From the IMG/VR virus record IMGVR_UViG_3300006001_000012: a stretch of DNA of 64,000 nt; one strand, written 5' to 3'. The translations under genes were made by a program, and so were the position numbers. Of the stretch, positions 1-64,000 are shown in pieces. Origin of the DNA: a virus. The first letter of the stretch is position 1. The number at the start of each line of letters is the position of its first letter. The notes below the pieces were generated by a model. It did not search any database. It saw only the letters and a program-made list of their open reading frames with translations, and was not told the origin of the DNA.

Positions 1-1
1 A

Positions 2-238
2 CTGGCTCCTGATTGGAAATCTACCAAACTTTTGGCAGACTCCAGTCCCGAAGCAAAAGCAAAAAGACAATTGGTATATTTTATCAATGACAGAACGGGA
101 GGATACAGATACAGGTATGAATGGGAAAGAGGGGCGGGAGCGAATAAAATACTTTATACATTTAAACCTGTCAGAATGAATAAAAGAAAAGCCTCAAAGT
201 CTATTTTGTCCAATGTTCAATTTATTACTTATAACTAA
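2..238 (+). CDS. 3' part of a crAss-like IHF/HU-related protein (truncated by the window start)
   Basis: Frame 2 is open from the window edge: LAPDWKSTKLL...QLVYFINDRTGGYRYRYEW...LYTFKPVRMNKR. This resembles the conserved crAss-like 'IHF subunit' gene that precedes the tail tubular gene. Its TAA overlaps the next ATG. Confidence 0.6.
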   Translation: MAPDWKSTKLLADSSPEAKAKRQLVYFINDRTGGYRYRYEWERGAGANKILYTFKPVRMNKRKASKSILSNVQFITYN

Positions 239-1623
239 TGGACAACAGCCTTCAATATACTTCGGTGTACCGCATTATCTCTAAGATTTACAGAGACACC
301 AATCAAGCGGATATAGACGAATCTGATCTTATTGAATGGATAGGAGAGGCTTTGGAATTTATCAAAGCTCCCGAAGTATTTCAGCACAATGTGGCTTTTC
401 TCAGAGTGCAGGGATATGAAACAGACATTCCCAAAGGTTTTAAAATGGTTACTCAGCTTGCCAAATACAACGGAAAACCAGAAAAGAAATATGTATATGA
501 AATGCCTTGCATGTTAAGAGAAGAATTAGAAAGGAACAGATGCAGAGCAGAAGATACAAGCACAATCATTACGATAGAAGAAAAGAAATGGAGACACTTC
601 TTTCCCGTGCAGGAATTTGCGCATCCTTTGTATTTTTACATCGGGACGGAAGATAAACTTGTATTTCAGGGAAGAGATTTCATGTTTGACACGCAAGCAG
701 AATGTCAAGCTCACGGACTATATATATCAGACGTAGAATTTCCCATGATTCCCAAACCAGACGGCACTTCGGAAAGAGCTACCAACGGTTTTCTTAAATC
801 CAGACATCATACGGGAGCATGTCCTCCTGTTACGGCTCGCAGCATATACGAGATTTGTTCCGTATGCAAAGAAGTAATCGTGCCCAGACAAGAAGTAAGA
901 ACTACACGCGCGGTTGCCCCTGTAACTCCTGTTGTTCCTGCAACTCCAGATCCCTGCAATTGCGAAAAAGAACCCATTGACATATTAGAGAGAGAGAAAT
1001 TCTATTTCGATACTCCTTATTTATACAATGCGCTTATCGCTGCTCCTTTATACAGAGAAAACTTTAGTCCCATAAGACTTGCCAACCATACCTTTTTTAA
1101 CACTTTAGTATGCAAAGAGAAGGATCAAAGTCCTTATGAGTTGCATCGAAATCCCTATGGAGGATATAATAAAACAAACGAAGAATATACTCTGGTAGGC
1201 ACTGCGGAAAAGAAAATCAGATTCTCTTTTAAAGAAGGACATGTGGCTCTTTCTTATGTGAAAAATGCAATAGACGAAGAAACAGGATACCCTTTAGTGC
1301 CAGACAATGTATATTGTATTTCTGCTATCGGATATTACGTGAAATGGAAAATGGCGGAAATGTATGCGTGGAACGGAAGAGAAGGGTACGATAAATTAGC
1401 GCAACAATATCAGGTGTCTTGGCTGAGATACATCAAGATGGCAAAGAATGATTTGAAAATGCCCAAATCTCTGGATCAATTGCAGAATATGCTTGAACAG
1501 ACGCATCATTTAATACCCCGTCATAATATGTACTATGGTTTTTTCGGTAATTTAGGAAGAAGAGAAAACCGCAGTTTCAATGACCCCGAAGGAAGAAGAA
1601 TGAACCGATTTTTAAACCCTTAA
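238..1623 (+). CDS. Tail tubular / ring protein (crAss-like, P22 gp4-like)
   Basis: N-terminal IDESDLIEWIGEAL and C-terminal VALSY...DEETGYPLVPDN...AIGYYVKWK segments resemble crAss-like Ttub. It lies between the IHF-like gene and the stabilisation protein. Confidence 0.7.
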   Translation: MDNSLQYTSVYRIISKIYRDTNQADIDESDLIEWIGEALEFIKAPEVFQHNVAFLRVQGYETDIPKGFKMVTQLAKYNGKPEKKYVYEMPCMLREELERNRCRAEDTSTIITIEEKKWRHFFPVQEFAHPLYFYIGTEDKLVFQGRDFMFDTQAECQAHGLYISDVEFPMIPKPDGTSERATNGFLKSRHHTGACPPVTARSIYEICSVCKEVIVPRQEVRTTRAVAPVTPVVPATPDPCNCEKEPIDILEREKFYFDTPYLYNALIAAPLYRENFSPIRLANHTFFNTLVCKEKDQSPYELHRNPYGGYNKTNEEYTLVGTAEKKIRFSFKEGHVALSYVKNAIDEETGYPLVPDNVYCISAIGYYVKWKMAEMYAWNGREGYDKLAQQYQVSWLRYIKMAKNDLKMPKSLDQLQNMLEQTHHLIPRHNMYYGFFGNLGRRENRSFNDPEGRRMNRFLNP

Positions 1624-1624
1624 T

Positions 1625-4600
1625 ATGGCTGCCGATTCAGACGATATAGACCAAGAGGACGAACAAAGAAAAAAAAGAAAAGAGGCAAGAGACAAGAAAG
1701 CCGCAGGGATACAGCGCGTCTATAAAGGTCTGCATACTGATTTTTCTTATCATGATCAGCCTGACGGAGCGGCTACTTTTGTGCTTAACGGAGTCAATGA
1801 GACGGAAGAAGGAGATATGAATTTTATCTCCAATGAACAATCCAATAGAGCGCATGGTTTCATTAAATCGGGTTATACCATAGTAGGCAGGGTCTATATG
1901 ACCAATAACGAAACTGCCATATTTTCAAGAAGAGACGATTTGATATTAGGAGGAAAACAGTGTTGCGAAATAGGAATTTACAACGATAAAACAGGAAGTT
2001 ATGTTCCTCATGTAAATGCGCAATTGGGATTTCAGTTAAATCATCAGGTACAGGCTACTTTCAGATTGAGAAGAGGATGCGAAAGAGTAGTGTATTTTAC
2101 TGCTCCCAAGCCTATGATCTACAATTTTGACAAACCTAATAATTTCAGGAAGTATGCGACTATCACCAGAAAAAAGGCAGTATCGGAAAGTTGTGATTGC
2201 AGAACAGACGAACCAGGAGTATGCGAAGGATGGGACATAGAAAAATTCAGTCTGTTTAAAACATATAATTCAGTTCCTCAATTTGACAAAATAGAAATTA
2301 CGGGATCGGGACAATTAAAACCTGGTTCATATAATTTTGCGGTACAGTATTTAGACGAAGATTTAAACCCTACGGAATGGATTACGGTTACTGATACAGT
2401 CATCATTTACAATGACAATTATTATCGTTCTTTTGAACAAATCAGAGGTTCTACCAATCTTAAAAACGCCTATCAGAATTTTCAGCCTACCAACAAAGGA
2501 GTAGAACTTATTCTGTCAAACATGGATACCAATTATCCGTTTTACAGAATTGCCGCAATCTGCGCAAATTCAGGCACGGGATTAATTAATGAAGTATTAT
2601 ATTCTCCCGAAAAATCTGTGTACGACACTACCTTTCATTACGGGGGAGAAACGCAAGGATGGGTTAAGGGCACTATCGAGGAAGTACAAGGATTTAACAA
2701 CATCATTACTTCTGCGGAACATATTACGCAATTAGACAACATATTAGTATTAGGAAAAACTAAAAGTAAAAATGTAGATTATTGCGCATTACAGCAATAT
2801 GCTTCCAGAATAAAAAGCGAATTGGTAACCAAACAAATCACTTTAAACAGAATTGATCAAGCAGGAAATCCCAAAAGAGGAGAAGTACATACCGAGAACA
2901 GCATGGGATATATGCCAGGAGAAATTTATTCTTTCGGCATTGTATATGTATTTGAGGACGGAAGCACTACTCCCGCATACCACATACCAGGAAAGAAACC
3001 AGGCGATTCTACCAATATGGGAAATATTGATCCTGTCGTAAACAGCAGTGATAAATACATGGCAAATGCAGGATGCGACGGTGATCCAGGAAATTATTGG
3101 GGAGTTGATTATATGGGTCGTCCTTTGGCGGAACAGCCTATTCGACATCACAGATTTCCTTTTCGGCATGAAAGAGATATTGGCGAAATACCTTTAGTTA
3201 CAAAAGGAGCGGCTACGGGAGGAAAAATATATTCTAATACTATTGTAGTCAATCTTTTGTTTACGGTATCCAGAAATACAGGAACTGATTCAGATGCTTC
3301 TAAAAATGCCAGCGTGCAAAGAGTTAATTTCAGATTAACTTATCGAACTTCTCTTGTTTCTAAAGATGAAGATTTTGAAGTGCCTGTAAGCGGATATGGC
3401 ACGCTTATAAATTTTAGCAAAACTTTTTTTAATATACCAGGACGATTAATAAGTTCGTCAGTGGCAAGAACGGGATATTCTCCCGTTAATCCGTTTAATG
3501 AAACCGCCATAATAAACGGACCTTATACAACCAAAGCCTCTTCAAGCGAATCAGACACTTCTGATACTATTTATACTACTCATATCATGGGTATAAAGTT
3601 TACAAATATCGATCAACCTCTTAAATCAGTAACTAAATCAAACGATGAAGTAATAGGATATTACATTGTCAGAAACGAAAGAACTGAAGAAAACAAAACC
3701 ATACTTGATACGGGAGTAATGACTCCTTTGGTTCGTGAATCTTCCGATCACGGAAAAAATTTCTTTTTTGCGGCGCATGGGTTTCTTTTGCCTTATTACA
3801 GCGGAATACCTTCTGATCCCTGGCACCAGGAAGATTCTTCTTGGGGCACAAGAAACGCTAAAATCGAAGGAAATGCTTATGCGGTAATTCATCCCGAGTT
3901 TAAATTCAATAAAAAAGAATATCTGATTAATGCGGATATGATTGCCATGACGGGAGTATATGGACGTACTCGCACATTAAGCGCTAGTTCCAGAGATGAA
4001 CATGAATTCAGATCTGGACCCGTAGTATATCATGAAGTAACGCAAGACGTGGCGCCAGGCACTTCTCATACGGATCAAGACAATGAAAGAGACGATGACG
4101 GTTTTGATTTAAGGATTCATATCAAGGATAACGATATGGTATGGAATGTTTGTAATCCAGGCAGACTTGAACATTCAGGCATATATAAAACCAATCGAGA
4201 CGAAAAAAGTCAAATAAAAGACGCATTTTATCTGGATGCTTTATTCAGCAAAACATTAAAAGAAAACGGAACTGGAAACCGATTTGACGTATATAATCTT
4301 TCTTCTGACAACAGAATAGGGATTGTACAATTTGAAGGAGCATATCCAAATTATGCGTTTCCCGTAATGTCCACCAATAATGATTTGCCTCATATAATCA
4401 TGAGCAGACGATTAAATAGCGTATATGCCAATTTCAGAGTGCTTCCTTATTATAAAGAACATGTAAACATAAAAGGTTTTATCAATAATCCCGATCCTCC
4501 TCACAGAACATCAGGCGAAATTTTTAACGGAGACAGTTACATCGGTTCTATGCGGTATGTATCTTCCATGTTTTATCGGGTAAGAATGAAAGAAAGAGAC

Positions 4601-6550
4601 AGAAGCGTATCTTGGAAAGAAAGAATTTGGCAAGGAGTGCAAATAATAGGAGGCGCGGCATTGATACTTACGGGAGTGGGAGCAGGCGCGGGAGTGGCTT
4701 TGATAGGATTGGGAGTAGCAGGCATCATATCGGGAATTAAAAAAGAACAAGCCAATAAAGTATATCAGGAATTGTATGAAAAAGGATTGGTGGAAACAGT
4801 AAGCGATGATTTTACGGGTCATTATCTGTGGCATCAAAACGCTTCGGATATGGGCGATGACGAAATACAATGGGTAGCAGACATACTTACTCCTCTGTGG
4901 TTTGAAACAGGGGTAAATATCAATTGGAGAATGGGAAGCAATACGGGAATAACAGATTTTCTGGATTCTCCCGCTTCTGATTCTCAAGACGATACCAAAA
5001 GATACATGGTAGATAAACTTACCAACAACGACAACAGAAAGAAAGGAGGAAAAGCCTATTCGGGAGTAGTGAAAGCGGAGATTTATGACATTAATCCAGA
5101 CTATAAAAGAAGAGAAAGAGAAAAAGTATTTGAACACTTGGGATTGGAATATTCTTGTGCTTGCGCTACTTCCTGCGCAGAGTCATTCCCTCATCGAATT
5201 GCTTATTCTCAACAGTCTTTTCAAGAAGAACTGACCGATAATTTCAGAGTATTCTTGCCTAACAATTACAAAGACATAGAAGGCATGACGGGCACTATTA
5301 CAAATCTGTTTACGATGAAAAACAATTTGTATGTGCATACCGAAGAAGGTTTATGGCATTTGCCTCAGCAGATGCAGGAAAGAGTTACCAATGACGTAGT
5401 TTCTTTTATCGGAACGGGTTCGTATTTCACTATTCCTCCCAGAAGAATAGTAGATGACGCTACGGGAAATTCAGCGGGCACTATTCATAAATGGGCTACT
5501 GTTAAAACCCCTCACGGAGTATTCTTCGTGGCAGAGAAGCAAAGAGAAATTTATCATTTTAACGGAGAATCTCTTCGTTCTTTGAACAAAGGAATGAACA
5601 GTTGGTTAAAAGACAATATTCCGATGACGCAGGGTTATGGATATAATAATCCTCATGCAGCGGACGGAATGGGATTTCTGGCAGCATATGACAGCAGAAA
5701 AGAAAGAATATTATTTACTAAAATAGAAAAACGATATGATTTTATTTCAACTGCTATTTTAGATAATTCATGGACTTTGGGATATTCTATTAAAATTGAC
5801 AATTGGCTTTCTTTCTATGATTACAGACCTAATGTATATCTGAGTTCTCCTTCTGAATTTTATTCATGGAAACATGTGTCTGCCGACAAAGTAAATAATA
5901 TATGGATACACAATGTGCCGTATAGATATCAGAATTTCTACGGCGAAAATAAACCTTTCATAGTAGAGTATGTGTCTGTGTCCAATCCTTTAATCACCAG
6001 AATATGGGACGGGATTAAAATTATTTCTCAGGCAAAACAAATTCAATTTGGTCCAAATAATCGTCATACAAATGAAAATAACATCATAGAATTAAAAGAT
6101 GTATTTTTTAATAAAGCTATATTTTATAATTCAAGACAATGTACGGGGATGCTTAATTTAGTTCCTAAAAGTCTGCATATGGACTCTTCTGCTTATCTTT
6201 TATTCCAAACTAAGAATGAAGCAGGATCGGTCATCGTAAAACGCAATGAAACAGATTGGGAAATCAATGAATTAAGAGATATAAGATCATCTTCTTCCGT
6301 GCCTATGTTTACAGAATCTCTTCGAGCTAAGCACTACTCTGGAGTTACTCATTATATTGATAAATTAGTCAATACTTCTGGATTAAATCCAAACAAAGAT
6401 TGGATGCAAATGGAAAGTTTCAGAGACAAGTTTTTGGTTTGTCGGTTTATATTCGATAAATTTGAGTTTAATGACGTTCCTAATTTTAACAATAACATTA
6501 AATTAATTTTAAATTATACACTAGATACTGAATATCCTTCTTTTCGCTGA
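1625..6550 (+). CDS. Tail stabilisation / muzzle protein (crAss-like Tstab, P22 gp10-like)
   Basis: 1641 aa and beta-rich, with FVLNGVNET..GD..FISNE, G.L.PGSY.FAVQY, GYMPGEIYSFGIVY, FPHRIAYS and WLSFYDYRP segments. Synteny after Ttub supports the call. Confidence 0.75.
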   Translation: MAADSDDIDQEDEQRKKRKEARDKKAAGIQRVYKGLHTDFSYHDQPDGAATFVLNGVNETEEGDMNFISNEQSNRAHGFIKSGYTIVGRVYMTNNETAIFSRRDDLILGGKQCCEIGIYNDKTGSYVPHVNAQLGFQLNHQVQATFRLRRGCERVVYFTAPKPMIYNFDKPNNFRKYATITRKKAVSESCDCRTDEPGVCEGWDIEKFSLFKTYNSVPQFDKIEITGSGQLKPGSYNFAVQYLDEDLNPTEWITVTDTVIIYNDNYYRSFEQIRGSTNLKNAYQNFQPTNKGVELILSNMDTNYPFYRIAAICANSGTGLINEVLYSPEKSVYDTTFHYGGETQGWVKGTIEEVQGFNNIITSAEHITQLDNILVLGKTKSKNVDYCALQQYASRIKSELVTKQITLNRIDQAGNPKRGEVHTENSMGYMPGEIYSFGIVYVFEDGSTTPAYHIPGKKPGDSTNMGNIDPVVNSSDKYMANAGCDGDPGNYWGVDYMGRPLAEQPIRHHRFPFRHERDIGEIPLVTKGAATGGKIYSNTIVVNLLFTVSRNTGTDSDASKNASVQRVNFRLTYRTSLVSKDEDFEVPVSGYGTLINFSKTFFNIPGRLISSSVARTGYSPVNPFNETAIINGPYTTKASSSESDTSDTIYTTHIMGIKFTNIDQPLKSVTKSNDEVIGYYIVRNERTEENKTILDTGVMTPLVRESSDHGKNFFFAAHGFLLPYYSGIPSDPWHQEDSSWGTRNAKIEGNAYAVIHPEFKFNKKEYLINADMIAMTGVYGRTRTLSASSRDEHEFRSGPVVYHEVTQDVAPGTSHTDQDNERDDDGFDLRIHIKDNDMVWNVCNPGRLEHSGIYKTNRDEKSQIKDAFYLDALFSKTLKENGTGNRFDVYNLSSDNRIGIVQFEGAYPNYAFPVMSTNNDLPHIIMSRRLNSVYANFRVLPYYKEHVNIKGFINNPDPPHRTSGEIFNGDSYIGSMRYVSSMFYRVRMKERDRSVSWKERIWQGVQIIGGAALILTGVGAGAGVALIGLGVAGIISGIKKEQANKVYQELYEKGLVETVSDDFTGHYLWHQNASDMGDDEIQWVADILTPLWFETGVNINWRMGSNTGITDFLDSPASDSQDDTKRYMVDKLTNNDNRKKGGKAYSGVVKAEIYDINPDYKRREREKVFEHLGLEYSCACATSCAESFPHRIAYSQQSFQEELTDNFRVFLPNNYKDIEGMTGTITNLFTMKNNLYVHTEEGLWHLPQQMQERVTNDVVSFIGTGSYFTIPPRRIVDDATGNSAGTIHKWATVKTPHGVFFVAEKQREIYHFNGESLRSLNKGMNSWLKDNIPMTQGYGYNNPHAADGMGFLAAYDSRKERILFTKIEKRYDFISTAILDNSWTLGYSIKIDNWLSFYDYRPNVYLSSPSEFYSWKHVSADKVNNIWIHNVPYRYQNFYGENKPFIVEYVSVSNPLITRIWDGIKIISQAKQIQFGPNNRHTNENNIIELKDVFFNKAIFYNSRQCTGMLNLVPKSLHMDSSAYLLFQTKNEAGSVIVKRNETDWEINELRDIRSSSSVPMFTESLRAKHYSGVTHYIDKLVNTSGLNPNKDWMQMESFRDKFLVCRFIFDKFEFNDVPNFNNNIKLILNYTLDTEYPSFR

Positions 6551-6568
6551 AAGATAATTAAGAAAAAA

Positions 6569-9127
6569 ATGAAAAAGCTCCGCAGACAAAAGTATTTAAC
6601 GGGTTCTCCGATACAAGGAGTAATCCAAAATCCGCAAGATGCAGTGGTGCAGGAGCAGATCAGAAGGACTAAAGCGCAATATGAAGCGGAGAAAAATCCC
6701 TGGATAATGGGTTTAGAAACAGTGGCGGGAATAGGAATGGGGATATTGGGAGCAAAATACGGAGGAGGAATGGGAGGAGGTTTCGGGAATATGGGAGGAA
6801 AACAGCAACAACCTGTTCAACCTGTTCAACAACCTCCTCATGGGTTTCAATTTCAACCTCAAATAAAACAACCTGCTCAATTGCAATGGGATTTACAAAA
6901 TCCTAACTCAGATTATAGATTAGGAGCTTATCCTGGTCAAAGAGCTGCTTACGGAGGCATAGTTCAAGGTATTGATCCTCCGAGAGTAAAGACTACCAGA
7001 TTATCTAAAAGAAAAGAAAAAGCATATCAGGAATGGAGAAGCAGACTTCCTCAGAATTTGCAATACGAAGAAGATTATGATTTGAGAGGGTTGTATAAAA
7101 GCGATCCTAATGTACAGCCTTCTGCCGATTTGCATTTTCCCGATACTTATAAATTGCCTAATCATCCTACGTTTTCAGACGAAAGCATTTATTTCAATGA
7201 TAAGACCAGAGAATGGGCAGGACATTGGAATCAAAGAGATGACGGTTCAACGGAGTATGTTCCATATAATCCCAAGAATAAAATGCCTGTAAGAGAAGAA
7301 CCTCAGATGGCATACGGGGGAAGAGTGCCTCAACAAGTGCCTATTGAAGCAGAAGGAGGAGAATTGGCTCAGATGCCCAATGGTCAAATGATGGGTTTTC
7401 AGGGGCCGAGTCATGAACAAGGAGGAATTGACGCCACTCTTCCAGAAGCCACCAAGATTTATTCTAACAGAATAAGCGTGGACGGGGTTTCTATGGCAAA
7501 TAGGAAAGGAAAAAGGGAAAAAAGAAGAGTAAGTCTGGAAACTTTATTGGCAAAGAACAGACATGACGCATTAGTTGAAAATGCGCTTAACAGAACTATG
7601 CAGACTAATCAAAAAGAAGAAGAGAATGATTTGCAGATACAAGAAACAATAGGAAGATTGTTGCAGGAACAGGAAGCAAGGGAAGGAAGATTGGATGCGA
7701 TAATAGGAGAAGAACAGGCTATGGGCACGGGGAATAAAGGGTTAGTAAAACCTCCCGATCTGCTTGATACTCCGTATAATCAATTATTAATGAAATATTC
7801 TAAACCTATTTATAATACGCCAGGAAATGACAGCGATTACAGATTAGTTCCAGGCACTTCTTCAAAAACAGATAAATGGTTAAAAGAAGAAAAGTATTGG
7901 AAAGACAAACAACTCGCAGAACAAAATGATCCTAAATATCGAAAAGAAAGAGATGCTTTCTGGAAACAAGAAGAAAAGAATTTTCAGAAACGTCTTGATA
8001 ATTATGACGTTAATAATTTTAACAAATATCCCGATAACGGCAATAATGAATATTATAGACAAATAGAACTTGAAAAATTACAACAACAGTTAAATCAAAA
8101 AAGCAAATTTCCTTATGGTACAAGTTATTTGGAAAAAAATCCTAAACTGCCGTTAGTGCCTATGGGAGTAGCTGGTATTCCTTCTCCTCCCAATCCTACG
8201 TTAAGCGGAGAAATCAGAACGAAAGTTTCTCCGTCTTCATTGGCTGTCGAACCTGCCGCAAAACAAAAGAACAAAAAAGGAAATTTCTTCGGCAATCCTA
8301 CATTGGGAGATTTAATGGGCATTGCAGGCAATTTATATCAGGGATTTGCTCCTTATTTTAATACGCTTGAAGGTCGCTCTCTGGATACTCCCAATATCAA
8401 TCCTTATGAAAATTACGGGAAACAGGGATTGCAGACTATGGAAAATGCAAAAGGATATATAGATCAAGTGACTGCGGCTAAAATGAGAGAATTGGATTTC
8501 TCTACCAACGCGGGAATACGGGAAGGAAGAAACAGCGCACAAGGCATCAATACCATGAGAGCGATGAACCTTGCCACCAGACAAGGAGCAAACAGGCAGA
8601 TGAATGAAATTTATAATAATTCTGCGCAACAGATGTTGGGATTATTGGGACAACAGGCAGGTATGCAGAACGAGCAGGATAAAATGGTAATGCAGGGAGA
8701 TTATGAAAGGGATACCAACAATAGAAAAGATCTCGATGCGTTCTATACTCAGTTAGGTCAGAATAAAGTAGATATAGGAAGGAATATAGCCAAAGCGGGA
8801 GAATATTTCAATGACATAAAAGAAAGAAATACAAGAGGAAAGGCTACCAATAACATGGGAAAATACATCGGAATAAATCCCATGACGGGAGAGTATTTTG
8901 TGAAACCTGACGCGCCTACCAGAGGAAACGGGGGGAATGTGAAAGCAGAAATGGCTGAAGCAAGAAGAAATGCGGGGTATGAGGACGACAAAGAATGGAA
9001 TAAACTCAGCAATGCGGAACAAAATGAAATCTATCATAATCATTTTCTTAATGTAGAAAAAGAAAATGAGAGAATTGCGGCTCAAAAGAAAGTTCAACCT
9101 AAACAACAAGCTAAAGCCAAAAACTAA
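6569..9127 (+). CDS. Probable virion cargo/ejection protein
   Basis: Gly-rich hydrophobic segment near the N-terminus (WIMGLETVAGIGMGILGAKYGGG), EAEGGE and GPSHEQGGI motifs of crAss-like structural proteins, and Q/N-rich helices. Lies between the muzzle and vRNAP genes. Confidence 0.6.
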   Translation: MKKLRRQKYLTGSPIQGVIQNPQDAVVQEQIRRTKAQYEAEKNPWIMGLETVAGIGMGILGAKYGGGMGGGFGNMGGKQQQPVQPVQQPPHGFQFQPQIKQPAQLQWDLQNPNSDYRLGAYPGQRAAYGGIVQGIDPPRVKTTRLSKRKEKAYQEWRSRLPQNLQYEEDYDLRGLYKSDPNVQPSADLHFPDTYKLPNHPTFSDESIYFNDKTREWAGHWNQRDDGSTEYVPYNPKNKMPVREEPQMAYGGRVPQQVPIEAEGGELAQMPNGQMMGFQGPSHEQGGIDATLPEATKIYSNRISVDGVSMANRKGKREKRRVSLETLLAKNRHDALVENALNRTMQTNQKEEENDLQIQETIGRLLQEQEAREGRLDAIIGEEQAMGTGNKGLVKPPDLLDTPYNQLLMKYSKPIYNTPGNDSDYRLVPGTSSKTDKWLKEEKYWKDKQLAEQNDPKYRKERDAFWKQEEKNFQKRLDNYDVNNFNKYPDNGNNEYYRQIELEKLQQQLNQKSKFPYGTSYLEKNPKLPLVPMGVAGIPSPPNPTLSGEIRTKVSPSSLAVEPAAKQKNKKGNFFGNPTLGDLMGIAGNLYQGFAPYFNTLEGRSLDTPNINPYENYGKQGLQTMENAKGYIDQVTAAKMRELDFSTNAGIREGRNSAQGINTMRAMNLATRQGANRQMNEIYNNSAQQMLGLLGQQAGMQNEQDKMVMQGDYERDTNNRKDLDAFYTQLGQNKVDIGRNIAKAGEYFNDIKERNTRGKATNNMGKYIGINPMTGEYFVKPDAPTRGNGGNVKAEMAEARRNAGYEDDKEWNKLSNAEQNEIYHNHFLNVEKENERIAAQKKVQPKQQAKAKN

Positions 9128-11415
9128 TGGGAAGGTTTTATCAAACGGCGCGACCTGAGTTTGTCGATAACTTCATTTATGAACCCCCGTGGGAACAGCT
9201 AGAAGCGGGGCTTCTGCAAAAAGACGAAGAGATAAGCAAACAAATGGACACTATTGACTTCTATCGGAACGTCCCGATGGAGTACGCCCCCTGGGATAAG
9301 GAAAACGTATTGCAAGCGCAGGAAGAAATCGCAAAAGGAACGGAAGAATTAGCCGCAGACATCAATGCCAATTTATTAAATCCCGAAAATGCTTCTAAAT
9401 TGAACATGTTTGGAAGAGAAGTGAGCAAGAAATTCATGACGGGGGATTTGGCGACTATCAGCGAAAATGCGAGGGAGTATAAAAAATATCAGGAGAATTA
9501 TGATAAACTGCAAAATCCTGCTGCCAGAGAAATGTATAAAGCAATGATAGAAAATCATGTAAATGAGAAGAGGAGATTGGGAGGAAAACCTATTGCTTTC
9601 AAATCCGAAGAAATGTATGATCCTATCAATTTGACAAATGAATTTTTAAGTTCTGCTTCATTCACTGCATTAAAACCAGATGTGCAGACTGCTTTTTTAG
9701 CCAGAAGAGACGGCAGATTCTATGATACAAAATCACTGGAAACGCAAAGTATTGACGACATACGAAAAGCATTTAAAGGATTTGTGGAAAACAATGACGC
9801 ATTGTTAAGATATTTTAAAAGCTATGATAAATATGACAGAAACAGTCCTTTGAAATATCTGAAAAACGGATTTGTCAGTTTTGATCCAGGCAGTAAGTTA
9901 GCGTATGAAATGGAGAATTTAGCTCCTTATGAATACAAGAAAGAAACTATTCAAACGCATACAGATCCATATACAATGAGATCTGGAGGACGCGGAGGTT
10001 CATTGGCTAAAAAATTAAATGTTCCAGACGGCGTAGTAGCATTTAATAAATCCATAGAGATGATGACTATGTCTGATACCAGAGAAGATCATCTTAGAAA
10101 ACCTATAAAGGATATATATAAAACAGTAAATGTTTTTAGCCGGAAATATAACAAACAACACGCAGAAGCAATTGCAAAAGGAGATATTAATCCTCTTCCG
10201 ATATACGATTTAGACACTACTCCCACCAACGTTTTGTATTCTGACACAATAGCAATGCTTGACGGCTTAACGAAAAAAGGTTTTTCAGACGGTGATATAG
10301 CAGCAATACAATTACTGAAAGATGATTTAAAGCAAAGAAAAGAAGCATGGGATAACAGCGTTGTTGCTTCATGGGATCAATTGCAGCAATATGGTTACAA
10401 ACAGGCAGATATTAATGCAATGAAAAAAACAATGGCAATAAAAGAAGATAACGGGTCATTGTTAAATATAGAAGGAGTAGTAGATTTAAGAGGACATATG
10501 ATAAATTTAGTGGATGTAAAAAACAAAGGAGTATATGTAGGGGAAAACGGATTGCAAAGTTTAATAGGTTCTATCGTAAGAGATCCCGATTCGGGAAGAG
10601 ATCTCAGAATAGGAAAAGTAATAGTGCATAAAGGAAGCACTCCTCTTGTTACGGGAGAAAAAACAGAAGGTAATTATATGATCTCGAATATAGAATTGGT
10701 AGGAGCAGGCAAACAAGGTTCTATTATGGCATCTTTTATGTTTAGCATGACAGAAGCGTCTCCTGAATCCAGCAGTCTCAGATCAAAACAAGAGAAAGAC
10801 AAGTATTTTAATTATACAACTGATAAAAAGAAACTTATAAGCAGAATAGAATATAAAGGCAAAGAACAAGGCGTAAAAACAAGAAGCAGCGATAAAATAT
10901 TAAGCTACGAAAGATACGATCAGTTAAAAAACAATAACGGTGATTTATTATTTACAAATGCAGACGAAACAGTTACTTATAGAAAAGTCCCCTGGTATGG
11001 GCTCGGTAATTATGAAGACGTAAAAACAGGCAAAAATTATAGCATAAGCGGCGAAAAACTTAAAGAGATTAAACCTATGCTGTCGGATAAAGCAATTTCC
11101 GTAGATACATTGCCCGATGACGCAGATATGTTTTTTTACAGACCTGTATATGAAAAAATAGCTGATGCGGAAACTCCAGAAGATCTTTATAGAAGCGAAG
11201 GAGGAGCAATACATATAAAAGATACTCTTCCTCGAAGAGGAGAAATTTATTCTAATCTCGAATATGACGAGAAATCCAAACGTCATTATTCAGGCAGAGG
11301 TGCTAATTTTTTAGAGTTGGCAGGATCAAAACCGGGTCTTACCGTTACTGTTAATACAGGAGGCAATCCTTCTTCTCCTGATGATAATGATAATGATGAA
11401 AATAAATCAGATTAA
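9127..11415 (+). CDS. Probable virion (cargo) protein of unknown function
   Basis: 762-aa ORF coupled to the previous gene by a TAATG overlap and lying directly upstream of the vRNAP gene. Function is inferred from position only. Confidence 0.5.
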   Translation: MGRFYQTARPEFVDNFIYEPPWEQLEAGLLQKDEEISKQMDTIDFYRNVPMEYAPWDKENVLQAQEEIAKGTEELAADINANLLNPENASKLNMFGREVSKKFMTGDLATISENAREYKKYQENYDKLQNPAAREMYKAMIENHVNEKRRLGGKPIAFKSEEMYDPINLTNEFLSSASFTALKPDVQTAFLARRDGRFYDTKSLETQSIDDIRKAFKGFVENNDALLRYFKSYDKYDRNSPLKYLKNGFVSFDPGSKLAYEMENLAPYEYKKETIQTHTDPYTMRSGGRGGSLAKKLNVPDGVVAFNKSIEMMTMSDTREDHLRKPIKDIYKTVNVFSRKYNKQHAEAIAKGDINPLPIYDLDTTPTNVLYSDTIAMLDGLTKKGFSDGDIAAIQLLKDDLKQRKEAWDNSVVASWDQLQQYGYKQADINAMKKTMAIKEDNGSLLNIEGVVDLRGHMINLVDVKNKGVYVGENGLQSLIGSIVRDPDSGRDLRIGKVIVHKGSTPLVTGEKTEGNYMISNIELVGAGKQGSIMASFMFSMTEASPESSSLRSKQEKDKYFNYTTDKKKLISRIEYKGKEQGVKTRSSDKILSYERYDQLKNNNGDLLFTNADETVTYRKVPWYGLGNYEDVKTGKNYSISGEKLKEIKPMLSDKAISVDTLPDDADMFFYRPVYEKIADAETPEDLYRSEGGAIHIKDTLPRRGEIYSNLEYDEKSKRHYSGRGANFLELAGSKPGLTVTVNTGGNPSSPDDNDNDENKSD

Positions 11416-11440
11416 AATAATAATAAAATAATATAAAATT

Positions 11441-14400
11441 ATGGGAAGATTAGGAGACGATATAAAACTGGGATTTTTAGAAAATCTAAGATCCGCAGAA
11501 GAAATGGATCCAGAAATGGCGGCAAAAGATTATGCCACCTATGAAAGTCTCAGAAGAAGATTGCTTGCGGAAGGAATAGATATCAGAACATACAAAAAAC
11601 CTGCGGAGGAGGAATATGAAGATGCAACAGAAACAACAGAAACTCCTGTTTCTCCTCCTTCGGTAGTTTCTACTCCTTCGGTAGTTTCTACTCCTTCGGT
11701 AGTTTCTACTCCTTCTTCTGTAATTGCTGATACTGTTCGTACTCCTATGCCTCCTGATCTTCCTCCTGCCAGAAAAGAGGACGGGACGGAACTTACTCAA
11801 CAAGAAAAAGAACAGTGGTATAAAGAGAATGAAACAGCAGGAGGAAAAAAACTAACAAAAGAAGAAAAAGAAAAACAAAAAAAGATAAAAGAAATAGAAA
11901 AAACGCCTGCGTATCTGATATATGCAAATAATGTTCGTAAAGCTGCCATTGAAGAACAATTAAAAGAAACTGCGCTTTATAAAGAAAAAATAAAAGGTCT
12001 TGAACCTAATGAAATAATGGCATCAGGTGAATTAGAAGATTTAGTACTTAAACAAAAAGTAGAACCTGAACTTCCAGACAGATATAGAGAAGTTATCAGA
12101 AGAATACACAGCATAGAAGCTAGTTCAAAGGCGCTTAACAATCAAAATACAGCGGAAAAAGATTATGACGAAGCCAAAGGATTCTTGTCTAATGCAGGCA
12201 ATTTAATCGCTTATAAATGGTATGACTGGACTACTCGCGACAATACTACTTCTGGAATGAGTCCGAAAGTAGCAAAAGAATATCGCGAATTATTGAAGGA
12301 AAGAGATAAACTTTTAAAACCTGTCGCACATGACCACATGGAGAAATTCAATGCCAAAAAAGATCCTATGGTCGCATATCAAAAACAACCTTTTTATAAG
12401 GTAGAAGGAAATTATAAGTACCGTACTACCCGCATAGGAACAATAGTAAAAACGGAAGAATATTATCGTGTTCCAAAATCAGAAGTGGCAAGTCAAGAAG
12501 AAGCTAATTCATTGTCCAAAGAAGCATTGGAAAAGTATCGCAAAAAATATGACGACAACGAAATATTAATTGAAAAAATAGACGATGCTTCCCAAAGATT
12601 GAAAGATTATATAAATGACGAAGGATTATATGCGGGATTCATGAGTCAAAAAAAACAATGGCTGACGGGAGGTCTTTACGGATTGAAAGAATTATCGGAA
12701 AGCGCAGGCATTGCTTATAAAGCCAGAAAAAAAGGATGGGACAGTCTTACGGACTATGAAAAAGAAGTGCTGGAAATAGAACAATTGAAGCAGGGAGTAC
12801 AGCATTTGGATATGGGGAAAAATAATTTTATGTATGCGCTGGGAGAAGGATTCGCGGTATCTATTCCTCTTATACAACAAATTTTATTGACTGCGGGAAC
12901 AGGCACTTCTTTAGCCGCAGGAGTTTCTGCGATTTCAGGACTCGGTCGCAGAATAGCTCAACAATCATTGAGAAACGCCGCAGAGGCTTCTATCAGAACT
13001 TTGTTTAGATCAATAACCATAGGAGCAGCCAATATAACCAGAAGTCAAGGTTGGAGGATGCTCGGTTTAAGAGGCATAGAAAAAGGAATAATAAATCCTT
13101 TGGTTAATATAGGCACTCAAACCGCGCTTTCTCCTTTTAGTTATTCCAGAGCCGCAGAAAGATATATCGGTCCCTTGCAATATGTAGAAGACGAAAACGG
13201 AAAAGGACAAATTTTGCTTACCGAGAACATGAGACTGTCTTTTTTACAGCAAGGCAAAGCAGAACTAATAAAATTAGAAAATCAATTTGACGAAGTAGAA
13301 AAAATAAAAGATCCGAAAGAAAGAGAAGAAGCAGAACGCAAACTTCATTTAAGATATTTAGAATTGCGAAAACAAATAGACAGCATATACGATCCATACG
13401 GAAAAGACCCTGAACAAGTAATTAAAGAAGTAGGAATAGGAGCGGCTTTGGCTTATGGATGGGGAGAAGGTTTTAAAGAATTATTTTCCGAGAGATTTGT
13501 GGGACAATGGGCTTCTGCATTAACTCGTCCCGCAGGAAGATTTTTGGGAAAAGGAATAGGAAAGGCTTGGGACATGGTTTCTAATCCTACGCTCAGAAAA
13601 GTTTTTAACGGCAAAGCATTAGGCACTCCCGCAGACGCATTAGACGAAATGAATATGTTAGCAAAGAAATTTGGCAAAGCTCGCAACGGGGCTTTTAGCA
13701 AAAATGCTTTCTTTCATATAAAACTTGGAAATCTATGGCATGGTCTGCTTCCAGAAATGGCAGAAGAAATAGCCGTATCCCTTACTCCCAGCATAGGAGC
13801 AGGATGGAGTTCAAAAGAATACGAAGAACAACTTAAAGAATTAAGAACACAGGAATTTTATGTCAATGTGCTTTCTCAAACCGCATTGATGGGAGGCACG
13901 ATGATAGGAGCAAGTTATGCGCATCATTTAGGCAATTATTATTTAAGCAAATCATATAATGAAGATTATAAGCAATTAAAAGCAGAAAAAAGGATGCTCA
14001 GAGATCTTTTTCAAGCCATAGATCAAGGAGTCGAAAATGACGAATTGGTAAAAAAGATAATGATGAGCGTAAACGATGCAACTTATTTTACGCAAGATTA
14101 CCAAGAACAAATCAGCAAATTAAGAGCAGAGAATACTAAAGCAAGTCATGAACAAGCCAATGCGTTAGAACAAGCTCAGTTCTATAATCATGCGATTACT
14201 GCCATGAAAACGGGGCAATTAAAAGCCTTTAAAAGAAGTTTGGAAAGACAGATTGAACAGAGAAACGAAAGTACCGAAACTGAGGAGACCAAAAGAACTA
14301 TGGAAAGCGTGGTAAAGGCAATGCAGACCATTGAATATTTACAAGAAATACAAGAAAAATACGAAGAACATCCCAATCAAGGAGCATTGATTAATCTTGA

Positions 14401-17400
14401 AATTAACAGACTCCATAATAAAAGAAACATTGAAGAATTAAATAAAAATATCGATGATAAAACTAAACAAGCCGAATTAATTGCTGCCATAGAAGCGTTT
14501 AAAATAGCAGAACAGGCAAAATGGGATTCTCCAGACAATGTAGATGAAAACGGAAACAGATTAAATTTAGACAAAGACGGAAAACAAATAGAATATGAAT
14601 ATAAAGACTATGTATTAAATTTTGCCGATCTCAGCGCAAATGACATGCAGTTTCTAAGCAGTGTGATGAACGCAGGATTGGATGCAAATAACATAATAAG
14701 TTCCATGATGTTCAGAGATATGAATCAAGGAATGATAAATGAATATCAAATGCAGATTGCGGCAGGGGCAAACGAAAAGGTAATTAAACAAGTAAGAGCA
14801 CAGGAATTAAAAGAACAAAAAGAACAGATAGATAACAGTAAAGATATAAAAGCATTACAGCAAATTGTCGATTCTTTGATTATTACCGATGATAAATTAA
14901 AAGCTCTTGCACAGGCTAAAATCAATAAATTAAACGGAATTGCTCAGATTACAGGAAGCGCGGATACTGCATGGAAAGCAGTACATCGCAATTCTAATCA
15001 AGGGTTAGTTGATCCCGAAGCAAAGGGATTAATGGACGAAATAGGAAAAAATAAAAATCAACCTAAGCCTGAACAACCTAAACACGGCAGTCCTAAAAAT
15101 CCTTCTGGAAGGCAAACTCAGACTCAGCAAGAAGAAACTCCTCAGACTCCTTCTAAACCTTATAAATCATCAAAAGCAAGACAATTGATGAATCGTCTTA
15201 ATGATCAACCAAGCAAGAGAGCCGATGTTGAAAGATTAGAAGCAGAAGTGGCTAGTCATAGAATAGTTTTTGGAAATGAAACAAAAGAAGAAAGAAAAAT
15301 AAGAGAGGCTAAATTAAACGAATATGAAAAACAATTAAACGTAGCCAGAGCTATATTAACAGGCATAAATAATGAAATAGAAAAAATACTGCAAGAAAGA
15401 ATAAAAGAAATTAAAGAAAGGATAGCTCAGGAAAGATATATTAGAAAATCATTGATAGTCAATAAAAAGCAAAAAGTAAAATACGAAAGAGATTTAGCCA
15501 AACTAAACAATAAAAAGAAATTAACGCCAACAGAAGAAAAACAGAAGAAACAACTTACAGAAGATATTAAATCGCTTAACAAAAGCATAAATGAAGATAT
15601 AAAAAGATTAAACGAACTTGAAATCTTGAACCGACATGACAAGCAACGCATAACGCAAAATCAACTTACTAAAACAAATACAAAATTTAAAGGAAAAGAT
15701 TTTAAGAAGTTAGTGATGGGAGGCATATTCTGGGGATACAGACATCGTTTTAATGCTTCGACATTATCTGGCGGTTCAGTAGATCAGTTAAATGATCTTA
15801 TTGAAACCATAGAGGAAGTGCTTAAAAAAATGGATGCGCACAAAAGAAAAAAAGGAGGAAAAGAAAATGGAACAAGGCAAGAACAGAGAAAGAATATGCT
15901 TCAATGGCTAGAAGCCGCAAAACATAATTTACAAATACATGAAGAAATTCTTGAAGAAAGCATTGTATTGACTAATACCGCAGATATAGTAGAAACAGAA
16001 GAAGATCAAAAAAAGATAGTAACGCTAAAAAATAAAATAGAAGCAAGCGAAAGACTTCTCAAAATAAAAGAAGAAAAAAGAGACAATTTTGGCGAAGCTG
16101 ATACTAAAAAGAAAAAAATACAATTAGAAGCAATTAACACTGACATCAATACTTATGAAACAAATTTAGAAGGATATAGAAAAGAATTGGCAGAACTTGA
16201 ATTTGAGGTAGAAAATGAATTACGGAGACAACGCGGAGAAGAACTTTTAGAACGAGAAATTCCTCAAGCAAAAGAAGAAAAACAAGAACAAGAACAAGAA
16301 CAAGAAGAAAACGAACTTTCTGAATCTGAAAAACAAGATAAACTAGAATCTTTAAAAAAGGAACTAGAAAGATTAGACGCAGAAATAGATCATCTTTCTA
16401 AACAGGGTACTGAACTTAAAGAAAAACGAATAGAATTAGAAAGTAAAATAGCATTAGAAAGCAGATCAGAAAAAGCAACAGATGAAGCAGAAAGAGCAAA
16501 AGAAATAGAAGAGATTGAAAAATTAAAAAAAGAAATAGATGACTTATATGATAAAGAATGGGAGAGTTCACGTCAAAGAGCTGATATTGAAAAAGAAATT
16601 CAGGATTTAGAAGAGGGAGAATTAGAAAAACCAGAAAAATCAAAGGATCGTTTAATCAATGAAGCCAGAAACCGCTTATTTACTAAAAATAGAGATTTAA
16701 GATCGAATAAAAGAACTCTGCAAAGACTTCATAGAACAGGAGGAGCTGAAAAAACAATAAAATATTTTGAAGGGGAAATTGAAAAAGATGAAGCAGAAAT
16801 TATAGCTATTGAAAAAGAATTAAAAGACCTTGAAAATAGGACTCAATCTGTTCCTCAACAGGAAAATCAACAAGAGAATCAGCAAGAACAAAATCAAGAA
16901 CAAAATCAAGAGACTCCTGAAACAGAACAAGAGCGAGAGCAAAACCAAGAAGAACAAAAGAGACAAAAGGAACGAGAGAAAAAACAATCTGAAATAGATT
17001 CTTTAAGAAAAGAGTATGAAGAATTAGATGCAAAAGAGGAAGTAAATCGCAACGAAATTAAAAAACTTGAAGAAGAAAAGAAAAAATTAAGCGAAATTGA
17101 AAATAAAGACGAAAGGAAGAAGAAAGAAGAAAAATTACAAAAAACCATAGATGAATTAAAAGAAAAAAATAAGGATATTCTTTTTAATATAGTAAGCATT
17201 GAAAATAAACTTCAAGAACTGCATAAAGAAAACTTTAAAGATGAAGCAGGACAATCTGGCAATCCTTTAATTGATGATGCCAAATATCGTTTAATGGTAA
17301 AAAAAGAAGAACTTAAAAGAATTAAAAGATATTTACAAAGAGCGCAAAAAAGAGGAGATGGTATAGCAAAAACTTTTGAAGAACAAATTAAAGATACTGT

Positions 17401-20400
17401 TGCTGAAATTACAGCTATTGAAAAAGAATTGCAGGAGCTTGGTGCTGTCGCAGAAAAACAAAACCAACAGGAAACTCCTCCTGTTACGCAACAGACTCAG
17501 CCTGCTCCTAAAGCTGCTCCTCCTGCTACAACCAGAGAAGGCAAGATAAAAGAATTAGAGAAGTTGGATGATCAGATAGCAGAGCTTGAAATACAGTACA
17601 ATTTAGCTCAAGGAGAAGCAGACGGAGCTGACAATTCGTTGAATTTTTATGACAGACAAGAAAACAAAGGAACAAAAGAATTACATTCAGAAAAAATAAA
17701 AAAATTAGAAAAATTAAAAGAAGAAAAAGAAAAGATTGCAAATGATTTGGCAAACCAGTTGCACTCGTTGCAAGAAAAAAGAGACGCTTTGGAAGAAGAA
17801 CTTTATACAGAAGAATTTGGAGCGGAAGAAGCTCCGTTTAAAGAACATGACGACTTCAAAACAAATGAACTTCAAAAAGAATTACAGAAGTCGAGAGAAA
17901 TGATAAAAAATTTGAGAAAAAAACTTGCCAGAAATTTAAGAGAAGCAAAAAAGATAAAGGAAAGATTTGATAAACAAGATGATATAAAACAAAAAGCAGT
18001 CGAAGCAAATACTGCCAATCATTACTATACGCAAAGTTATATTTCTCCCGAAGAACACGCAAAACAAAGACAAGAGACAGAAGAACGAATAGCAAAACTT
18101 GAAAAAAGAATTGCCGAAATAGAAAAAACATTAAATATTTCTAAAGAAACTTCTAAAACTGAAACTACTAAGACAGAAGAACAAAAACAACCTGTTCAGT
18201 TAGATCCTAAAACAGAAGCAAAAAAGAAAAAATATGAAGAAGAACTTGCAGCATTGCAAGCACAACTTAATAAAGAGAAAGATCCCCGCAAGATCGCAAA
18301 ACTCAAAATAGCAATCAAAGATACAACATCTTTAATTGACGGACTGGGAAAGAAAGTTCCTGTTGTGCAACCGCAGTTAGAACGCGAACATGAAGAACCG
18401 ATTCCTGAAAATAATGAAGAAGATAACGAAGAAACTCCTGCTGATGAAACTAACACTGATGACACTCCTGTTAAAGAACTTAATCCTGACGAATTTTATC
18501 TCAGTCCTCAAACCGAAGGATTAAGTCCAGAAGACGAAGCATTAAGAAATAAGACATTGCCTGTCGTAGATAAACTTAAAGAAGTTGCGGAATTAGAAGG
18601 AAAAACTGCTCCTACATTTGATGATTATATCAAATATATGCAAATGCAGTATCTTAAATTACGAGGAAAAGCAGGATTAGAAGAGATGGAAACATTTTTC
18701 ATGTCTTTTGCAAAAGCATGGAAATTGGCAGGAATGACTTTTAAAGAAGGTGAGATCATGGCTGCGCATAAAAATAACTTTGCCAATATATTAGCAGAAA
18801 AAGCAAAAATCCAACAACAACAAACACAGCAACAAACACAGCAGACTTCTAATCCGCAAATGGTAAATGCGCAGAATCAGGCTACCAATACGAAGGCGCA
18901 ACAAACGACAAAAGAATTAGTAAATCCCAATAAACCAGGAGATCAAACTGCGAAAGGACAAGTAAAAAAAGCAGAGGAGGACAAAAGGTCTAAATCCGAA
19001 GAAATAAAGTTGCCTGTGTACGGAGAAGTAACGGAAAGAACAGGCACTAAAAAATTTAATCTGGTACAAAGGGCATGGCAGGTAGTAAAAGCTATCGGAA
19101 ATCATTTTATTTTTGACAGTAATTTTGCTTCTATCGCGGAACGGGAAGCAATAGACAATCCTCAATCCCTTACCGCAAGACAATATGACGATGACGATTA
19201 TATAATGCCCAGCGGATATTCTGACGTTACCAATTTAACTCTTATTGACAGAAATGAACAAGCGCAAACGCCTTTAATAATAGACAAGAAAGGAGTTACG
19301 TGGGGAGAGGCTAAAGCCAAAGCACAACAAATTTATCAAGGTGACTTATATCAACAATGGTTTGATCAGTTTGTTCCCATGCGAGTAGTATATGCAGGGA
19401 AAATGAACAGAACAAGAAATGAACAAGGAGAAGAGGTACAGGGAGAAGATGCAATTTCCATAGTACGCAATCATGAGTTTTACAGAGATCAGCATGAATC
19501 GGTGGCAGCAGGAGGAGAAGAAGCGGCAAGGAAAACAAGAGCATTGAGAAGGACTGTGGGAAGAACCGAAGAAAAAAGACTTCCTATACGATTTAAAAAC
19601 AGATCTTACGGAACTTGGAGAAGTCTTGCAGATCAATATGAAACCGTAACGGACGCAAACGGAGGACAGAAACTGCAACGCAAATTCCCTATTGAAAATA
19701 TAGGAGAAAAGGGGGTTTCTGTGGAATTGGTATTGGTACGCAGATTTAAAGACGGGACGGTTAAATATGAAACCGCAGACAAAAAACCTTTTGAGAAAGC
19801 ATTGCTTACTTCTTTAAGACCAGGACTTAATGCGGGAAATAAATCGGTAGAAACAGGCGAAAGCAACGTGAGTACGGTTATCATGGTACATGCTTATACC
19901 GATTCGGCTGGAAAACAATATTATGTTCCGATTACGGTAATGACTCAACAGCAAGAGGACGGAAAGTTCAGGTTACAGGAGGAAGTATTGAATACCGTTA
20001 AATATTCAGTTCTGGCGGGCATGATGGCGCGTGTGCAAAAAATGGCAAACATCGAAGCAGAAAATAACGAAGCATTGCGCAAGAAGAATCCAAATATGAA
20101 AACAGAAAATCTTCCTTCAACGGCAAAAAACATGATGGAATCTTTAATTAAATTATTTGAAGAAAAGTACGGAATTAAAAAATCACAACTTGACGCGATC
20201 GCAAAAAGCATTAAAGACGGAGGATTGTCAATTAATACAGAGGACGGATTAACGGAATACATAGAAAGTTTTTGTAAAAATCCCGTTGAGGGACAAGAAC
20301 ATGCCGTCAGAGCAATGGTAAAATATTTTACGGACGAATTAAACAATATACAAAATGCTTTAATTAAAAATAAAGACTCAAAGCAAATTGATCCGATTAT

Positions 20401-23400
20401 TAATTCGGGTTTGGAAGCGTTTTCAAATATGTTTAATAAAGTGATGGGAGAAAAAGGAAGTTTCAGAGACAAATTCAAAGTTCGTTTCAACTTAAAATCA
20501 GCTTTAAATAAAAATAAAGTTACCGTAATAGACAAAGACGGAAACGTAAAACCCGATAAAAAAAGCTACAATGACACCATGCTTGATTTCTATTATACGG
20601 AAATCGCATTGACTCCCATAGACACCATTGACGGAGAGAAAAAATTAGCGGTGGACGTATCTCCTCACATCGAGTTGGATTATACGGAGGACGGAATGGA
20701 AGAAGCTCCTTCCGAAACTCCTCCTGCGCAAGGACAACAACAGGGCTTTAAAATGCAGACGCCAGATCCTATTCCTGAAACAGAAGATGCTCCTGAAAAA
20801 GAGGAGAAAGAGGAGAAAGAGGAGAAAAAAGAAGAAAAAGAGGAAAAGAAGGAAGAGAAAAAAGAAGAGAAAAAGGAAGAGAAAAAAGAAGAGAAAAAGG
20901 AAGAAAAAGCTCCCGTAGCAGAAAGCAAACATACAACCAATGCCCGATGGATGGGATTGGCTCATCTTGCTTGGTCAAGAGAAAGCATAAATAATCTGAT
21001 ACAAAAGATTGCGCAGGAAGGAATGACGTTACAGCAATTTTTTGAATTAGGCACAAAAGGAAAGAGAGCGGTTTGGAGAAGTAAATTCAAATTAACCGAT
21101 GATCGAATAAAGGATTTAGAAAAAATCAATTCTAAAGCCGTATTGAAAAAAAATGAGGCAATGTCCGAGAGGTTGGAAAAAGAAGGAGTAGAAATAATAT
21201 CGATTACCGATGCTAAATCTTATCCTCAGTCATTAATAGAAAAGTTAGGGAAAGCAAAAGCGCCTACAATCCTTTATATAAAAGGAAATAAAGCTATTCT
21301 TCAAAAAGGAGCAATTACCATAGTAGGCTCAAGAGATGTTTCGCCCAGAGGTTTGAATTTTGCGCGTCATGTGGCAGGGCTTGTCGTAAAAGCAGGAAAA
21401 GCAGTAGTAAGCGGATTTGCAGACGGAACAGACAAAGCGGCTGCCATTGCAGCTTTAAACAACGGAGGTCAGAGTATAGCCGTGCTCCCTCAAGGAATAT
21501 TGACTTATGGAAAAGACAAAGATTTTGATTTTGACAGCCATGTAACAAAGGACGGAAATTTAGTAATGGTCAGCGAGTTTCCTCCCGAAAAGAAACGGAC
21601 AAGGGATATGGTTATGCAAAGAAACGCTACTGTATATGCGTTGGGAGAAGAGGTATTTGTAGGAGAATCTGTTAAAAAAGGAGATACATGGAAAGGCGCG
21701 TTGGAATGGTTAAAAAGAGGCAGTCAGATGAGGATTCATGTACTTAAACCTGCTACTGAAAAAGAAAAAACTGCCAATCAAGATCTTATTGACATAAAAG
21801 AAGGAGTTATTGCAGTAGATCCAGAAATGAATAAATTGCCTGTGCATACTGCCAGACAGATAACCAGAGAAGAAGAACTTCAATTAAAACAAGAAGAAGA
21901 AAACAGAAAAAAACAAGAACAAAAAACTAAGACAGAACAAGAATTGGAAAAACTCGCGCAAGAGGTAAATACAAAATTTATAAAGGACGGAAAGACTCCG
22001 CAGGAAGCTGCCGCGCTTACGGATAAAATGGTGGCAGGACAAAGAAATGCCATAACGGAAGAAGAGAAAGCAGAAAGAGAGAAAAAGAAAAAAGAAGAGT
22101 TGAAAAACAATCCGAAACAGGTAAGCGGACTGACTATTGAAGAACAGCAGATACTTCTTAATTCCATTAAACATAAAATTGCGTTGGAACTTGCTAAGTT
22201 GTTTCCTGCCAATTTTAACAAAGAAAATATCAAGAGAATAATACAAGAACAAATACAAGCCGTATTGAATAAAGGAATAGCGGATATAAGCAAGATATCA
22301 GGCGCGCTTGGTTCTATAAATACCAAAATGGCGAAAGACAATGTTCAAACCCAAAAAGATCTTTTGGAAAAATGGCAATCCGCTTTAGAGGAATATTCTA
22401 AATTAGAAAGCGAACTTCTTTCTTATTGGTCTAAGTTTACAGCCGTAGATTTAAGCACGGAAGAAGAAACGGGAAATGAAGAGATGGGAGACAAGAACGA
22501 AGCCTACGGCAAAAGTTCATTTGAGAAGAATATCATGCTTTCCTTTAGCAATCAAATGAAATTATTGTTTTACGGGATAGTGAGCACGCATCCTGGCACG
22601 GGCAGAGCAAGAGTCAATTCCATGAACATAGAACAATACGTGTCTCCCGAAGAAGCCTATGCCAAAGTATTGGACGTAACCACAAGCGTAGATTCTAATT
22701 GGACTGCCATATTAACGGAATTTAATAAAAGATATAACACCGTAAAAAGAAAGGCCATAGACGAAGAAGGCAACGAATATGAAATAGGAAACGAAATCTA
22801 TAAAGAACTTCTGACCAGAGTAAAAACTTTACAACTTTCTCAAAACAAAAGATTGAGAAACGAAATGCTTTATAAAATGTCAGCCAAGAAACTGACCATG
22901 CACAAATTGGTGATTGATTTCGGAAAAAGGGCTACGGACAAAAAAGGAAAATTTATTCAATTTAACGGAAAACCCGTATATAAGAGCGCGGGCATACAGG
23001 TATTAGACGAAAACAGCAATAAATCTTTAATTAAAATTAAAAGAAAAATCGTTAATTCTTTTGTAGAAAACTTTGGCATCAACGACAACGGAAAAACTAT
23101 TTTGAATAAACAATTTGTTCAAGAAAGACTTGCAGAAATAGAAACGATATTAGATACGAAAATCAAAACCGATCCTGTTATGATTAAAACTTTATTGGAT
23201 AAAATAGGTTTTGGAAACATCAGCGAATTGGCAATAGATCAATTCATAAGCAATCCGAACGGAAACAAAGATTTTCAACTGTACGGAGACGCGGGATTGA
23301 TTACGCTGCTTAATAAAAATTTGAGAAAATTGATGGAAAAGGCAAAAAATAATCCGAAATTTGAAATAAACAACGAGGACAATACAATCAATATTTTAAA

Positions 23401-26400
23401 AGACATCAATACTCCTTTAAACGCATTGGTGAGGCTGGAGACAGACATTAATTATGTCTTATTGGGAAGCAGCATGTATGTAGCGGGAAAGACCGTAAAC
23501 AGCACGACACAGCCTTCTGCGATAGAAGATTTTATTTATCGCTTGATGACAGAACCTGAATTGGCAGAATCCCTGACAAATGCAGAATACTCCAAAGACA
23601 ATTATATATTGAAATTTTTACAGGACGAAGATTTTGTAGAAGCTCTTAAAAAACTTCCCATTCCTTCTTTGGAAGCTCTGCGCGAAAAAGGAAATGACAA
23701 TAATACGGACTCGGAATACGGAAAACTCTCTGCCGCAAAGCACATGCAGTTGATGTTGAATTTATTTATGCACACGCATGTAAATAAAATCGGATCCCCA
23801 GAAGGCATGGGAGGTCTTAAATTCAGAATGGTGCAACAGCCTTTGATCACGGGAAGCAATAAAGGCAAAACGGTGTATATGCCCGTGCCCGTCATTGACT
23901 TTGCCAAAGAACATATTGAGTTATTGAGCACGGGAGGTTTATATATAGACGATGCAATCATAGAATTTTTGACAAAACAAATATTTGACACGGAACTAAA
24001 TCGCATTATACAATCTTATCAAAGAGAGACTCCTTCTTCTTACGCAAATTATGACAATGCGTCCAAACTCTTTTACAACGTATCTTCTTTTAATCATATA
24101 GAGATTGAAATATCGGATGAAAACAGAACTAAAAAAATGATGAACATCCATGAAATTCTTCATGAAGGAGCAGGAGTATTAAAAGCAGAAGTGAGAGACG
24201 AATTAGTTAAAGCCGCGCATATAAAATTAAAAAAATACATAGAAAACGAAACCAATGAAAAAATCAGAAAAAATGAAAAAGGAGAAACAGAAGGACAGTT
24301 GGTAGATAACGGATTTTTTAATCCTGATCCCGAATCAGAATATCCCATACAAGGATTGAATACGGGATATATGGGAAGAAACAATCTCAGTCATTTAGAG
24401 ACCTCTTATGACAAGATGCGTTTTGTAATGGCTGATTTTGTCATCAATAACCTTTTGACTCAGGTTTCCAAACAACAAATTATATTCAGCGACGTGGCTT
24501 TTTATTCTAAAGCCAAGTTGCCTTATACGACAACAAACGGAATTACGGAAATAGACGCGACAAAAGTAAGAAGTCAGGAATTTTTGAATGAGGTTACGGA
24601 GGCTTCCGCTTATACTTTGCAGAAGAGAGCGGTCAATGCCGCAGCTTCTGGAAACAAACTGGCGGACTGCGACAATCCCGCAAGCGAATATTCCAAAGAA
24701 TTTACGCATATCCTGCTTCAAGACGAAATAAGCGAATCTTCTATCTTGGGAAATCTTGCCGAAACCTATAAAGGAAGAGAACTTACGCAAGAAGAAAAAT
24801 CAGCATTGCAGAGATTAAATGAATTAAAAAACTCTTTAACTGAAAACGAGAAGATAACAAGAGAAGGAAATACAGAAGAAGTCAAAGCCGCAGAACAACA
24901 AATTAAAAAAATCAAATCTGAAAGAGACGGTCTGATAGAAACTTATTTTGCGGACATCAAACCTTATTTCAGAATTACGGGCACGGATTCTCAGCAGTAT
25001 GTAACTTGGCAGTTCTATCTGGAAATGCTTGAAAGAAAAGGAGAAATTTCTTCGCAAGAGAGACAACTTTTAATCAGAAAAATAGAATCGGGAGTCGATA
25101 ACGAACTTACGCAAGAACAGTTGGAAAGCATCATGAAGTTTACCATGAACCCCGCGAAACCCGTGTATTCGCAGAATGTCATGGAAAACGGAGTGCTCAG
25201 ACCCGTGTACATCAAATCTTCTTTCTTTCCTCTGCTTCCTCAGCTTACCAAAGGAATGAAGCTGGATAAATTGAGATTGACTATGGAAAAATTAGAAAGC
25301 GAGAAAAGTCAGTCAGGTTCTTATGTGCCCGCAATGGCTTCTTATCAATCCAGTTTTAAGGTAGGAGCTAAGAGCACCGCAGTACGCATGGAAGACGTCT
25401 ATAACTATGACATAGAAAACAATGATACTTCTGGACTTGCGGGATTAACCGAGTCTCTGAGCACTCTTCCCATGAGCGGATTTAAAATTCAACAGGAGTC
25501 TCCTTCCAAAGAAAAACATGCCTACGAAAGCGAAAGAGACGCACGCATCAGAATGGCTAGTCAGTTCTTCAAAATATTGATGGGCAATTTTATCAGCAAC
25601 GGAAAAACCCGATCTTTCCCTAATCTTTTTGACAAAGAACATTTAAAGGAATTGGGCATTGAATACAATGAATATTTAACGGGAGAAGAATTAAGCAAAC
25701 TTCAAGACCATATTTATTTTAAATACTATGACCTTTTGAGAGCAGACTTAGAAGAAAGCATGGGAATGAAAATTGACAGTAATTTTGACAGTTTAGACGA
25801 AAACCAACAAAAAGCGGTCATTGAAAAATTGCAAACTATCATGCTTGAGGAAATCAGGGTCAGAGGGTATCCTGATTATTTAAAAGACTCGGTACAATTA
25901 ATGGAGGATAAATACGGAAACTTGACCATGACGTTTCCTCCCATATTTGACACCAACAGAAACAAGTTTGAAAATTTGTTAAAAGCATTTATCGCCAACA
26001 GACTCATCAACAATAAACTTCCTGGCAACTCTCACGTATTGGGTTCTTCCGAAGGATTTGTTCCCTTTGACAATATAAGAAAGGAAAGAGAAAAATTGAT
26101 AGAACAAAATAAACTTGACAAAAATCTCAGAACGCCTGAAATCAAGGGTATAGATTTGCATAGAATCGTGCGAGACAGCGATTATATTCTCAGTACGATA
26201 AAGAAAATTGAATCGCAAAACAAAATATCCAGTAAGGACAATGATGCCATACAAATATTAAAAAGCAATTTGGCAACGCTTGAAAATATTAAAAAACAAA
26301 CGGCAAAAAAATCTTCTTTTGAAGGAATGTCGGCAGAGCAAAAATCCAAGATAGTATGGCTCAATGAAGATCATAACGGAGAACTTCGTTCTTCTTATGT

Positions 26401-29400
26401 AGAATACGACAACGGGGAAAAGAAGATAGTAAAGTCTCAGATTTTAATTAAATCTCATTTTAAATACAGAGACAGAGAAACGGGGGAATATAAATATGTG
26501 GATTTGACAAGCGATAAATATTCATATATAGGATATAACGGGAACAGGGTGCTCATGTTAGACAAAATAGATCCGCAACTTCTGGAAATGTTTACGTTCC
26601 GTATTCCCACCTCTGCGCATCAATCTGGAGCAATTGCGGAGATTGCGGGTTTCTTGCCTCCCGATTCCGAAGATCTGATAGTGGCTTCCAAAGAATATCT
26701 GGTGCAAATAGGAGAGGACTATGATTTTGACAAAAGGTATGTGTATAAGTCTCACTATTTCGTGGACAGAGAAGGAAACGTCAAAAAGATGAGTCGCGAC
26801 AATGTCAGAAAAGCCAGAGAAAATCCTAAACTTGCAAAAGAGATACAAATTACCGAAGATGTGATAGCAAATTTGCATGATGAAGTATTTGACATAAAAA
26901 GAGAACAAAATTCAGAAGCGGTAGAAAAAGCCGACAGATTAATGCGATCGGTATATCGTTATTTTGAAAAACAACGCATGAATGATAATTTGACTCCAGA
27001 AAAAAGAAAAGAATTAAAAGAATTTTATGACAGCGCGGAAAGCGATGTCAATGCCATTGATCAGGAACTCAAAGACGACATCAACAGAAGGATAAAAGAA
27101 ATACGAACAAAAGAGTTAGATGCCGAAAAACGCATTGAAAGATTAAAAGATTTGATGTTTGAAATAATGCGGAAAAAAAATGCGAGAACGGAAAAAATGC
27201 TTCTTGAAAATTCATTGATCGATTTCTATAAATCCGTATTCCTGACCACAGACGAAACGGTGCAGAGAAACATCATGAAATCTTTGAATACGGATGCGGC
27301 AGACGAAACAAGCCGTCTGATACATCAGAAAACGTCTCAAAAGAAAAATCCCAATATGAGCATGTTCTCCGATAATTTTCAAAGAGAACTTTTATTGAGC
27401 GGAGGGGCTTCTCAGTCAGGAGTAGGGATTTATTCCAATGCCATCGTATTTGAATCCCAATTGCAAAAACTGGGAGAAGAAGATAAATTGGTACTGTTTG
27501 CAGAAACAAATGAATTAAAAGAAAATACGGGAGAAGCCGACACTTTAAATATAGGAGGATTGATATTTGGAGGAGTATTGGGAAATAACGTGGAAACCAT
27601 AGACGGAGAAAGAAATATATCCGATGCACATGCGGAAAATCAGAATAATGCGGTAGATGACGTAAATAAACAGAACATGGGCAAAAGGCATGAGAACTCT
27701 TATACCATGCCTGTGTACGCGCTTATGGCGCATATGGGATTTGACATGTCAGAAGACGTAATCAATACCATGATGTCCGATAAAAACGGAAAGACCATAA
27801 AGAAGAAAATGCACATTCCTTCTCTGCTCATGTCTCAGCCTATCATTAAAGAATACGTGAAATTGATGGAACAAAGAAAAGGGTCGGGTTCAAGAGCTAA
27901 AGCAGAGGAAGAAACAGTGCTTCAATTATTAAAGAAATACGGAGTAATATTCCCCGAAGAGGGACCGGGAAGAGATTTTAAACCCAGATATTTCTTAGAA
28001 GATAAAACTGCAATCAAAGAATCTTACAGAGAACTGACGGGTCAAGTATTGTTTGACATGCTGGATGAAAACACGGCTATGAAATATCCGAGTCAGCAAA
28101 TGGCGGCATTGCAGTTGTTTTTTGAATTGGCGGACAAAGCCGCTCAGCTTTCTAAAATGCAACAATTGGTGAACGTGATGGGTTCTCGAAAATTAGGCAT
28201 CTCTTATTTTGAGACGCTTCAAAAAATAAATCAGCTTAACAAATTAGCCGAAGATAAAATAAACAGGAAATCCGTCATATACAATGAAACTAAATTAATA
28301 GGAGAAGTATCTGATGTGCCTGTGCCCAATGACAAAGGATATGTAAAGTTGGGAGAGTATTGGTGGAAACCTACTACTATTGAAGGCAAACTTTTGATTG
28401 ATACCCTCAGAACGGAGAATATGCTTATGCCTATACTGTTTCCTTACAATTCACATGCTTTGACTACGGTGGTAGATACCATATTGAAAAATCAGGATAT
28501 TGATCCCGCAGACGATTCTAATTACGCGATGGAAAGAAGATATGAGATTATGTCCGAATTTGTAAAATATATCAATGTTAATGCCGTATCTAAAAACAGC
28601 AATCCGAATTTTGAAAAAATGAGATTGTTCTTCAATGACAAGATAACGGGAAATAAATCGTTGGGAATGGTGCTTGCGGAATTAAGAAGAGACAAACCTG
28701 AATTGGCAAACAATGTATTTTTAAACGGATTAGAAACTACCTTCGATCCCAGAAATAACGGATATGCCATATGGAGAACCAGAGCAGACAGCGAATTTGA
28801 TCAGAATGACGAACAGAAAGCATTTTCCGATATGCTCAGAGACGACAGAGAAATAGGAGAAGTAAACGGAAGAATGATGACTATGTCGGATTTAGCGCAT
28901 GACTTAGTGCTTTATTCCTTTATGGCAGATGACAGAAACGGAGCGGTAGGATTTAAAAAGATAGTGCCCATGTCTTATCTTAATTCAACGGGCATTGCGG
29001 AAAACATGAGAACTGCTTTTGCGGAAATATCATATAACTCAGACAAATCCGATATAGACGCGCAACAATTTATCACGCAATATTTTCAACAAAATATAGA
29101 TAAATTATACAAAAGAAATTTTCAAACTTTAGAAGATTTTAAAACATACAGACGCAAAATAAAAGAGATAAACGAAAACAAAAGACCTTCGTTGGATTAT
29201 GCGATTATCAATAAACAATTATATAAAGTAACAGATACAGTTACGGGACTGGAAGAAATTCCTATATTAAGACATAACGGACTATTTAATCAATATAATG
29301 CGAATACAGAAATTCAGGAACAGGTAACCAATGTCAGAAAGATAGCAGAAACTCCGAAATATAAATTATCGGGCGAAGGAACTCCCATGCTCGGCGTTAT

Positions 29401-30526
29401 GAAAAACAATAAAGCGGTAAGCTATATAGACGCAAAGAAAGTAGATGACAGAATTAATAAGTTTACTACTATGGATGAATTGATAGGAAACATTAAATAT
29501 GAAGAACTGAGCGAACAGGAAAAAATAATATATAATCATATAAAACCTTATTTAAACCAAGTACCCATAGAATTTCAAAAGCATCTCAGAAACGGTTCTT
29601 TGGGAGCTTATAACCCTAAAACCAATGTAATAGTACTCAATGCGGATGCGTATCAAATATTGGCAAACAGGTATCAGGATTTAGAAATTGTTAAAAAGAG
29701 ATTCAGAGAACTGATATTTGAAGAAGCCTTACATTCCATTACCGTAAATCAATTAAAAGAATTTATCGAAGTAGATAAGGATACCAGACAAATTACGGGA
29801 TTTAAAACAAAACCAGAAAAACTTCCTTCTTTTGTAACTACTATCGTAGCCATGTTTGAAATGGCAAGAACGGCAGTACCTCACGATAAAAATGATTTAT
29901 CCACTTATTATTCTAAAGACGTATTTGAATTTATAGCGGGCATGTTTGTATCCGAAGATTATCGCAAAAGATTAGAGGACAGCCGTTCTGGTTTCTTAGA
30001 ACAATTTGCAAGAGGGATAGTAAGAGTATTCCAACATCTGTTCAACATTGAATCAAAGAAAGAAACAGGACAAACGAAACCAGAAGAAAAATATAAAAAT
30101 GAGTTTTATGCAGCCGTAAAACAATTAATTGTCAAAAGCAATATCCAGGACATAAAAAGGACTGCTCCCGACATAAAAGACAATTATGAAGTCGATAAAA
30201 CCAATGAAGTCGATAAAACTCCTGATATTGCGGGAAATCAGGAAACACGGTCAGAAACAGAAGCAGAAATAGAAACGCCCGATGAAGCCATAGACAATGA
30301 CATATTAGGCATATTTAAAGGTATTCCCAGCGCAAGTTCTGGAATTGAAAAAACACAAGACGATTTTGATATGGACGATACCGTAAAAGACATTAATATA
30401 TTGGAAGATGCTCCCGAAATGAAATCTGACAACGATGAAATTCATGAAAGTCCCATGAAAGAAGAAAGAGTAAGAGAATTGACAATGGAAGATTTAGAAG
30501 AAATGCCCGTACTAAAATGCTCATAA
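11441..30526 (+). CDS. Giant multidomain virion RNA polymerase (crAss-like two-barrel RNAP) with DprA-like and zincin-like domains
   Basis: Uninterrupted 6361-aa ORF. FRIPTSAHQS is followed by the metal-binding DxDxD motif in QIGEDYDFDK (26717-26731). TDSQQY and KPVY...YIKSS segments lie upstream. Long coiled coils and hydrophobic segments occur near the N-terminus. Confidence 0.85.
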   Translation: MGRLGDDIKLGFLENLRSAEEMDPEMAAKDYATYESLRRRLLAEGIDIRTYKKPAEEEYEDATETTETPVSPPSVVSTPSVVSTPSVVSTPSSVIADTVRTPMPPDLPPARKEDGTELTQQEKEQWYKENETAGGKKLTKEEKEKQKKIKEIEKTPAYLIYANNVRKAAIEEQLKETALYKEKIKGLEPNEIMASGELEDLVLKQKVEPELPDRYREVIRRIHSIEASSKALNNQNTAEKDYDEAKGFLSNAGNLIAYKWYDWTTRDNTTSGMSPKVAKEYRELLKERDKLLKPVAHDHMEKFNAKKDPMVAYQKQPFYKVEGNYKYRTTRIGTIVKTEEYYRVPKSEVASQEEANSLSKEALEKYRKKYDDNEILIEKIDDASQRLKDYINDEGLYAGFMSQKKQWLTGGLYGLKELSESAGIAYKARKKGWDSLTDYEKEVLEIEQLKQGVQHLDMGKNNFMYALGEGFAVSIPLIQQILLTAGTGTSLAAGVSAISGLGRRIAQQSLRNAAEASIRTLFRSITIGAANITRSQGWRMLGLRGIEKGIINPLVNIGTQTALSPFSYSRAAERYIGPLQYVEDENGKGQILLTENMRLSFLQQGKAELIKLENQFDEVEKIKDPKEREEAERKLHLRYLELRKQIDSIYDPYGKDPEQVIKEVGIGAALAYGWGEGFKELFSERFVGQWASALTRPAGRFLGKGIGKAWDMVSNPTLRKVFNGKALGTPADALDEMNMLAKKFGKARNGAFSKNAFFHIKLGNLWHGLLPEMAEEIAVSLTPSIGAGWSSKEYEEQLKELRTQEFYVNVLSQTALMGGTMIGASYAHHLGNYYLSKSYNEDYKQLKAEKRMLRDLFQAIDQGVENDELVKKIMMSVNDATYFTQDYQEQISKLRAENTKASHEQANALEQAQFYNHAITAMKTGQLKAFKRSLERQIEQRNESTETEETKRTMESVVKAMQTIEYLQEIQEKYEEHPNQGALINLEINRLHNKRNIEELNKNIDDKTKQAELIAAIEAFKIAEQAKWDSPDNVDENGNRLNLDKDGKQIEYEYKDYVLNFADLSANDMQFLSSVMNAGLDANNIISSMMFRDMNQGMINEYQMQIAAGANEKVIKQVRAQELKEQKEQIDNSKDIKALQQIVDSLIITDDKLKALAQAKINKLNGIAQITGSADTAWKAVHRNSNQGLVDPEAKGLMDEIGKNKNQPKPEQPKHGSPKNPSGRQTQTQQEETPQTPSKPYKSSKARQLMNRLNDQPSKRADVERLEAEVASHRIVFGNETKEERKIREAKLNEYEKQLNVARAILTGINNEIEKILQERIKEIKERIAQERYIRKSLIVNKKQKVKYERDLAKLNNKKKLTPTEEKQKKQLTEDIKSLNKSINEDIKRLNELEILNRHDKQRITQNQLTKTNTKFKGKDFKKLVMGGIFWGYRHRFNASTLSGGSVDQLNDLIETIEEVLKKMDAHKRKKGGKENGTRQEQRKNMLQWLEAAKHNLQIHEEILEESIVLTNTADIVETEEDQKKIVTLKNKIEASERLLKIKEEKRDNFGEADTKKKKIQLEAINTDINTYETNLEGYRKELAELEFEVENELRRQRGEELLEREIPQAKEEKQEQEQEQEENELSESEKQDKLESLKKELERLDAEIDHLSKQGTELKEKRIELESKIALESRSEKATDEAERAKEIEEIEKLKKEIDDLYDKEWESSRQRADIEKEIQDLEEGELEKPEKSKDRLINEARNRLFTKNRDLRSNKRTLQRLHRTGGAEKTIKYFEGEIEKDEAEIIAIEKELKDLENRTQSVPQQENQQENQQEQNQEQNQETPETEQEREQNQEEQKRQKEREKKQSEIDSLRKEYEELDAKEEVNRNEIKKLEEEKKKLSEIENKDERKKKEEKLQKTIDELKEKNKDILFNIVSIENKLQELHKENFKDEAGQSGNPLIDDAKYRLMVKKEELKRIKRYLQRAQKRGDGIAKTFEEQIKDTVAEITAIEKELQELGAVAEKQNQQETPPVTQQTQPAPKAAPPATTREGKIKELEKLDDQIAELEIQYNLAQGEADGADNSLNFYDRQENKGTKELHSEKIKKLEKLKEEKEKIANDLANQLHSLQEKRDALEEELYTEEFGAEEAPFKEHDDFKTNELQKELQKSREMIKNLRKKLARNLREAKKIKERFDKQDDIKQKAVEANTANHYYTQSYISPEEHAKQRQETEERIAKLEKRIAEIEKTLNISKETSKTETTKTEEQKQPVQLDPKTEAKKKKYEEELAALQAQLNKEKDPRKIAKLKIAIKDTTSLIDGLGKKVPVVQPQLEREHEEPIPENNEEDNEETPADETNTDDTPVKELNPDEFYLSPQTEGLSPEDEALRNKTLPVVDKLKEVAELEGKTAPTFDDYIKYMQMQYLKLRGKAGLEEMETFFMSFAKAWKLAGMTFKEGEIMAAHKNNFANILAEKAKIQQQQTQQQTQQTSNPQMVNAQNQATNTKAQQTTKELVNPNKPGDQTAKGQVKKAEEDKRSKSEEIKLPVYGEVTERTGTKKFNLVQRAWQVVKAIGNHFIFDSNFASIAEREAIDNPQSLTARQYDDDDYIMPSGYSDVTNLTLIDRNEQAQTPLIIDKKGVTWGEAKAKAQQIYQGDLYQQWFDQFVPMRVVYAGKMNRTRNEQGEEVQGEDAISIVRNHEFYRDQHESVAAGGEEAARKTRALRRTVGRTEEKRLPIRFKNRSYGTWRSLADQYETVTDANGGQKLQRKFPIENIGEKGVSVELVLVRRFKDGTVKYETADKKPFEKALLTSLRPGLNAGNKSVETGESNVSTVIMVHAYTDSAGKQYYVPITVMTQQQEDGKFRLQEEVLNTVKYSVLAGMMARVQKMANIEAENNEALRKKNPNMKTENLPSTAKNMMESLIKLFEEKYGIKKSQLDAIAKSIKDGGLSINTEDGLTEYIESFCKNPVEGQEHAVRAMVKYFTDELNNIQNALIKNKDSKQIDPIINSGLEAFSNMFNKVMGEKGSFRDKFKVRFNLKSALNKNKVTVIDKDGNVKPDKKSYNDTMLDFYYTEIALTPIDTIDGEKKLAVDVSPHIELDYTEDGMEEAPSETPPAQGQQQGFKMQTPDPIPETEDAPEKEEKEEKEEKKEEKEEKKEEKKEEKKEEKKEEKKEEKAPVAESKHTTNARWMGLAHLAWSRESINNLIQKIAQEGMTLQQFFELGTKGKRAVWRSKFKLTDDRIKDLEKINSKAVLKKNEAMSERLEKEGVEIISITDAKSYPQSLIEKLGKAKAPTILYIKGNKAILQKGAITIVGSRDVSPRGLNFARHVAGLVVKAGKAVVSGFADGTDKAAAIAALNNGGQSIAVLPQGILTYGKDKDFDFDSHVTKDGNLVMVSEFPPEKKRTRDMVMQRNATVYALGEEVFVGESVKKGDTWKGALEWLKRGSQMRIHVLKPATEKEKTANQDLIDIKEGVIAVDPEMNKLPVHTARQITREEELQLKQEEENRKKQEQKTKTEQELEKLAQEVNTKFIKDGKTPQEAAALTDKMVAGQRNAITEEEKAEREKKKKEELKNNPKQVSGLTIEEQQILLNSIKHKIALELAKLFPANFNKENIKRIIQEQIQAVLNKGIADISKISGALGSINTKMAKDNVQTQKDLLEKWQSALEEYSKLESELLSYWSKFTAVDLSTEEETGNEEMGDKNEAYGKSSFEKNIMLSFSNQMKLLFYGIVSTHPGTGRARVNSMNIEQYVSPEEAYAKVLDVTTSVDSNWTAILTEFNKRYNTVKRKAIDEEGNEYEIGNEIYKELLTRVKTLQLSQNKRLRNEMLYKMSAKKLTMHKLVIDFGKRATDKKGKFIQFNGKPVYKSAGIQVLDENSNKSLIKIKRKIVNSFVENFGINDNGKTILNKQFVQERLAEIETILDTKIKTDPVMIKTLLDKIGFGNISELAIDQFISNPNGNKDFQLYGDAGLITLLNKNLRKLMEKAKNNPKFEINNEDNTINILKDINTPLNALVRLETDINYVLLGSSMYVAGKTVNSTTQPSAIEDFIYRLMTEPELAESLTNAEYSKDNYILKFLQDEDFVEALKKLPIPSLEALREKGNDNNTDSEYGKLSAAKHMQLMLNLFMHTHVNKIGSPEGMGGLKFRMVQQPLITGSNKGKTVYMPVPVIDFAKEHIELLSTGGLYIDDAIIEFLTKQIFDTELNRIIQSYQRETPSSYANYDNASKLFYNVSSFNHIEIEISDENRTKKMMNIHEILHEGAGVLKAEVRDELVKAAHIKLKKYIENETNEKIRKNEKGETEGQLVDNGFFNPDPESEYPIQGLNTGYMGRNNLSHLETSYDKMRFVMADFVINNLLTQVSKQQIIFSDVAFYSKAKLPYTTTNGITEIDATKVRSQEFLNEVTEASAYTLQKRAVNAAASGNKLADCDNPASEYSKEFTHILLQDEISESSILGNLAETYKGRELTQEEKSALQRLNELKNSLTENEKITREGNTEEVKAAEQQIKKIKSERDGLIETYFADIKPYFRITGTDSQQYVTWQFYLEMLERKGEISSQERQLLIRKIESGVDNELTQEQLESIMKFTMNPAKPVYSQNVMENGVLRPVYIKSSFFPLLPQLTKGMKLDKLRLTMEKLESEKSQSGSYVPAMASYQSSFKVGAKSTAVRMEDVYNYDIENNDTSGLAGLTESLSTLPMSGFKIQQESPSKEKHAYESERDARIRMASQFFKILMGNFISNGKTRSFPNLFDKEHLKELGIEYNEYLTGEELSKLQDHIYFKYYDLLRADLEESMGMKIDSNFDSLDENQQKAVIEKLQTIMLEEIRVRGYPDYLKDSVQLMEDKYGNLTMTFPPIFDTNRNKFENLLKAFIANRLINNKLPGNSHVLGSSEGFVPFDNIRKEREKLIEQNKLDKNLRTPEIKGIDLHRIVRDSDYILSTIKKIESQNKISSKDNDAIQILKSNLATLENIKKQTAKKSSFEGMSAEQKSKIVWLNEDHNGELRSSYVEYDNGEKKIVKSQILIKSHFKYRDRETGEYKYVDLTSDKYSYIGYNGNRVLMLDKIDPQLLEMFTFRIPTSAHQSGAIAEIAGFLPPDSEDLIVASKEYLVQIGEDYDFDKRYVYKSHYFVDREGNVKKMSRDNVRKARENPKLAKEIQITEDVIANLHDEVFDIKREQNSEAVEKADRLMRSVYRYFEKQRMNDNLTPEKRKELKEFYDSAESDVNAIDQELKDDINRRIKEIRTKELDAEKRIERLKDLMFEIMRKKNARTEKMLLENSLIDFYKSVFLTTDETVQRNIMKSLNTDAADETSRLIHQKTSQKKNPNMSMFSDNFQRELLLSGGASQSGVGIYSNAIVFESQLQKLGEEDKLVLFAETNELKENTGEADTLNIGGLIFGGVLGNNVETIDGERNISDAHAENQNNAVDDVNKQNMGKRHENSYTMPVYALMAHMGFDMSEDVINTMMSDKNGKTIKKKMHIPSLLMSQPIIKEYVKLMEQRKGSGSRAKAEEETVLQLLKKYGVIFPEEGPGRDFKPRYFLEDKTAIKESYRELTGQVLFDMLDENTAMKYPSQQMAALQLFFELADKAAQLSKMQQLVNVMGSRKLGISYFETLQKINQLNKLAEDKINRKSVIYNETKLIGEVSDVPVPNDKGYVKLGEYWWKPTTIEGKLLIDTLRTENMLMPILFPYNSHALTTVVDTILKNQDIDPADDSNYAMERRYEIMSEFVKYINVNAVSKNSNPNFEKMRLFFNDKITGNKSLGMVLAELRRDKPELANNVFLNGLETTFDPRNNGYAIWRTRADSEFDQNDEQKAFSDMLRDDREIGEVNGRMMTMSDLAHDLVLYSFMADDRNGAVGFKKIVPMSYLNSTGIAENMRTAFAEISYNSDKSDIDAQQFITQYFQQNIDKLYKRNFQTLEDFKTYRRKIKEINENKRPSLDYAIINKQLYKVTDTVTGLEEIPILRHNGLFNQYNANTEIQEQVTNVRKIAETPKYKLSGEGTPMLGVMKNNKAVSYIDAKKVDDRINKFTTMDELIGNIKYEELSEQEKIIYNHIKPYLNQVPIEFQKHLRNGSLGAYNPKTNVIVLNADAYQILANRYQDLEIVKKRFRELIFEEALHSITVNQLKEFIEVDKDTRQITGFKTKPEKLPSFVTTIVAMFEMARTAVPHDKNDLSTYYSKDVFEFIAGMFVSEDYRKRLEDSRSGFLEQFARGIVRVFQHLFNIESKKETGQTKPEEKYKNEFYAAVKQLIVKSNIQDIKRTAPDIKDNYEVDKTNEVDKTPDIAGNQETRSETEAEIETPDEAIDNDILGIFKGIPSASSGIEKTQDDFDMDDTVKDINILEDAPEMKSDNDEIHESPMKEERVRELTMEDLEEMPVLKCS
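11655..11715 (+). repeat. 18-bp tandem repeat (about 3.4 copies, PSVVST) in the vRNAP N-terminus
   Basis: ccttcggtagtttctact occurs three times perfectly, plus a partial copy. Confidence 0.95.
20795..20909 (+). repeat. Purine-rich EKE/EKKE low-complexity tandem repeat (linker before the DprA domain)
   Basis: 9-nt and 12-nt units encode EKEEKEEKEEKKEEKEEKKEEKKEEKKEEKKEEKKEEK. Confidence 0.9.
20939..21820 (+). other. DprA/Smf (SLOG superfamily) domain embedded in the vRNAP ORF
   Basis: YPQSL...APTILYIKGN...ITIVGSR...VVSGFADGTDKAAAIAAL...SIAVLPQG...VSEFPP...QRN..VYAL...VGES..KGDTW.GA matches the canonical DprA motif series. Confidence 0.9.
29560..29950 (+). other. Zincin-like metallopeptidase (MPTase-type) domain with variant EEALH motif in the vRNAP ORF
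   Basis: LGAYNPKTNVIVLN...LIFEEALHSIT (29720-29734)...DVFEFIAGMF shows zincin architecture, with the first His of HExxH replaced by Glu. Confidence 0.65.
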
Positions 30527-30527
30527 T

Positions 30528-33500
30528 ATGGATTGCCTCATAGACCAGACCAATCGTAAAATAGAAAAGAATCCCAAATTCAAAAAGGTATATGGAGGAT
30601 ATTTTATTTCCGTATCCAATGCCCGAAGCAAAACAGATTGTATGAGAGAAGCGGGAAAATTAATTCATGCCATCAATAAAGGCTATGAATTTCTGGCAGA
30701 GTCGGAGAGACCCGTGTCTATGGACAAATCTCTTTCGGACGGAGTAAAAATCAATGTCCATATAGGAAAGAAATTAGAGGATTTGTATGACGTGAAGAAC
30801 GGACTGATGACCATTGACGAATGGAATAAAAAATACAGAGGCAAAACCGATGACGGAGAATTTATATTTAATTCTCCCAGATACGATGACAGCGGAGGCA
30901 AAAATAAAAATCACATCAGCGCAAATTACAGAGAAAATGATATTAAGGAACTCATAAAGAAAAATGAAGTAAAATTAGAGGTTAAACCAGACGGCACTTC
31001 TGTATATGTAGGAGTAAATGACGGAACAGAATACAGAAGGGTTACTTCATTAAAAAATAAAAATATCGAAGATACAAAAGGAGCTGCCGCGAGAGGCACG
31101 ATAATAGATTTGGCTTTAAGAGATTTTATCAATTCCGCAAACATGACATTAAAAGGTTTTAAAGAAAAATTTGCGGAACATGACGCGGAGGTAAGAAAGA
31201 AAATTGACAAAGAAAATGAAGAAATAAAAAAGTACAATGCAAAAGAAACGACAACTGTTACAAAAAGACTTAAACCTTATCCTCTTACATTCAGTGATCA
31301 GGCAGTAGAAGAATTATATGTTTTATTCAATGAATTTGCAGAAGGACATTTTCATTTAGTGTCGGACATTCCTACTCTTGCGGGCGAAATAAAAAAGGAA
31401 AATAAAGACGGAGGCATTGAGACAGGAACTAAAATAGCGGGTACGATAGACATACTTAACATCACGGAACACGGAGGGATAGAAATCATAGATTTAAAGA
31501 CTTCTTCTCATGACAGATTTTTAAGCAATTTATTTTATGTTGCCGATGTAAATCAACAATCCTATTACGCAGAATTGTTTCATCAGATTACGGGAACAAT
31601 TCCGACCTGTTCAAAGATTTTTGCCATTCGCGTAATAGAAGAAGGCAATGTAATTACGGGAGTCAAATCTACGGTAAGGGAACACAAGTTGGATGAAACT
31701 CTCGCCAAAGGACTGGCTTATAAAATACCTTATGACGAAGATATAGTAAATTTTAAATTGACTGATGCCTCTACGGTTACTATTTCAGAGTTTGTCAAAA
31801 TGATGGATGACGTAAAAAATGAAAATCAAAAACCGTTAGGAAGACAATACGAAGAAATATTGAGATGGAAAAGAGAACAGCTTGATTTGGTAAGACAAAA
31901 ATTAAAAGTTCTATCCGCAAAGAAAACAGAGAGCAAAGAACAAACCGAAAACAGAGGACAACTGTCTATTGCCAAACAAAGAAAAATTCTCAATGACGCG
32001 CAAACTAAATTGGAAGCTCAAATACAGTTTTTGAGAACAAACAAAGAATACGGAAAATATACGGTAGTGCATAATGATTTAAGACATATCGCGAGAGTCA
32101 TGGACATAAGCAGTCATTATGAATTAATGGATTTGGCAAACAGGCTTAAATTTTATGACAATCAGAAATTTGAACCAGAAATAATTTATAAAACAGATAC
32201 AAAAGACAGCGCGGGAAACGTACATAAAAAAGACAGCATAGACGAACAGAAAAGGAAGACAAGAGACAACAATACCATATTGCAGATAAACGCCATGAAA
32301 ACCTCTCTGCGCGAAAGATTTAAAGACGCCAATAAAAATCTGGTATTGCGATTAATGAAAGAAGATTCATGGATTAAAGAAACGCTGAGAAATTTAAATA
32401 AAAACGAGAAAGCAAAAATAGACTACAATAAACACTTTAGCAAAGAAGGAAAGTCGTTTGAAAAATTAATCAGGGATCATTATGAAGGCGAAATCAAATT
32501 AAAAGACAATGAAAAATTTGAAGAAATAGCCAAACTTATAGATAAGTATATAGGTTTGAGTGTATCTAAAAAAGATATGGAAAAAGTATATCCAAAAAAT
32601 GAAGTGCCGTCAAATATACAAGAAGGAAGAAATATAATAGATGATTTAACCAAAGAAGGAGGACTTTTGGATTATTTTATCGAAAGGGGCATGGTTGAAA
32701 AGGGATATAAAAATAAATTTATAGAATTATTAAAAACAGGGGAATTTGGCAGATACGAAGATTTTACGACAGAAGATTTATTGGCAGCCAACGCAGATAT
32801 CGACATCATGTCCGAAAATGTATTGGGCATCATTTCCTCCATGACGGGAGATACGGTAATTCCTCAATTTATTTACAGAATATTCTCCAATGAACTTCAC
32901 AGGAATGATCAGGAATCTGCCGCTTTGATAGACAAGTTGGAAAAATTTCTCAAAGAAAATAAAGGGAAGATCACAGACGAACAGATGCAATTATTTTTTA
33001 ATCGGGATTCAAAAGGAAACAAAGACGGATTTTTGGCAGATCCTTTTACGGAAGAATGGTATGATTGGTCAGAAAATAAAAAAAATGAAAAAGGGTTTGG
33101 ATATTTGGTCAGTTCTTTCGGCAGATTTCAAAATCCCGTACAAAAAATAAAAGATTACGAAGATATATTGAAATGGATGGACAAAAACGCAATTGTCATT
33201 AATTTCTTAAAATTGCCAGAAGTAAGGAAAGTATATGAAACTCATCCCAGATTCGGAAAATATTTTACAAATGTAAAAGAAGACGAAACATATGTAAAGC
33301 AGTTAAAAGAAAGAATGGGTCCAAAATATAAATCCGTAGTCAATAATATTTTAACCAACCTTTCCCATTACGAACATGATACCTCCGTAATGGGGAGCAT
33401 GACGGACAGGATGAAAGCCTCTTCCAATATATGGGATTTCATGAGCAGATACGGAGATGAAAAAAATCCAGAAGCAAAGAAAGGGTTTATACAATATCAA

Positions 33501-36500
33501 CAAACCAATGATTATAATAATGTGTTGGCGTCTTTGTCAAAAACAACGGTTAAAGCAAGAATAGACGTAAGGATAAAAGTATTGGATGAAATAAAAAATC
33601 TCAATAATCATATAACTATCATACGATCAAAGTTTGAAAAACAAGCTCCTTCGGGAGAAGATTTAGAAAATCTGAGAAAATACGAAACAATAGCAGAAAC
33701 AGCCATTGATTATTTAATAAAAGACGAAGGACTGAGCAGAGAACACGGCGAATTTATTTTAGAGAGAATCAAAATAGGAGCGTTAAGCGATAAAACTGAA
33801 ATTAAGAATGTTTTATTTTCTGATTTCAAGAACGTAATGATGATACCTAAAGATCCTTCGTTTGATTCGGCTAATTTTAAAAAGATAAAAGAAAATCCGT
33901 TATTGACGGAGCTTTGGGATATTTACAGGGAATCGGGAGAATACATTAACAACGTATATGGAAACATCTCTTCGGACAGGGTAGGGCTTCCTATGGTAAA
34001 AACTCCTCTTTCTGACAGGATGATGGGATACATGAGAGATATGTATAACAGCGTATTTAACAGAAGCAAGGAAAGAAGCACGGAGAAGAACCCCATGATG
34101 AAGTTCATTCTTGAACCTTTCAGAGAATTGACTCGGAATTTTTTTCAAAAAATAAAAACAAAAGACAAGCAAGGCATTATCAGCAACAGTCAAGACGCGG
34201 CAAGGATGGATATTGAAAGGCTTGCCGAGACTTACGTGATACAAGGAGTGCCCAGAGAAGAAGCCATAAAGAAAGCAAGAGAAAGAATAAATAAATATTA
34301 TTTCGGAGATATAAACGCTTCCATTAAACAGATGTTGGCAGCCAGCGCCATGCACAGAACAAGGCATACCGCAGAACCTATCGTTACCGCCATGATGAAT
34401 GTGTATAATACGGTGCTTTCGGGAAATAAAGAAAGAAGCGCGGGAAAAGCCAAACTTTTGTTTTGGGTAAACAAGTTCATCAAAAATCATTCTAATTCCG
34501 AGATGGATGACGGGAGATGGTCAAGCAAGCCTTTTCATGAATCCAGAACCATGAAAAATATGATCAAGGCATGGGGAGACGTAGAACTTGCCGCAAGCGA
34601 AAGAACCCGCAAAACGGTGTCTGAAAAGTTATGGAAACGATTTACGGAACAGGAAGATATTTTGCATAAAGAATACAGAGAAATATTAAAAAACGGAATC
34701 AAGGACGGACAGGAAATGGAAATTAACGAAGAAATAAACGGCATAGCATATAAATTTTCGGTAAAAGAGTTAAAAGACGAACACGGGAATCGCACGGGAG
34801 CATATTCCTATCATACCAATATGAAAGTAAATCCTCAGACAAATGAAATAGATTTTAAAAATTTGACTGAAACAGATCAGGATTTGAATGATCTGGGATT
34901 TGTAGATTCTTCAAAAAAGCAATTTGAATCCGCATTGGGTTATTACATTATGCAAAAGATGGACGCGATGGGTTCGGTAATTACCGTAAGTTCTATATTT
35001 GACGGAGTAATGATATGGGCAATATTCAAAGCATTGGGATTGTCTCCCATATCGGGAGTAAAGAACAGAGCGGAAGGGATACTTACCAACAATGCCGTAG
35101 ATGCCTACGGAGAATATTGGACTCCTGGAAATTACATGAAAGCCAAAGGGTTTATGGGATTTTCCAATCTTCTGGGTTTTAGAAATATGTCATTGGACAG
35201 AGAACACAGAGGGAAGAAAAAACAAATGATAATCTTCAAGCATCTGATGAATAAATTGGGAGGATTGCAAGAAAAGCATGATACTTTGGAAAGAATGGCA
35301 GACAAAGAAAAAGCCTATAAAGCCAATAACTTATTCTTTTCGATGTCTATCAATTTTCCTGAATTTAAAAATCAAGGAGAGGTATTTTTATGCACTATGA
35401 TGGATTACATGGTTACCGTGCCTAAAATCGGAAAAGACGGAAAAGCATTAAAAGACAAAAACGGAAAAACAGTAACCGAACAAGTCCCTTTCTTTGATAA
35501 AACCAAGATGGAATTTACTCTGTTTGACATTGACATGAGCGAGACTGTGCTGAAAGGGAAAAAAGACAAGTTCGGAGTCATAAACGTAAAGCCTGAATAC
35601 AGAGATCATTTCGACATGAGCAGTCCGCAAATGGAAAATCTCAGATTAAAACTGACTACTAATGTATCGAGGATACAAGGTAATTTTTCCAAGACTGACG
35701 GGATGAAGATAAAGACCAGTATTACGGGAAGAATGGTCATGATGTTCAAGACTTATCTGGCAGAACACATCAACAGCAGATATGCGGGGATGTTTGAAGA
35801 TTTTGACAAGAACTTAAATATAGATCTCAGCAATCAAAGAGTAAAAAGAAAAGGAAGAAATGCGGAATTATATCATTCAAGCAGCGCGGTAACCGCAGCT
35901 TATATGGCAATCGCGGGAGGCATGTCGGGGGGATGGCTTTATACTATTATAGCCATGTCGGGATTGGCTACGGGAGTAGTAGGCACTATCGCATTGTCTG
36001 CGGCTACTATTCCTTTTTTGGCAGGAGTCATGTTTACGGGCGTATATGCCGCAAAACATTTATTTTTTACCAAACATAAAATCAGAGAAGAAAGTCATCA
36101 GATACTTAAAATGGCATACTTTATAGAAAGCACTGTGTCCAATACATGGAATACATTCCCTTTATTCTTATCTTCTTTGACGGGAGGAAAAAACGCAGAA
36201 AGACTTACCATAAGAAAGACTATTCTTACGGGAAAGAAGCAAAGAGAAAACATAATGACCAAAGAAGAAGCACAAGCCATTCATGCCTGCGCGACAGAAT
36301 TGGGAGCTAAAGTAGCCATGTTTATGGTTATGATAGCCATTGTACAACTGTTTAAACCCGATGACGACAAACTCAAAGACTCTCCCGAAAAGAGGTGGTA
36401 TAATCAATTGATGAATTTAATGGTGCAACTGCAGTCTATGGGAGATGCGGCAATGTTTGTATATCTGTTGGCGGATGAATTGGGAAGAAATATGGTGGTG

Positions 36501-37277
36501 CAGACGGTGAAGGATATTGCGGAGTGCGTAAAGAAGTTATCAGACGGAAAATGGGGAGATGCGGGAGAGTCTGGATTGAAGGCTCTGCCTATTCCTAAAT
36601 TAGTGCACAGTCCCATTGAATATCTTATCGGACCCGATTATGACTTGACTCATTCATGGTTCGGAGGAAACATGGGATATAAATATCTGGGAGACGCGCA
36701 CAGCGATATTGCAGACAAAGGAGAAGGTTTGGCAGACAAGAAAATAAAAGGAAGCAAGGCAGAATTAAAAGATGCAAATCGTGAAAAATTTGCAAGATTA
36801 GCCAGAGAAAGCAAAGACGTAATGGCAGCGATAAATAAGACTTATGTAGATAAATATTTCAATCGAAAAGATTTGGCAGGCAGCAATAAAAAGGCTTTAA
36901 AAGCTAATGAAAAATATGGAGAAAATGTATCGCCGATGTTAGGATTGACCAAAGATCCAAATGTATTAAAAGCACCTGTGTCAGAAAAAGAATTTAATGA
37001 TTTATTAATTGATAATGCAAAAATTACAATTAAAAAGAAAATAAAAGAAGCTATATGGAAAGAGTATTATACAGAAAAAAGAACAAGTACTTTTTCACCG
37101 CCTGATAAACCGACAGAAGCGCAAGTAGAAACAGAAGCGGCAAGAAGAACGGGTAAAATTATAAAAATCATGAGAGAAGATTTTAAGCTCAGTTTAGAAC
37201 ATGCAAAAGAAAAACCTGATATTTTTACTCGTTCCGCAGATAAAATAGGAGAAATAAAAGATATGATATTTGATTAA
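30528..37277 (+). CDS. Large virion protein with an N-terminal PD-(D/E)xK nuclease domain and C-terminal membrane segments
   Basis: YRRVTS...AARGT...IAGTIDIL...IEIIDLKTS...QQSYYAELF is a RecB/Cas4-like motif set. Long hydrophobic stretches lie at about 35885-36055 and 36300-36355. Confidence 0.7.
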   Translation: MDCLIDQTNRKIEKNPKFKKVYGGYFISVSNARSKTDCMREAGKLIHAINKGYEFLAESERPVSMDKSLSDGVKINVHIGKKLEDLYDVKNGLMTIDEWNKKYRGKTDDGEFIFNSPRYDDSGGKNKNHISANYRENDIKELIKKNEVKLEVKPDGTSVYVGVNDGTEYRRVTSLKNKNIEDTKGAAARGTIIDLALRDFINSANMTLKGFKEKFAEHDAEVRKKIDKENEEIKKYNAKETTTVTKRLKPYPLTFSDQAVEELYVLFNEFAEGHFHLVSDIPTLAGEIKKENKDGGIETGTKIAGTIDILNITEHGGIEIIDLKTSSHDRFLSNLFYVADVNQQSYYAELFHQITGTIPTCSKIFAIRVIEEGNVITGVKSTVREHKLDETLAKGLAYKIPYDEDIVNFKLTDASTVTISEFVKMMDDVKNENQKPLGRQYEEILRWKREQLDLVRQKLKVLSAKKTESKEQTENRGQLSIAKQRKILNDAQTKLEAQIQFLRTNKEYGKYTVVHNDLRHIARVMDISSHYELMDLANRLKFYDNQKFEPEIIYKTDTKDSAGNVHKKDSIDEQKRKTRDNNTILQINAMKTSLRERFKDANKNLVLRLMKEDSWIKETLRNLNKNEKAKIDYNKHFSKEGKSFEKLIRDHYEGEIKLKDNEKFEEIAKLIDKYIGLSVSKKDMEKVYPKNEVPSNIQEGRNIIDDLTKEGGLLDYFIERGMVEKGYKNKFIELLKTGEFGRYEDFTTEDLLAANADIDIMSENVLGIISSMTGDTVIPQFIYRIFSNELHRNDQESAALIDKLEKFLKENKGKITDEQMQLFFNRDSKGNKDGFLADPFTEEWYDWSENKKNEKGFGYLVSSFGRFQNPVQKIKDYEDILKWMDKNAIVINFLKLPEVRKVYETHPRFGKYFTNVKEDETYVKQLKERMGPKYKSVVNNILTNLSHYEHDTSVMGSMTDRMKASSNIWDFMSRYGDEKNPEAKKGFIQYQQTNDYNNVLASLSKTTVKARIDVRIKVLDEIKNLNNHITIIRSKFEKQAPSGEDLENLRKYETIAETAIDYLIKDEGLSREHGEFILERIKIGALSDKTEIKNVLFSDFKNVMMIPKDPSFDSANFKKIKENPLLTELWDIYRESGEYINNVYGNISSDRVGLPMVKTPLSDRMMGYMRDMYNSVFNRSKERSTEKNPMMKFILEPFRELTRNFFQKIKTKDKQGIISNSQDAARMDIERLAETYVIQGVPREEAIKKARERINKYYFGDINASIKQMLAASAMHRTRHTAEPIVTAMMNVYNTVLSGNKERSAGKAKLLFWVNKFIKNHSNSEMDDGRWSSKPFHESRTMKNMIKAWGDVELAASERTRKTVSEKLWKRFTEQEDILHKEYREILKNGIKDGQEMEINEEINGIAYKFSVKELKDEHGNRTGAYSYHTNMKVNPQTNEIDFKNLTETDQDLNDLGFVDSSKKQFESALGYYIMQKMDAMGSVITVSSIFDGVMIWAIFKALGLSPISGVKNRAEGILTNNAVDAYGEYWTPGNYMKAKGFMGFSNLLGFRNMSLDREHRGKKKQMIIFKHLMNKLGGLQEKHDTLERMADKEKAYKANNLFFSMSINFPEFKNQGEVFLCTMMDYMVTVPKIGKDGKALKDKNGKTVTEQVPFFDKTKMEFTLFDIDMSETVLKGKKDKFGVINVKPEYRDHFDMSSPQMENLRLKLTTNVSRIQGNFSKTDGMKIKTSITGRMVMMFKTYLAEHINSRYAGMFEDFDKNLNIDLSNQRVKRKGRNAELYHSSSAVTAAYMAIAGGMSGGWLYTIIAMSGLATGVVGTIALSAATIPFLAGVMFTGVYAAKHLFFTKHKIREESHQILKMAYFIESTVSNTWNTFPLFLSSLTGGKNAERLTIRKTILTGKKQRENIMTKEEAQAIHACATELGAKVAMFMVMIAIVQLFKPDDDKLKDSPEKRWYNQLMNLMVQLQSMGDAAMFVYLLADELGRNMVVQTVKDIAECVKKLSDGKWGDAGESGLKALPIPKLVHSPIEYLIGPDYDLTHSWFGGNMGYKYLGDAHSDIADKGEGLADKKIKGSKAELKDANREKFARLARESKDVMAAINKTYVDKYFNRKDLAGSNKKALKANEKYGENVSPMLGLTKDPNVLKAPVSEKEFNDLLIDNAKITIKKKIKEAIWKEYYTEKRTSTFSPPDKPTEAQVETEAARRTGKIIKIMREDFKLSLEHAKEKPDIFTRSADKIGEIKDMIFD

Positions 37278-37282
37278 AAAAT

Positions 37283-37320
37283 TAAAACAAAGCAAGGTAC
37301 TCTTCCCTTGCTTTGTTTTA
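37283..37320. terminator. Bidirectional intrinsic terminator between the convergent virion and replication modules
   Basis: Perfect 15-bp inverted repeat taaaacaaagcaagg-tactcttc-ccttgctttgtttta in the 47-bp gap between convergent stop codons. It gives a U-rich tail on both strands. Confidence 0.9.
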
Positions 37321-37324
37321 CAGA

Positions 37325-37996
37325 TTACTTACTCTCTCTCATAAGACGTGTTTCTCCTTTATTGTAATTATATGCTCCTCTCTCCTGAAACATAGGTCTT
37401 TGTTCATCTCTGAACGTTCTCAATTGCTGTACTTGTTCTGATTCTATTATTGCTCTGATCTTGAGCGCATAATTAGCATCCTGAGAATATCCGCTGTCAA
37501 TGAGCAATTGAATATATTCTTCGTCTGACATATCCTTTTGTCTGATGCGGGATTGATAAATGGCATAGTCTGCCACGCAATCTTCGAGACTTGCATATAC
37601 CGCATATCCAGACTCGCTTATTTTATCGCAAGCTACATGAGGTCTTACCAAAGGATATTTCATGCCCGTGATATTATTATACCACCTGCATAAATAACTG
37701 TTAAAATTCCCTGTTTCCAATCTCATTTGAGCCAAAACTACATATTTGTTTCGGATGCGATATTTATCAACCAGAGAATCTACGAAATCCAGATGTATAA
37801 ATCCGTCCATGCTTCGCGTAGCCAGATCTCTTTTCATGTCATCGTATTCCTTTCCTTTTTCATTGATGAAATTCATCTTCTCCGTTTCCATTTTTAAAGT
37901 CTCTGCTTTAATCTTTGATTTGCAGAGTATGGTAAGCAATACCGCGTATCCCAGTACGAGCATTACAGTCCAGAATTCTATGTTCATGGTTTTCAT
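37325..37996 (-). CDS. GH73/FlgJ-like glucosaminidase (probable endolysin) with an N-terminal TM helix
   Basis: LAQMRLETG...NNITGMK...YAVYASLEDCVADY...GYSQDANY are GH73 motifs. Residues 8-26 are hydrophobic. Confidence 0.8.
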   Translation of the reverse strand: MKTMNIEFWTVMLVLGYAVLLTILCKSKIKAETLKMETEKMNFINEKGKEYDDMKRDLATRSMDGFIHLDFVDSLVDKYRIRNKYVVLAQMRLETGNFNSYLCRWYNNITGMKYPLVRPHVACDKISESGYAVYASLEDCVADYAIYQSRIRQKDMSDEEYIQLLIDSGYSQDANYALKIRAIIESEQVQQLRTFRDEQRPMFQERGAYNYNKGETRLMRESK

Positions 37997-38208
37997 TCTG
38001 ATTTAGATTGGTTTAACTCTTTTTCCATTTCTTCTCTTTTCTTCATCGAAGCATTTATTCCTTCCATGATTTTCAGTTGTTTTTCGCGAAATTCCTTTAA
38101 GGATTCTGCCGCGTCTTTTTCCATCTTTTTGGAATACTGTCTGAAATCATAAATGAATTTTACGCAAAATGCGATGAATACAAGCACTACAAGAATGTCA
38201 AAAATCAT
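37993..38208 (-). CDS. Small single-TM protein (holin/antiholin candidate)
   Basis: 71 aa with an N-terminal TM and a charged helix. It overlaps the start of the glucosaminidase gene (ATGA). Confidence 0.45.
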   Translation of the reverse strand: MIFDILVVLVFIAFCVKFIYDFRQYSKKMEKDAAESLKEFREKQLKIMEGINASMKKREEMEKELNQSKSE

Positions 38209-38219
38209 AATAAGTTAAT

Positions 38220-38984
38220 TTAAAATTTAATAATAGTATAAGTTATTCCCGTTCCTATCATGGGAGTAAATCCGTAAGAGGTCAATCCGTATCCCGCGAA
38301 TACGCCTATGCCCCATTTTCTTTCTTTGGGCAATTCTACTTGATAGGAATTGATTGATTTGATTTCCGCATACGGATTTTTATCCGCAATCTGGACGTAT
38401 GCTTTTTGTTTTCTGAACCATCCTTTATATTCGGGCACAAGAAGCACTTCGTATTCGTTTTTAACCGTAGCCCATACTCTTACAGAATCAAAAGCTCCGA
38501 CCACGCTACCTTTAATCCATCCGTTAAGATTAAAATCAGAAAAATACTTGGGATATATAAAAATACTGTCCCCCTTTCGGAGGACAGTATCTGTAATTAT
38601 CTCGGTTTTTGTTCTGACTTCATACCTTCCTTCGGATTTAAAAGCAGTCATGCTTCCTCCTTGTTTCAGTTCCTTCTTATATTTTGAAACCAACGATTGA
38701 AGATTTTTTATTTCTTTGTCTCTGATTTCTATTTCCAAAAAGGACTTTGCATTTTCCGTAACTAAAGATTTAATCTTGTACTGCGTCAAAGAGTCTTTGT
38801 CTATCCATACCTGCATTGAATCTTTGTTTATTACCCTATAAGTTCTGGGAGTAAACAATTCATCTTTAGAATAGACAAGAATTATGACAATGAGCAGGGC
38901 GCAACCCGATATAAATATGCCCTCTATATGGTCATCGACATAATCATATGCTCTCTCTAAGTACTCTTTCATTTTAGTTTTCAT
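38220..38984 (-). CDS. Membrane-anchored coiled-coil protein, spanin-like candidate
   Basis: N-terminal TM (GIFISGCALLIVIILVY), a coiled coil, and a C-terminal amphipathic beta-hairpin WGIGVFAGYG...GTGITYTIIKF. It lies in the cluster with the muramidase gene. Confidence 0.55.
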   Translation of the reverse strand: MKTKMKEYLERAYDYVDDHIEGIFISGCALLIVIILVYSKDELFTPRTYRVINKDSMQVWIDKDSLTQYKIKSLVTENAKSFLEIEIRDKEIKNLQSLVSKYKKELKQGGSMTAFKSEGRYEVRTKTEIITDTVLRKGDSIFIYPKYFSDFNLNGWIKGSVVGAFDSVRVWATVKNEYEVLLVPEYKGWFRKQKAYVQIADKNPYAEIKSINSYQVELPKERKWGIGVFAGYGLTSYGFTPMIGTGITYTIIKF

Positions 38985-39214
38985 TTGGATCTGATTTTAC
39001 CAAGACGTTTATGAGCACAAGGAGGACAAAAGTAAAGAATTGTTCCGACTTTCTTTGTCGTGCCTTCCTTTACTTTTTCCTTTGACCACTTTCTGCGCGT
39101 AATCAAATTGTCGAGATTTAATTTACTGTCAAATAAATCTCCTCCGTCTAATCCTTTGAGAGTAGCGGTGCAACTGTCGCAGGATATTCTTACTAATTTA
39201 TGAATCTCTTTCAT
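38981..39214 (-). CDS. Small Zn-ribbon protein
   Basis: CDSC...CPPC. Overlaps both neighbours by ATGA. Confidence 0.6.
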   Translation of the reverse strand: MKEIHKLVRISCDSCTATLKGLDGGDLFDSKLNLDNLITRRKWSKEKVKEGTTKKVGTILYFCPPCAHKRLGKIRSK

Positions 39215-39417
39215 GTTTTTACATATTCATTGTTTACAAGCATTTTAATTCTCAATACGCAATCGGGACAAATTTTGTAGTGATGCACTACATTATTTAT
39301 TATGGCAGATCCGATAATCCATTCTCTGCGGGATTCATCGGTTACGGGTCTTTTTGCCGTACATACCACGCAGGTATAACTGTCATCTGGAATTGAACTA
39401 AAAAATTGGTTCTTCAT
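39211..39417 (-). CDS. Small Zn-ribbon protein
   Basis: CVVC...CPDC. The likely start is the ATG at 39417 (MKNQFF) rather than 39462. Confidence 0.55.
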   Translation of the reverse strand: MKNQFFSSIPDDSYTCVVCTAKRPVTDESRREWIIGSAIINNVVHHYKICPDCVLRIKMLVNNEYVKT

Positions 39418-40018
39418 CAGATTTGTCTGTTTGGATTCCAAAATGTTCAGACGTCTCTTCAAGAATAACTTGATGTTTGTCCACTTTTATGCCTAAGTTA
39501 TCTTGTTCTACTCCCGTGCCCGTGCTTCCAAATCCTTTGTCTCCTCTTTCAGTTTTAGTGATTTCTTCTTTCTTTTCGTCTCCAAACTGAATTTCAGGAA
39601 CTGTCGCAGAACAAGCTACTAATTGAGCAATCCATTGTCCGTGTTCGATTTTTTGAGGCACGGAGGAATGATTGGTTACCACTACTTTAATCTCTCCTCT
39701 GTAATCTTCGTCAATAGTGCCGAACATCACAGAAATTCCTTTGAGAGAGAGTCCGCTTTTAGGTCTTACTTGAAGTTCGCCTCCTTCCATATGACCTATA
39801 ATAATTCCCGTGCCGAAGAGCATCATTTTCCCTTGCGAGATTTTGATCTCTCTTTGCTCATGGAATAATTTATTGTCAAAATATTCAGGGTCTGCTTCTG
39901 CGTATCCATGATCTGGATCAATTACGGAAATTGCGGCAATGTCCATGCCCGATGCTTTCTTTGATCCGTAATGCGGATACGATTTAGCGGCTTCTGTTTT
40001 CAAAAATTTAATTTTCAT
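39398..40018 (-). CDS. dut: Trimeric dUTPase
   Basis: Motifs SGMDI, RPKSG, GTIDEDYRGEI, IAQL and RGDKGFGSTG. Confidence 0.95.
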   Translation of the reverse strand: MKIKFLKTEAAKSYPHYGSKKASGMDIAAISVIDPDHGYAEADPEYFDNKLFHEQREIKISQGKMMLFGTGIIIGHMEGGELQVRPKSGLSLKGISVMFGTIDEDYRGEIKVVVTNHSSVPQKIEHGQWIAQLVACSATVPEIQFGDEKKEEITKTERGDKGFGSTGTGVEQDNLGIKVDKHQVILEETSEHFGIQTDKSDEEPIF

Positions 40019-40038
40019 CTGTTTTAATTTTTAATGTT

Positions 40039-40404
40039 TTAATTTTCTTTTCCAAGTTGATATTCGTGTATCGTAGTTTCTTCGATTATCTGCGTATTCA
40101 TGATACCCATGTCATAAAGAATGTCCACCGCGCTTTTTTCTTTTTCTTTTCTCCATCGCAGTTGAAATTCTTCTAATCGGTATCCCCACAGATGAGTCAA
40201 AGCATAAATAATGTCAAAAGGGTTCGGCTTGAACAAGTCAAGCTGAATCCTTCTTTTCTTTACTCTGAACAAAGCTGCCAATGCTCTGCTTCTGAACATT
40301 ACTTCTCTGTACCGTTGTTCTCCTTCGGGAGTATGTTGATAAATAAGGAAGTCTCTGGCTAATGCTTCCATTTCTCTTTCTTTTTTTCTTTCGTTATACC
40401 TCAT
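40039..40404 (-). CDS. Hypothetical protein
   Basis: 121-aa ATG-started ORF that tiles the - strand operon. Confidence 0.6.
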   Translation of the reverse strand: MRYNERKKEREMEALARDFLIYQHTPEGEQRYREVMFRSRALAALFRVKKRRIQLDLFKPNPFDIIYALTHLWGYRLEEFQLRWRKEKEKSAVDILYDMGIMNTQIIEETTIHEYQLGKEN

Positions 40405-40415
40405 TGTCAGTTTGT

Positions 40416-41045
40416 TTATTTCCAGACTTTGTCCAGATCTTTATTGAAAAATATTCTGTCCTCCGAAGTACAATTGAATATTTCTTCTTTCTTCTTTAAG
40501 GGAAGTTCCCATTCCGAATTATAGACGGACTCGGTATTTATCTTTTCTCCGAACTCTTCTTCTATGGTCTTTTTGAACTTTGTCAAAGCTGTATTCGACT
40601 TGGAAAGAATGGCATATTCTTCCTGTTTTCCTTTGCTTGAAAAGAGGTATTTCAATTCTTGTTCGTTGTACATTTCGCTGTACTTGGATTGAAGAAATTT
40701 ATCATATGCTCCGAAATATTTTTCGGGTATTTCAATGACTATGCAATGCGCATATGCGGCAAGCAAGTCAGGTTCGGGACAATAATCATATTTAAAATAG
40801 GATTGTCCTTTCGTATAATTAAGGAAAGACTTAAATTCTTTCGGCGTTGATTTTTTATTAAACAAAACATATACGTTTCTTCCCGCTCCTACTTGCGCTC
40901 CGTTGAGCAAAGTGTCATAAATTCCCGCAGCCATTTTACGGGTTACGTTTAAACGATTTACGAAGTGTCCTCCGTATTCTTTTAAACAGGGCAACAAGAA
41001 CCTCCATGTTTTGTTTATATAAAGTTTGTCTTTCTGGATAATCAT
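40416..41045 (-). CDS. Hypothetical protein (replication module)
   Basis: 209-aa ORF (NKTWRFLLP...YDKFLQSKYSEMY) tiling the operon next to the exonuclease. Confidence 0.65.
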   Translation of the reverse strand: MIIQKDKLYINKTWRFLLPCLKEYGGHFVNRLNVTRKMAAGIYDTLLNGAQVGAGRNVYVLFNKKSTPKEFKSFLNYTKGQSYFKYDYCPEPDLLAAYAHCIVIEIPEKYFGAYDKFLQSKYSEMYNEQELKYLFSSKGKQEEYAILSKSNTALTKFKKTIEEEFGEKINTESVYNSEWELPLKKKEEIFNCTSEDRIFFNKDLDKVWK

Positions 41046-41052
41046 GGCTCAG

Positions 41053-42129
41053 TTATTTTAGAATTAAAAAATCCTTTTTCGCAGTGAGAATATCTTCTCT
41101 CCACTGATTTTCTTCATAGTATTTGTACTCGTCCAATAACTCTTCCCATCCTTTGATTCTAACCGAAACCTGAGTCATAGAATCTGGATTGAAAGTATGT
41201 CCGTATCTTCCTCTGTGCAGAAAAGACTGTTCGCATTTATAGAGTACGGGATCTCCGTGATACATCGTAGATTCTACTATAAAAGAAAAATAGAAAGTGA
41301 TTTCGTCTATTGCTCCTTTAAAATACCTGCCGAAACTAAAATTATTCTTTGCTGCTTCAATATACCATGCGGCTTGAATATCGTATCTGAACTTTTGCGC
41401 CTGCTGAGGAAAATAAATCACGGGTTCTGACATAGTCTTGAGATCCAGAATATGGATCTTGGCATGTTTCGTTTTATAATTGGATTGAGTTTGCACAATA
41501 TCAGGCAATGCCTTACAGAGTTTTTTGTTGGTTTCAAAATATATCGGAAACTGATAATAAGTGAAAACATCGGATTCTCTGAGCGCATTTCTGTCAAAGA
41601 AAGCCTTTGTTTTAGGACTTTCCCGCAAAGATTTTGCAATGTTTTGCGCATGAAGCATCTTTTCGGGACTTATTATTTTCCTTCCTTTGGCTTGCGTAAG
41701 CTGATTAAAATAACCGCTTCCTCTTTCAATTATCTTATTGAGTCGAGTTTCGTTCTTCCAATTATTCTGCCATCCAAAGCTGTTGATTACTTCCGTAATG
41801 GCATTGGGATACAACCCTATTTCCAAAGGTTCGTTTACATGCGTTTCTACCACGCTTTTATGAATGGCTTCCACCATCGCAGCTTCTGTTTCGCTGAGCG
41901 CATATTCTTCTTCGGGCACAAAATAAGTTTTTTCTGTTGCGCCTTCTTCTGAAAATAAAAGACAATCCACCAAAGAACCTAATTTCATAGGTTCGGTTTC
42001 TTCGACTTCCGTGTCTTTTACGATAAACTTTTGCATACCCGAAGTCAATCCTTTCAGCGTAGATTGATTTAATCTGTCGGAAGCATAATATTTCTCAATG
42101 CTTTCCTTACTTCCTATCATTAATCCCAT
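41053..42129 (-). CDS. PD-(D/E)xK exonuclease, RecE/exonuclease VIII-like
   Basis: LNQSTLK, MKLGSLVDCLL, YQFPIY, CKALPDIV, ILDLKT and FRYDIQAAWY. Confidence 0.8.
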   Translation of the reverse strand: MGLMIGSKESIEKYYASDRLNQSTLKGLTSGMQKFIVKDTEVEETEPMKLGSLVDCLLFSEEGATEKTYFVPEEEYALSETEAAMVEAIHKSVVETHVNEPLEIGLYPNAITEVINSFGWQNNWKNETRLNKIIERGSGYFNQLTQAKGRKIISPEKMLHAQNIAKSLRESPKTKAFFDRNALRESDVFTYYQFPIYFETNKKLCKALPDIVQTQSNYKTKHAKIHILDLKTMSEPVIYFPQQAQKFRYDIQAAWYIEAAKNNFSFGRYFKGAIDEITFYFSFIVESTMYHGDPVLYKCEQSFLHRGRYGHTFNPDSMTQVSVRIKGWEELLDEYKYYEENQWREDILTAKKDFLILK

Positions 42130-42515
42130 TTTTTTATTTTATTTATTAGTTGTTTAAAATCTTTAAAAGTCATGAACACCAATTGATCATACTCCGTTTT
42201 CTTTTTCCCTTTAGGAGATTGTTTATGGAGTATTCCTATCAAAAGAGCTTTTCTTTCCATAGAGTCTTTAGAAAATATTTTTTCTGTTTCTTCTTTGGTG
42301 TACTGCAAAACAGAGGAGGCATTGAACCCCCTCTGCAAGCCCGCTTTAATCTGCACGTTAAAGGGCAGATTAATCAAATCAATTCCCGCGTTGTCATGTT
42401 GCTTGCTTCCAAATCTGGAAGTTACGCATCTGTCAAAGCCCATTTTTCTAAACTCTCCCGCATAAATTTGTTCTGCGCGATGTCCCTTTTTTCTGTTCTG
42501 CTTTCCGTTAGTCAT
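42120..42515 (-). CDS. Holliday-junction resolvase-like PD-(D/E)xK endonuclease
   Basis: RKKGHRAEQ...DNAGIDL...NVQIK in a small basic protein. Confidence 0.7.
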   Translation of the reverse strand: MTNGKQNRKKGHRAEQIYAGEFRKMGFDRCVTSRFGSKQHDNAGIDLINLPFNVQIKAGLQRGFNASSVLQYTKEETEKIFSKDSMERKALLIGILHKQSPKGKKKTEYDQLVFMTFKDFKQLINKIKKWD

Positions 42516-43287
42516 GCGACTCGTTGTTTGTTCTCGTAAATTTAATCAACTTTTTCAAGTCGAGTTTATTTATGTATTCTTCTTTTTCCTGTTCGAGACG
42601 GAAAGACTGACTTAACATAGAGACGTCTTTTTCGGGAAAAAGAATATCTTCTAACTTTTTCGCAGTGCAATGCACCAAATCTACGCGGTGTTTTGCGCAT
42701 ATCGAAATGTAAAAAGAATTAAGAATTTTGAACAAATGTTTATATGCGGGAACAGAAATCAATTCGTATGACACATACAGTCTGTAATACTGAGGCTCGT
42801 TGTATCTGTCATAGGTGCGAAGCATCGGTTTTTTCTCTGCCATAGAAAACGAAAAATTGCAAGTAGTCATCGCCAACAATATTTCTTCCTGCGCGGAAAG
42901 AATCAATCCTGGATATACCGAAATCGTAAAAGGACTTACCTTGCTTTTGTAAACCAATGTACGAGGCGTAGAATATCCCGTAATGCTTTCATAAAGTTTG
43001 TCTTTATGAAACTTTATGGAATTTTCCAACGGGGTGCGAGGTTTGAAATAGATTGCAAAATTCTCATAAGTCATCAAATGCGTGTTTTTGCTTACGTGAT
43101 ACAACATATCTATATATAAAGGATGATACTTTCTTTCATGCTCTTCCTTTATGAGAAATGAACCTGCTTTGCTCGTATTTACCTGCATAAACCAACTCAT
43201 TTCCTGAATATTTCCTTCATGGTCGAGACCCAATACATTTCTCAGTTCAAAAGGAATGTCATATTTATATTTTATCGGATCTGTCAT
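42508..43287 (-). CDS. Hypothetical protein translationally coupled to the E1 gene
   Basis: 259-aa ORF whose ATG overlaps the TGA of the ThiF-family gene. Confidence 0.65.
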   Translation of the reverse strand: MTDPIKYKYDIPFELRNVLGLDHEGNIQEMSWFMQVNTSKAGSFLIKEEHERKYHPLYIDMLYHVSKNTHLMTYENFAIYFKPRTPLENSIKFHKDKLYESITGYSTPRTLVYKSKVSPFTISVYPGLILSAQEEILLAMTTCNFSFSMAEKKPMLRTYDRYNEPQYYRLYVSYELISVPAYKHLFKILNSFYISICAKHRVDLVHCTAKKLEDILFPEKDVSMLSQSFRLEQEKEEYINKLDLKKLIKFTRTNNESHD

Positions 43288-43979
43288 AACTCGGAAGTTA
43301 AATTCATCGGAAGAAAATATTCATAAAAGAAAGGCACATTCCTGATTTTCTGTTTCGCAATCATATTGCTTATATGATTGGTAAAGAAACCTGTCATAAG
43401 TCCTCCGATTACGGCAGCTATGTGAGAAGTCTGTCTCATAGTGCAAGGCGCATCCTCTACTTCTGAATCCTCGAACAAATATTCCTGATCATATTGTTCT
43501 ATGGTATTCTTTGTTACGCAGAAGATTTGCAATTGCTCCATCAAAAGCCTTCCGTCTATAAAGATAGGTTCTATTCCCGTATCCTCGCGTATAAACTGAT
43601 ACGATCTTTTCCATACTTCAAACATATCTCTTCTCGCGGTCATGTTGTCAAAAGCAGAAAAGCAAAAAGGACAGGTAGCGGTGCTTTGAGTCAATTTTAC
43701 GGCATACTCCGTGATGTCCACATTGGCAAAATTCCTTATCATGTAACGGAGCGCGGTAGTCTTATGACGGGTAACGTCATTTATAGTATAGAGCTGACCT
43801 CCCAGATTATGCAGTTCTACATGGTCTGGGTCATATACTACTATTTCAAATCCCGCTCTTGCCAAAAATAAAGCAAGCCAGCTTCCTATTCCTCCCGCGC
43901 CTCCTATTACCGCTTTATGTTTGCCTCCGTCTTTGCTGAACCAGGGGGCATCTTTAAATCTTTCGCTTATGGTTGTCAT
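43284..43979 (-). CDS. E1-like ThiF/MoeB-family adenylating enzyme
   Basis: RF near the N-terminus, GAGGIGS, DPDHVELHNLGGQLY, K, SAFDN..AR, FIDGR, and a candidate catalytic Cys179 in EDAPCT (43443-43445). Confidence 0.92.
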   Translation of the reverse strand: MTTISERFKDAPWFSKDGGKHKAVIGGAGGIGSWLALFLARAGFEIVVYDPDHVELHNLGGQLYTINDVTRHKTTALRYMIRNFANVDITEYAVKLTQSTATCPFCFSAFDNMTARRDMFEVWKRSYQFIREDTGIEPIFIDGRLLMEQLQIFCVTKNTIEQYDQEYLFEDSEVEDAPCTMRQTSHIAAVIGGLMTGFFTNHISNMIAKQKIRNVPFFYEYFLPMNLTSEL

Positions 43980-45207
43980 GTTTTTTATTGTTAAAATTAA
44001 TTGCGCCTAATACTTTAGCGATAGTTTCTGCTATCGGAAACATATCTTTTAAATTTTCTAAATGATTGATACACTCTCCGAGCACAAATCTTTTCTTTTC
44101 TTTTTCGCTCAGAGATACTCCTTTTCTCATAATGACCTGATCTCCGAAATGCAGATTATACAATTCTGTAAAATCATTTTTGTCGATCTCGATATAATAA
44201 GGTTCAGATTCTCCTGCTATAATGATATGATCCTGCTCTAAATCTCTGAGCATAGAGGTCAGATAATAACAAGTGGGAGAATCTTCATCCGATAGAAGCT
44301 GTATTAAAAATTCTTCTATCAGCACATCAATCTCGGTATCTTTGATTTCTTTCTTTTTCTTTTCTCCGAGATGAGGTTTTAATGCGTTTTCTATCTCATT
44401 CAGTTGTTTTAACTGATCTGCGGCAGGATTGCGATATGACCCGTCTGGAAATCTGCTTCCCGTAGGCATATACACATTTGAAGAACCGTATAAACTCTGC
44501 GCAGAAGCATGAAAAGAAGGAACTTTTGCCGCTTCGATAATGCTTTCTACATTGTCCAGAAATAATTTGTCAAGCGCGGGAACGATAGGTTCTGTAAATA
44601 TAGAACAGTCATGCACTATCATTTCCTCAGAAACAAAATTGACGTTTCTTTTAAAAGTCTTATACTTCTTTCCTTCTTCGTCTGTGGCAAAGAAATCTTC
44701 TTCTGCTGTTTTTGTCATTATGGATTTGAAAGCTATTTTAGCGGTCATTTCCAATTTGTTGTTCACGATCAAAGAAAGATAAAAGCTATGCGCTCCGCAA
44801 TTGTCTTTTAATTCAGACACGTCAGTTCCGCTAAAGAAAACAGGCATGGTGTTATGCGAATGAATAAGACCTATTCTCCATTTCTTGCGAATGGTATCGG
44901 GTCTTTCATTGAAATAATCAATCATCTTGTCATCGTATCCCGAACCGTCTCTTTTAGGTTCGTTAAATTGATATTCCGTATAGGCTTGACTCCCTTTGTT
45001 CATGGGAATAATGTCCTCTGCGGTCAATTCCAATTCTTTGGGATTTTTGATAGTTCCTTTTACGGAATAGAGAAGTATGCCCGACCATTCTACTTCTCTG
45101 ATTACTTTACAGAGATAGTTTATCTTCTCATGTACCAACGCAGGAATGAAGAGTTTTACCACTTCTTGTTGCGTACCTTCGATTTTAGTTTCCAATAAGT
45201 CTTTCAT
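43954..45207 (-). CDS. JAB/MPN+ (JAMM) metalloprotease with a C-terminal extension
   Basis: EVEWSG followed by IHSHNTMPVFFSGTD (44821-44862) gives an intact E...HxH-x7-S-x2-D motif. Confidence 0.9.
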   Translation of the reverse strand: MKDLLETKIEGTQQEVVKLFIPALVHEKINYLCKVIREVEWSGILLYSVKGTIKNPKELELTAEDIIPMNKGSQAYTEYQFNEPKRDGSGYDDKMIDYFNERPDTIRKKWRIGLIHSHNTMPVFFSGTDVSELKDNCGAHSFYLSLIVNNKLEMTAKIAFKSIMTKTAEEDFFATDEEGKKYKTFKRNVNFVSEEMIVHDCSIFTEPIVPALDKLFLDNVESIIEAAKVPSFHASAQSLYGSSNVYMPTGSRFPDGSYRNPAADQLKQLNEIENALKPHLGEKKKKEIKDTEIDVLIEEFLIQLLSDEDSPTCYYLTSMLRDLEQDHIIIAGESEPYYIEIDKNDFTELYNLHFGDQVIMRKGVSLSEKEKKRFVLGECINHLENLKDMFPIAETIAKVLGAINFNNKKHDNHKRKI

Positions 45208-46408
45208 TTCGTTGTTTAATTAATTCTATAAATAACATTTTTTCCATTTCTTGAATGGCATACCCTTTAAATCCAGGATCGATTTCAAACCCAGAAGTGT
45301 CGTACAGATTATCTGACTCATTTGGTTTTTCAATGGTCAGCGTTACTTTCTTGTCTCTGAACCACCAATGATCGTCATCTACTTTCATCTGATGAACGAG
45401 AGTTTCTCTGTAACTCATATTTCTTGTGCCGTTTTCAAACCAATACTTTGTATTTGCTCCCGCCACATAATAAATTCCTTCCGCATAATCTAAATCGCAG
45501 TCAAGACCGTTTCTCAGAAATTTGTCAAACAGTTCGTCATTTTTAATTCCGAACCGATCTCCTTTATAAACAAAATTCAAATCTGGACATCCCCATTGCG
45601 AATAACACAGATAGATATATTTCCACGTTCTGTCAAAATTTCCCGTGATTTTTCCGTCTGCGAGATTTTTGGGAAGAGTCAGTTTATCCATCTGCACATA
45701 AGGCACTCCTTCCAATGATTCCCATTTGAGATAATCTTCCAATGACAGCAAAAGAAGCTGAAAAAGTTCTTCTTTATATCCGTTTACTCTGATTGCCCTG
45801 AGCAATTTCTGCAAAGGCGTTTCATTGCCCAGACAAAAAGTATGTCCAATGTCAAAAGGTTTATGATTGGTATATTTTGCCGTATGCAAATGCGAATGAG
45901 AATAATTCAAAAAGAACTCGTCATAATTAAGATACGCTCTGCATCCTCCGATTTGAGTATCGAAATAAAATCTGGGTTTCTTATGTATTCCTTCCTGACA
46001 AGAATTGTCGGTGCCTTCGCTTTCCATGCTAGAAGCATTAGACTCTATATGAAGAAATACATAAAGTTCTTTTATCAGATGTTTTTCTTTGAACGCATTG
46101 ACAATTTTAATTTTTGGATAATACAATGCCACATACATTCCAAATCTGTCCAATTCCCAATTCTCCGCAAAAGGATAATAATAGAAATCCCAATTATTTC
46201 CCATCGTAGTATTAAGTATATCAATCATGGAATCAATTTGCTTGGCAAATACATAGGCTTCTTTAGGTCTTACTGCGGAAAGTCTGTCTGCTTTTGCCAT
46301 CTCATAGATATATTGTGTTTTTCTGGTTTTTCCGTGTATGCAGTCCTGCAACAATTTCTTGTAAGGACTGCCTGCTCTGCAATATTTTATAGGTTCGTGC
46401 AATAACAT
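45185..46408 (-). CDS. Prokaryotic E2/UBC-like conjugating enzyme
   Basis: Beta-meander, then YSHSHL...FCLG (Cys192, 45833-45835), then helices ending YLKWES. This follows the H-P-[NH]...C-L-G pattern of E2 folds. The gene lies between the Ubl and JAB genes. Confidence 0.7.
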   Translation of the reverse strand: MLLHEPIKYCRAGSPYKKLLQDCIHGKTRKTQYIYEMAKADRLSAVRPKEAYVFAKQIDSMIDILNTTMGNNWDFYYYPFAENWELDRFGMYVALYYPKIKIVNAFKEKHLIKELYVFLHIESNASSMESEGTDNSCQEGIHKKPRFYFDTQIGGCRAYLNYDEFFLNYSHSHLHTAKYTNHKPFDIGHTFCLGNETPLQKLLRAIRVNGYKEELFQLLLLSLEDYLKWESLEGVPYVQMDKLTLPKNLADGKITGNFDRTWKYIYLCYSQWGCPDLNFVYKGDRFGIKNDELFDKFLRNGLDCDLDYAEGIYYVAGANTKYWFENGTRNMSYRETLVHQMKVDDDHWWFRDKKVTLTIEKPNESDNLYDTSGFEIDPGFKGYAIQEMEKMLFIELIKQRNERLIGN

Positions 46409-46444
46409 AATTTATTTGTTTATTGTAATAATTAAATAAAACAA

Positions 46445-46472
46445 AAGAAGCAAGGAATTACCCTTGCTTCTT
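46445..46472 (-). terminator. Intrinsic terminator between the Ubl gene and the E2 gene
   Basis: Perfect 11-bp stem aagaagcaagg-N6-ccttgcttctt, followed on the - strand by TTGTTTTATTT. It lies 21 nt after the Ubl stop codon. Confidence 0.8.
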
Positions 46473-46493
46473 CGTTTCAAAAATCAAATCAGA

Positions 46494-47351
46494 CTACACG
46501 CTGTCTTTTTCTAATTCTTCATACCCTTTTTGAAGAGCGGCAAGTTTAGGATCTTCAGGCGCGTCAAAACCTTCTTCTTCTACCTCACTGTCTTCATCAT
46601 CGTCCTCATCATCCTCATTGCTCTCGTTCCTTACGTCATCTTCATCATAATCCGATTCATGATCTTCTCCGTCTCCTTCTTCGTCATCTTCATCGTCAGG
46701 ATCAGTTTGCGCATTGAAACCTTTTTCAAGTTCGCTTACTACTGTTTTCACATCCTCAGGCAAGTCATATGCCTGTTTTACGTCAGGTGCAGTGCAATTC
46801 AGAGGAGTTTCTGTTTTTGCATTTTCCAATTCTTTGGAGAAATGGAGACGCACAAACTTTTCAAAATTCGTGAAAGCCTGAATCAAGAGCACATAGAATT
46901 TGAGCGCTTCTTGAATGAAGTAATCCTGTTTTTGAGCATTGAATTCAATGTCTCCGTAGCGGGCTTCAAAAGCAATGATTTCCTGACGGATAGTTTCCGC
47001 AGGAAGTTCAGCGAGGGATTTTCCCCCGTTTGCTTTTTTTATCGCTTCTTCTAGTTGAACAGAACGCTTTGCATAAAATGCAAGGTCTCGGTGAGACATG
47101 TGGTTCAATGCGTCTATTCCCAATCCCGATTTGGTTTTCACGGGGCGGAGATAAAGCACAAAATCTCCTGCAGGAAGTTTGGCATTGGGATGCGTAAAGG
47201 AAGTTTTCCCCACGCTTTCCGTAGGATTGAGATTATCCAACGCATAATGCTCTTGTACCAGAGGTTTCAATTCGCTCCATACTGTAGCAGCCGTTTTGAT
47301 TTCTATGTATGTTCCGTTAGTGGAAAATACGGTTATTTTTCTTTCGTTCAT
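46494..47351 (-). CDS. Ubiquitin-like (beta-grasp) domain fused to a helical/acidic passenger
   Basis: Residues 1-76 show a beta-beta-alpha-beta-beta pattern (RKITVFST, YIEIKT, TVWSELKPLV, ...LPAGDFVLYLRP) ending in VKTKSG. A helical region and a D/E-rich tail follow. The gene is adjacent to E2, JAB and E1. Confidence 0.75.
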   Translation of the reverse strand: MNERKITVFSTNGTYIEIKTAATVWSELKPLVQEHYALDNLNPTESVGKTSFTHPNAKLPAGDFVLYLRPVKTKSGLGIDALNHMSHRDLAFYAKRSVQLEEAIKKANGGKSLAELPAETIRQEIIAFEARYGDIEFNAQKQDYFIQEALKFYVLLIQAFTNFEKFVRLHFSKELENAKTETPLNCTAPDVKQAYDLPEDVKTVVSELEKGFNAQTDPDDEDDEEGDGEDHESDYDEDDVRNESNEDDEDDDEDSEVEEEGFDAPEDPKLAALQKGYEELEKDSV

Positions 47352-47381
47352 GACTATTGTTTTTAAAATTTAAAAGTTTAC

Positions 47382-48095
47382 TTACCATTTAATAAAACAA
47401 GACTTTGTTCTTTTCAGAATTTCATTTGCCTTGTAAAAGTGTTTGCATCCCTGAAATTTAATTCTGGAAGAGGGATGCTCCGCTTCCAGAATATAATTGA
47501 ACTCGCTGTTCATGGGTATTTCCTTAACCTGTTCTATGTCATGTTTGACTTCTATATGAGGTCTGTCTTTTATGTGGTTTTTAATCCACATAGAATACTG
47601 TCCCCATATCATCCATATACAAGGCGTATGACGACTTATCATAGACACTGTTTCTCTCATAAAATTCCTCCATTGAGCAGGATGACCTATTCCGTCTCTT
47701 ACTTCGGAAGTAAGCGAAAGATTCAACAACAGAACGCCTTGCTTGGCAAGATATTCCATTGAAGTTTTATCAGGATCATCGCTTAAAGGAACTTCATTTG
47801 ATTTGATTTCGCCTTGAATGACATTTAACGCAAAAGCTCTTCGCTTATTGACGCTTGGATTTGTTATTCCGTAGGCTAATCCGTTATTCATGTCCGTGAT
47901 ATAAGGATTATATCCCGTGATGACGACTTTGATTTCGCTCAGAGGCACTTGAAAAGCATTGAATACGCATTTCTTTTCAGGTCTTATTCCGCGCACTATC
48001 CAATCTTCAAAAAGGTTCGACAAAGGATATACAGAAAGGTGTTTGAACAGAAAGCCCCAGCTTTCGTCAAACTGTTTTTGAAAAATGTCTTCCAT
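47382..48095 (-). CDS. ung: Uracil-DNA glycosylase, family-1 scaffold with variant motif A
   Basis: VFNAF, KVVITGYNPY, GLAY, LAKQGVLLLN.SLT, H...W, WG, HPS and FQGCKHFYKAN. Confidence 0.88.
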   Translation of the reverse strand: MEDIFQKQFDESWGFLFKHLSVYPLSNLFEDWIVRGIRPEKKCVFNAFQVPLSEIKVVITGYNPYITDMNNGLAYGITNPSVNKRRAFALNVIQGEIKSNEVPLSDDPDKTSMEYLAKQGVLLLNLSLTSEVRDGIGHPAQWRNFMRETVSMISRHTPCIWMIWGQYSMWIKNHIKDRPHIEVKHDIEQVKEIPMNSEFNYILEAEHPSSRIKFQGCKHFYKANEILKRTKSCFIKW

Positions 48096-48119
48096 CTCTT
48101 AATTTGATTTTTGATTTCT

Positions 48120-49145
48120 TTACCTTAGATTTTCATGAAGCAAATTTCCCAAAAAATGTTCTCCTCTCAGTCTCCTTACGTCTGCAGGGTCTTTCTCCAA
48201 TCCCATAGGGATAGAATAAGCCATTGCTTTGTTTCCGAACTCTTTATTGATGATTCGGGTTAATTTGTCGGAAGCTGATATTCCAGGCAAATCATTGTCG
48301 AAAAATACAGTAATTCTCTTAGCTCTGTCGCAAAGACATTTGAGTTTCTCTTTGCACGGAAACATGCCTTCGTTCTGAAACCAGACGGATTGGTATCCGC
48401 AGTTCCGCAGTACTCGGCAATCTTTGTACGACTTTGAAATAATCAAATGCTCCACAGAAGCATCGAGGGTTTTTAAACCCCCGATGTCGTCTGCTTTGCA
48501 ATTTGTGATAAACTTGCCTTTTCCTTTTTGAAAGGGCGTATAAATCTTTTTTCTTTCCTGTTCAAAACCGCTCAGCGCATAACATGCTTTATAGGGACTG
48601 AATACCCATGTGCCTTTTTTGGCGGTGGTCATGTGCACCCGTTTTACGGGAAAGATTTCATCGTCATTCAAATTTTTGCTGCTGATTCCGTAAGGTTGCC
48701 AATACCTTCTGTCTCTTTGTTCAAATTCCCGCGTTTCGGTTCGGATTATAGTCTCCTGTATTTGTGCCCGCGCAATTGAACTCTGACGTTTTAACGGAAT
48801 CATCGTATCCTCATTGCCAGAAATAAAAAACTCATAAAGAGTCTGTATGGTATCTTGAAAATTGGAAGTGCCGAAGTAATGGCTTGCCGCGTTAAAACAA
48901 TCCATATGGGTTCTTCCTCCGCTTCCAAAATCAATAAACCACAGTTTCCCTTTATAATATTCAAACCAACATCCCGCATTTCGATCTTCTCTGAAAGGAG
49001 ATGTATAGAGTTTTCCGACATGAGGCTTCTCCTCAAAAACCAACTCAAAAATATCTTCTTCTGAAACATATTTGAGTATTTCGCTCTTGTCTAAATAGCC
49101 TCTCTCAATTCGGGCTATTTGCTTATAATCTAATTTGTAAGACAT
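48120..49145 (-). CDS. dnaG: DnaG-type primase (crAss-like)
   Basis: Degenerate Zn-binding region SPFREDRNAGC...DFG...DCF, and TOPRIM motifs IISKSYKD, FFDNDLPG and KDPAD. Confidence 0.8.
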   Translation of the reverse strand: MSYKLDYKQIARIERGYLDKSEILKYVSEEDIFELVFEEKPHVGKLYTSPFREDRNAGCWFEYYKGKLWFIDFGSGGRTHMDCFNAASHYFGTSNFQDTIQTLYEFFISGNEDTMIPLKRQSSIARAQIQETIIRTETREFEQRDRRYWQPYGISSKNLNDDEIFPVKRVHMTTAKKGTWVFSPYKACYALSGFEQERKKIYTPFQKGKGKFITNCKADDIGGLKTLDASVEHLIISKSYKDCRVLRNCGYQSVWFQNEGMFPCKEKLKCLCDRAKRITVFFDNDLPGISASDKLTRIINKEFGNKAMAYSIPMGLEKDPADVRRLRGEHFLGNLLHENLR

Positions 49146-49184
49146 AAAAGATATTTTTAATTGGTTTCTGTTTTTGTTTTCTCT

Positions 49185-50042
49185 TTATTCCCAAGTAGCC
49201 GCAGCTCCCGTATTCTTTCCTCCCGTGAAGGAAGGCATCGGAGGAATATTCATATTGGGAAGTTTCATATATTCTGCCCTTCCCCCGCGAGACTCTTTGG
49301 TTTCGTCTATTTGCTGATTGGCTTTTTCGCTTTTCATGTACTCTTCGTCCCTTACAAAAGGATGAATGTTTTCTGCCGCGTCAATATATCGAAGTCCTTT
49401 GCGGGTTTCGATTTTAAGACTTGCGGTAGCAGTTTGCCATTCTCTTTGCTCAATCCATTTTCCTCCTTTGGGTTCAACAGATTTGCAGAGCCACCTTCCT
49501 CCTTTCATGTTGGGAGGAATTTGCAAATAGGTTTTAGATTGACCCGCAGAAATATTCCATTGATATTCCAAGAATACGTCCATCGGATTATTCTGGTATC
49601 CGTTGGGCACAAGAGACGTGATTACTTTAATATAATCTCCGAAACTTCCGAAAGGCTGTTTCAAAGTTTGTTTAAGCAATTCGTCATTTACGCCTATGGC
49701 TTTGAGAATATGATTGCAAGTGCCCGATACCTGATTTACGGCTTCGTTGTACTTCTTGATGTATTCATCGGAAGTTTTGTCCACCAGCAACTCTTTGTTT
49801 TTCCCGAATACGCGGGTTACTTCAAATACCCTCAATCGTTGTTCTTTTTCTCCGATTTTTATGGCTACTTCAAGCGCGTCCAATACCGCGTTGTCTTTGC
49901 CTGCATGGGGATTGTGAAAAATCTCCGTAACAAAGCATCCTGAATTAAGTCCGAAGAGAAACCACGCTTTCCCTCCTCCTGAACTTTTAAGCGATTCATC
50001 TTCATCGCTTACATACCCGAAACCTTTCAATTGTTCACTCAT
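49185..50042 (-). CDS. Putative single-stranded DNA-binding protein
   Basis: Lies between the AAA ATPase region and the primase. It has a beta-rich core and a flexible C-terminal tail ending in TWE. No diagnostic motif is present. Confidence 0.4.
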   Translation of the reverse strand: MSEQLKGFGYVSDEDESLKSSGGGKAWFLFGLNSGCFVTEIFHNPHAGKDNAVLDALEVAIKIGEKEQRLRVFEVTRVFGKNKELLVDKTSDEYIKKYNEAVNQVSGTCNHILKAIGVNDELLKQTLKQPFGSFGDYIKVITSLVPNGYQNNPMDVFLEYQWNISAGQSKTYLQIPPNMKGGRWLCKSVEPKGGKWIEQREWQTATASLKIETRKGLRYIDAAENIHPFVRDEEYMKSEKANQQIDETKESRGGRAEYMKLPNMNIPPMPSFTGGKNTGAAATWE

Positions 50043-50073
50043 AACTGTTTTATTTAATTGTTTATTTATTTAT

Positions 50074-50643
50074 TTAATTTCTCCAGATGTCATCGTCCTG
50101 TTTCTTGACTGCTGCCTTTACCGTAATAGGTTCAGGCTCTTTTAGCTGTTCTTTTGTTTCTGTTTCTGTTTTTGAAGGAACAGGCACAAAAGTAGTAACA
50201 GGGGTAGGCAATACGGAAGATTTGACAAAAGATACCACAGAGGTTTCTTCGTCTGTTCTTTCTGGTACTTCTGCTTCTGCTGTTTCTTCTTCATCTACAA
50301 TAATGAAACCAGGTTTTTTCTTCGGTTTCATATATTTAAGATGTTCATTTTCCTTGAAGAAAAGACGTATTGCGCCCACAGGAATTTTCATATGTGTGGC
50401 AATCTCTGTTCGGGTCATTCCTGTTCCCATCAGTTCAATGACCTTGTCTTCGGTAATCACGTCTTTAAACTCCGCATAGCTTTTCTTATTTTTATAAGCA
50501 GCTAATTTAGGGTGCATGAACAGGCGTTTCAAATCCATTGCACGCAGTTCATATTTTTCTCCGATTTCCTTTCGCGTAACTCCTGCTTCGCACAGGGCTA
50601 TTACGTCTTTGATTTTTACTTCCTTAATCTTTACGGGTATCAT
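50074..50643 (-). CDS. Putative DNA-binding protein with two HTH-like repeats
   Basis: VIALCEAGVTRKEIGEKYEL...LKRLF.HPKL is echoed by VIELMGTGMTRTEIATHMKI...IRLFF...HL. Confidence 0.55.
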   Translation of the reverse strand: MIPVKIKEVKIKDVIALCEAGVTRKEIGEKYELRAMDLKRLFMHPKLAAYKNKKSYAEFKDVITEDKVIELMGTGMTRTEIATHMKIPVGAIRLFFKENEHLKYMKPKKKPGFIIVDEEETAEAEVPERTDEETSVVSFVKSSVLPTPVTTFVPVPSKTETETKEQLKEPEPITVKAAVKKQDDDIWRN

Positions 50644-50644
50644 C

Positions 50645-50956
50645 TTATTTGTTTGTTATCATTATTAAAATAATCTTCGCTATGAGAAGCATAAAACAGG
50701 GCACTAATACAAAGTAATTCACCGTCCTGTTATATACTCTGTAATCCTTGTCTCTGGTCAGACTTACCGATTCGCTTACCAATGCGTATCCCGTAATCAA
50801 AGCCATGACAAAGCTCAGTATGTATCCCGTGCACCATACGTGCAGGGGATACTCATTTTTGTAGGGTTCAAAAAACCACTTGAAATAAGCCGTAAAAGCC
50901 ACCGAGTTAGCCATTCCAAAATGAATGAAAAACAACCATTTTTTCAGCTTTTGCAT
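50645..50956 (-). CDS. Small membrane protein with three predicted TM segments
   Basis: Three hydrophobic stretches in 103 aa. Confidence 0.6.
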   Translation of the reverse strand: MQKLKKWLFFIHFGMANSVAFTAYFKWFFEPYKNEYPLHVWCTGYILSFVMALITGYALVSESVSLTRDKDYRVYNRTVNYFVLVPCFMLLIAKIILIMITNK

Positions 50957-50957
50957 A

Positions 50958-51647
50958 TCAGTATTTCAAAAGTTTCTGCACTACAAAATTGTAATCATTG
51001 TCAATGATCGGTTCAAAGAGACTTTGCGGACTTCTTACGGTATTGAATCCGTCATTTTCCGTTTCAAGCACATACTTGGTAGTAGTGCCTTCTCTTAATG
51101 CTCTGGTATAAAGCACGGTTTCAAATTTGCCTTCCAATTGCATTTTGGTAGCCATGTTTCCGATAGTCTTTAACCGATACCTCACGTCATTTCCTTTCTT
51201 GAACTCTTCGGTATGTCCCGTAAGAAAAGCAAATCTGTTTTCTTCAAAGACTCCCGCTTCCAATGCGCTTTTGATGTGATCCGTAATTTCCTGATACGTT
51301 TTTGGAATTACGTGATAAGGATTTATCGGAGCGCGTTTTGTGCCGTACTCTTCTCTTCCTCCTACCCATACGGGATCTTTTTTGTCCGCATTAAACCAGA
51401 TATTGGATTTGTGAGGGAAATTTCTCATCGCGGTGCTCTTGCCTGTGCCTGGTTCTCCTAACACCAAGATAGTGTTAAATCCCATGTTCTGCAAGTCAGA
51501 ATTGAAAGTCCAGATATCTACTCCCCAATCCCTCCATTTGTCATAACCTGGTTTCTTCACCGCAGTCATGTACATTTCAGTTTGAATACCCGTGAGCGTA
51601 TCCACGCACACGGTTCTCAGTCTCGTTTTCTTTTTTTCTTGTTCCAT
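50958..51647 (-). CDS. AAA_24/Sak4-like P-loop ATPase with rearranged motif order
   Basis: Walker A GEPGTGKST at 51432-51458. The Walker B-like RTVCVD and GYDKW segments are N-terminal to it. Family-typical FLTGH, KTIG.M, LEG.F..VLY, SP..LF and IDND follow. Confidence 0.85.
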   Translation of the reverse strand: MEQEKKKTRLRTVCVDTLTGIQTEMYMTAVKKPGYDKWRDWGVDIWTFNSDLQNMGFNTILVLGEPGTGKSTAMRNFPHKSNIWFNADKKDPVWVGGREEYGTKRAPINPYHVIPKTYQEITDHIKSALEAGVFEENRFAFLTGHTEEFKKGNDVRYRLKTIGNMATKMQLEGKFETVLYTRALREGTTTKYVLETENDGFNTVRSPQSLFEPIIDNDYNFVVQKLLKY

Positions 51648-51666
51648 ACTTTATTTATTTAGTTGT

Positions 51667-52065
51667 TTATTTTGCGTTTCTCAATCCCTCGATACATCTG
51701 GGCAGATCCTTTACATCGCTGAAAAATTCATCGTCTTTAATGTCTCCCGAAAAAAACTCTGAGGCTGCAATTGACAGATTTTGATCGGGATGCCATATTC
51801 TGAAAGTCTCTTTGCTGATCTGAATGAAAATGTGAAATTGCTCTCTTTCGTCAGATCCTATCAGATATTCCGTTCTGATTTCTTTAAAAGACAGTTTGCT
51901 TCTAAACAGGATCACGTTGATATGACAATTTGATTTGTCCTCTTTGGTCAAAAACTTTTTTCCGAGATCTATAAATTGTCCTTCCGCTACTTCGTTTATC
52001 ACGTTGTACATAGTAGCTTTCTCTTGAGGAGAATAGGAATAAAATTCTAACAAGTAAGTGTTCAT
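51667..52065 (-). CDS. Hypothetical protein, paralog 3 of a tandem family
   Basis: MNTYLLEFYS...ILFRSKLSFKEI...IFIQI. Confidence 0.7.
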   Translation of the reverse strand: MNTYLLEFYSYSPQEKATMYNVINEVAEGQFIDLGKKFLTKEDKSNCHINVILFRSKLSFKEIRTEYLIGSDEREQFHIFIQISKETFRIWHPDQNLSIAASEFFSGDIKDDEFFSDVKDLPRCIEGLRNAK

Positions 52066-52068
52066 TTT

Positions 52069-52524
52069 TTAACGTTTTCTTTTATTTTGAAAATTTTTGT
52101 AATGCGTAAGCAGTTCCGATATCCTGAAAATGAGCAACATTTGATCATCTGTAAGCAATTTTTCAAGTTTCTCAGAAGTCTCTTTAAAGAATACTTGAAT
52201 GGATCTGTCAAGAAGAGGACTTTCATGACTGTATATAATCATATCGGGTTCTTTGAGAGAAATGAAATAATATTCAATGTCTCTCTTTTTCTCCTTTATT
52301 AATATATCCAATTCTTTAATAGAAAATCTGCTTCTGAATACAAATACAGATTCTCCCATACTGCAAGGTTTCATTCTTCCATCTTGTTCTTCAAAACCTC
52401 TATCTTCTCCGAACTCTCTTTCAGAAACTACTACGTGTTCTTCAAACGCATCTTTTATATCCACAAACATATCATGAATAGGATCTAAAGCATAAGATAC
52501 TACATGCAAAAAATAGGTGTTCAT
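52069..52524 (-). CDS. Hypothetical protein, paralog 2 of a tandem family
   Basis: MNTYFLHVVS...FVFRSRFSIKEL...YFISL. Confidence 0.7.
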   Translation of the reverse strand: MNTYFLHVVSYALDPIHDMFVDIKDAFEEHVVVSEREFGEDRGFEEQDGRMKPCSMGESVFVFRSRFSIKELDILIKEKKRDIEYYFISLKEPDMIIYSHESPLLDRSIQVFFKETSEKLEKLLTDDQMLLIFRISELLTHYKNFQNKRKR

Positions 52525-53477
52525 TTTTTCTTTGATTTTAATTTTTTGGAATTAGGAACATCTATATCAAAATCCTCTCCTTTCTTTTCGGCATCGGGAA
52601 CAGGTTTGTCTTTTGTCATAAATTTATTTATTTCCGAAACATCAGGCATGTAATCCCATCCTTTTTCGATTTTTTTCTTTATGACAAAAAGAACAAGAGG
52701 ATTGATTTTTTCATAAATATCTCCCCATGAAAGGTAATGTCCTCTGATATCAAGATTATCTACAATTCCTTTTATCAATGACATAGTGCTTGACTGAGTA
52801 TATATAAGCATATTTGTAATGCGAGCCATTTCAGCATCGCTTAACTCTTCCATATACCTTTTACATCCCTCTTTTTTTACTTTGTCATTTTCAATTTCCC
52901 TTTTTCTGATGCCTTCGTTAATCTCTGCCAATTGCTTCTTAATCTCTTCGCGAGAGTCAGAAGGTTCTTTGTCAATGGTTAAAGATTTCTTTTCTTCTTC
53001 CTCTTCTTCATTCTTCTTTACATTTTCAGAACTCAATATCTGCACCAATTCGCGTTTTCCCTGTACTTCATCTAAGCGATATACGGGAAAATTAACGGAG
53101 GTTTCTGTTCTGTATCCTCCTTCTAATCTGCGTTTAAGAGTTTCATTGTCGGGATTAGGCATGTAGTATCCCCATTTTAGAAACTCATGTACAAAGTTTT
53201 TCAATCCTTCTTCTTTGGTATTAAAAAACATTAAATTTTCGTTGCCTTCGTATTTCAAAGGAATCAGGATATACACTAACCCTTCATAAGACATGTGATT
53301 GCAGAAGAACTGCATTTCCTTCCATGATTTGGAAGAGCGAAACAAATACAGAAAGGAATATACGTCATCTTCTTTGATGACGATAAATTCTCCTTCTATA
53401 ATTTCCGAAAATAAACCAAATATATTATTTGGTTCGGCAGGCAAATGGGAGTGTATCTTTAAAAAATAGGTGGTCAT
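52521..53477 (-). CDS. Hypothetical protein, paralog 1 of a tandem family, with a C-terminal extension
   Basis: MTTYFLKIHS...YLFRSSKSWKEM...ILIPL. Confidence 0.7.
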   Translation of the reverse strand: MTTYFLKIHSHLPAEPNNIFGLFSEIIEGEFIVIKEDDVYSFLYLFRSSKSWKEMQFFCNHMSYEGLVYILIPLKYEGNENLMFFNTKEEGLKNFVHEFLKWGYYMPNPDNETLKRRLEGGYRTETSVNFPVYRLDEVQGKRELVQILSSENVKKNEEEEEEKKSLTIDKEPSDSREEIKKQLAEINEGIRKREIENDKVKKEGCKRYMEELSDAEMARITNMLIYTQSSTMSLIKGIVDNLDIRGHYLSWGDIYEKINPLVLFVIKKKIEKGWDYMPDVSEINKFMTKDKPVPDAEKKGEDFDIDVPNSKKLKSKKK

Positions 53478-53752
53478 AAGTCGTTGTTTAAAATTTTATT
53501 CAGAAAAGTTTTTTTGGCTTCCAATTCTTCTTTGTAAAAGGCTTGGTCTTTCTTGGACATGGAATTATAAATGCGTTCCATTTCCTCGATTTCAAGTTCG
53601 CATACTGATTTGAAATGCGTAATCGCGGCTTTTGCTTTCTTTAAAGCATTGGTTACCGTCATCATATACACGCCTTGTTCATTTAAAGCAGGAGATGCCA
53701 TTTCATAAAGAGTAGAACGGGGTACGGAGGGTTTCTTCTTTGCGGTTTTCAT
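53474..53752 (-). CDS. Hypothetical helical protein
   Basis: 92-aa ORF with an ATGA overlap to the downstream gene. Confidence 0.6.
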   Translation of the reverse strand: MKTAKKKPSVPRSTLYEMASPALNEQGVYMMTVTNALKKAKAAITHFKSVCELEIEEMERIYNSMSKKDQAFYKEELEAKKTFLNKILNNDL

Positions 53753-53791
53753 AATTTTTATCTGTTTTGGACTTGTAATTTATTAAATATT

Positions 53792-54910
53792 TCAATTGAG
53801 AGGCTCAAAAGTTTTAAAATTTCCGAGCATGTTTACCTTAAAATGCTGAGGATATGCAGTATGCCTGCTTTCTACTAAATGAATACTTCTCATGTTAGGA
53901 TAGAGCTGATTATTGTACCCGTCTTTGATTTTCATCCCGAAATGTTCTTTTAGATGATATTTATCGTCATTGGGGTTCATCAAAGTAAATAAATAATCGC
54001 TGTCCTCCGAGAGGTTATTGGTATCCTTCACGTCCTCTGCGGTAGGGTATAACAAGTCTCTTGAAAATTTCAATCTGTCTTGATCCACAATACTGCGATT
54101 TGTATGAATAATATGAATAAAGGAAAACTTGCATAAGTTCCTCAGTATCACCGTGTATTCTACAAATTTGTCAATATTCTGCTTCATGGTAAATCCCTGT
54201 TCAAGAATAAATTTTCGCAGATGGTCTGTAATCACTACGGTGTATTTATCGGGATTGTCGGGTACATACCCTACTATCCTTTCTCCGTTTCCAAACCTGT
54301 TTTTTATTATTCTTCCCTGAGATTCCGCATGACTCATCAAATGCTTATAAATTCCCGTAGGGTTATTTCTGTCCTCATTAAAGAAAATAGCTCCTTTCTT
54401 TATCAGATTTCCGTATTCGTCATACTCTCCGAATAAAGGCACTATTCTTTTTTCATACACCGTTTTCAAAGCATTTTTCACCGATTCGCATACGGGAATT
54501 AAATTCCCTTCGTCATCTTGAATCCTGCCCCGAAGATAATCGGGACAGAAGTCAATGATGTCTTTTCCTTTTTTCAAGGCGTTATTGGGAAGTTTGATTT
54601 TCTCTATCCCAAAATCGTGATGCAGAAAGTAAGCCGCAAAATCAAATTCCTTGCTGATGCGGTCTATTTCATAGGAATTGTAAATCCATTCTATCTGGAT
54701 GTTATTCTTTATCGCATATATCCAGGGATTTATCAGAAACGCATAATCCACGAAGGTGGACTTTCCTACCTTAGCTCCGCTTGCCACCGAATAAATTCTC
54801 CCTTTCTGCAATCCGTTAATGGCATTGGTTACATTGATAAGTCCGTCTCCCAACGGGATTCCTTTATTTCCTCCTTGTTGTCCTTTCTTAAACTCAAGAA
54901 TGAAATTCAT
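53792..54910 (-). CDS. dnaB: DnaB-like (SF4) replicative helicase
   Basis: INGLQKGRIYSVASGAKVGKST (Walker A), SYE, VVITDHL (Walker B), IIHTNR, DVKDT..L.EDSD and ESR. Confidence 0.85.
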   Translation of the reverse strand: MNFILEFKKGQQGGNKGIPLGDGLINVTNAINGLQKGRIYSVASGAKVGKSTFVDYAFLINPWIYAIKNNIQIEWIYNSYEIDRISKEFDFAAYFLHHDFGIEKIKLPNNALKKGKDIIDFCPDYLRGRIQDDEGNLIPVCESVKNALKTVYEKRIVPLFGEYDEYGNLIKKGAIFFNEDRNNPTGIYKHLMSHAESQGRIIKNRFGNGERIVGYVPDNPDKYTVVITDHLRKFILEQGFTMKQNIDKFVEYTVILRNLCKFSFIHIIHTNRSIVDQDRLKFSRDLLYPTAEDVKDTNNLSEDSDYLFTLMNPNDDKYHLKEHFGMKIKDGYNNQLYPNMRSIHLVESRHTAYPQHFKVNMLGNFKTFEPLN

Positions 54911-55461
54911 TGCAGGGTATTGGTAAGATTTTCTTTCTTCCCTTCTGCAATTTTCAATTGTTCCTGTCTTATGTCAAGCCAGTTTTCAAGGTCTGAAATT
55001 CGATCTGCTCCCGATCCTTTCTCTATGAAATAATGAGGAAAGCGAATATACATGGGATCTGTATTGCACAGATACATCCAAGTCGCTTCCAATACGTCTT
55101 TTTTCCTTACTTCTGGATTTCTGGCAAAGAACTTTCTCATGCGAGCCATAGATTCTCTTACGTTTCCTCCTTTTTCTGGATTTCTCGTTTTAAACAGTTC
55201 CACATACTCGGTTTTAACCCATTCAAAATGATTGAGAGGCAATTCTTCCTGTATGTCGGGTACGTCAAAAAGAGGAATATTCCACATGATTTTTCCGTTC
55301 TCTTCGCAAAGAATATTTGCGGCATTTACTTTTGACTTAGCCAATTCAGGTATGGTACTCGGTTTTAAATCGAAGTATGTAGCCAATAAAAAGCAAAGTC
55401 CGTCATCTTTGGGAATATCAAATTCCGCAAAGACTTCCATTATCTTATCGTTGATTTTCAT
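54907..55461 (-). CDS. Hypothetical replication-module protein
   Basis: 184 aa, coupled by ATGA overlaps between the SF2 helicase and DnaB. An initiator or loader role is only a guess. Confidence 0.6.
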   Translation of the reverse strand: MKINDKIMEVFAEFDIPKDDGLCFLLATYFDLKPSTIPELAKSKVNAANILCEENGKIMWNIPLFDVPDIQEELPLNHFEWVKTEYVELFKTRNPEKGGNVRESMARMRKFFARNPEVRKKDVLEATWMYLCNTDPMYIRFPHYFIEKGSGADRISDLENWLDIRQEQLKIAEGKKENLTNTLQ

Positions 55462-56597
55462 GCGTTGGCATTTGGGTTGTTAAAATAAATCTCACGCACT
55501 TTGCTTCTGTCAAATCTGTCTAATACAAGCTGTACCCATTTCTCGTCCTGAGTTTCCTCAAGCACGAATAACCAGATATGCGCTTTGTAGTCAGGTTGCA
55601 TCAGCAAAGTACGCGAGATCTTTTGCGAAACCATTCCGTTCTTGTCAGAATTTGCCTGAGTGATTACAAGGTTGTCTATTTCCTTGTAAGTGTACCCAGT
55701 GCCTCCCGAATTGACCATTGCAATTCTTTCGATTTTATCCTCTTGAAATAACTTCAAGCATTTATCGTCAGTTTTGCTATGGAAAGTATAAGGGCACAGC
55801 GTTTTGGCTTGTTTGATATTATCGGCAAAGATTAAGGTTTTACCCTTAATTTCTTGTCCTAAATAATACTTCACAGCCGCTAACTTGGAAGGGGAATTGC
55901 CAATGAAACGCATCCTTGCAAAGATGCGAAACATTAAGCCTTTGTTTGAAGTGCCATCGCGTTTGGCAGTTTCAATGGCTTGAGACAAATACTCGTAATT
56001 CCTCCTTTCCGATGTCCAAAAGCACATCTGAGGTTTACTGATCAATAAGTTATTTCTCTCGTCCAATTTCACCCTTACTAAAGTAATATCATAATTCGAT
56101 AAAATGCCTGCTTCTACCGCTTCATTGATATTTACGCTGTATAAAATTCTATTCAATCCCAATTGCATGTACAGTTCTTTTTTATGAGAGTGTTCGGTAG
56201 GCACTCCCGTCATGGAGATCATGTAATTACAACTGAGATTTTTGCTTATCAGATTTATGGCATTGTTCTCGGTGAGGCATTGTTCTTCATCGAGCACTAT
56301 CATATCGTAATGACCTGTTGCCTTATGCAATGACGCATAAGTTACGAATGTAGTGCTTTTTAAATATTCCGAGACTTCCCATTTGACAAATTCTGCGGGA
56401 AGGTCAATCTCGCATAGTTTGGCAGAAGGGCTTGCCCATAATATAGAAGAAGGTTTCTCTCTTCTTATTATGTCCGTCATCAATTTGGTTTTCCCGAAAC
56501 GGGGCGCAAGCAATAACCTACCGCTAGGTTTAGAAGGCAGGGAGGCGATGATTTCTTCCTGCATTAATGTCTTGCTGTCTGGCTGTGTTTTACTCAT
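55458..56597 (-). CDS. Superfamily 2 helicase/ATPase
   Basis: Q motif, LAPRFGKT, TYASL, IVLDEEQ, SMTG, TLIFA, GTG and QKISR. Confidence 0.85.
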   Translation of the reverse strand: MSKTQPDSKTLMQEEIIASLPSKPSGRLLLAPRFGKTKLMTDIIRREKPSSILWASPSAKLCEIDLPAEFVKWEVSEYLKSTTFVTYASLHKATGHYDMIVLDEEQCLTENNAINLISKNLSCNYMISMTGVPTEHSHKKELYMQLGLNRILYSVNINEAVEAGILSNYDITLVRVKLDERNNLLISKPQMCFWTSERRNYEYLSQAIETAKRDGTSNKGLMFRIFARMRFIGNSPSKLAAVKYYLGQEIKGKTLIFADNIKQAKTLCPYTFHSKTDDKCLKLFQEDKIERIAMVNSGGTGYTYKEIDNLVITQANSDKNGMVSQKISRTLLMQPDYKAHIWLFVLEETQDEKWVQLVLDRFDRSKVREIYFNNPNANA

Positions 56598-56625
56598 TGG
56601 TAATCATTTGAAGGGTTAATAACAT

Positions 56626-59007
56626 TTAAAAGGACTCATTTGCGTCATTTGAATCATTTGTCAAATCAATTAAGAAATCAGGTTTAATCATTTTAAAATC
56701 AGTGGTTTTCTTTTTTAACTCTAGTTTTTTCAATTTTTCTTGTTCTTTTTGAATTTTCATTTGAATCTTTTCTTGCTCTTTTTTAATTCTCATTTGCTCT
56801 TTTTGGATTTTCATTTGTTCTTTCATTTGTTCTTTTTGGATTCTCATTTGCTCTCTTTTAATTCTCATTTGTTCTTTCTTTTGAATCTTTTCTTGCTCTT
56901 TTTGAAGTCTCATTTGTTCTCTCATTTGCTTCTTTTCTAATTTCATTTGAATCTTCTGTAACTTTTGTTCTTCCTCGTTAATGGGAAACAGTACGGAATC
57001 AATGATTTTTTTGGCTTCTGCCACGTAATATTCTTGGAAGATCAATCCCTTGATGTAATCTTCGTCAAATTTACTCAAATCATTCAGGGGGGTACACAGC
57101 CAACCCGATTCTAAATTTATTTCCCGTGCTCCTTCCAAATGCTTCAAAGAAGGCATCAACTTGATCAGAGTCTCGCCTTCTCCCGCTATTTTGGAGTACC
57201 TTCGCTCCTTGTGTAATAGGGATCTACCCGATACAATATAGCGCGTAATGCGCTGCAAGGTGTAATCATGAGACAAGTCGCCCTGCTCATCGTGAGTCCT
57301 GCTTATTAAATAGCTGCCCTTGTTCAGTTTGGTTCTTTTAAAGAAATCATAGACATTGTCGTGCTTGGCAAGAAATTCCTCAGGAGGAGTTCCATGAATG
57401 AAAAAAGCCTCTGCGGCTTTCTGCACCGCAAGCATCGAGAAATCTTTATGAAGCTCCAACTCAGACGGGGATTCATCATAGATAAAAGCAGTACCTTTCC
57501 GTTTAACTTGACCGTTTCCTTTGACAGCCATGTAATTGTTTACGTCTTTAATTATCATTTTCTTATAAAACGCATATTCTAATTTTAATTTGCTCATTTC
57601 TTCCCATGAATAACACAGATGCCATAACATGTGCATATCGCGTACATGTACTTTTACGGTAATGCCGTCTGTATTCACTTGCAATATAACTACGTCATTC
57701 AATTCTTCGACAATAGACTCGCATAACATGCAAATCAATAGTTGTCCGTTAATGGTGGTCGTTACCGTATATTGCATATCATATAAAGGAGAAAATGCGG
57801 AATTGCTTTTTCCGTAAGCTCCGTTTAATGCCAATTTGTATGCCAGATTTTCCACAGTTCCTTTTCCGTATTTCTTTCTTTCCTCGTAAATAGATTCGTA
57901 AATATCGCAGAACTCTTCTCCTAAATGGGCAGGATAATACCGATTTTGTATGGCTAAATTAGGATAAAAAGAAGAAATGTCAATGTCTATTATTTCATAT
58001 TCCTCGTTGCTCTCATATATTCCTGGTTTAGTTACTCCGTGTATTCCTCCCGCTCCGAAATCATATTGAAATCCTTTATAGACTAAATTCAGATTTTTCT
58101 GCTTTTCTCTTACTAAGTTCTCTTTATAAAATGGTTTCAGTATTTCTAATTCTTCTAAAGGCAACTTTACAAAAGCATTTCTCATGTCATATATCACTTT
58201 GCTTTTAAAGTATTGAAGAAGTCTGTCAAAAGGTTCTGTTTGAAATTGTATGTAGGGGAATATGGTATCCTTTACGACTACAAATTCTCTTTTGGTATTG
58301 CGCGGCACTCTTTTTTTTGAACCATATCCTGTGTCCTCATACTCATATACTATGTCTGCTCCCAATTTCTTTACGATTTCCATTATCAGTATGGTTTCTC
58401 CTATTCTGGGAGAACTGTAATTGGTAAAATCCTTTCCGTATTTTTTTGACAGTTTCTCTCTCAGTTCTATTTCGGCAATGCTTTTGAAATACAGTTTTTC
58501 CGTAGCCAATACGTCATTTTTGCAATACTCTTCTACTTGTTCTATTTGATTTTCTTGCAAGGCTTTGTCAAATTCAAAAGGAGTTTCCGCAATATTGTCC
58601 ATCCTCATGTTAAATTCCAACAGTTTCAAGGAAGCAGATTTTGCCTTGTTGTCAAAATGATGAATTTTATAGAGGTCAATTTGTTTGAGTTTTGTATTGT
58701 TTGCGTAATGCGCAGACTCTTCTTCTATCAACAGATTTGAAAATGTATGCAGTTTATGACAAAATTCTTCGGGTTTAAATCCCCATAACTGAGTAATGGC
58801 ATGGTCTAATACGGGGTAATCGTAGTGCTGATTGTTAAATCCTATCATTTCTTTTACATTAGAAGCCAAGAAATGCAGGAGTTTTTCTCTTTCGTCTTTA
58901 AAAGGACTTATTTGAAAGGTATAAAATTGATTTGCGTTTTTGAAACAAATCAGAAACAGATTCGGATAGACTTCCAAATCATAAATCCATCTTCTTGGAT
59001 TAGTCAT
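56626..59007 (-). CDS. polB: Family B DNA polymerase with 3'-5' exonuclease
   Basis: Exo I YDLEVY, Exo II GFNNQHYDY, Exo III YCKNDV; motif A DISSFYPN, motif B KLALNGAYGK, motif C NTDG. Confidence 0.95.
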   Translation of the reverse strand: MTNPRRWIYDLEVYPNLFLICFKNANQFYTFQISPFKDEREKLLHFLASNVKEMIGFNNQHYDYPVLDHAITQLWGFKPEEFCHKLHTFSNLLIEEESAHYANNTKLKQIDLYKIHHFDNKAKSASLKLLEFNMRMDNIAETPFEFDKALQENQIEQVEEYCKNDVLATEKLYFKSIAEIELREKLSKKYGKDFTNYSSPRIGETILIMEIVKKLGADIVYEYEDTGYGSKKRVPRNTKREFVVVKDTIFPYIQFQTEPFDRLLQYFKSKVIYDMRNAFVKLPLEELEILKPFYKENLVREKQKNLNLVYKGFQYDFGAGGIHGVTKPGIYESNEEYEIIDIDISSFYPNLAIQNRYYPAHLGEEFCDIYESIYEERKKYGKGTVENLAYKLALNGAYGKSNSAFSPLYDMQYTVTTTINGQLLICMLCESIVEELNDVVILQVNTDGITVKVHVRDMHMLWHLCYSWEEMSKLKLEYAFYKKMIIKDVNNYMAVKGNGQVKRKGTAFIYDESPSELELHKDFSMLAVQKAAEAFFIHGTPPEEFLAKHDNVYDFFKRTKLNKGSYLISRTHDEQGDLSHDYTLQRITRYIVSGRSLLHKERRYSKIAGEGETLIKLMPSLKHLEGAREINLESGWLCTPLNDLSKFDEDYIKGLIFQEYYVAEAKKIIDSVLFPINEEEQKLQKIQMKLEKKQMREQMRLQKEQEKIQKKEQMRIKREQMRIQKEQMKEQMKIQKEQMRIKKEQEKIQMKIQKEQEKLKKLELKKKTTDFKMIKPDFLIDLTNDSNDANESF
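56733..56958 (-). repeat. Degenerate 21-/12-nt tandem repeats encoding a QMRIQKE-type coiled coil at the PolB C-terminus
   Basis: KIQMKLEKKQMREQMRLQKEQEKIQKKEQMRIKREQMRIQKEQMKEQMKIQKEQMRIKKEQEKIQMKIQKEQEK. Confidence 0.9.
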
Positions 59008-59061
59008 ATATTGCAGTTTTAGGGTTGATTTGCAGTTTGTTGTCTGTTAGAATAAAAAGGA

Positions 59062-59105
59062 AAGAAAGCAAACGCGGGAACTGCAAGAAACCGCGCTGCT
59101 TTCTT
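59062..59105 (-). promoter_or_regulatory. Stem-loop (terminator/attenuator-like) in the polB leader
   Basis: aagaaagca-aa-cgcgg-N13-ccgcg-c-tgctttctt, followed on the - strand by TCCTTTTTATT. Confidence 0.65.
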
Positions 59106-59136
59106 ATCCACACTTAACACCAATCTATTTTGCCAA

Positions 59137-59574
59137 TTATTTTGTACTCCACTTAATACGTCTTAACAGCACAGGAAGTTCTTTATTCTTAAAAAATATA
59201 TAGACGTTGTATCCCTGAAGGGTAGGCTGTAAGTATTTATAGGGTCTTAGCATGGTCTCGTATTGATTGAGACCGTGAATTTCGACCCCTCCGAAATCAT
59301 CGCATATGATCTGTTCGTAGTTCAATACTTCTTTGGCTATGGTATAGTCTGGAAAACCTGCTCCGCTGATATGACACAGGTGTTCAAAATGCTGTTCATA
59401 TTCAATATAATGTTTCAGCATCCTCTGACCGTTCCTCTCCTGTTCATATTCTTGTTCAAGAGTAAGCGGTTTTTTATACGAAGGTTTTCGCTCCCTCTCT
59501 ATGGTAAAAGAGGCTTGCGGAATTGCTTTTTGAAACGTGAAGCATAAACACAAAATACACATTAGAGTTTTCAT
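59137..59574 (-). CDS. Hypothetical protein with a signal-peptide-like N-terminus
   Basis: MKTLMCILCLCFTFQKAIPQA; 145 aa. Confidence 0.55.
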   Translation of the reverse strand: MKTLMCILCLCFTFQKAIPQASFTIERERKPSYKKPLTLEQEYEQERNGQRMLKHYIEYEQHFEHLCHISGAGFPDYTIAKEVLNYEQIICDDFGGVEIHGLNQYETMLRPYKYLQPTLQGYNVYIFFKNKELPVLLRRIKWSTK

Positions 59575-59610
59575 ACGATTTGAAATTTAAGTTAAAGGTA
59601 CAAATTTTAG

Positions 59611-60657
59611 TTACAAATTGTGAGCGAGCAGATACTGAGGATTAATCGCTTTCATGCTGACTCTTCCTGCTTGTCCCGCTGTTTCAAATAAAGGATGATA
59701 AGTTTCGTGCATGGGTCTGAGCACGATTCCTTCCGCTCCCTGCAAAGGAGCTAAATGACTTCTTCGGTTCATTGTCAATTGTTTCACGTCCTCTATGTCA
59801 TTGGTCAGCTCATAATCTACGTCTATTACGGGCACTGTATATAGTCCCAACAGATTGACAATGGTGTGTTGAAAAGAATAGAAAGGATAGAACTTTTTCA
59901 TGTCGATGCTATATACCGAAAAGAAACGTACATGTTTTCCCTTCATTTTCAAGGGATTTCCCTGTATTCCTTCACCGTACAGTTCTCCCTGAATGGCGAT
60001 ATTGATGTCATTGTTCCTTCTCATTTTCTCCTCGATATGAAATTCCCTTGCCACTTTCCAATACATGCAACTCGGAGTTTCCAAGAGGTCTCTGTTACGG
60101 GAACATACACCGAATACTCCTTCATTGAGATAAAAGGTAATCGAGGTGCCGTCTATTTTCTCGGTGATGTAACACTTGAGAGGCTCTTCTTTTAAAGTAG
60201 CCAGATACTCCGTCATGTTCTCAATTCTCACTTCGTCTGTTTTGGGAATAAAAGAAGGAAAGTCTCCTTTTGTTTTGCTTCCCGAATTGTCATACATGGG
60301 AAGTTCGTATTTCACGATTTCAAGTAAGTCAGAGACATCGTCTCCTTCAAAAATATCACGGGGATAATGAGCTAAACTTTCCTCTAAGATGCTTAAAGGA
60401 AGCACTATTCCCTGTGAAATCTGACCTCGCATTATTCTGGTCTTTACTTTCTTGCCTTCTAAATCCCTGAAAGGCTCAGGCAACATGGGAGGAAACAGAG
60501 AATCAATTTCTACGAAAACAATTAAATCTCCTGCTTGGAAATTATCTTGTTTTCGTATCACTGATTTCCATCCCAATACAGAAGCAGTTTCGATATTGTC
60601 TGCTTCTTTGATAGGAGTGATTTCGGTTATTCTTTGAACCGAAGCTAATTTACGCAT
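59611..60657 (-). CDS. RNA ligase, Rnl2-like DRB0094 family
   Basis: N-terminal MRKLASVQRI...ADNIE...GW...EIDS...RGQISQG module, and nucleotidyltransferase motifs TEKIDGTS, QGELYG, FSVY, EGIVLR and KAIN. Confidence 0.92.
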   Translation of the reverse strand: MRKLASVQRITEITPIKEADNIETASVLGWKSVIRKQDNFQAGDLIVFVEIDSLFPPMLPEPFRDLEGKKVKTRIMRGQISQGIVLPLSILEESLAHYPRDIFEGDDVSDLLEIVKYELPMYDNSGSKTKGDFPSFIPKTDEVRIENMTEYLATLKEEPLKCYITEKIDGTSITFYLNEGVFGVCSRNRDLLETPSCMYWKVAREFHIEEKMRRNNDINIAIQGELYGEGIQGNPLKMKGKHVRFFSVYSIDMKKFYPFYSFQHTIVNLLGLYTVPVIDVDYELTNDIEDVKQLTMNRRSHLAPLQGAEGIVLRPMHETYHPLFETAGQAGRVSMKAINPQYLLAHNL

Positions 60658-60670
60658 ATGTTTTTTGGTT

Positions 60671-61159
60671 TTAATTTAAGTGTGCGATAAACAAAGTGCC
60701 TTCTTCTTCTCTTTCTTCTGCTTTCAACAATTCATCGCGGATTTTAACCGCTATTCTTTTAGCAGCTTCTTTGGCAATAAATTCCGTCTGTTTAGAAATC
60801 TGCTGATTGTAGAAATATACTACTCCAGAATAATATAAAGTGTCGAAAGGCTGATTTACATCCGCTTCCACCAATACTCTGAGCAACATTCTTTCCTGTT
60901 TGTCAAGAGCATCTGGTTTGCTGTGAGGATCTTTGGGCACTACCAACACGGAATATACGCATTTGTGTTTCCCTTCTCCTTTGCCTTGCAAGGTGATATG
61001 GATACCCAATGATTCGTCTTTTACGACTGCTTTTGCAATTCCTTCAAAATCTTTCCATTGAAAGTCAAAAACTTTTCCTTCTTTTACAAGCTCTTTTTGT
61101 GCTTCAAGAATGGTTTTGCCTTCTTTAAGGCGGGATTTCATTACTTCAAAAATGTTCAT
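60671..61159 (-). CDS. Hypothetical protein
   Basis: 162-aa ORF tiling the operon. Confidence 0.6.
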   Translation of the reverse strand: MNIFEVMKSRLKEGKTILEAQKELVKEGKVFDFQWKDFEGIAKAVVKDESLGIHITLQGKGEGKHKCVYSVLVVPKDPHSKPDALDKQERMLLRVLVEADVNQPFDTLYYSGVVYFYNQQISKQTEFIAKEAAKRIAVKIRDELLKAEEREEEGTLFIAHLN

Positions 61160-61163
61160 AGTT

Positions 61164-61631
61164 TTAGTTTTTCTTTAATTCGTGTTTTACCAATGCGTTG
61201 GCAGTAAGTCTTAAATGATCTGTGAGAGCAGCCCATTCATAGGCGCGACCAAATAATGCCTTAATTTGAAATCTCATATAAAACAATACTCCGAAACTTG
61301 TCAGTTCTTCATGTTTATTATAAGCAGTCACAAACATAGGCATAGTGATGGAATCTTCTATGTGCCGCATTTCTTGAAGCCATAAATCTAAAGTACTTTC
61401 AAGTTGATGGTTCAAATTAGAATAACGGATATAAGACAACGGATAATGCCCGATTTTTCTGACTATTAACCATTCTGCGGGAGGACAAAAATCTTTTACC
61501 ATTTCTTCATACTCTTTTAAATCAGAGTCAGAATAATGAAAGTGAATAGGCGTGATATTGCCTGTTTCGGAAAAATTTAAAGAAGGAATTCGTTGAAATT
61601 TTTCTCTTGAATATTTACTTAGATTATACAT
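61164..61631 (-). CDS. Hypothetical protein, paralog of 61634-62095
   Basis: PLSYIRY...MRHI...LTSFGVLFYMRFQI..L...AYEW....HLR. Confidence 0.75.
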   Translation of the reverse strand: MYNLSKYSREKFQRIPSLNFSETGNITPIHFHYSDSDLKEYEEMVKDFCPPAEWLIVRKIGHYPLSYIRYSNLNHQLESTLDLWLQEMRHIEDSITMPMFVTAYNKHEELTSFGVLFYMRFQIKALFGRAYEWAALTDHLRLTANALVKHELKKN

Positions 61632-61633
61632 AA

Positions 61634-62095
61634 TTATTTGTTTAAATTTTCTTTTTCTCTTTTTTCTTTTTCTTTTTCTTCTTTTAAAAGGAAATCAGAT
61701 ACTCTTCTTAAATGCTCATATACATGAAGCCAAGAATAAGCACCGTTGCCCAGATCATCTATTTGAAATTCCATGTAAAACAATACTCCGAAACTTTTCA
61801 GAAATCCTTCTTTGGTATAAGAAGTGAGGTATTGATACATGCCTACTTTTTCATCCAGATATCTCATCCTTTTAAAAGCCAATTCCAATTCAGAATCTGC
61901 CGAATTTCCTGCATAAATTTTGTTGTAGCGAAGATAAGACAGCGGAGGAAAAAGACTGCTTGTAATCATCAGTATGTCCATTTTCTTCACATTCTCAAGA
62001 TGCGACAAGCCTTTCAGTATGGCTTCGAGTCTCAATACCTTCGCTTCGGGTTCAAACTTCAATTCTTCTTTTGAAAATTCAATTACTTTATACAT
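61634..62095 (-). CDS. Hypothetical protein, paralog of 61164-61631
   Basis: PLSYLRY...MRYL...LKSFGVLFYMEFQI..L...AYSW....HLR. Confidence 0.75.
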   Translation of the reverse strand: MYKVIEFSKEELKFEPEAKVLRLEAILKGLSHLENVKKMDILMITSSLFPPLSYLRYNKIYAGNSADSELELAFKRMRYLDEKVGMYQYLTSYTKEGFLKSFGVLFYMEFQIDDLGNGAYSWLHVYEHLRRVSDFLLKEEKEKEKREKENLNK

Positions 62096-62130
62096 TGGTT
62101 TTAGTTTGGTTTGATTTGATTTAATTTAAT

Positions 62131-63663
62131 TTAAAATAATTGCCATATGCGAGGCGTTACCACATTTGCGGGAGCATTTTTAAAATGGGCAATCATTTTT
62201 TCTTTGTCATATTCTTTGGCTGACGACATTCCTATTTCAGGAAATATAAATACGCGAGAGGGATATTTCCTGGCACATTCAAAAAGAGAGATTATGCTTG
62301 CTTTGATTTCTTTGTCAGAAAATATTTCTCCTTTGTAATTCTTTAATCTGAGCGCGTAAGAAAATCCTCTGAATCCTGTTTTTTCGGATACAAAATGTTT
62401 ATAGGCGGCATATTGGTTCTGTATATACCTTTCTTTTACGGCTTCTATTTCAGCAATAGGTTTTAAATCGGGGGAAGCTATATACACGGCAGTTTCCCAT
62501 ATTTCAAAATTGTCTCCGTATTGATTGTTCCAATGATATTGTTTTCTCAATGCTCCGTCATAAAAAGCATAAAGTATTCCAATTCTGGCATCAGTACTCA
62601 TGGAATATCTTTTGGCTTCGCCTGCTCCAAATACATTGATAATAGAGAACTCGTCAGTTTTTACCAGATTTACTCTTTTAATTCCATTATGTACAATAAT
62701 GACAGAATTAAATCCCGAACATTGCAAACTTCCTTCTCCTGCAACTTGCACGGCATGTGCTTCTGCATATTGTATGCTGTTATGTCCTGCTTTTTGATGA
62801 CAATAACAGAAGGCATGTTGTTCTGCATTGTGTCCCGCGATTTGATGCGAGTTGTTTCCCGCTTTCTGCACCGCATAATTTTTAGCGATTTGCACTGCCC
62901 AATCTTCTGCGTATTGATTGCATAACTCTTCTCCTTTTTGAAGCATGTTGTTTTTTCCTTTTTGCGAGGAATATCCTTTGGCTATCTGCACTGATTTTCC
63001 TTTGGCTATTTGCCTTGCCGAAAACTCTGCTTTCTGGAGACTCTTTCTGTCTGCAGTCTGTTTAGTCATATTCTTTGCTATTTGAACGGCTTCTTCTTCT
63101 GCAAATTGCTGCATGTTGTCTCCTCCTGACTGATATGCGTTTTCGTCAGCGGTCTGACTCGTATTGTCTCCTGCTTTCTGAATGGCGTAATTCCATGCAG
63201 ACTGATCAGATTTATAACCTGCTATCTGAATGGCTTCTGTTTGTCCCGTCTGAACAGAATTTGCTCCCGCATGTTGATACCCTCTTTTTTTAATGGTGCT
63301 CTGCACTGCTCCGTGCATGGGAAAATTGGGATAATGATTGCGCATTAACCGACTTGCTTTGCGAAAAGAATTTCCGCTGTAAATGACAAGTCCTTTTTTA
63401 AATTTTACGCAATCTCCCAATTCTTTGTATCCTTCTTTTTTATCTACTTTGAAGATTACAAAATTGCCTTTGGCTTCTCCCCAACTCATTTTATAGTTAT
63501 TGTGGTCAATTCCTATAAATCCTGCCAAAGGTTCTTCCCATTCCTGACAAATTACAGTACTTCCCTGCGGTACATTTACCACATTATTTCCCATTTTAAT
63601 ACAATCTTGAGTATCGCATCTGAATACTACAAGCACCTCGAAAGGATTTAATTCAAGTTTCAT
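62131..63663 (-). CDS. Multidomain protein: N-terminal phage domain, octapeptide beta-solenoid, C-terminal A1S_2505/macro-like domain
   Basis: 24 Q-x-A-x-x-x-x-x repeats. The C-terminus GFRGFSYAL...LFECARKYPSRVF.FPEIG...HFKNAPANVVTP..W resembles the A1S_2505-type phage family as recalled. Confidence 0.6.
   Translation of the reverse strand: MKLELNPFEVLVVFRCDTQDCIKMGNNVVNVPQGSTVICQEWEEPLAGFIGIDHNNYKMSWGEAKGNFVIFKVDKKEGYKELGDCVKFKKGLVIYSGNSFRKASRLMRNHYPNFPMHGAVQSTIKKRGYQHAGANSVQTGQTEAIQIAGYKSDQSAWNYAIQKAGDNTSQTADENAYQSGGDNMQQFAEEEAVQIAKNMTKQTADRKSLQKAEFSARQIAKGKSVQIAKGYSSQKGKNNMLQKGEELCNQYAEDWAVQIAKNYAVQKAGNNSHQIAGHNAEQHAFCYCHQKAGHNSIQYAEAHAVQVAGEGSLQCSGFNSVIIVHNGIKRVNLVKTDEFSIINVFGAGEAKRYSMSTDARIGILYAFYDGALRKQYHWNNQYGDNFEIWETAVYIASPDLKPIAEIEAVKERYIQNQYAAYKHFVSEKTGFRGFSYALRLKNYKGEIFSDKEIKASIISLFECARKYPSRVFIFPEIGMSSAKEYDKEKMIAHFKNAPANVVTPRIWQLF
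62701..63276 (-). repeat. 24 x 8-aa repeat (576 nt, no indels)
   Basis: Runs QHAGANSV QTGQTEAI QIAGYKSD ... QVAGEGSL QCSGFNSV, with Gln invariant at every eighth residue. Confidence 0.95.
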
Positions 63664-63675
63664 TTTGATTTAGTT

Positions 63676-63891
63676 TTAGTTTTCGGAAGTGTCTATTTCT
63701 TCGCAGAATTTCTCAATGAAAAAATTGGAAATCAGAAAAGTTTCGTTTCCATAATAATGAAGTTTTGCCAAAAGAAAAGTTTGTACCCGATTGTATCCTC
63801 CTATATATCCTTGTTCGGGAGGCGCGTATTCTACCACCATTGCGTCTTGAGGCAATTCTTTAAGGCAGTTTATTAATTGTTTAACTGTCAT
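63676..63891 (-). CDS. Small hypothetical phage protein
   Basis: MTVKQLINCLKELPQDAMVV is a common N-terminal pattern in small phage proteins. Confidence 0.65.
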   Translation of the reverse strand: MTVKQLINCLKELPQDAMVVEYAPPEQGYIGGYNRVQTFLLAKLHYYGNETFLISNFFIEKFCEEIDTSEN

Positions 63892-63901
63892 ATTAGTTTA
63901 T

Positions 63902-64000
63902 TTAATGGTTAATTTCATAGAAACATCCTATGCTGTGTCTTACTCCCTCAAGGCAATACTCAATAAATTCTTCTTCGAGTTGTCCGCAATAAGTAAGTTG
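63902..64000 (-). CDS. 3' end of an ORF truncated by the window end
   Basis: Open frame QLTYCGQLEEEFIEYCLEGVRHSIGCFYEINH* ends 10 nt before the next start. Confidence 0.45.
   Translation of the reverse strand, partial: QLTYCGQLEEEFIEYCLEGVRHSIGCFYEINH

Follow-up and report, generated by a model that had tools for sequence, protein, structure and literature searches.

A PsyrA/RqlI-type DprA-like domain within the giant virion RNA polymerase polyprotein of a crassvirus-like genome

The window, that is, the whole 64,000-nucleotide stretch analysed (IMG/VR record IMGVR_UViG_3300006001_000012), is a crassvirus-like genome segment. Genes for a ring protein, a muzzle protein, an 852-aa protein and a 762-aa protein are followed by a 6361-aa ORF and a 2249-aa ORF, and the ring and muzzle genes match the Pfam families CrAss_Ring_1 (E 2.5e-43) and crAss_MUZ (E 3.4e-45). 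The 6361-codon ORF has no internal stop. Its product, P0001, matches the virion structural protein family phrog_16227 (E 1e-89) and aligns with Fpv3 gp32, with phi14:2 gp077 (the DFDID polymerase) and with L081, the closest polymerase found. A DYDFD motif lies in the region homologous to phi14:2 gp66; blastp around this motif gave E 1e-10 against gp077, and a phmmer search against PDB sequences gave no match. The DxDxD motif in this region and the crassvirus context place P0001 among the crAss-like virion RNA polymerases. An earlier note on this DNA had described a full DprA-family domain, including the N-terminal helical part (20939..21820, residues 3167-3460), inside a giant crAss-like polymerase polyprotein. 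The ORF, the Pfam profile and a structural model bear out the domain, and the DYDFD motif, the phi14:2 and Fpv3 alignments and the ring and muzzle neighbours bear out its setting. The parts of the polyprotein are as follows:

11441..30526, + strand: crAss-like virion RNA polymerase polyprotein P0001, 6361 aa (ORF, profiles, alignments)
18974..20725, + strand: conserved block 5' of the insert, residues 2512-3095, common to four relatives (alignments)
20726..20923, + strand: linker 5' of the domain, proline-rich and then E/K-repeat (composition)
20924..21832, + strand: PsyrA/RqlI-type DprA-like domain, residues 3162-3464 (PADLOC, alignment, model, trees)
21833..21994, + strand: charged, probably helical spacer from the domain to the polymerase part (composition)
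21995..30151, + strand: polymerase and C-terminal part, residues 3519-6237, 41-46% identical to L081 (alignment)
26717..26731, + strand: DYDFD catalytic-type motif, residues 5093-5097 (aligned with phi14:2 DFDID and Fpv3 DYDID)

Several other features of the window were recorded. An 18-bp tandem repeat (11648-11715, + strand; 3.8 copies, 98% matches) encodes a Ser/Thr/Pro-rich stretch near the N-terminus of the polyprotein. A zincin-like motif (29720-29734, + strand; residues 6094-6098 of P0001) reads E-E-x-x-H, not H-E-x-x-H. In the 35 related loci described below, 29 have the E form, five (Fpv-type) the H form, and one is cut short; E-E-x-x-H represents a conserved variant or an inactive protease, in proteins said to be self-cleaving. 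The 2249-aa ORF 3' of the polymerase (30528-37277, + strand) has no match in Pfam, PHROG or NCBIfam, and its residues 301-368 show a weak PD-(D/E)XK match (E 7e-5). A ThiF/E1-like gene (43284-45207, - strand; Pfam ThiF E 7e-17, weak PADLOC CBASS E1-E2 matches) adjoins a gene with a weak Prok-JAB match (E 9e-4, below cut-off), and the pair is a possible ubiquitin-like conjugation module of the phage. An RNA ligase with a PHA02142 OB-fold domain (59611-60657, - strand) is a possible RNA-repair counter-defence gene.

PsyrTA (also known as RqlHI) and ShosTA are reported as phage defence systems that pair a DprA-like antitoxin with a PRTase toxin (10.1101/2022.05.11.491447). The domain in P0001 scores 118.8 bits against Pfam DNA_processg_A (PF02481; E 2.4e-34, model positions 2-204 of 212, gathering cut-off 29.6); the score over the whole model and the G-S-R and V-M-Q-R-N motifs make it a member of this family. 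Against PADLOC profiles it scores 186 bits with PsyrA and 120 with ShosA. Its score against TIGR00732 dprA is 98.4 bits, below the equivalog cut-off of 191.15, and that against LDcluster4 is 23.1 bits, under the cut-off of 26.3, which leaves it outside the LOG / LDcluster4 SLOG families. The best four of 32 protein matches reach 159-186 bits, and canonical-type matches 54 bits at most. Five genomes carry both paralogues, and in each of them the toxin-linked copy is the closer one, matching the domain at 174-181 bits as against 24-51 for the competence DprA. The closest bacterial relatives are about 40% identical to the domain. Pfam matches to PhdYeFM (E 0.0066) and GDPD (E 0.083) fell below cut-off and were rejected.

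Quick trees of 57 and 42 rows placed the domain within the Bacteroidota-type PsyrA clade (SH-aLRT 95 and 98, respectively), and in the latter canonical DprA was set apart at SH-aLRT 100. The branch of the domain is long (1.2) and basal to the PsyrA clade. A constraint grouping the domain with canonical DprA was rejected modestly (p-AU 0.0225, 24 rows). The TIGR score, the paralogue scores and the separate clade rule out competence DprA as the identity of the domain. The best profile, the tree placement and the presence of both the N-terminal region and the DprA core make it PsyrA/RqlI-type, and the insert extends from the equivalent of the antitoxin N-terminus to the end of the Rossmann core, without the C-terminal HTH. 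The domain descends from the PsyrA/RqlI antitoxin paralogue, not from competence DprA. Of the earlier claims, capture of a cellular gene stands; the donor is PsyrA and not canonical DprA, as profiles, paralogue scores, toxin linkage and trees indicate.

The toxin linkage was examined in cellular relatives. In GTDB genomes 506 relatives were found and the best 80 were used, a set biased in that the search patterns were derived from PsyrA-like matches. A PRTase-domain gene lies directly upstream in 74 of these 80 loci, 63 of them with a single helicase-PRTase ORF; the other six have a helicase only (1), neither gene (2) or a contig edge (3). Thirteen upstream ORFs were searched with PADLOC, and five matched PsyrT over its full length (860-870 bits), six matched its PRTase end only, and two gave nothing at 1e-10. 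Six loci (L010, L016, L026, L041, L073 and L077) have PsyrA genes behind ORFs of 386-553 aa that match only this PRTase end and are variant or broken toxins. As a check free of the pattern bias, 301 phylum genomes, among them the centre genome, were searched at E 1e-25: nine match the domain, with a PRTase gene directly upstream in 9/9. The PsyrA-type paralogue is rare, being present in 8/300 sampled phylum genomes (under 3%). PsyrT-type PRTase is absent from all frames of the window, and the domain thus has no PsyrTA operon around it there; within the window, therefore, the phage carries an antitoxin-derived domain only, not the system.

An AlphaFold2 model of 20924-21832, built on a 77-row alignment, has a mean pLDDT of 94.5 and a pTM of 0.92, and predicts an N-terminal helical domain (about residues 2-86) followed by a Rossmann core. 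The best solved folds are ShosA 8zva (E 1.5e-16, TM 0.70) and then DprA 3uqz and 3maj. LOG and Moco-carrier proteins were found at E 1e-5 to 1e-3, and LOG-type folds reach TM 0.3-0.4 as against 0.6-0.7 for ShosA and DprA. Within the domain the following features were located:

20924..21181, + strand: N-terminal helical (SAM-like) subdomain with the W-x-x-x-A-H-L-x-W motif of PsyrA type (model, alignment)
21332..21334, + strand: R3298, the arginine of G-S-R (ShosA R139, H. pylori R52) (alignments)
21509..21541, + strand: remodelled segment, domain residues 196-206, acidic in the phage and basic-aromatic in cellular PsyrA (alignments)
21620..21625, + strand: R3394-N3395, second ssDNA motif (ShosA R234; H. 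pylori R143, N144) (alignments)
21683..21685, + strand: Asp at the pocket glycine (H. pylori G164; domain G254D), Gly in 64/76 family members (alignments)

Residues W9, A13, H14, W17, N23, L25, F39 and F40 of the N-terminal subdomain are common to the domain and PsyrA. In ShosA, R139 and R234 are reported as essential (PMC12961424), and R52, R143 and N144 are the ssDNA residues of H. pylori DprA (PMC3950713, also the source of the motif forms). The second motif, V-M-Q-R-N, is the second-paralogue form A-M-x-R-N with Val for Ala. Equivalents of the H. pylori pocket are kept at R52, R143 and N144, with a basic residue (arginine) at K137 and an aromatic residue near Y108. The domain is a probable ssDNA binder, as the earlier note had supposed, judging by the two retained arginines, on which ShosA and H. 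pylori DprA both depend. Overall, it keeps 47 of 55 conserved columns in an alignment of 76 diverse members (family mean 0.88; 32% of members keep as few or fewer), but only 81 of the 137 near-invariant columns of 56 close Bacteroidota-type copies. The family-conserved residues that are changed are K167D, W225R, G254D, G262W, R274L and the basic-aromatic helix 196-206. The ShosA dimer residues L144, L181 and F182 align with R, N and N. The net charge of the domain is +12, and that of 56 cellular PsyrA segments averages +3.4.

The remodelled segment overlaps the RecA contacts K200 and R206 of ShosA, with uncertain register and lower pLDDT (84 and 74); in the pairwise alignment both contacts fall on Asp, and a one-residue shift puts K200 on a lysine. 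This segment bears on a reading in which the domain is a DprA-like mediator that loads host RecA on the entering phage DNA for recombination or repair. ShosA is reported to bind RecA and promote recombination (PMC12961424; PMC11961720), and both ssDNA arginines are kept in the phage domain. The descent is not from competence DprA, however, and the segment at K200/R206 is acidic in the phage and basic in PsyrA, though with the register uncertain. Crassvirus DNA, moreover, is expected to enter the cell double-stranded. We consider this mediator role improbable, and the RecA loading suggested earlier is doubtful.

The fold also bears on the sequestration of a nucleotide signal, another role suggested earlier. 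A SLOG-kind binder would soak up an immune messenger or a PRTase product. In favour are the SLOG-superfamily fold of the domain, the LOG and Moco-carrier matches to its model and the altered pocket (G254D, K167D). The motifs are DprA-type, however, the LDcluster4 score is under its cut-off and the LOG-type TM is low. With LOG/SLOG binders matching far more weakly than the antitoxins, this role is unsupported and very improbable indeed.

The distribution of the insert was surveyed in related polymerases. Related loci were found by the catalytic region and motif patterns; of 37 loci, two lacked an ORF with the motif and were left out, and the remaining 35 form 22 groups at 95% identity and 12 groups at 50%. 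The domain is absent from 35/35 of these polymerase loci. Its profile gave nothing at E 10 on 1,529 six-frame ORFs of the 37 loci, a search that recovered the window copy at E 2e-95, and Pfam identified no domain in any of 22 slot regions of related polymerases. L081, L100, L102 and L103 align on both sides of the insert; L081 has a 292-aa charged spacer at the slot, and the spacers of the other three are shorter. Where both flanks align, the slot measures about 56-292 aa in relatives. The block upstream of the insert shares 30% amino acid identity with L081 residues 470-1062 and also aligns with L100, L102 and L103; an atlas search with this block gave no match at 0.9 or more. The slot sits roughly at the start of the free-standing phi14:2 polymerase, residue 436 of which aligns with residue 3913, a boundary that has been proposed as a cleavage site of such polyproteins (10.1101/2020.03.07.982082). 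Absence from the 35 related loci marks the domain, which stands shortly before the polymerase part, as an insertion specific to one lineage. Among 15 C-terminal tails of relatives tested, two carry add-ons: a Kinase-PolyVal domain in L087 (5083-6729, - strand; E 3e-28) and an AAA_30/PIF1-like helicase in L102 (3910-5619, - strand; E 6e-24).

Beyond these loci, IMG/VR was scanned with the domain and with its alignment, and neither revealed a second phage carrying it. A tblastn search of 50,697 phage records gave only eight weak matches (28-31%), one of them to an orf adjacent to the portal gene in a P2-like phage, and the matches of a BFVD fold search were all short SLOG folds (TM 0.39 or less). 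Scans that used the region adjoining the domain as query found no relatives. Fused forms were not found among proteins, a weak blank from a collection that lacks P0001 and gave no self-hit.

Composition confirms the P/E/K-rich linker and the charged spacer noted earlier on either side of the domain. Residues 3081-3120 contain seven prolines, residues 3121-3160 are 90% E/K/Q/R, and residues 3481-3520 are 60% E/K/Q/R; the domain ends about 55 residues short of the start of polymerase homology. Positions 20880-25500 are spanned by single contigs in two of four sequencing runs examined, from two studies, with 3 and 8 letters differing. These contigs join the domain to 3.6 kb of polymerase, and either run may itself be the source of the window; the other two runs gave fragments only. 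No contig of the four runs bridges the 5' junction over the repetitive linker. Assembly chimerism, which the earlier note had named as a risk, is thus countered at the 3' junction and not across the 5' linker. Over 19000-24000, 0.95-0.98 of the sampled words are present in ten runs from four studies. Run X1 also contains a 7.6-kb contig (depth 24) from another, diverged crAss-like relative, which matches short polymerase parts at 24953-25370.

Codon use in the domain resembles that elsewhere in the gene (index 0.68, range 0.63-0.76; GC 0.39), which makes the capture an old one; this and the branch length led us to reject a recent transfer. In a further reading, the insert is a passenger or decaying relic kept as a folded spacer, or else a mis-assembly at the repetitive 5' linker. 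The single lineage, the long branch, the variable slot length and the unbridged 5' junction fit such an origin. The reading frame, however, is intact, the conservation of the core is typical of the family, and the codon use marks the insert as old yet unbroken. The only strain difference within the domain is synonymous, a weak point since it concerns one site, and the 3' junction is spanned in two studies. A relic or artefact is very improbable.

Since the donor is a PsyrA/RqlI antitoxin, a counter-defence reading opens, one absent from the earlier note. We suggest, with a little less than even confidence, that a Bacteroidota-type PsyrTA antitoxin was captured, fused ahead of the polymerase part and serves in counter-defence, holding back PsyrT. 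More tentatively, its place in an ejected polyprotein may mean that the cell receives an antidote to an abortive-infection toxin with the particle, before expression of the phage genes begins. The polymerase-associated proteins of crAss001 are reported in the particle, at an estimated ~6 copies each, and are proposed to cross the tail partly unfolded (PMC10172136), and gp66 of phi14:2 is delivered into the host, where it transcribes early genes (10.1101/2020.03.07.982082). By analogy with these two phages, the domain, as part of a polyprotein expected to be packaged, would enter the host with the particle cargo. It would then refold after ejection, if packaging, ejection and refolding proceed as in the model phages. 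The phage likely delivers a stolen antidote or an ssDNA holder into the cell along with its genome.

ShosTA is reported to fire upon decay of its unstable antitoxin after host shut-off (PMC11961720). In the same way, host shut-off would deplete an unstable cellular antitoxin and the phage copy would stand in for the one lost, being present at entry and then made again in bulk late in infection. For RqlI, the HTH is reported as dispensable and the N-terminal 84 residues as required to counter RqlH, and co-precipitation with RqlH needs the PRTase domain of the toxin (PMC4670107). ShosA binds ssDNA and RecA, and needs RecA binding and dimerisation (PMC12961424). Judged from RqlI and ShosA, binding to the PRTase domain would be a likelier mode of action for the phage domain than one that involves RecA. 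The match of the domain limits to the active RqlI fragment counts for the antitoxin reading, as does the capture of a rare paralogue rather than the common DprA, an argument that is weakened in that defence islands may be easier for phages to recombine with. There is also a reported precedent for an orphan phage antitoxin, AdfN (an orphan NADAR), which acts against DarTG1 (PMC11825919).

Other observations count against counter-defence. About six copies per particle, if the crAss001 estimate applies, would be little for a stoichiometric inhibitor at entry. PsyrA-type genes occur in under 3% of the phylum genomes sampled and the domain in one phage lineage only, its branch is long and basal, and an acidic segment lies where ShosA contacts RecA. 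A toxin gene may also lie in the genome outside the window. Should the changed residues belong to the surface that meets the toxin, a dimer partner or RecA, the domain may no longer work as an antitoxin.

In the main rival, the antitoxin role is lost and the domain is a repurposed ssDNA holder that binds melted phage DNA beside the polymerase and keeps the template open or shields the entering genome, with no RecA loading. Such a role in cis is suggested because gp66 prefers ssDNA and the domain is more basic than its cellular kin. The phi14:2 enzyme is reported to transcribe ssDNA and denatured DNA well and dsDNA poorly (10.1101/2020.03.07.982082). The domain stands only some 55 residues ahead of the polymerase homology, it keeps the H. 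pylori DprA pocket residues listed above, its net charge is +12 against a cellular mean of +3.4, and a few tethered copies would suffice in cis. On the other hand, all 35 related polymerase loci manage without the domain, Asp replaces the pocket glycine G164 and Arg stands at P135/W225, and the keeping of an antitoxin paralogue with its whole N-terminal subdomain is left unexplained. We regard this rival as rather unlikely, and the two readings, counter-defence and ssDNA holding, are not mutually exclusive.

PsyrTA and ShosTA are widespread, and their trigger and the mechanism of their antitoxins are debated between direct toxin binding (RqlI) and ssDNA and RecA (ShosA). A phage-tuned PsyrA with its core kept and a defined set of surface residues changed is a natural probe of this mechanism and a candidate counter-defence; if it does act in counter-defence, the target would be PsyrTA/ShosTA-type systems. 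If it is instead an ssDNA holder, it would illustrate one way in which ssDNA-preferring polymerases hold a melted template. The insert also adds a new, internal site to those at which crAss polymerase polyproteins are seen to carry captured defence parts. Add-on domains of injected phage proteins are a known theme (PMC5512222; PMC9503650). DprA occurs a single time in the main text of PMC5512222, and not among the domains of polyvalent proteins; the domain tables of that paper may bear on the question. The main text of PMC9503650 mentions neither DprA, Smf nor crAss. In the literature searched, which took in a minority of subscription papers, we found no phage-borne PsyrA/RqlI-type domain and no counter-defence against PsyrTA.

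Among known systems, the phage domain is most like PsyrA/RqlI, with which it shares the best profile match (186 bits), ~40% amino acid identity over the whole domain, the helical N-terminus, the A-M-x-R-N-type motif and the clade. It differs in having no adjoining toxin gene in the window and no HTH, in lying inside a 6361-aa protein, and in its changed surface residues. ShosA of ShosTA (PDB 8zva, 9vzo) is the top fold match (TM 0.70), and the equivalents of R139 and R234 are kept, whereas the identity is 19%, the dimer residues are unlike, and the phage has an acidic stretch at the RecA contacts. Competence DprA/Smf (S. pneumoniae 3uqz, H. pylori 4ljr, TIGR00732) shares the fold and the G-S-R and R-N motifs, but the phage domain is below the TIGR cut-off, belongs to another clade, and lacks the F/L/Y-x-x-R-N form and the pocket glycine. 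AdfN, as described against DarTG1 (PMC11825919), is likewise a phage-borne antitoxin homologue without the toxin; it is an enzyme and counters another system, whereas the phage domain, with a putative activity, forms part of a larger protein that is presumably packaged. With the crAss-like polymerases (phi14:2 gp66, GenBank gp077; Fpv3 gp32), P0001 shares the DxDxD motif and the gene order, following the muzzle gene and two genes of cargo size, and with these polymerases and the polyvalent proteins described in PMC5512222 it shares the fused polyprotein form and add-on domains. It differs from the crAss-like polymerases in carrying a domain found in none of the 35 related loci, and in carrying it internally, whereas the add-ons of its relatives are C-terminal.

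Follow-up and report, generated by a model that had tools for sequence, protein, structure and literature searches.

In a virus that looks like a crAss-like phage, a ubiquitin-like (Ubl) domain is encoded as the N-terminal part of a longer precursor. The phage's own JAB peptidase likely cuts this precursor after Gly76, releasing a tag that would be activated by the E1 and E2-like proteins encoded beside it, and a second protein whose function is likely independent of it. The fusion, the conservation of the glycine, the synteny of the genes and the intact catalytic motifs can be read from the sequences of the window, by which we mean the whole stretch of 64,000 nucleotides that was analysed (IMG/VR virus record IMGVR_UViG_3300006001_000012), and of its homologues. 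Studies of bacterial Ubl conjugation have dealt with it as a defence against phages. The cascade proposed here belongs to phages themselves; it is found in the replication module of crAss001 (gp79-76) and DAC15, two gut phages in culture, and can be tested there directly. Should the passenger indeed be released, the precursor would be the counterpart, in a virus of prokaryotes, of the ubiquitin fusion precursors, and the passenger would be an unrecognised phage accessory protein.

The precursor and its glycine junction

The precursor ORF is located on the minus strand (47351-46494) and encodes 285 aa. As the first-pass annotation had read it, the Gly76 codon (47126-47124) is followed in frame by 209 aa. 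Two other public assemblies contain the entire stretch in a single contig, with two substitutions in one, a single substitution in the other, and no indels in either; the fusion of Ubl and passenger is therefore not an assembly error. Both assemblies are near-identical to the window DNA, and either may be close to its source. The assembly with two substitutions differs from the window at two bases inside the Ubl (47195-47198). A database variant of the Ubl carries F52L and T53A and is nearer to the family's Leu52.

The AlphaFold2 model of the precursor was built on 149 sequences. It gives a beta-grasp for residues 1-70 (pLDDT about 95), a less certain linker at 71-80, helices at 79-107, 118-180 (a long one), 199-214 and 268-284, and disorder at 223-258. 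The best Foldseek matches of the Ubl model in the PDB were to UBX, ubiquitin and SUMO, with an E-value of 3.9e-4 at best, TM-scores normalised by target of about 0.6-0.7 and a probability of 1.0, and the top viral matches of the precursor model were proteins of Fpv3 and crAss-like phages. From the model, the Foldseek matches and the conservation among homologues, residues 1-76 (47124..47351, minus strand), which end in R-P-V-K-T-K-S-G76, are predicted to have a ubiquitin-like beta-grasp fold. The predicted mature tag (aa 1-76, with Met) has a mass of 8,466 Da. What had been described as a short helical bundle after the glycine is indeed helical in the model, but it is more extensive than that description: the module at 79-130 runs into the long helix at 118-180, and the helices at 199-214 and 268-284 are added to these.

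The precursor had no meaningful match in Pfam, NCBIfam or PADLOC, PDB sequence searches gave no significant match, and a word-index homologue search with residues 1-130 returned the query alone. An exhaustive search with residues 1-100 gave 418 matches, and the best 150 were analysed. Two of these (P0002 and P0003) are near-identical variants of the window protein from one run and were left out of all counts, which leaves 148 homologues. Among these best matches, Gly76 is kept in 146/148 and Lys74 in 144/148, and a Gly stands at the domain end in all 72 of the unique gut crAss-like homologues. It is a single Gly that closes the Ubl domain, not Gly-Gly. The residue that follows varies among the 148 homologues (Ala in 43, Leu in 23, Ile in 14, Gly in 14, and others); judged from the alignment, a nearly invariant Gly followed by free residues is what a processing site should look like. 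We therefore agree with the first-pass annotation, which had placed the junction of a precursor at Gly76 and asked whether this residue is conserved among homologues. Its codon (47124..47126, minus strand) marks the predicted site of cleavage and activation. Gly78, which had been named as an alternative cut site, is excluded, because a Gly at +2 is present in just 9 of the 148 homologues.

P0072 and P0085 are without a Gly at the aligned position. The ending is D-G-N in one, where the Gly may have shifted, and N-A-T in the other, whose tag may end in Ala. Directly upstream of its precursor gene, the closest relative of the window has a second Ubl-like ORF of 95 aa, without the K-S-G end (L003:2010-2297).

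The cassette and the phages that carry it

The E2-like protein (45185..46408, minus strand; 407 aa) has an invariant His173 and an invariant Cys192 in the alignment, and no meaningful match in Pfam, NCBIfam or PADLOC. A fold search with its model returned mostly UBC, UEV and RWD domains, with Z-scores of 4-6 (best 6.0) and BubB at rank 2 (Z 5.3); a UBC/UEV/RWD-type fold is predicted from these modest scores. The JAB gene (43954..45207, minus strand) encodes a JAB/JAMM metallopeptidase domain and a long C-terminal extension. Its match to Pfam Prok-JAB (E 8.8e-4) is below the cut-off; the motif E...HxH-x7-S-x2-D is present in the window protein, and the active-site residues E40, H116, H118, S126 and D129 are invariant in 13 sequences and kept at 90% or more in 24. 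The E1 (43284..43979, minus strand) is a minimal E1/ThiF-family adenylase of 231 aa with an invariant Cys179 and one ThiF domain, at residues 21-206 (Pfam, E 7e-17).

The gene order Ubl, E2-like, JAB, E1 is present in 22 of the 23 loci found via the E1; several of these loci are near-duplicates, and the 23rd is cut. The same order is present in 74 of 80 further gut-phage loci, the six misses being short loci. Phages crAss001 (gp79-gp76), DAC15 and FpV4 contain the same cassette with the same fused architecture, and the annotation of their orthologues goes no further than hypothetical, metalloprotease-domain and ThiF proteins. The E1 is closest to that of the Flavobacterium phages FpV4 and Fpv1 (55%), followed by Steigviridae (about 35%). 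In the window, giant ORFs are located on one strand and replication genes on the other. The gene order, the giant ORFs and the best relatives (FpV4 and Steigviridae) suggest a phage of Bacteroidota, and they are the grounds on which we call the window "crAss-like".

An ORF of 6,361 aa (11441-30526), with an inserted domain near aa 3230-3460, is probably a virion cargo or RNA-polymerase-type protein. In phage Fpv1 (KU599877, L021:4725-7017), the JAB gene is broken at the HxH by an insertion of ~1 kb that carries an ORF on the opposite strand; the gene is intact in FpV4. The insertion had no Rfam match and is possibly a mobile intron.

Genes for a uracil-DNA glycosylase-like protein and a primase (47382..49145, minus strand; Pfam and synteny) adjoin the cassette upstream, and we therefore place the cassette in the replication module. 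Between the Ubl and E2-like genes there is an intrinsic-terminator-like hairpin with a T run (46444..46473, minus strand; -17.9 kcal/mol). Of 24 loci, 20 have a terminator-like hairpin after the precursor gene; among the controls, such a hairpin is present in 41 of 869 tiled windows and in 6 of 480 shuffles. Judging from this hairpin, the precursor is probably made in excess over the cassette enzymes. An uncharacterised gene of 259 aa (42508-43287) follows the E1, and 5 of 23 related loci have a detectable homologue of it in the same place; it is a possible fifth component of the cassette.

The passenger and its possible roles

The mean top-residue frequency among the 148 homologues is 0.80 at residues 67-76, 0.23 at 77-86, 0.45 at 87-96, 0.37 at 97-130, and 0.14-0.15 beyond. 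It had been anticipated that conservation would drop sharply after K-[S/A]-G and that the passengers would be variable. The drop from 0.80 to 0.23 is as anticipated, but conservation rises again to 0.45 and 0.37 over the helical part, and the profile is therefore that of a linker followed by a shared helical module.

In the alignment and the AlphaFold2 model, this module (aa 79-130; 46962..47117, minus strand) is a diverged copy of a family motif (ELR...G-K-N-W/Y-T...L-R). A motif count of 122 of 148 homologues was made with a loose pattern and without a control. The module is common to the Flavobacterium-type and gut phages in the alignment. Substitution rates indicate that it is under purifying selection, with a dN/dS in the gut set of 0.19 for the passenger module and of 0.13 for the Ubl, over 1,529 pairs that are not independent and come from loci found partly with passenger peptides. 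The window's copy does not contain the N-W-T motif, and a profile made from the other homologues scores it at 2.2 bits, with 21 of 500 shuffles as high. Its pairwise scores are above 200 of 200 shuffles (28.1 versus 21.1 +/- 0.9 for shuffled sequences), and by these comparisons the copy is diverged. Models of the relatives' module show a weak resemblance to Rho-N/SAP/HeH in the ESM Atlas, with feature scores of 0.78-0.80 and TM 0.73-0.78 over 35 residues, below the bar for naming; Pfam calls no Rho-N/SAP/HeH domain in the homologues' passengers. Domains of the Rho-N/SAP/HeH type, in which an extended loop links two short helices, bind nucleic acid.

The long predicted helix continues from the module through aa 131-180 (46812..46961, minus strand) and is poorly conserved. 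Most homologues combine a small helical module with an acidic C-terminal helix, often with a Gly-aromatic pair at the end; 75 of 148 homologues have this pair among their last 8 residues, compared with 69 of 4,172 background windows. By the AlphaFold2 model and motif comparison, the window passenger has two such helices. The first (aa 198-214; 46710..46760, minus strand) contains E-L-E-K-G-F, like the family's usual C-terminal motif, with E-K-G-F at 209-212. The second is the C-terminal helix (aa 266-285; 46494..46556, minus strand, including the stop codon) and contains K-G-Y, as Q-K-G-Y near the end. In P0097, P0119, P0129, P0142 and L008:2994-3551, histone-H1-like Ala/Lys repeats directly follow the Gly and replace the helical module.

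The Ubl and the passenger are separate in one of the 78 loci scored. In phage cr106_1 (NC_055871), the Ubl ends in K-S-G-K-F-stop and is followed by an HNH endonuclease ORF and then by an ORF of 130 aa; this last ORF has its own start and aligns with the passengers from the module through the C-terminal helix. In L157, a close relative of cr106_1, the Ubl and the passenger are fused. A group I intron around the HNH ORF is unlikely: the non-coding bases flanking it number 1 and 15, and there was no Rfam intron match around it (E up to 1). For the same reasons, cr106_1 most probably represents a genuine split where the cut is predicted. L164 contains a full cassette with intact motifs and a Ubl of 77 aa that ends in K-S-G-K-stop, with no passenger within 10 kb of locus sequence. 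The Gly is still capped in both phages, by K-F in cr106_1 and by K in L164. As far as gene structure can tell, the two loci suggest that the passenger is an independent product and not a disposable cap. The occurrence of the passenger as its own gene in cr106_1 also supports the second, separable product that the first-pass annotation had put forward. The split and the passenger-free locus are ready-made controls.

One could also suppose that Gly76 is cut and that the passenger is a mere pro-segment, a cap or an aid to solubility or folding, with no job after release. The L164 cassette without a passenger is compatible with this, as are the tails of 10 residues or fewer in 3 of the 148 homologues and the low conservation of the distal tail. 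We consider a pro-segment unlikely: the caps in cr106_1 and L164 need no more than one or two residues, the split in cr106_1 has left the passenger with an ORF and a start of its own, and the module is common to Flavobacterium-type and gut phages and appears to be under purifying selection.

It is less probable still that the precursor is left uncut. The beta-grasp would then be an integral docking domain on an adaptor protein, as it is in UBX and Rad23-type proteins. UBX domains are among the best Foldseek rows, and long tails are the rule in the family, with a median of 145 residues after the Gly and at least 60 residues in 143/148 homologues. Against an integral domain stand the Gly at its end, which hardly varies while the residues after it do, the constant adjacency of the E1 and JAB, and the split and bare forms found in nature, in which the Ubl stops one or two residues past the Gly.

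We give just as little weight to the possibility that the Ubl is freed to act as a ThiS/Urm1-like sulfur or acyl carrier that modifies phage DNA or another small substrate, and not as a protein tag. The cassette is located among DNA-metabolism genes, and its E1 is minimal, with ThiF models as the best NCBIfam matches, all below the cut-off. Against a carrier, the cassette includes a protein of predicted UBC fold with invariant His and Cys, and a scan of 17 neighbours showed neither a rhodanese nor a thiamine-pathway gene.

The long D/E tract reported after Gly76 is present at aa 217-262 (46566..46703, minus strand), where 31 of 46 residues are D or E, with a pLDDT under 50 for 223-258. The best 30-residue D/E share is 0.67 in the window versus a family median of 0.40, and it is at least 0.6 in 5 of the 143 long tails. 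The two Gly-aromatic helices flank the tract, which suggests that it came with a local extension, and we propose that this lineage-specific tract is an elaboration of a flexible hinge. A function of the tract within the passenger as a DNA or RNA mimic or chaperone is very improbable: the passenger has a net charge of -39 and a pI of 4.1, and 125 of the 143 long tails are net negative, but the tract is disordered and a lineage extreme, and 17 of the 143 are net basic (H1-like repeats occur in some of these), so that mimicry by the tract cannot be the function of the family. The earlier idea of the passenger as a nucleic-acid mimic is accordingly poorly supported.

In the cr126_1 clade, the C-terminal domain of bL12 is inserted in the passenger hinge (Pfam 46.4 bits, above the cut-off); it is present in 9 of the 24 loci found with the cr126_1 protein (L104:2326-3252, L165-L173). 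We do not accept the bL12 domain as proof of a ribosomal role, because the insert is limited to this clade and such domains are described in PMC6375957 as variable, mobile inserts in phage proteins.

Our preferred reading is thus cleavage with release of two products. By the biochemistry of Bil and Bub, the phage's JAB would cut between Gly76 and Leu77, and the tag would be adenylated and passed via Cys179 of the E1 and Cys192 of the E2-like protein to a target lysine. By comparative genomics, the passenger would be an accessory protein that can be separated from the tag; it would be produced in a 1:1 ratio to the tag and would probably exceed the enzymes. The least certain step, which we put forward tentatively, is the role of the passenger: it would serve the replication module as an adaptor associated with nucleic acid, its Rho-N/SAP-like module lying at one end and a partner-docking acidic helix at the other. 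In the widest form of the proposal, crAss-like phages would run their own ubiquitination from a polyprotein. One abundant ORF would give a conjugatable tag and a conserved nucleic-acid-binding replication adaptor, with a hinge that serves as a landing site for acidic tracts, H1-like repeats and bL12, and the adaptor could be split off as its own gene. This scheme is possible, though we would lean against it as a whole.

Comparison with known systems

A literature search, with most subscription journals outside its reach, found no description of the cassette. In a term search, the main text of PMC7886860 and PMC10172136 did not mention it; supplements and a virion proteomics table could bear on this point.

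In type I Bub, the JAB protein BubCD cleaves BubAB, a Ubl-E2 pre-protein, after G229 (PMC11601596). Like the window, this system, as described there, has an N-terminal Ubl fused to a whole protein, a JAB cut after a conserved Gly (predicted in our case), a minimal E1, and a diverged E2 of the UBC fold. However, the Ubl of type I Bub is fused to the E2, whereas the passenger in the window is helical and disordered and the E2-like protein is encoded by the next gene. Similarly, the JAB and E1 are fused in type I Bub, whereas the JAB, E1 and E2 are separate ORFs in the window. Type I Bub uses Tyr/Ser oxyester chemistry without cysteines, in contrast to the invariant Cys179 of the E1 and Cys192 of the E2-like protein. 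Type I Bub also has BubE; no Pfam match to BubE (DUF6527) was seen among the 17 neighbours scanned, and the window cassette is phage-encoded and located in a replication module.

Bil (BilABCD) resembles the window in having four separate genes for Ubl, E2, JAB and E1 and in its cysteine chemistry (PMC10557695). Its JAB pre-processes the Ubl after a conserved Gly, with BilC trimming BilA after Gly97, and the same step would take place in the window. The caps differ in length: in type II BilA, up to nine residues follow the Gly (PMC10557695), whereas 209 follow it in the window, with a family median of 145. BilD has tandem IAD-AAD-CYS domains, whereas the window E1 has 231 aa and one ThiF domain. 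Bil is a bacterial defence system, whereas the window cassette is phage-borne. By analogy, the cassette would work like Bil and Bub, yet it belongs to neither.

For the TAPI-TAPK proteins of lambdoid and T1 phages, JAB release of a phage tail Ubl at a Gly has been proposed (PMC1779556). As in the window, a phage Ubl with a C-terminal domain is encoded beside a JAB peptidase. Unlike the window, the loci described in that paper have a tail-assembly context and a ThiS/MoaD-like Ubl, with no E1 or E2 listed in the neighbourhood. The tails of the orthologues in crAss001, DAC15 and FpV4 are without the long D/E tract.

In eukaryotes, ubiquitin is encoded as fusions to ribosomal proteins, Ub-eS31 and Ub-eL40. 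These fusions yield a tag and an unrelated protein 1:1 from one ORF, separated by a peptidase, and we propose the same logic for the window. A Ubl-eS30/FAU fusion is noted as well (PMC6375957). The eukaryotic passengers are ribosomal proteins, whereas the window passenger is not. The precursor logic is already known; the window adds to it a version that belongs to a phage and whose passenger is conserved, probably separable and not an enzyme.
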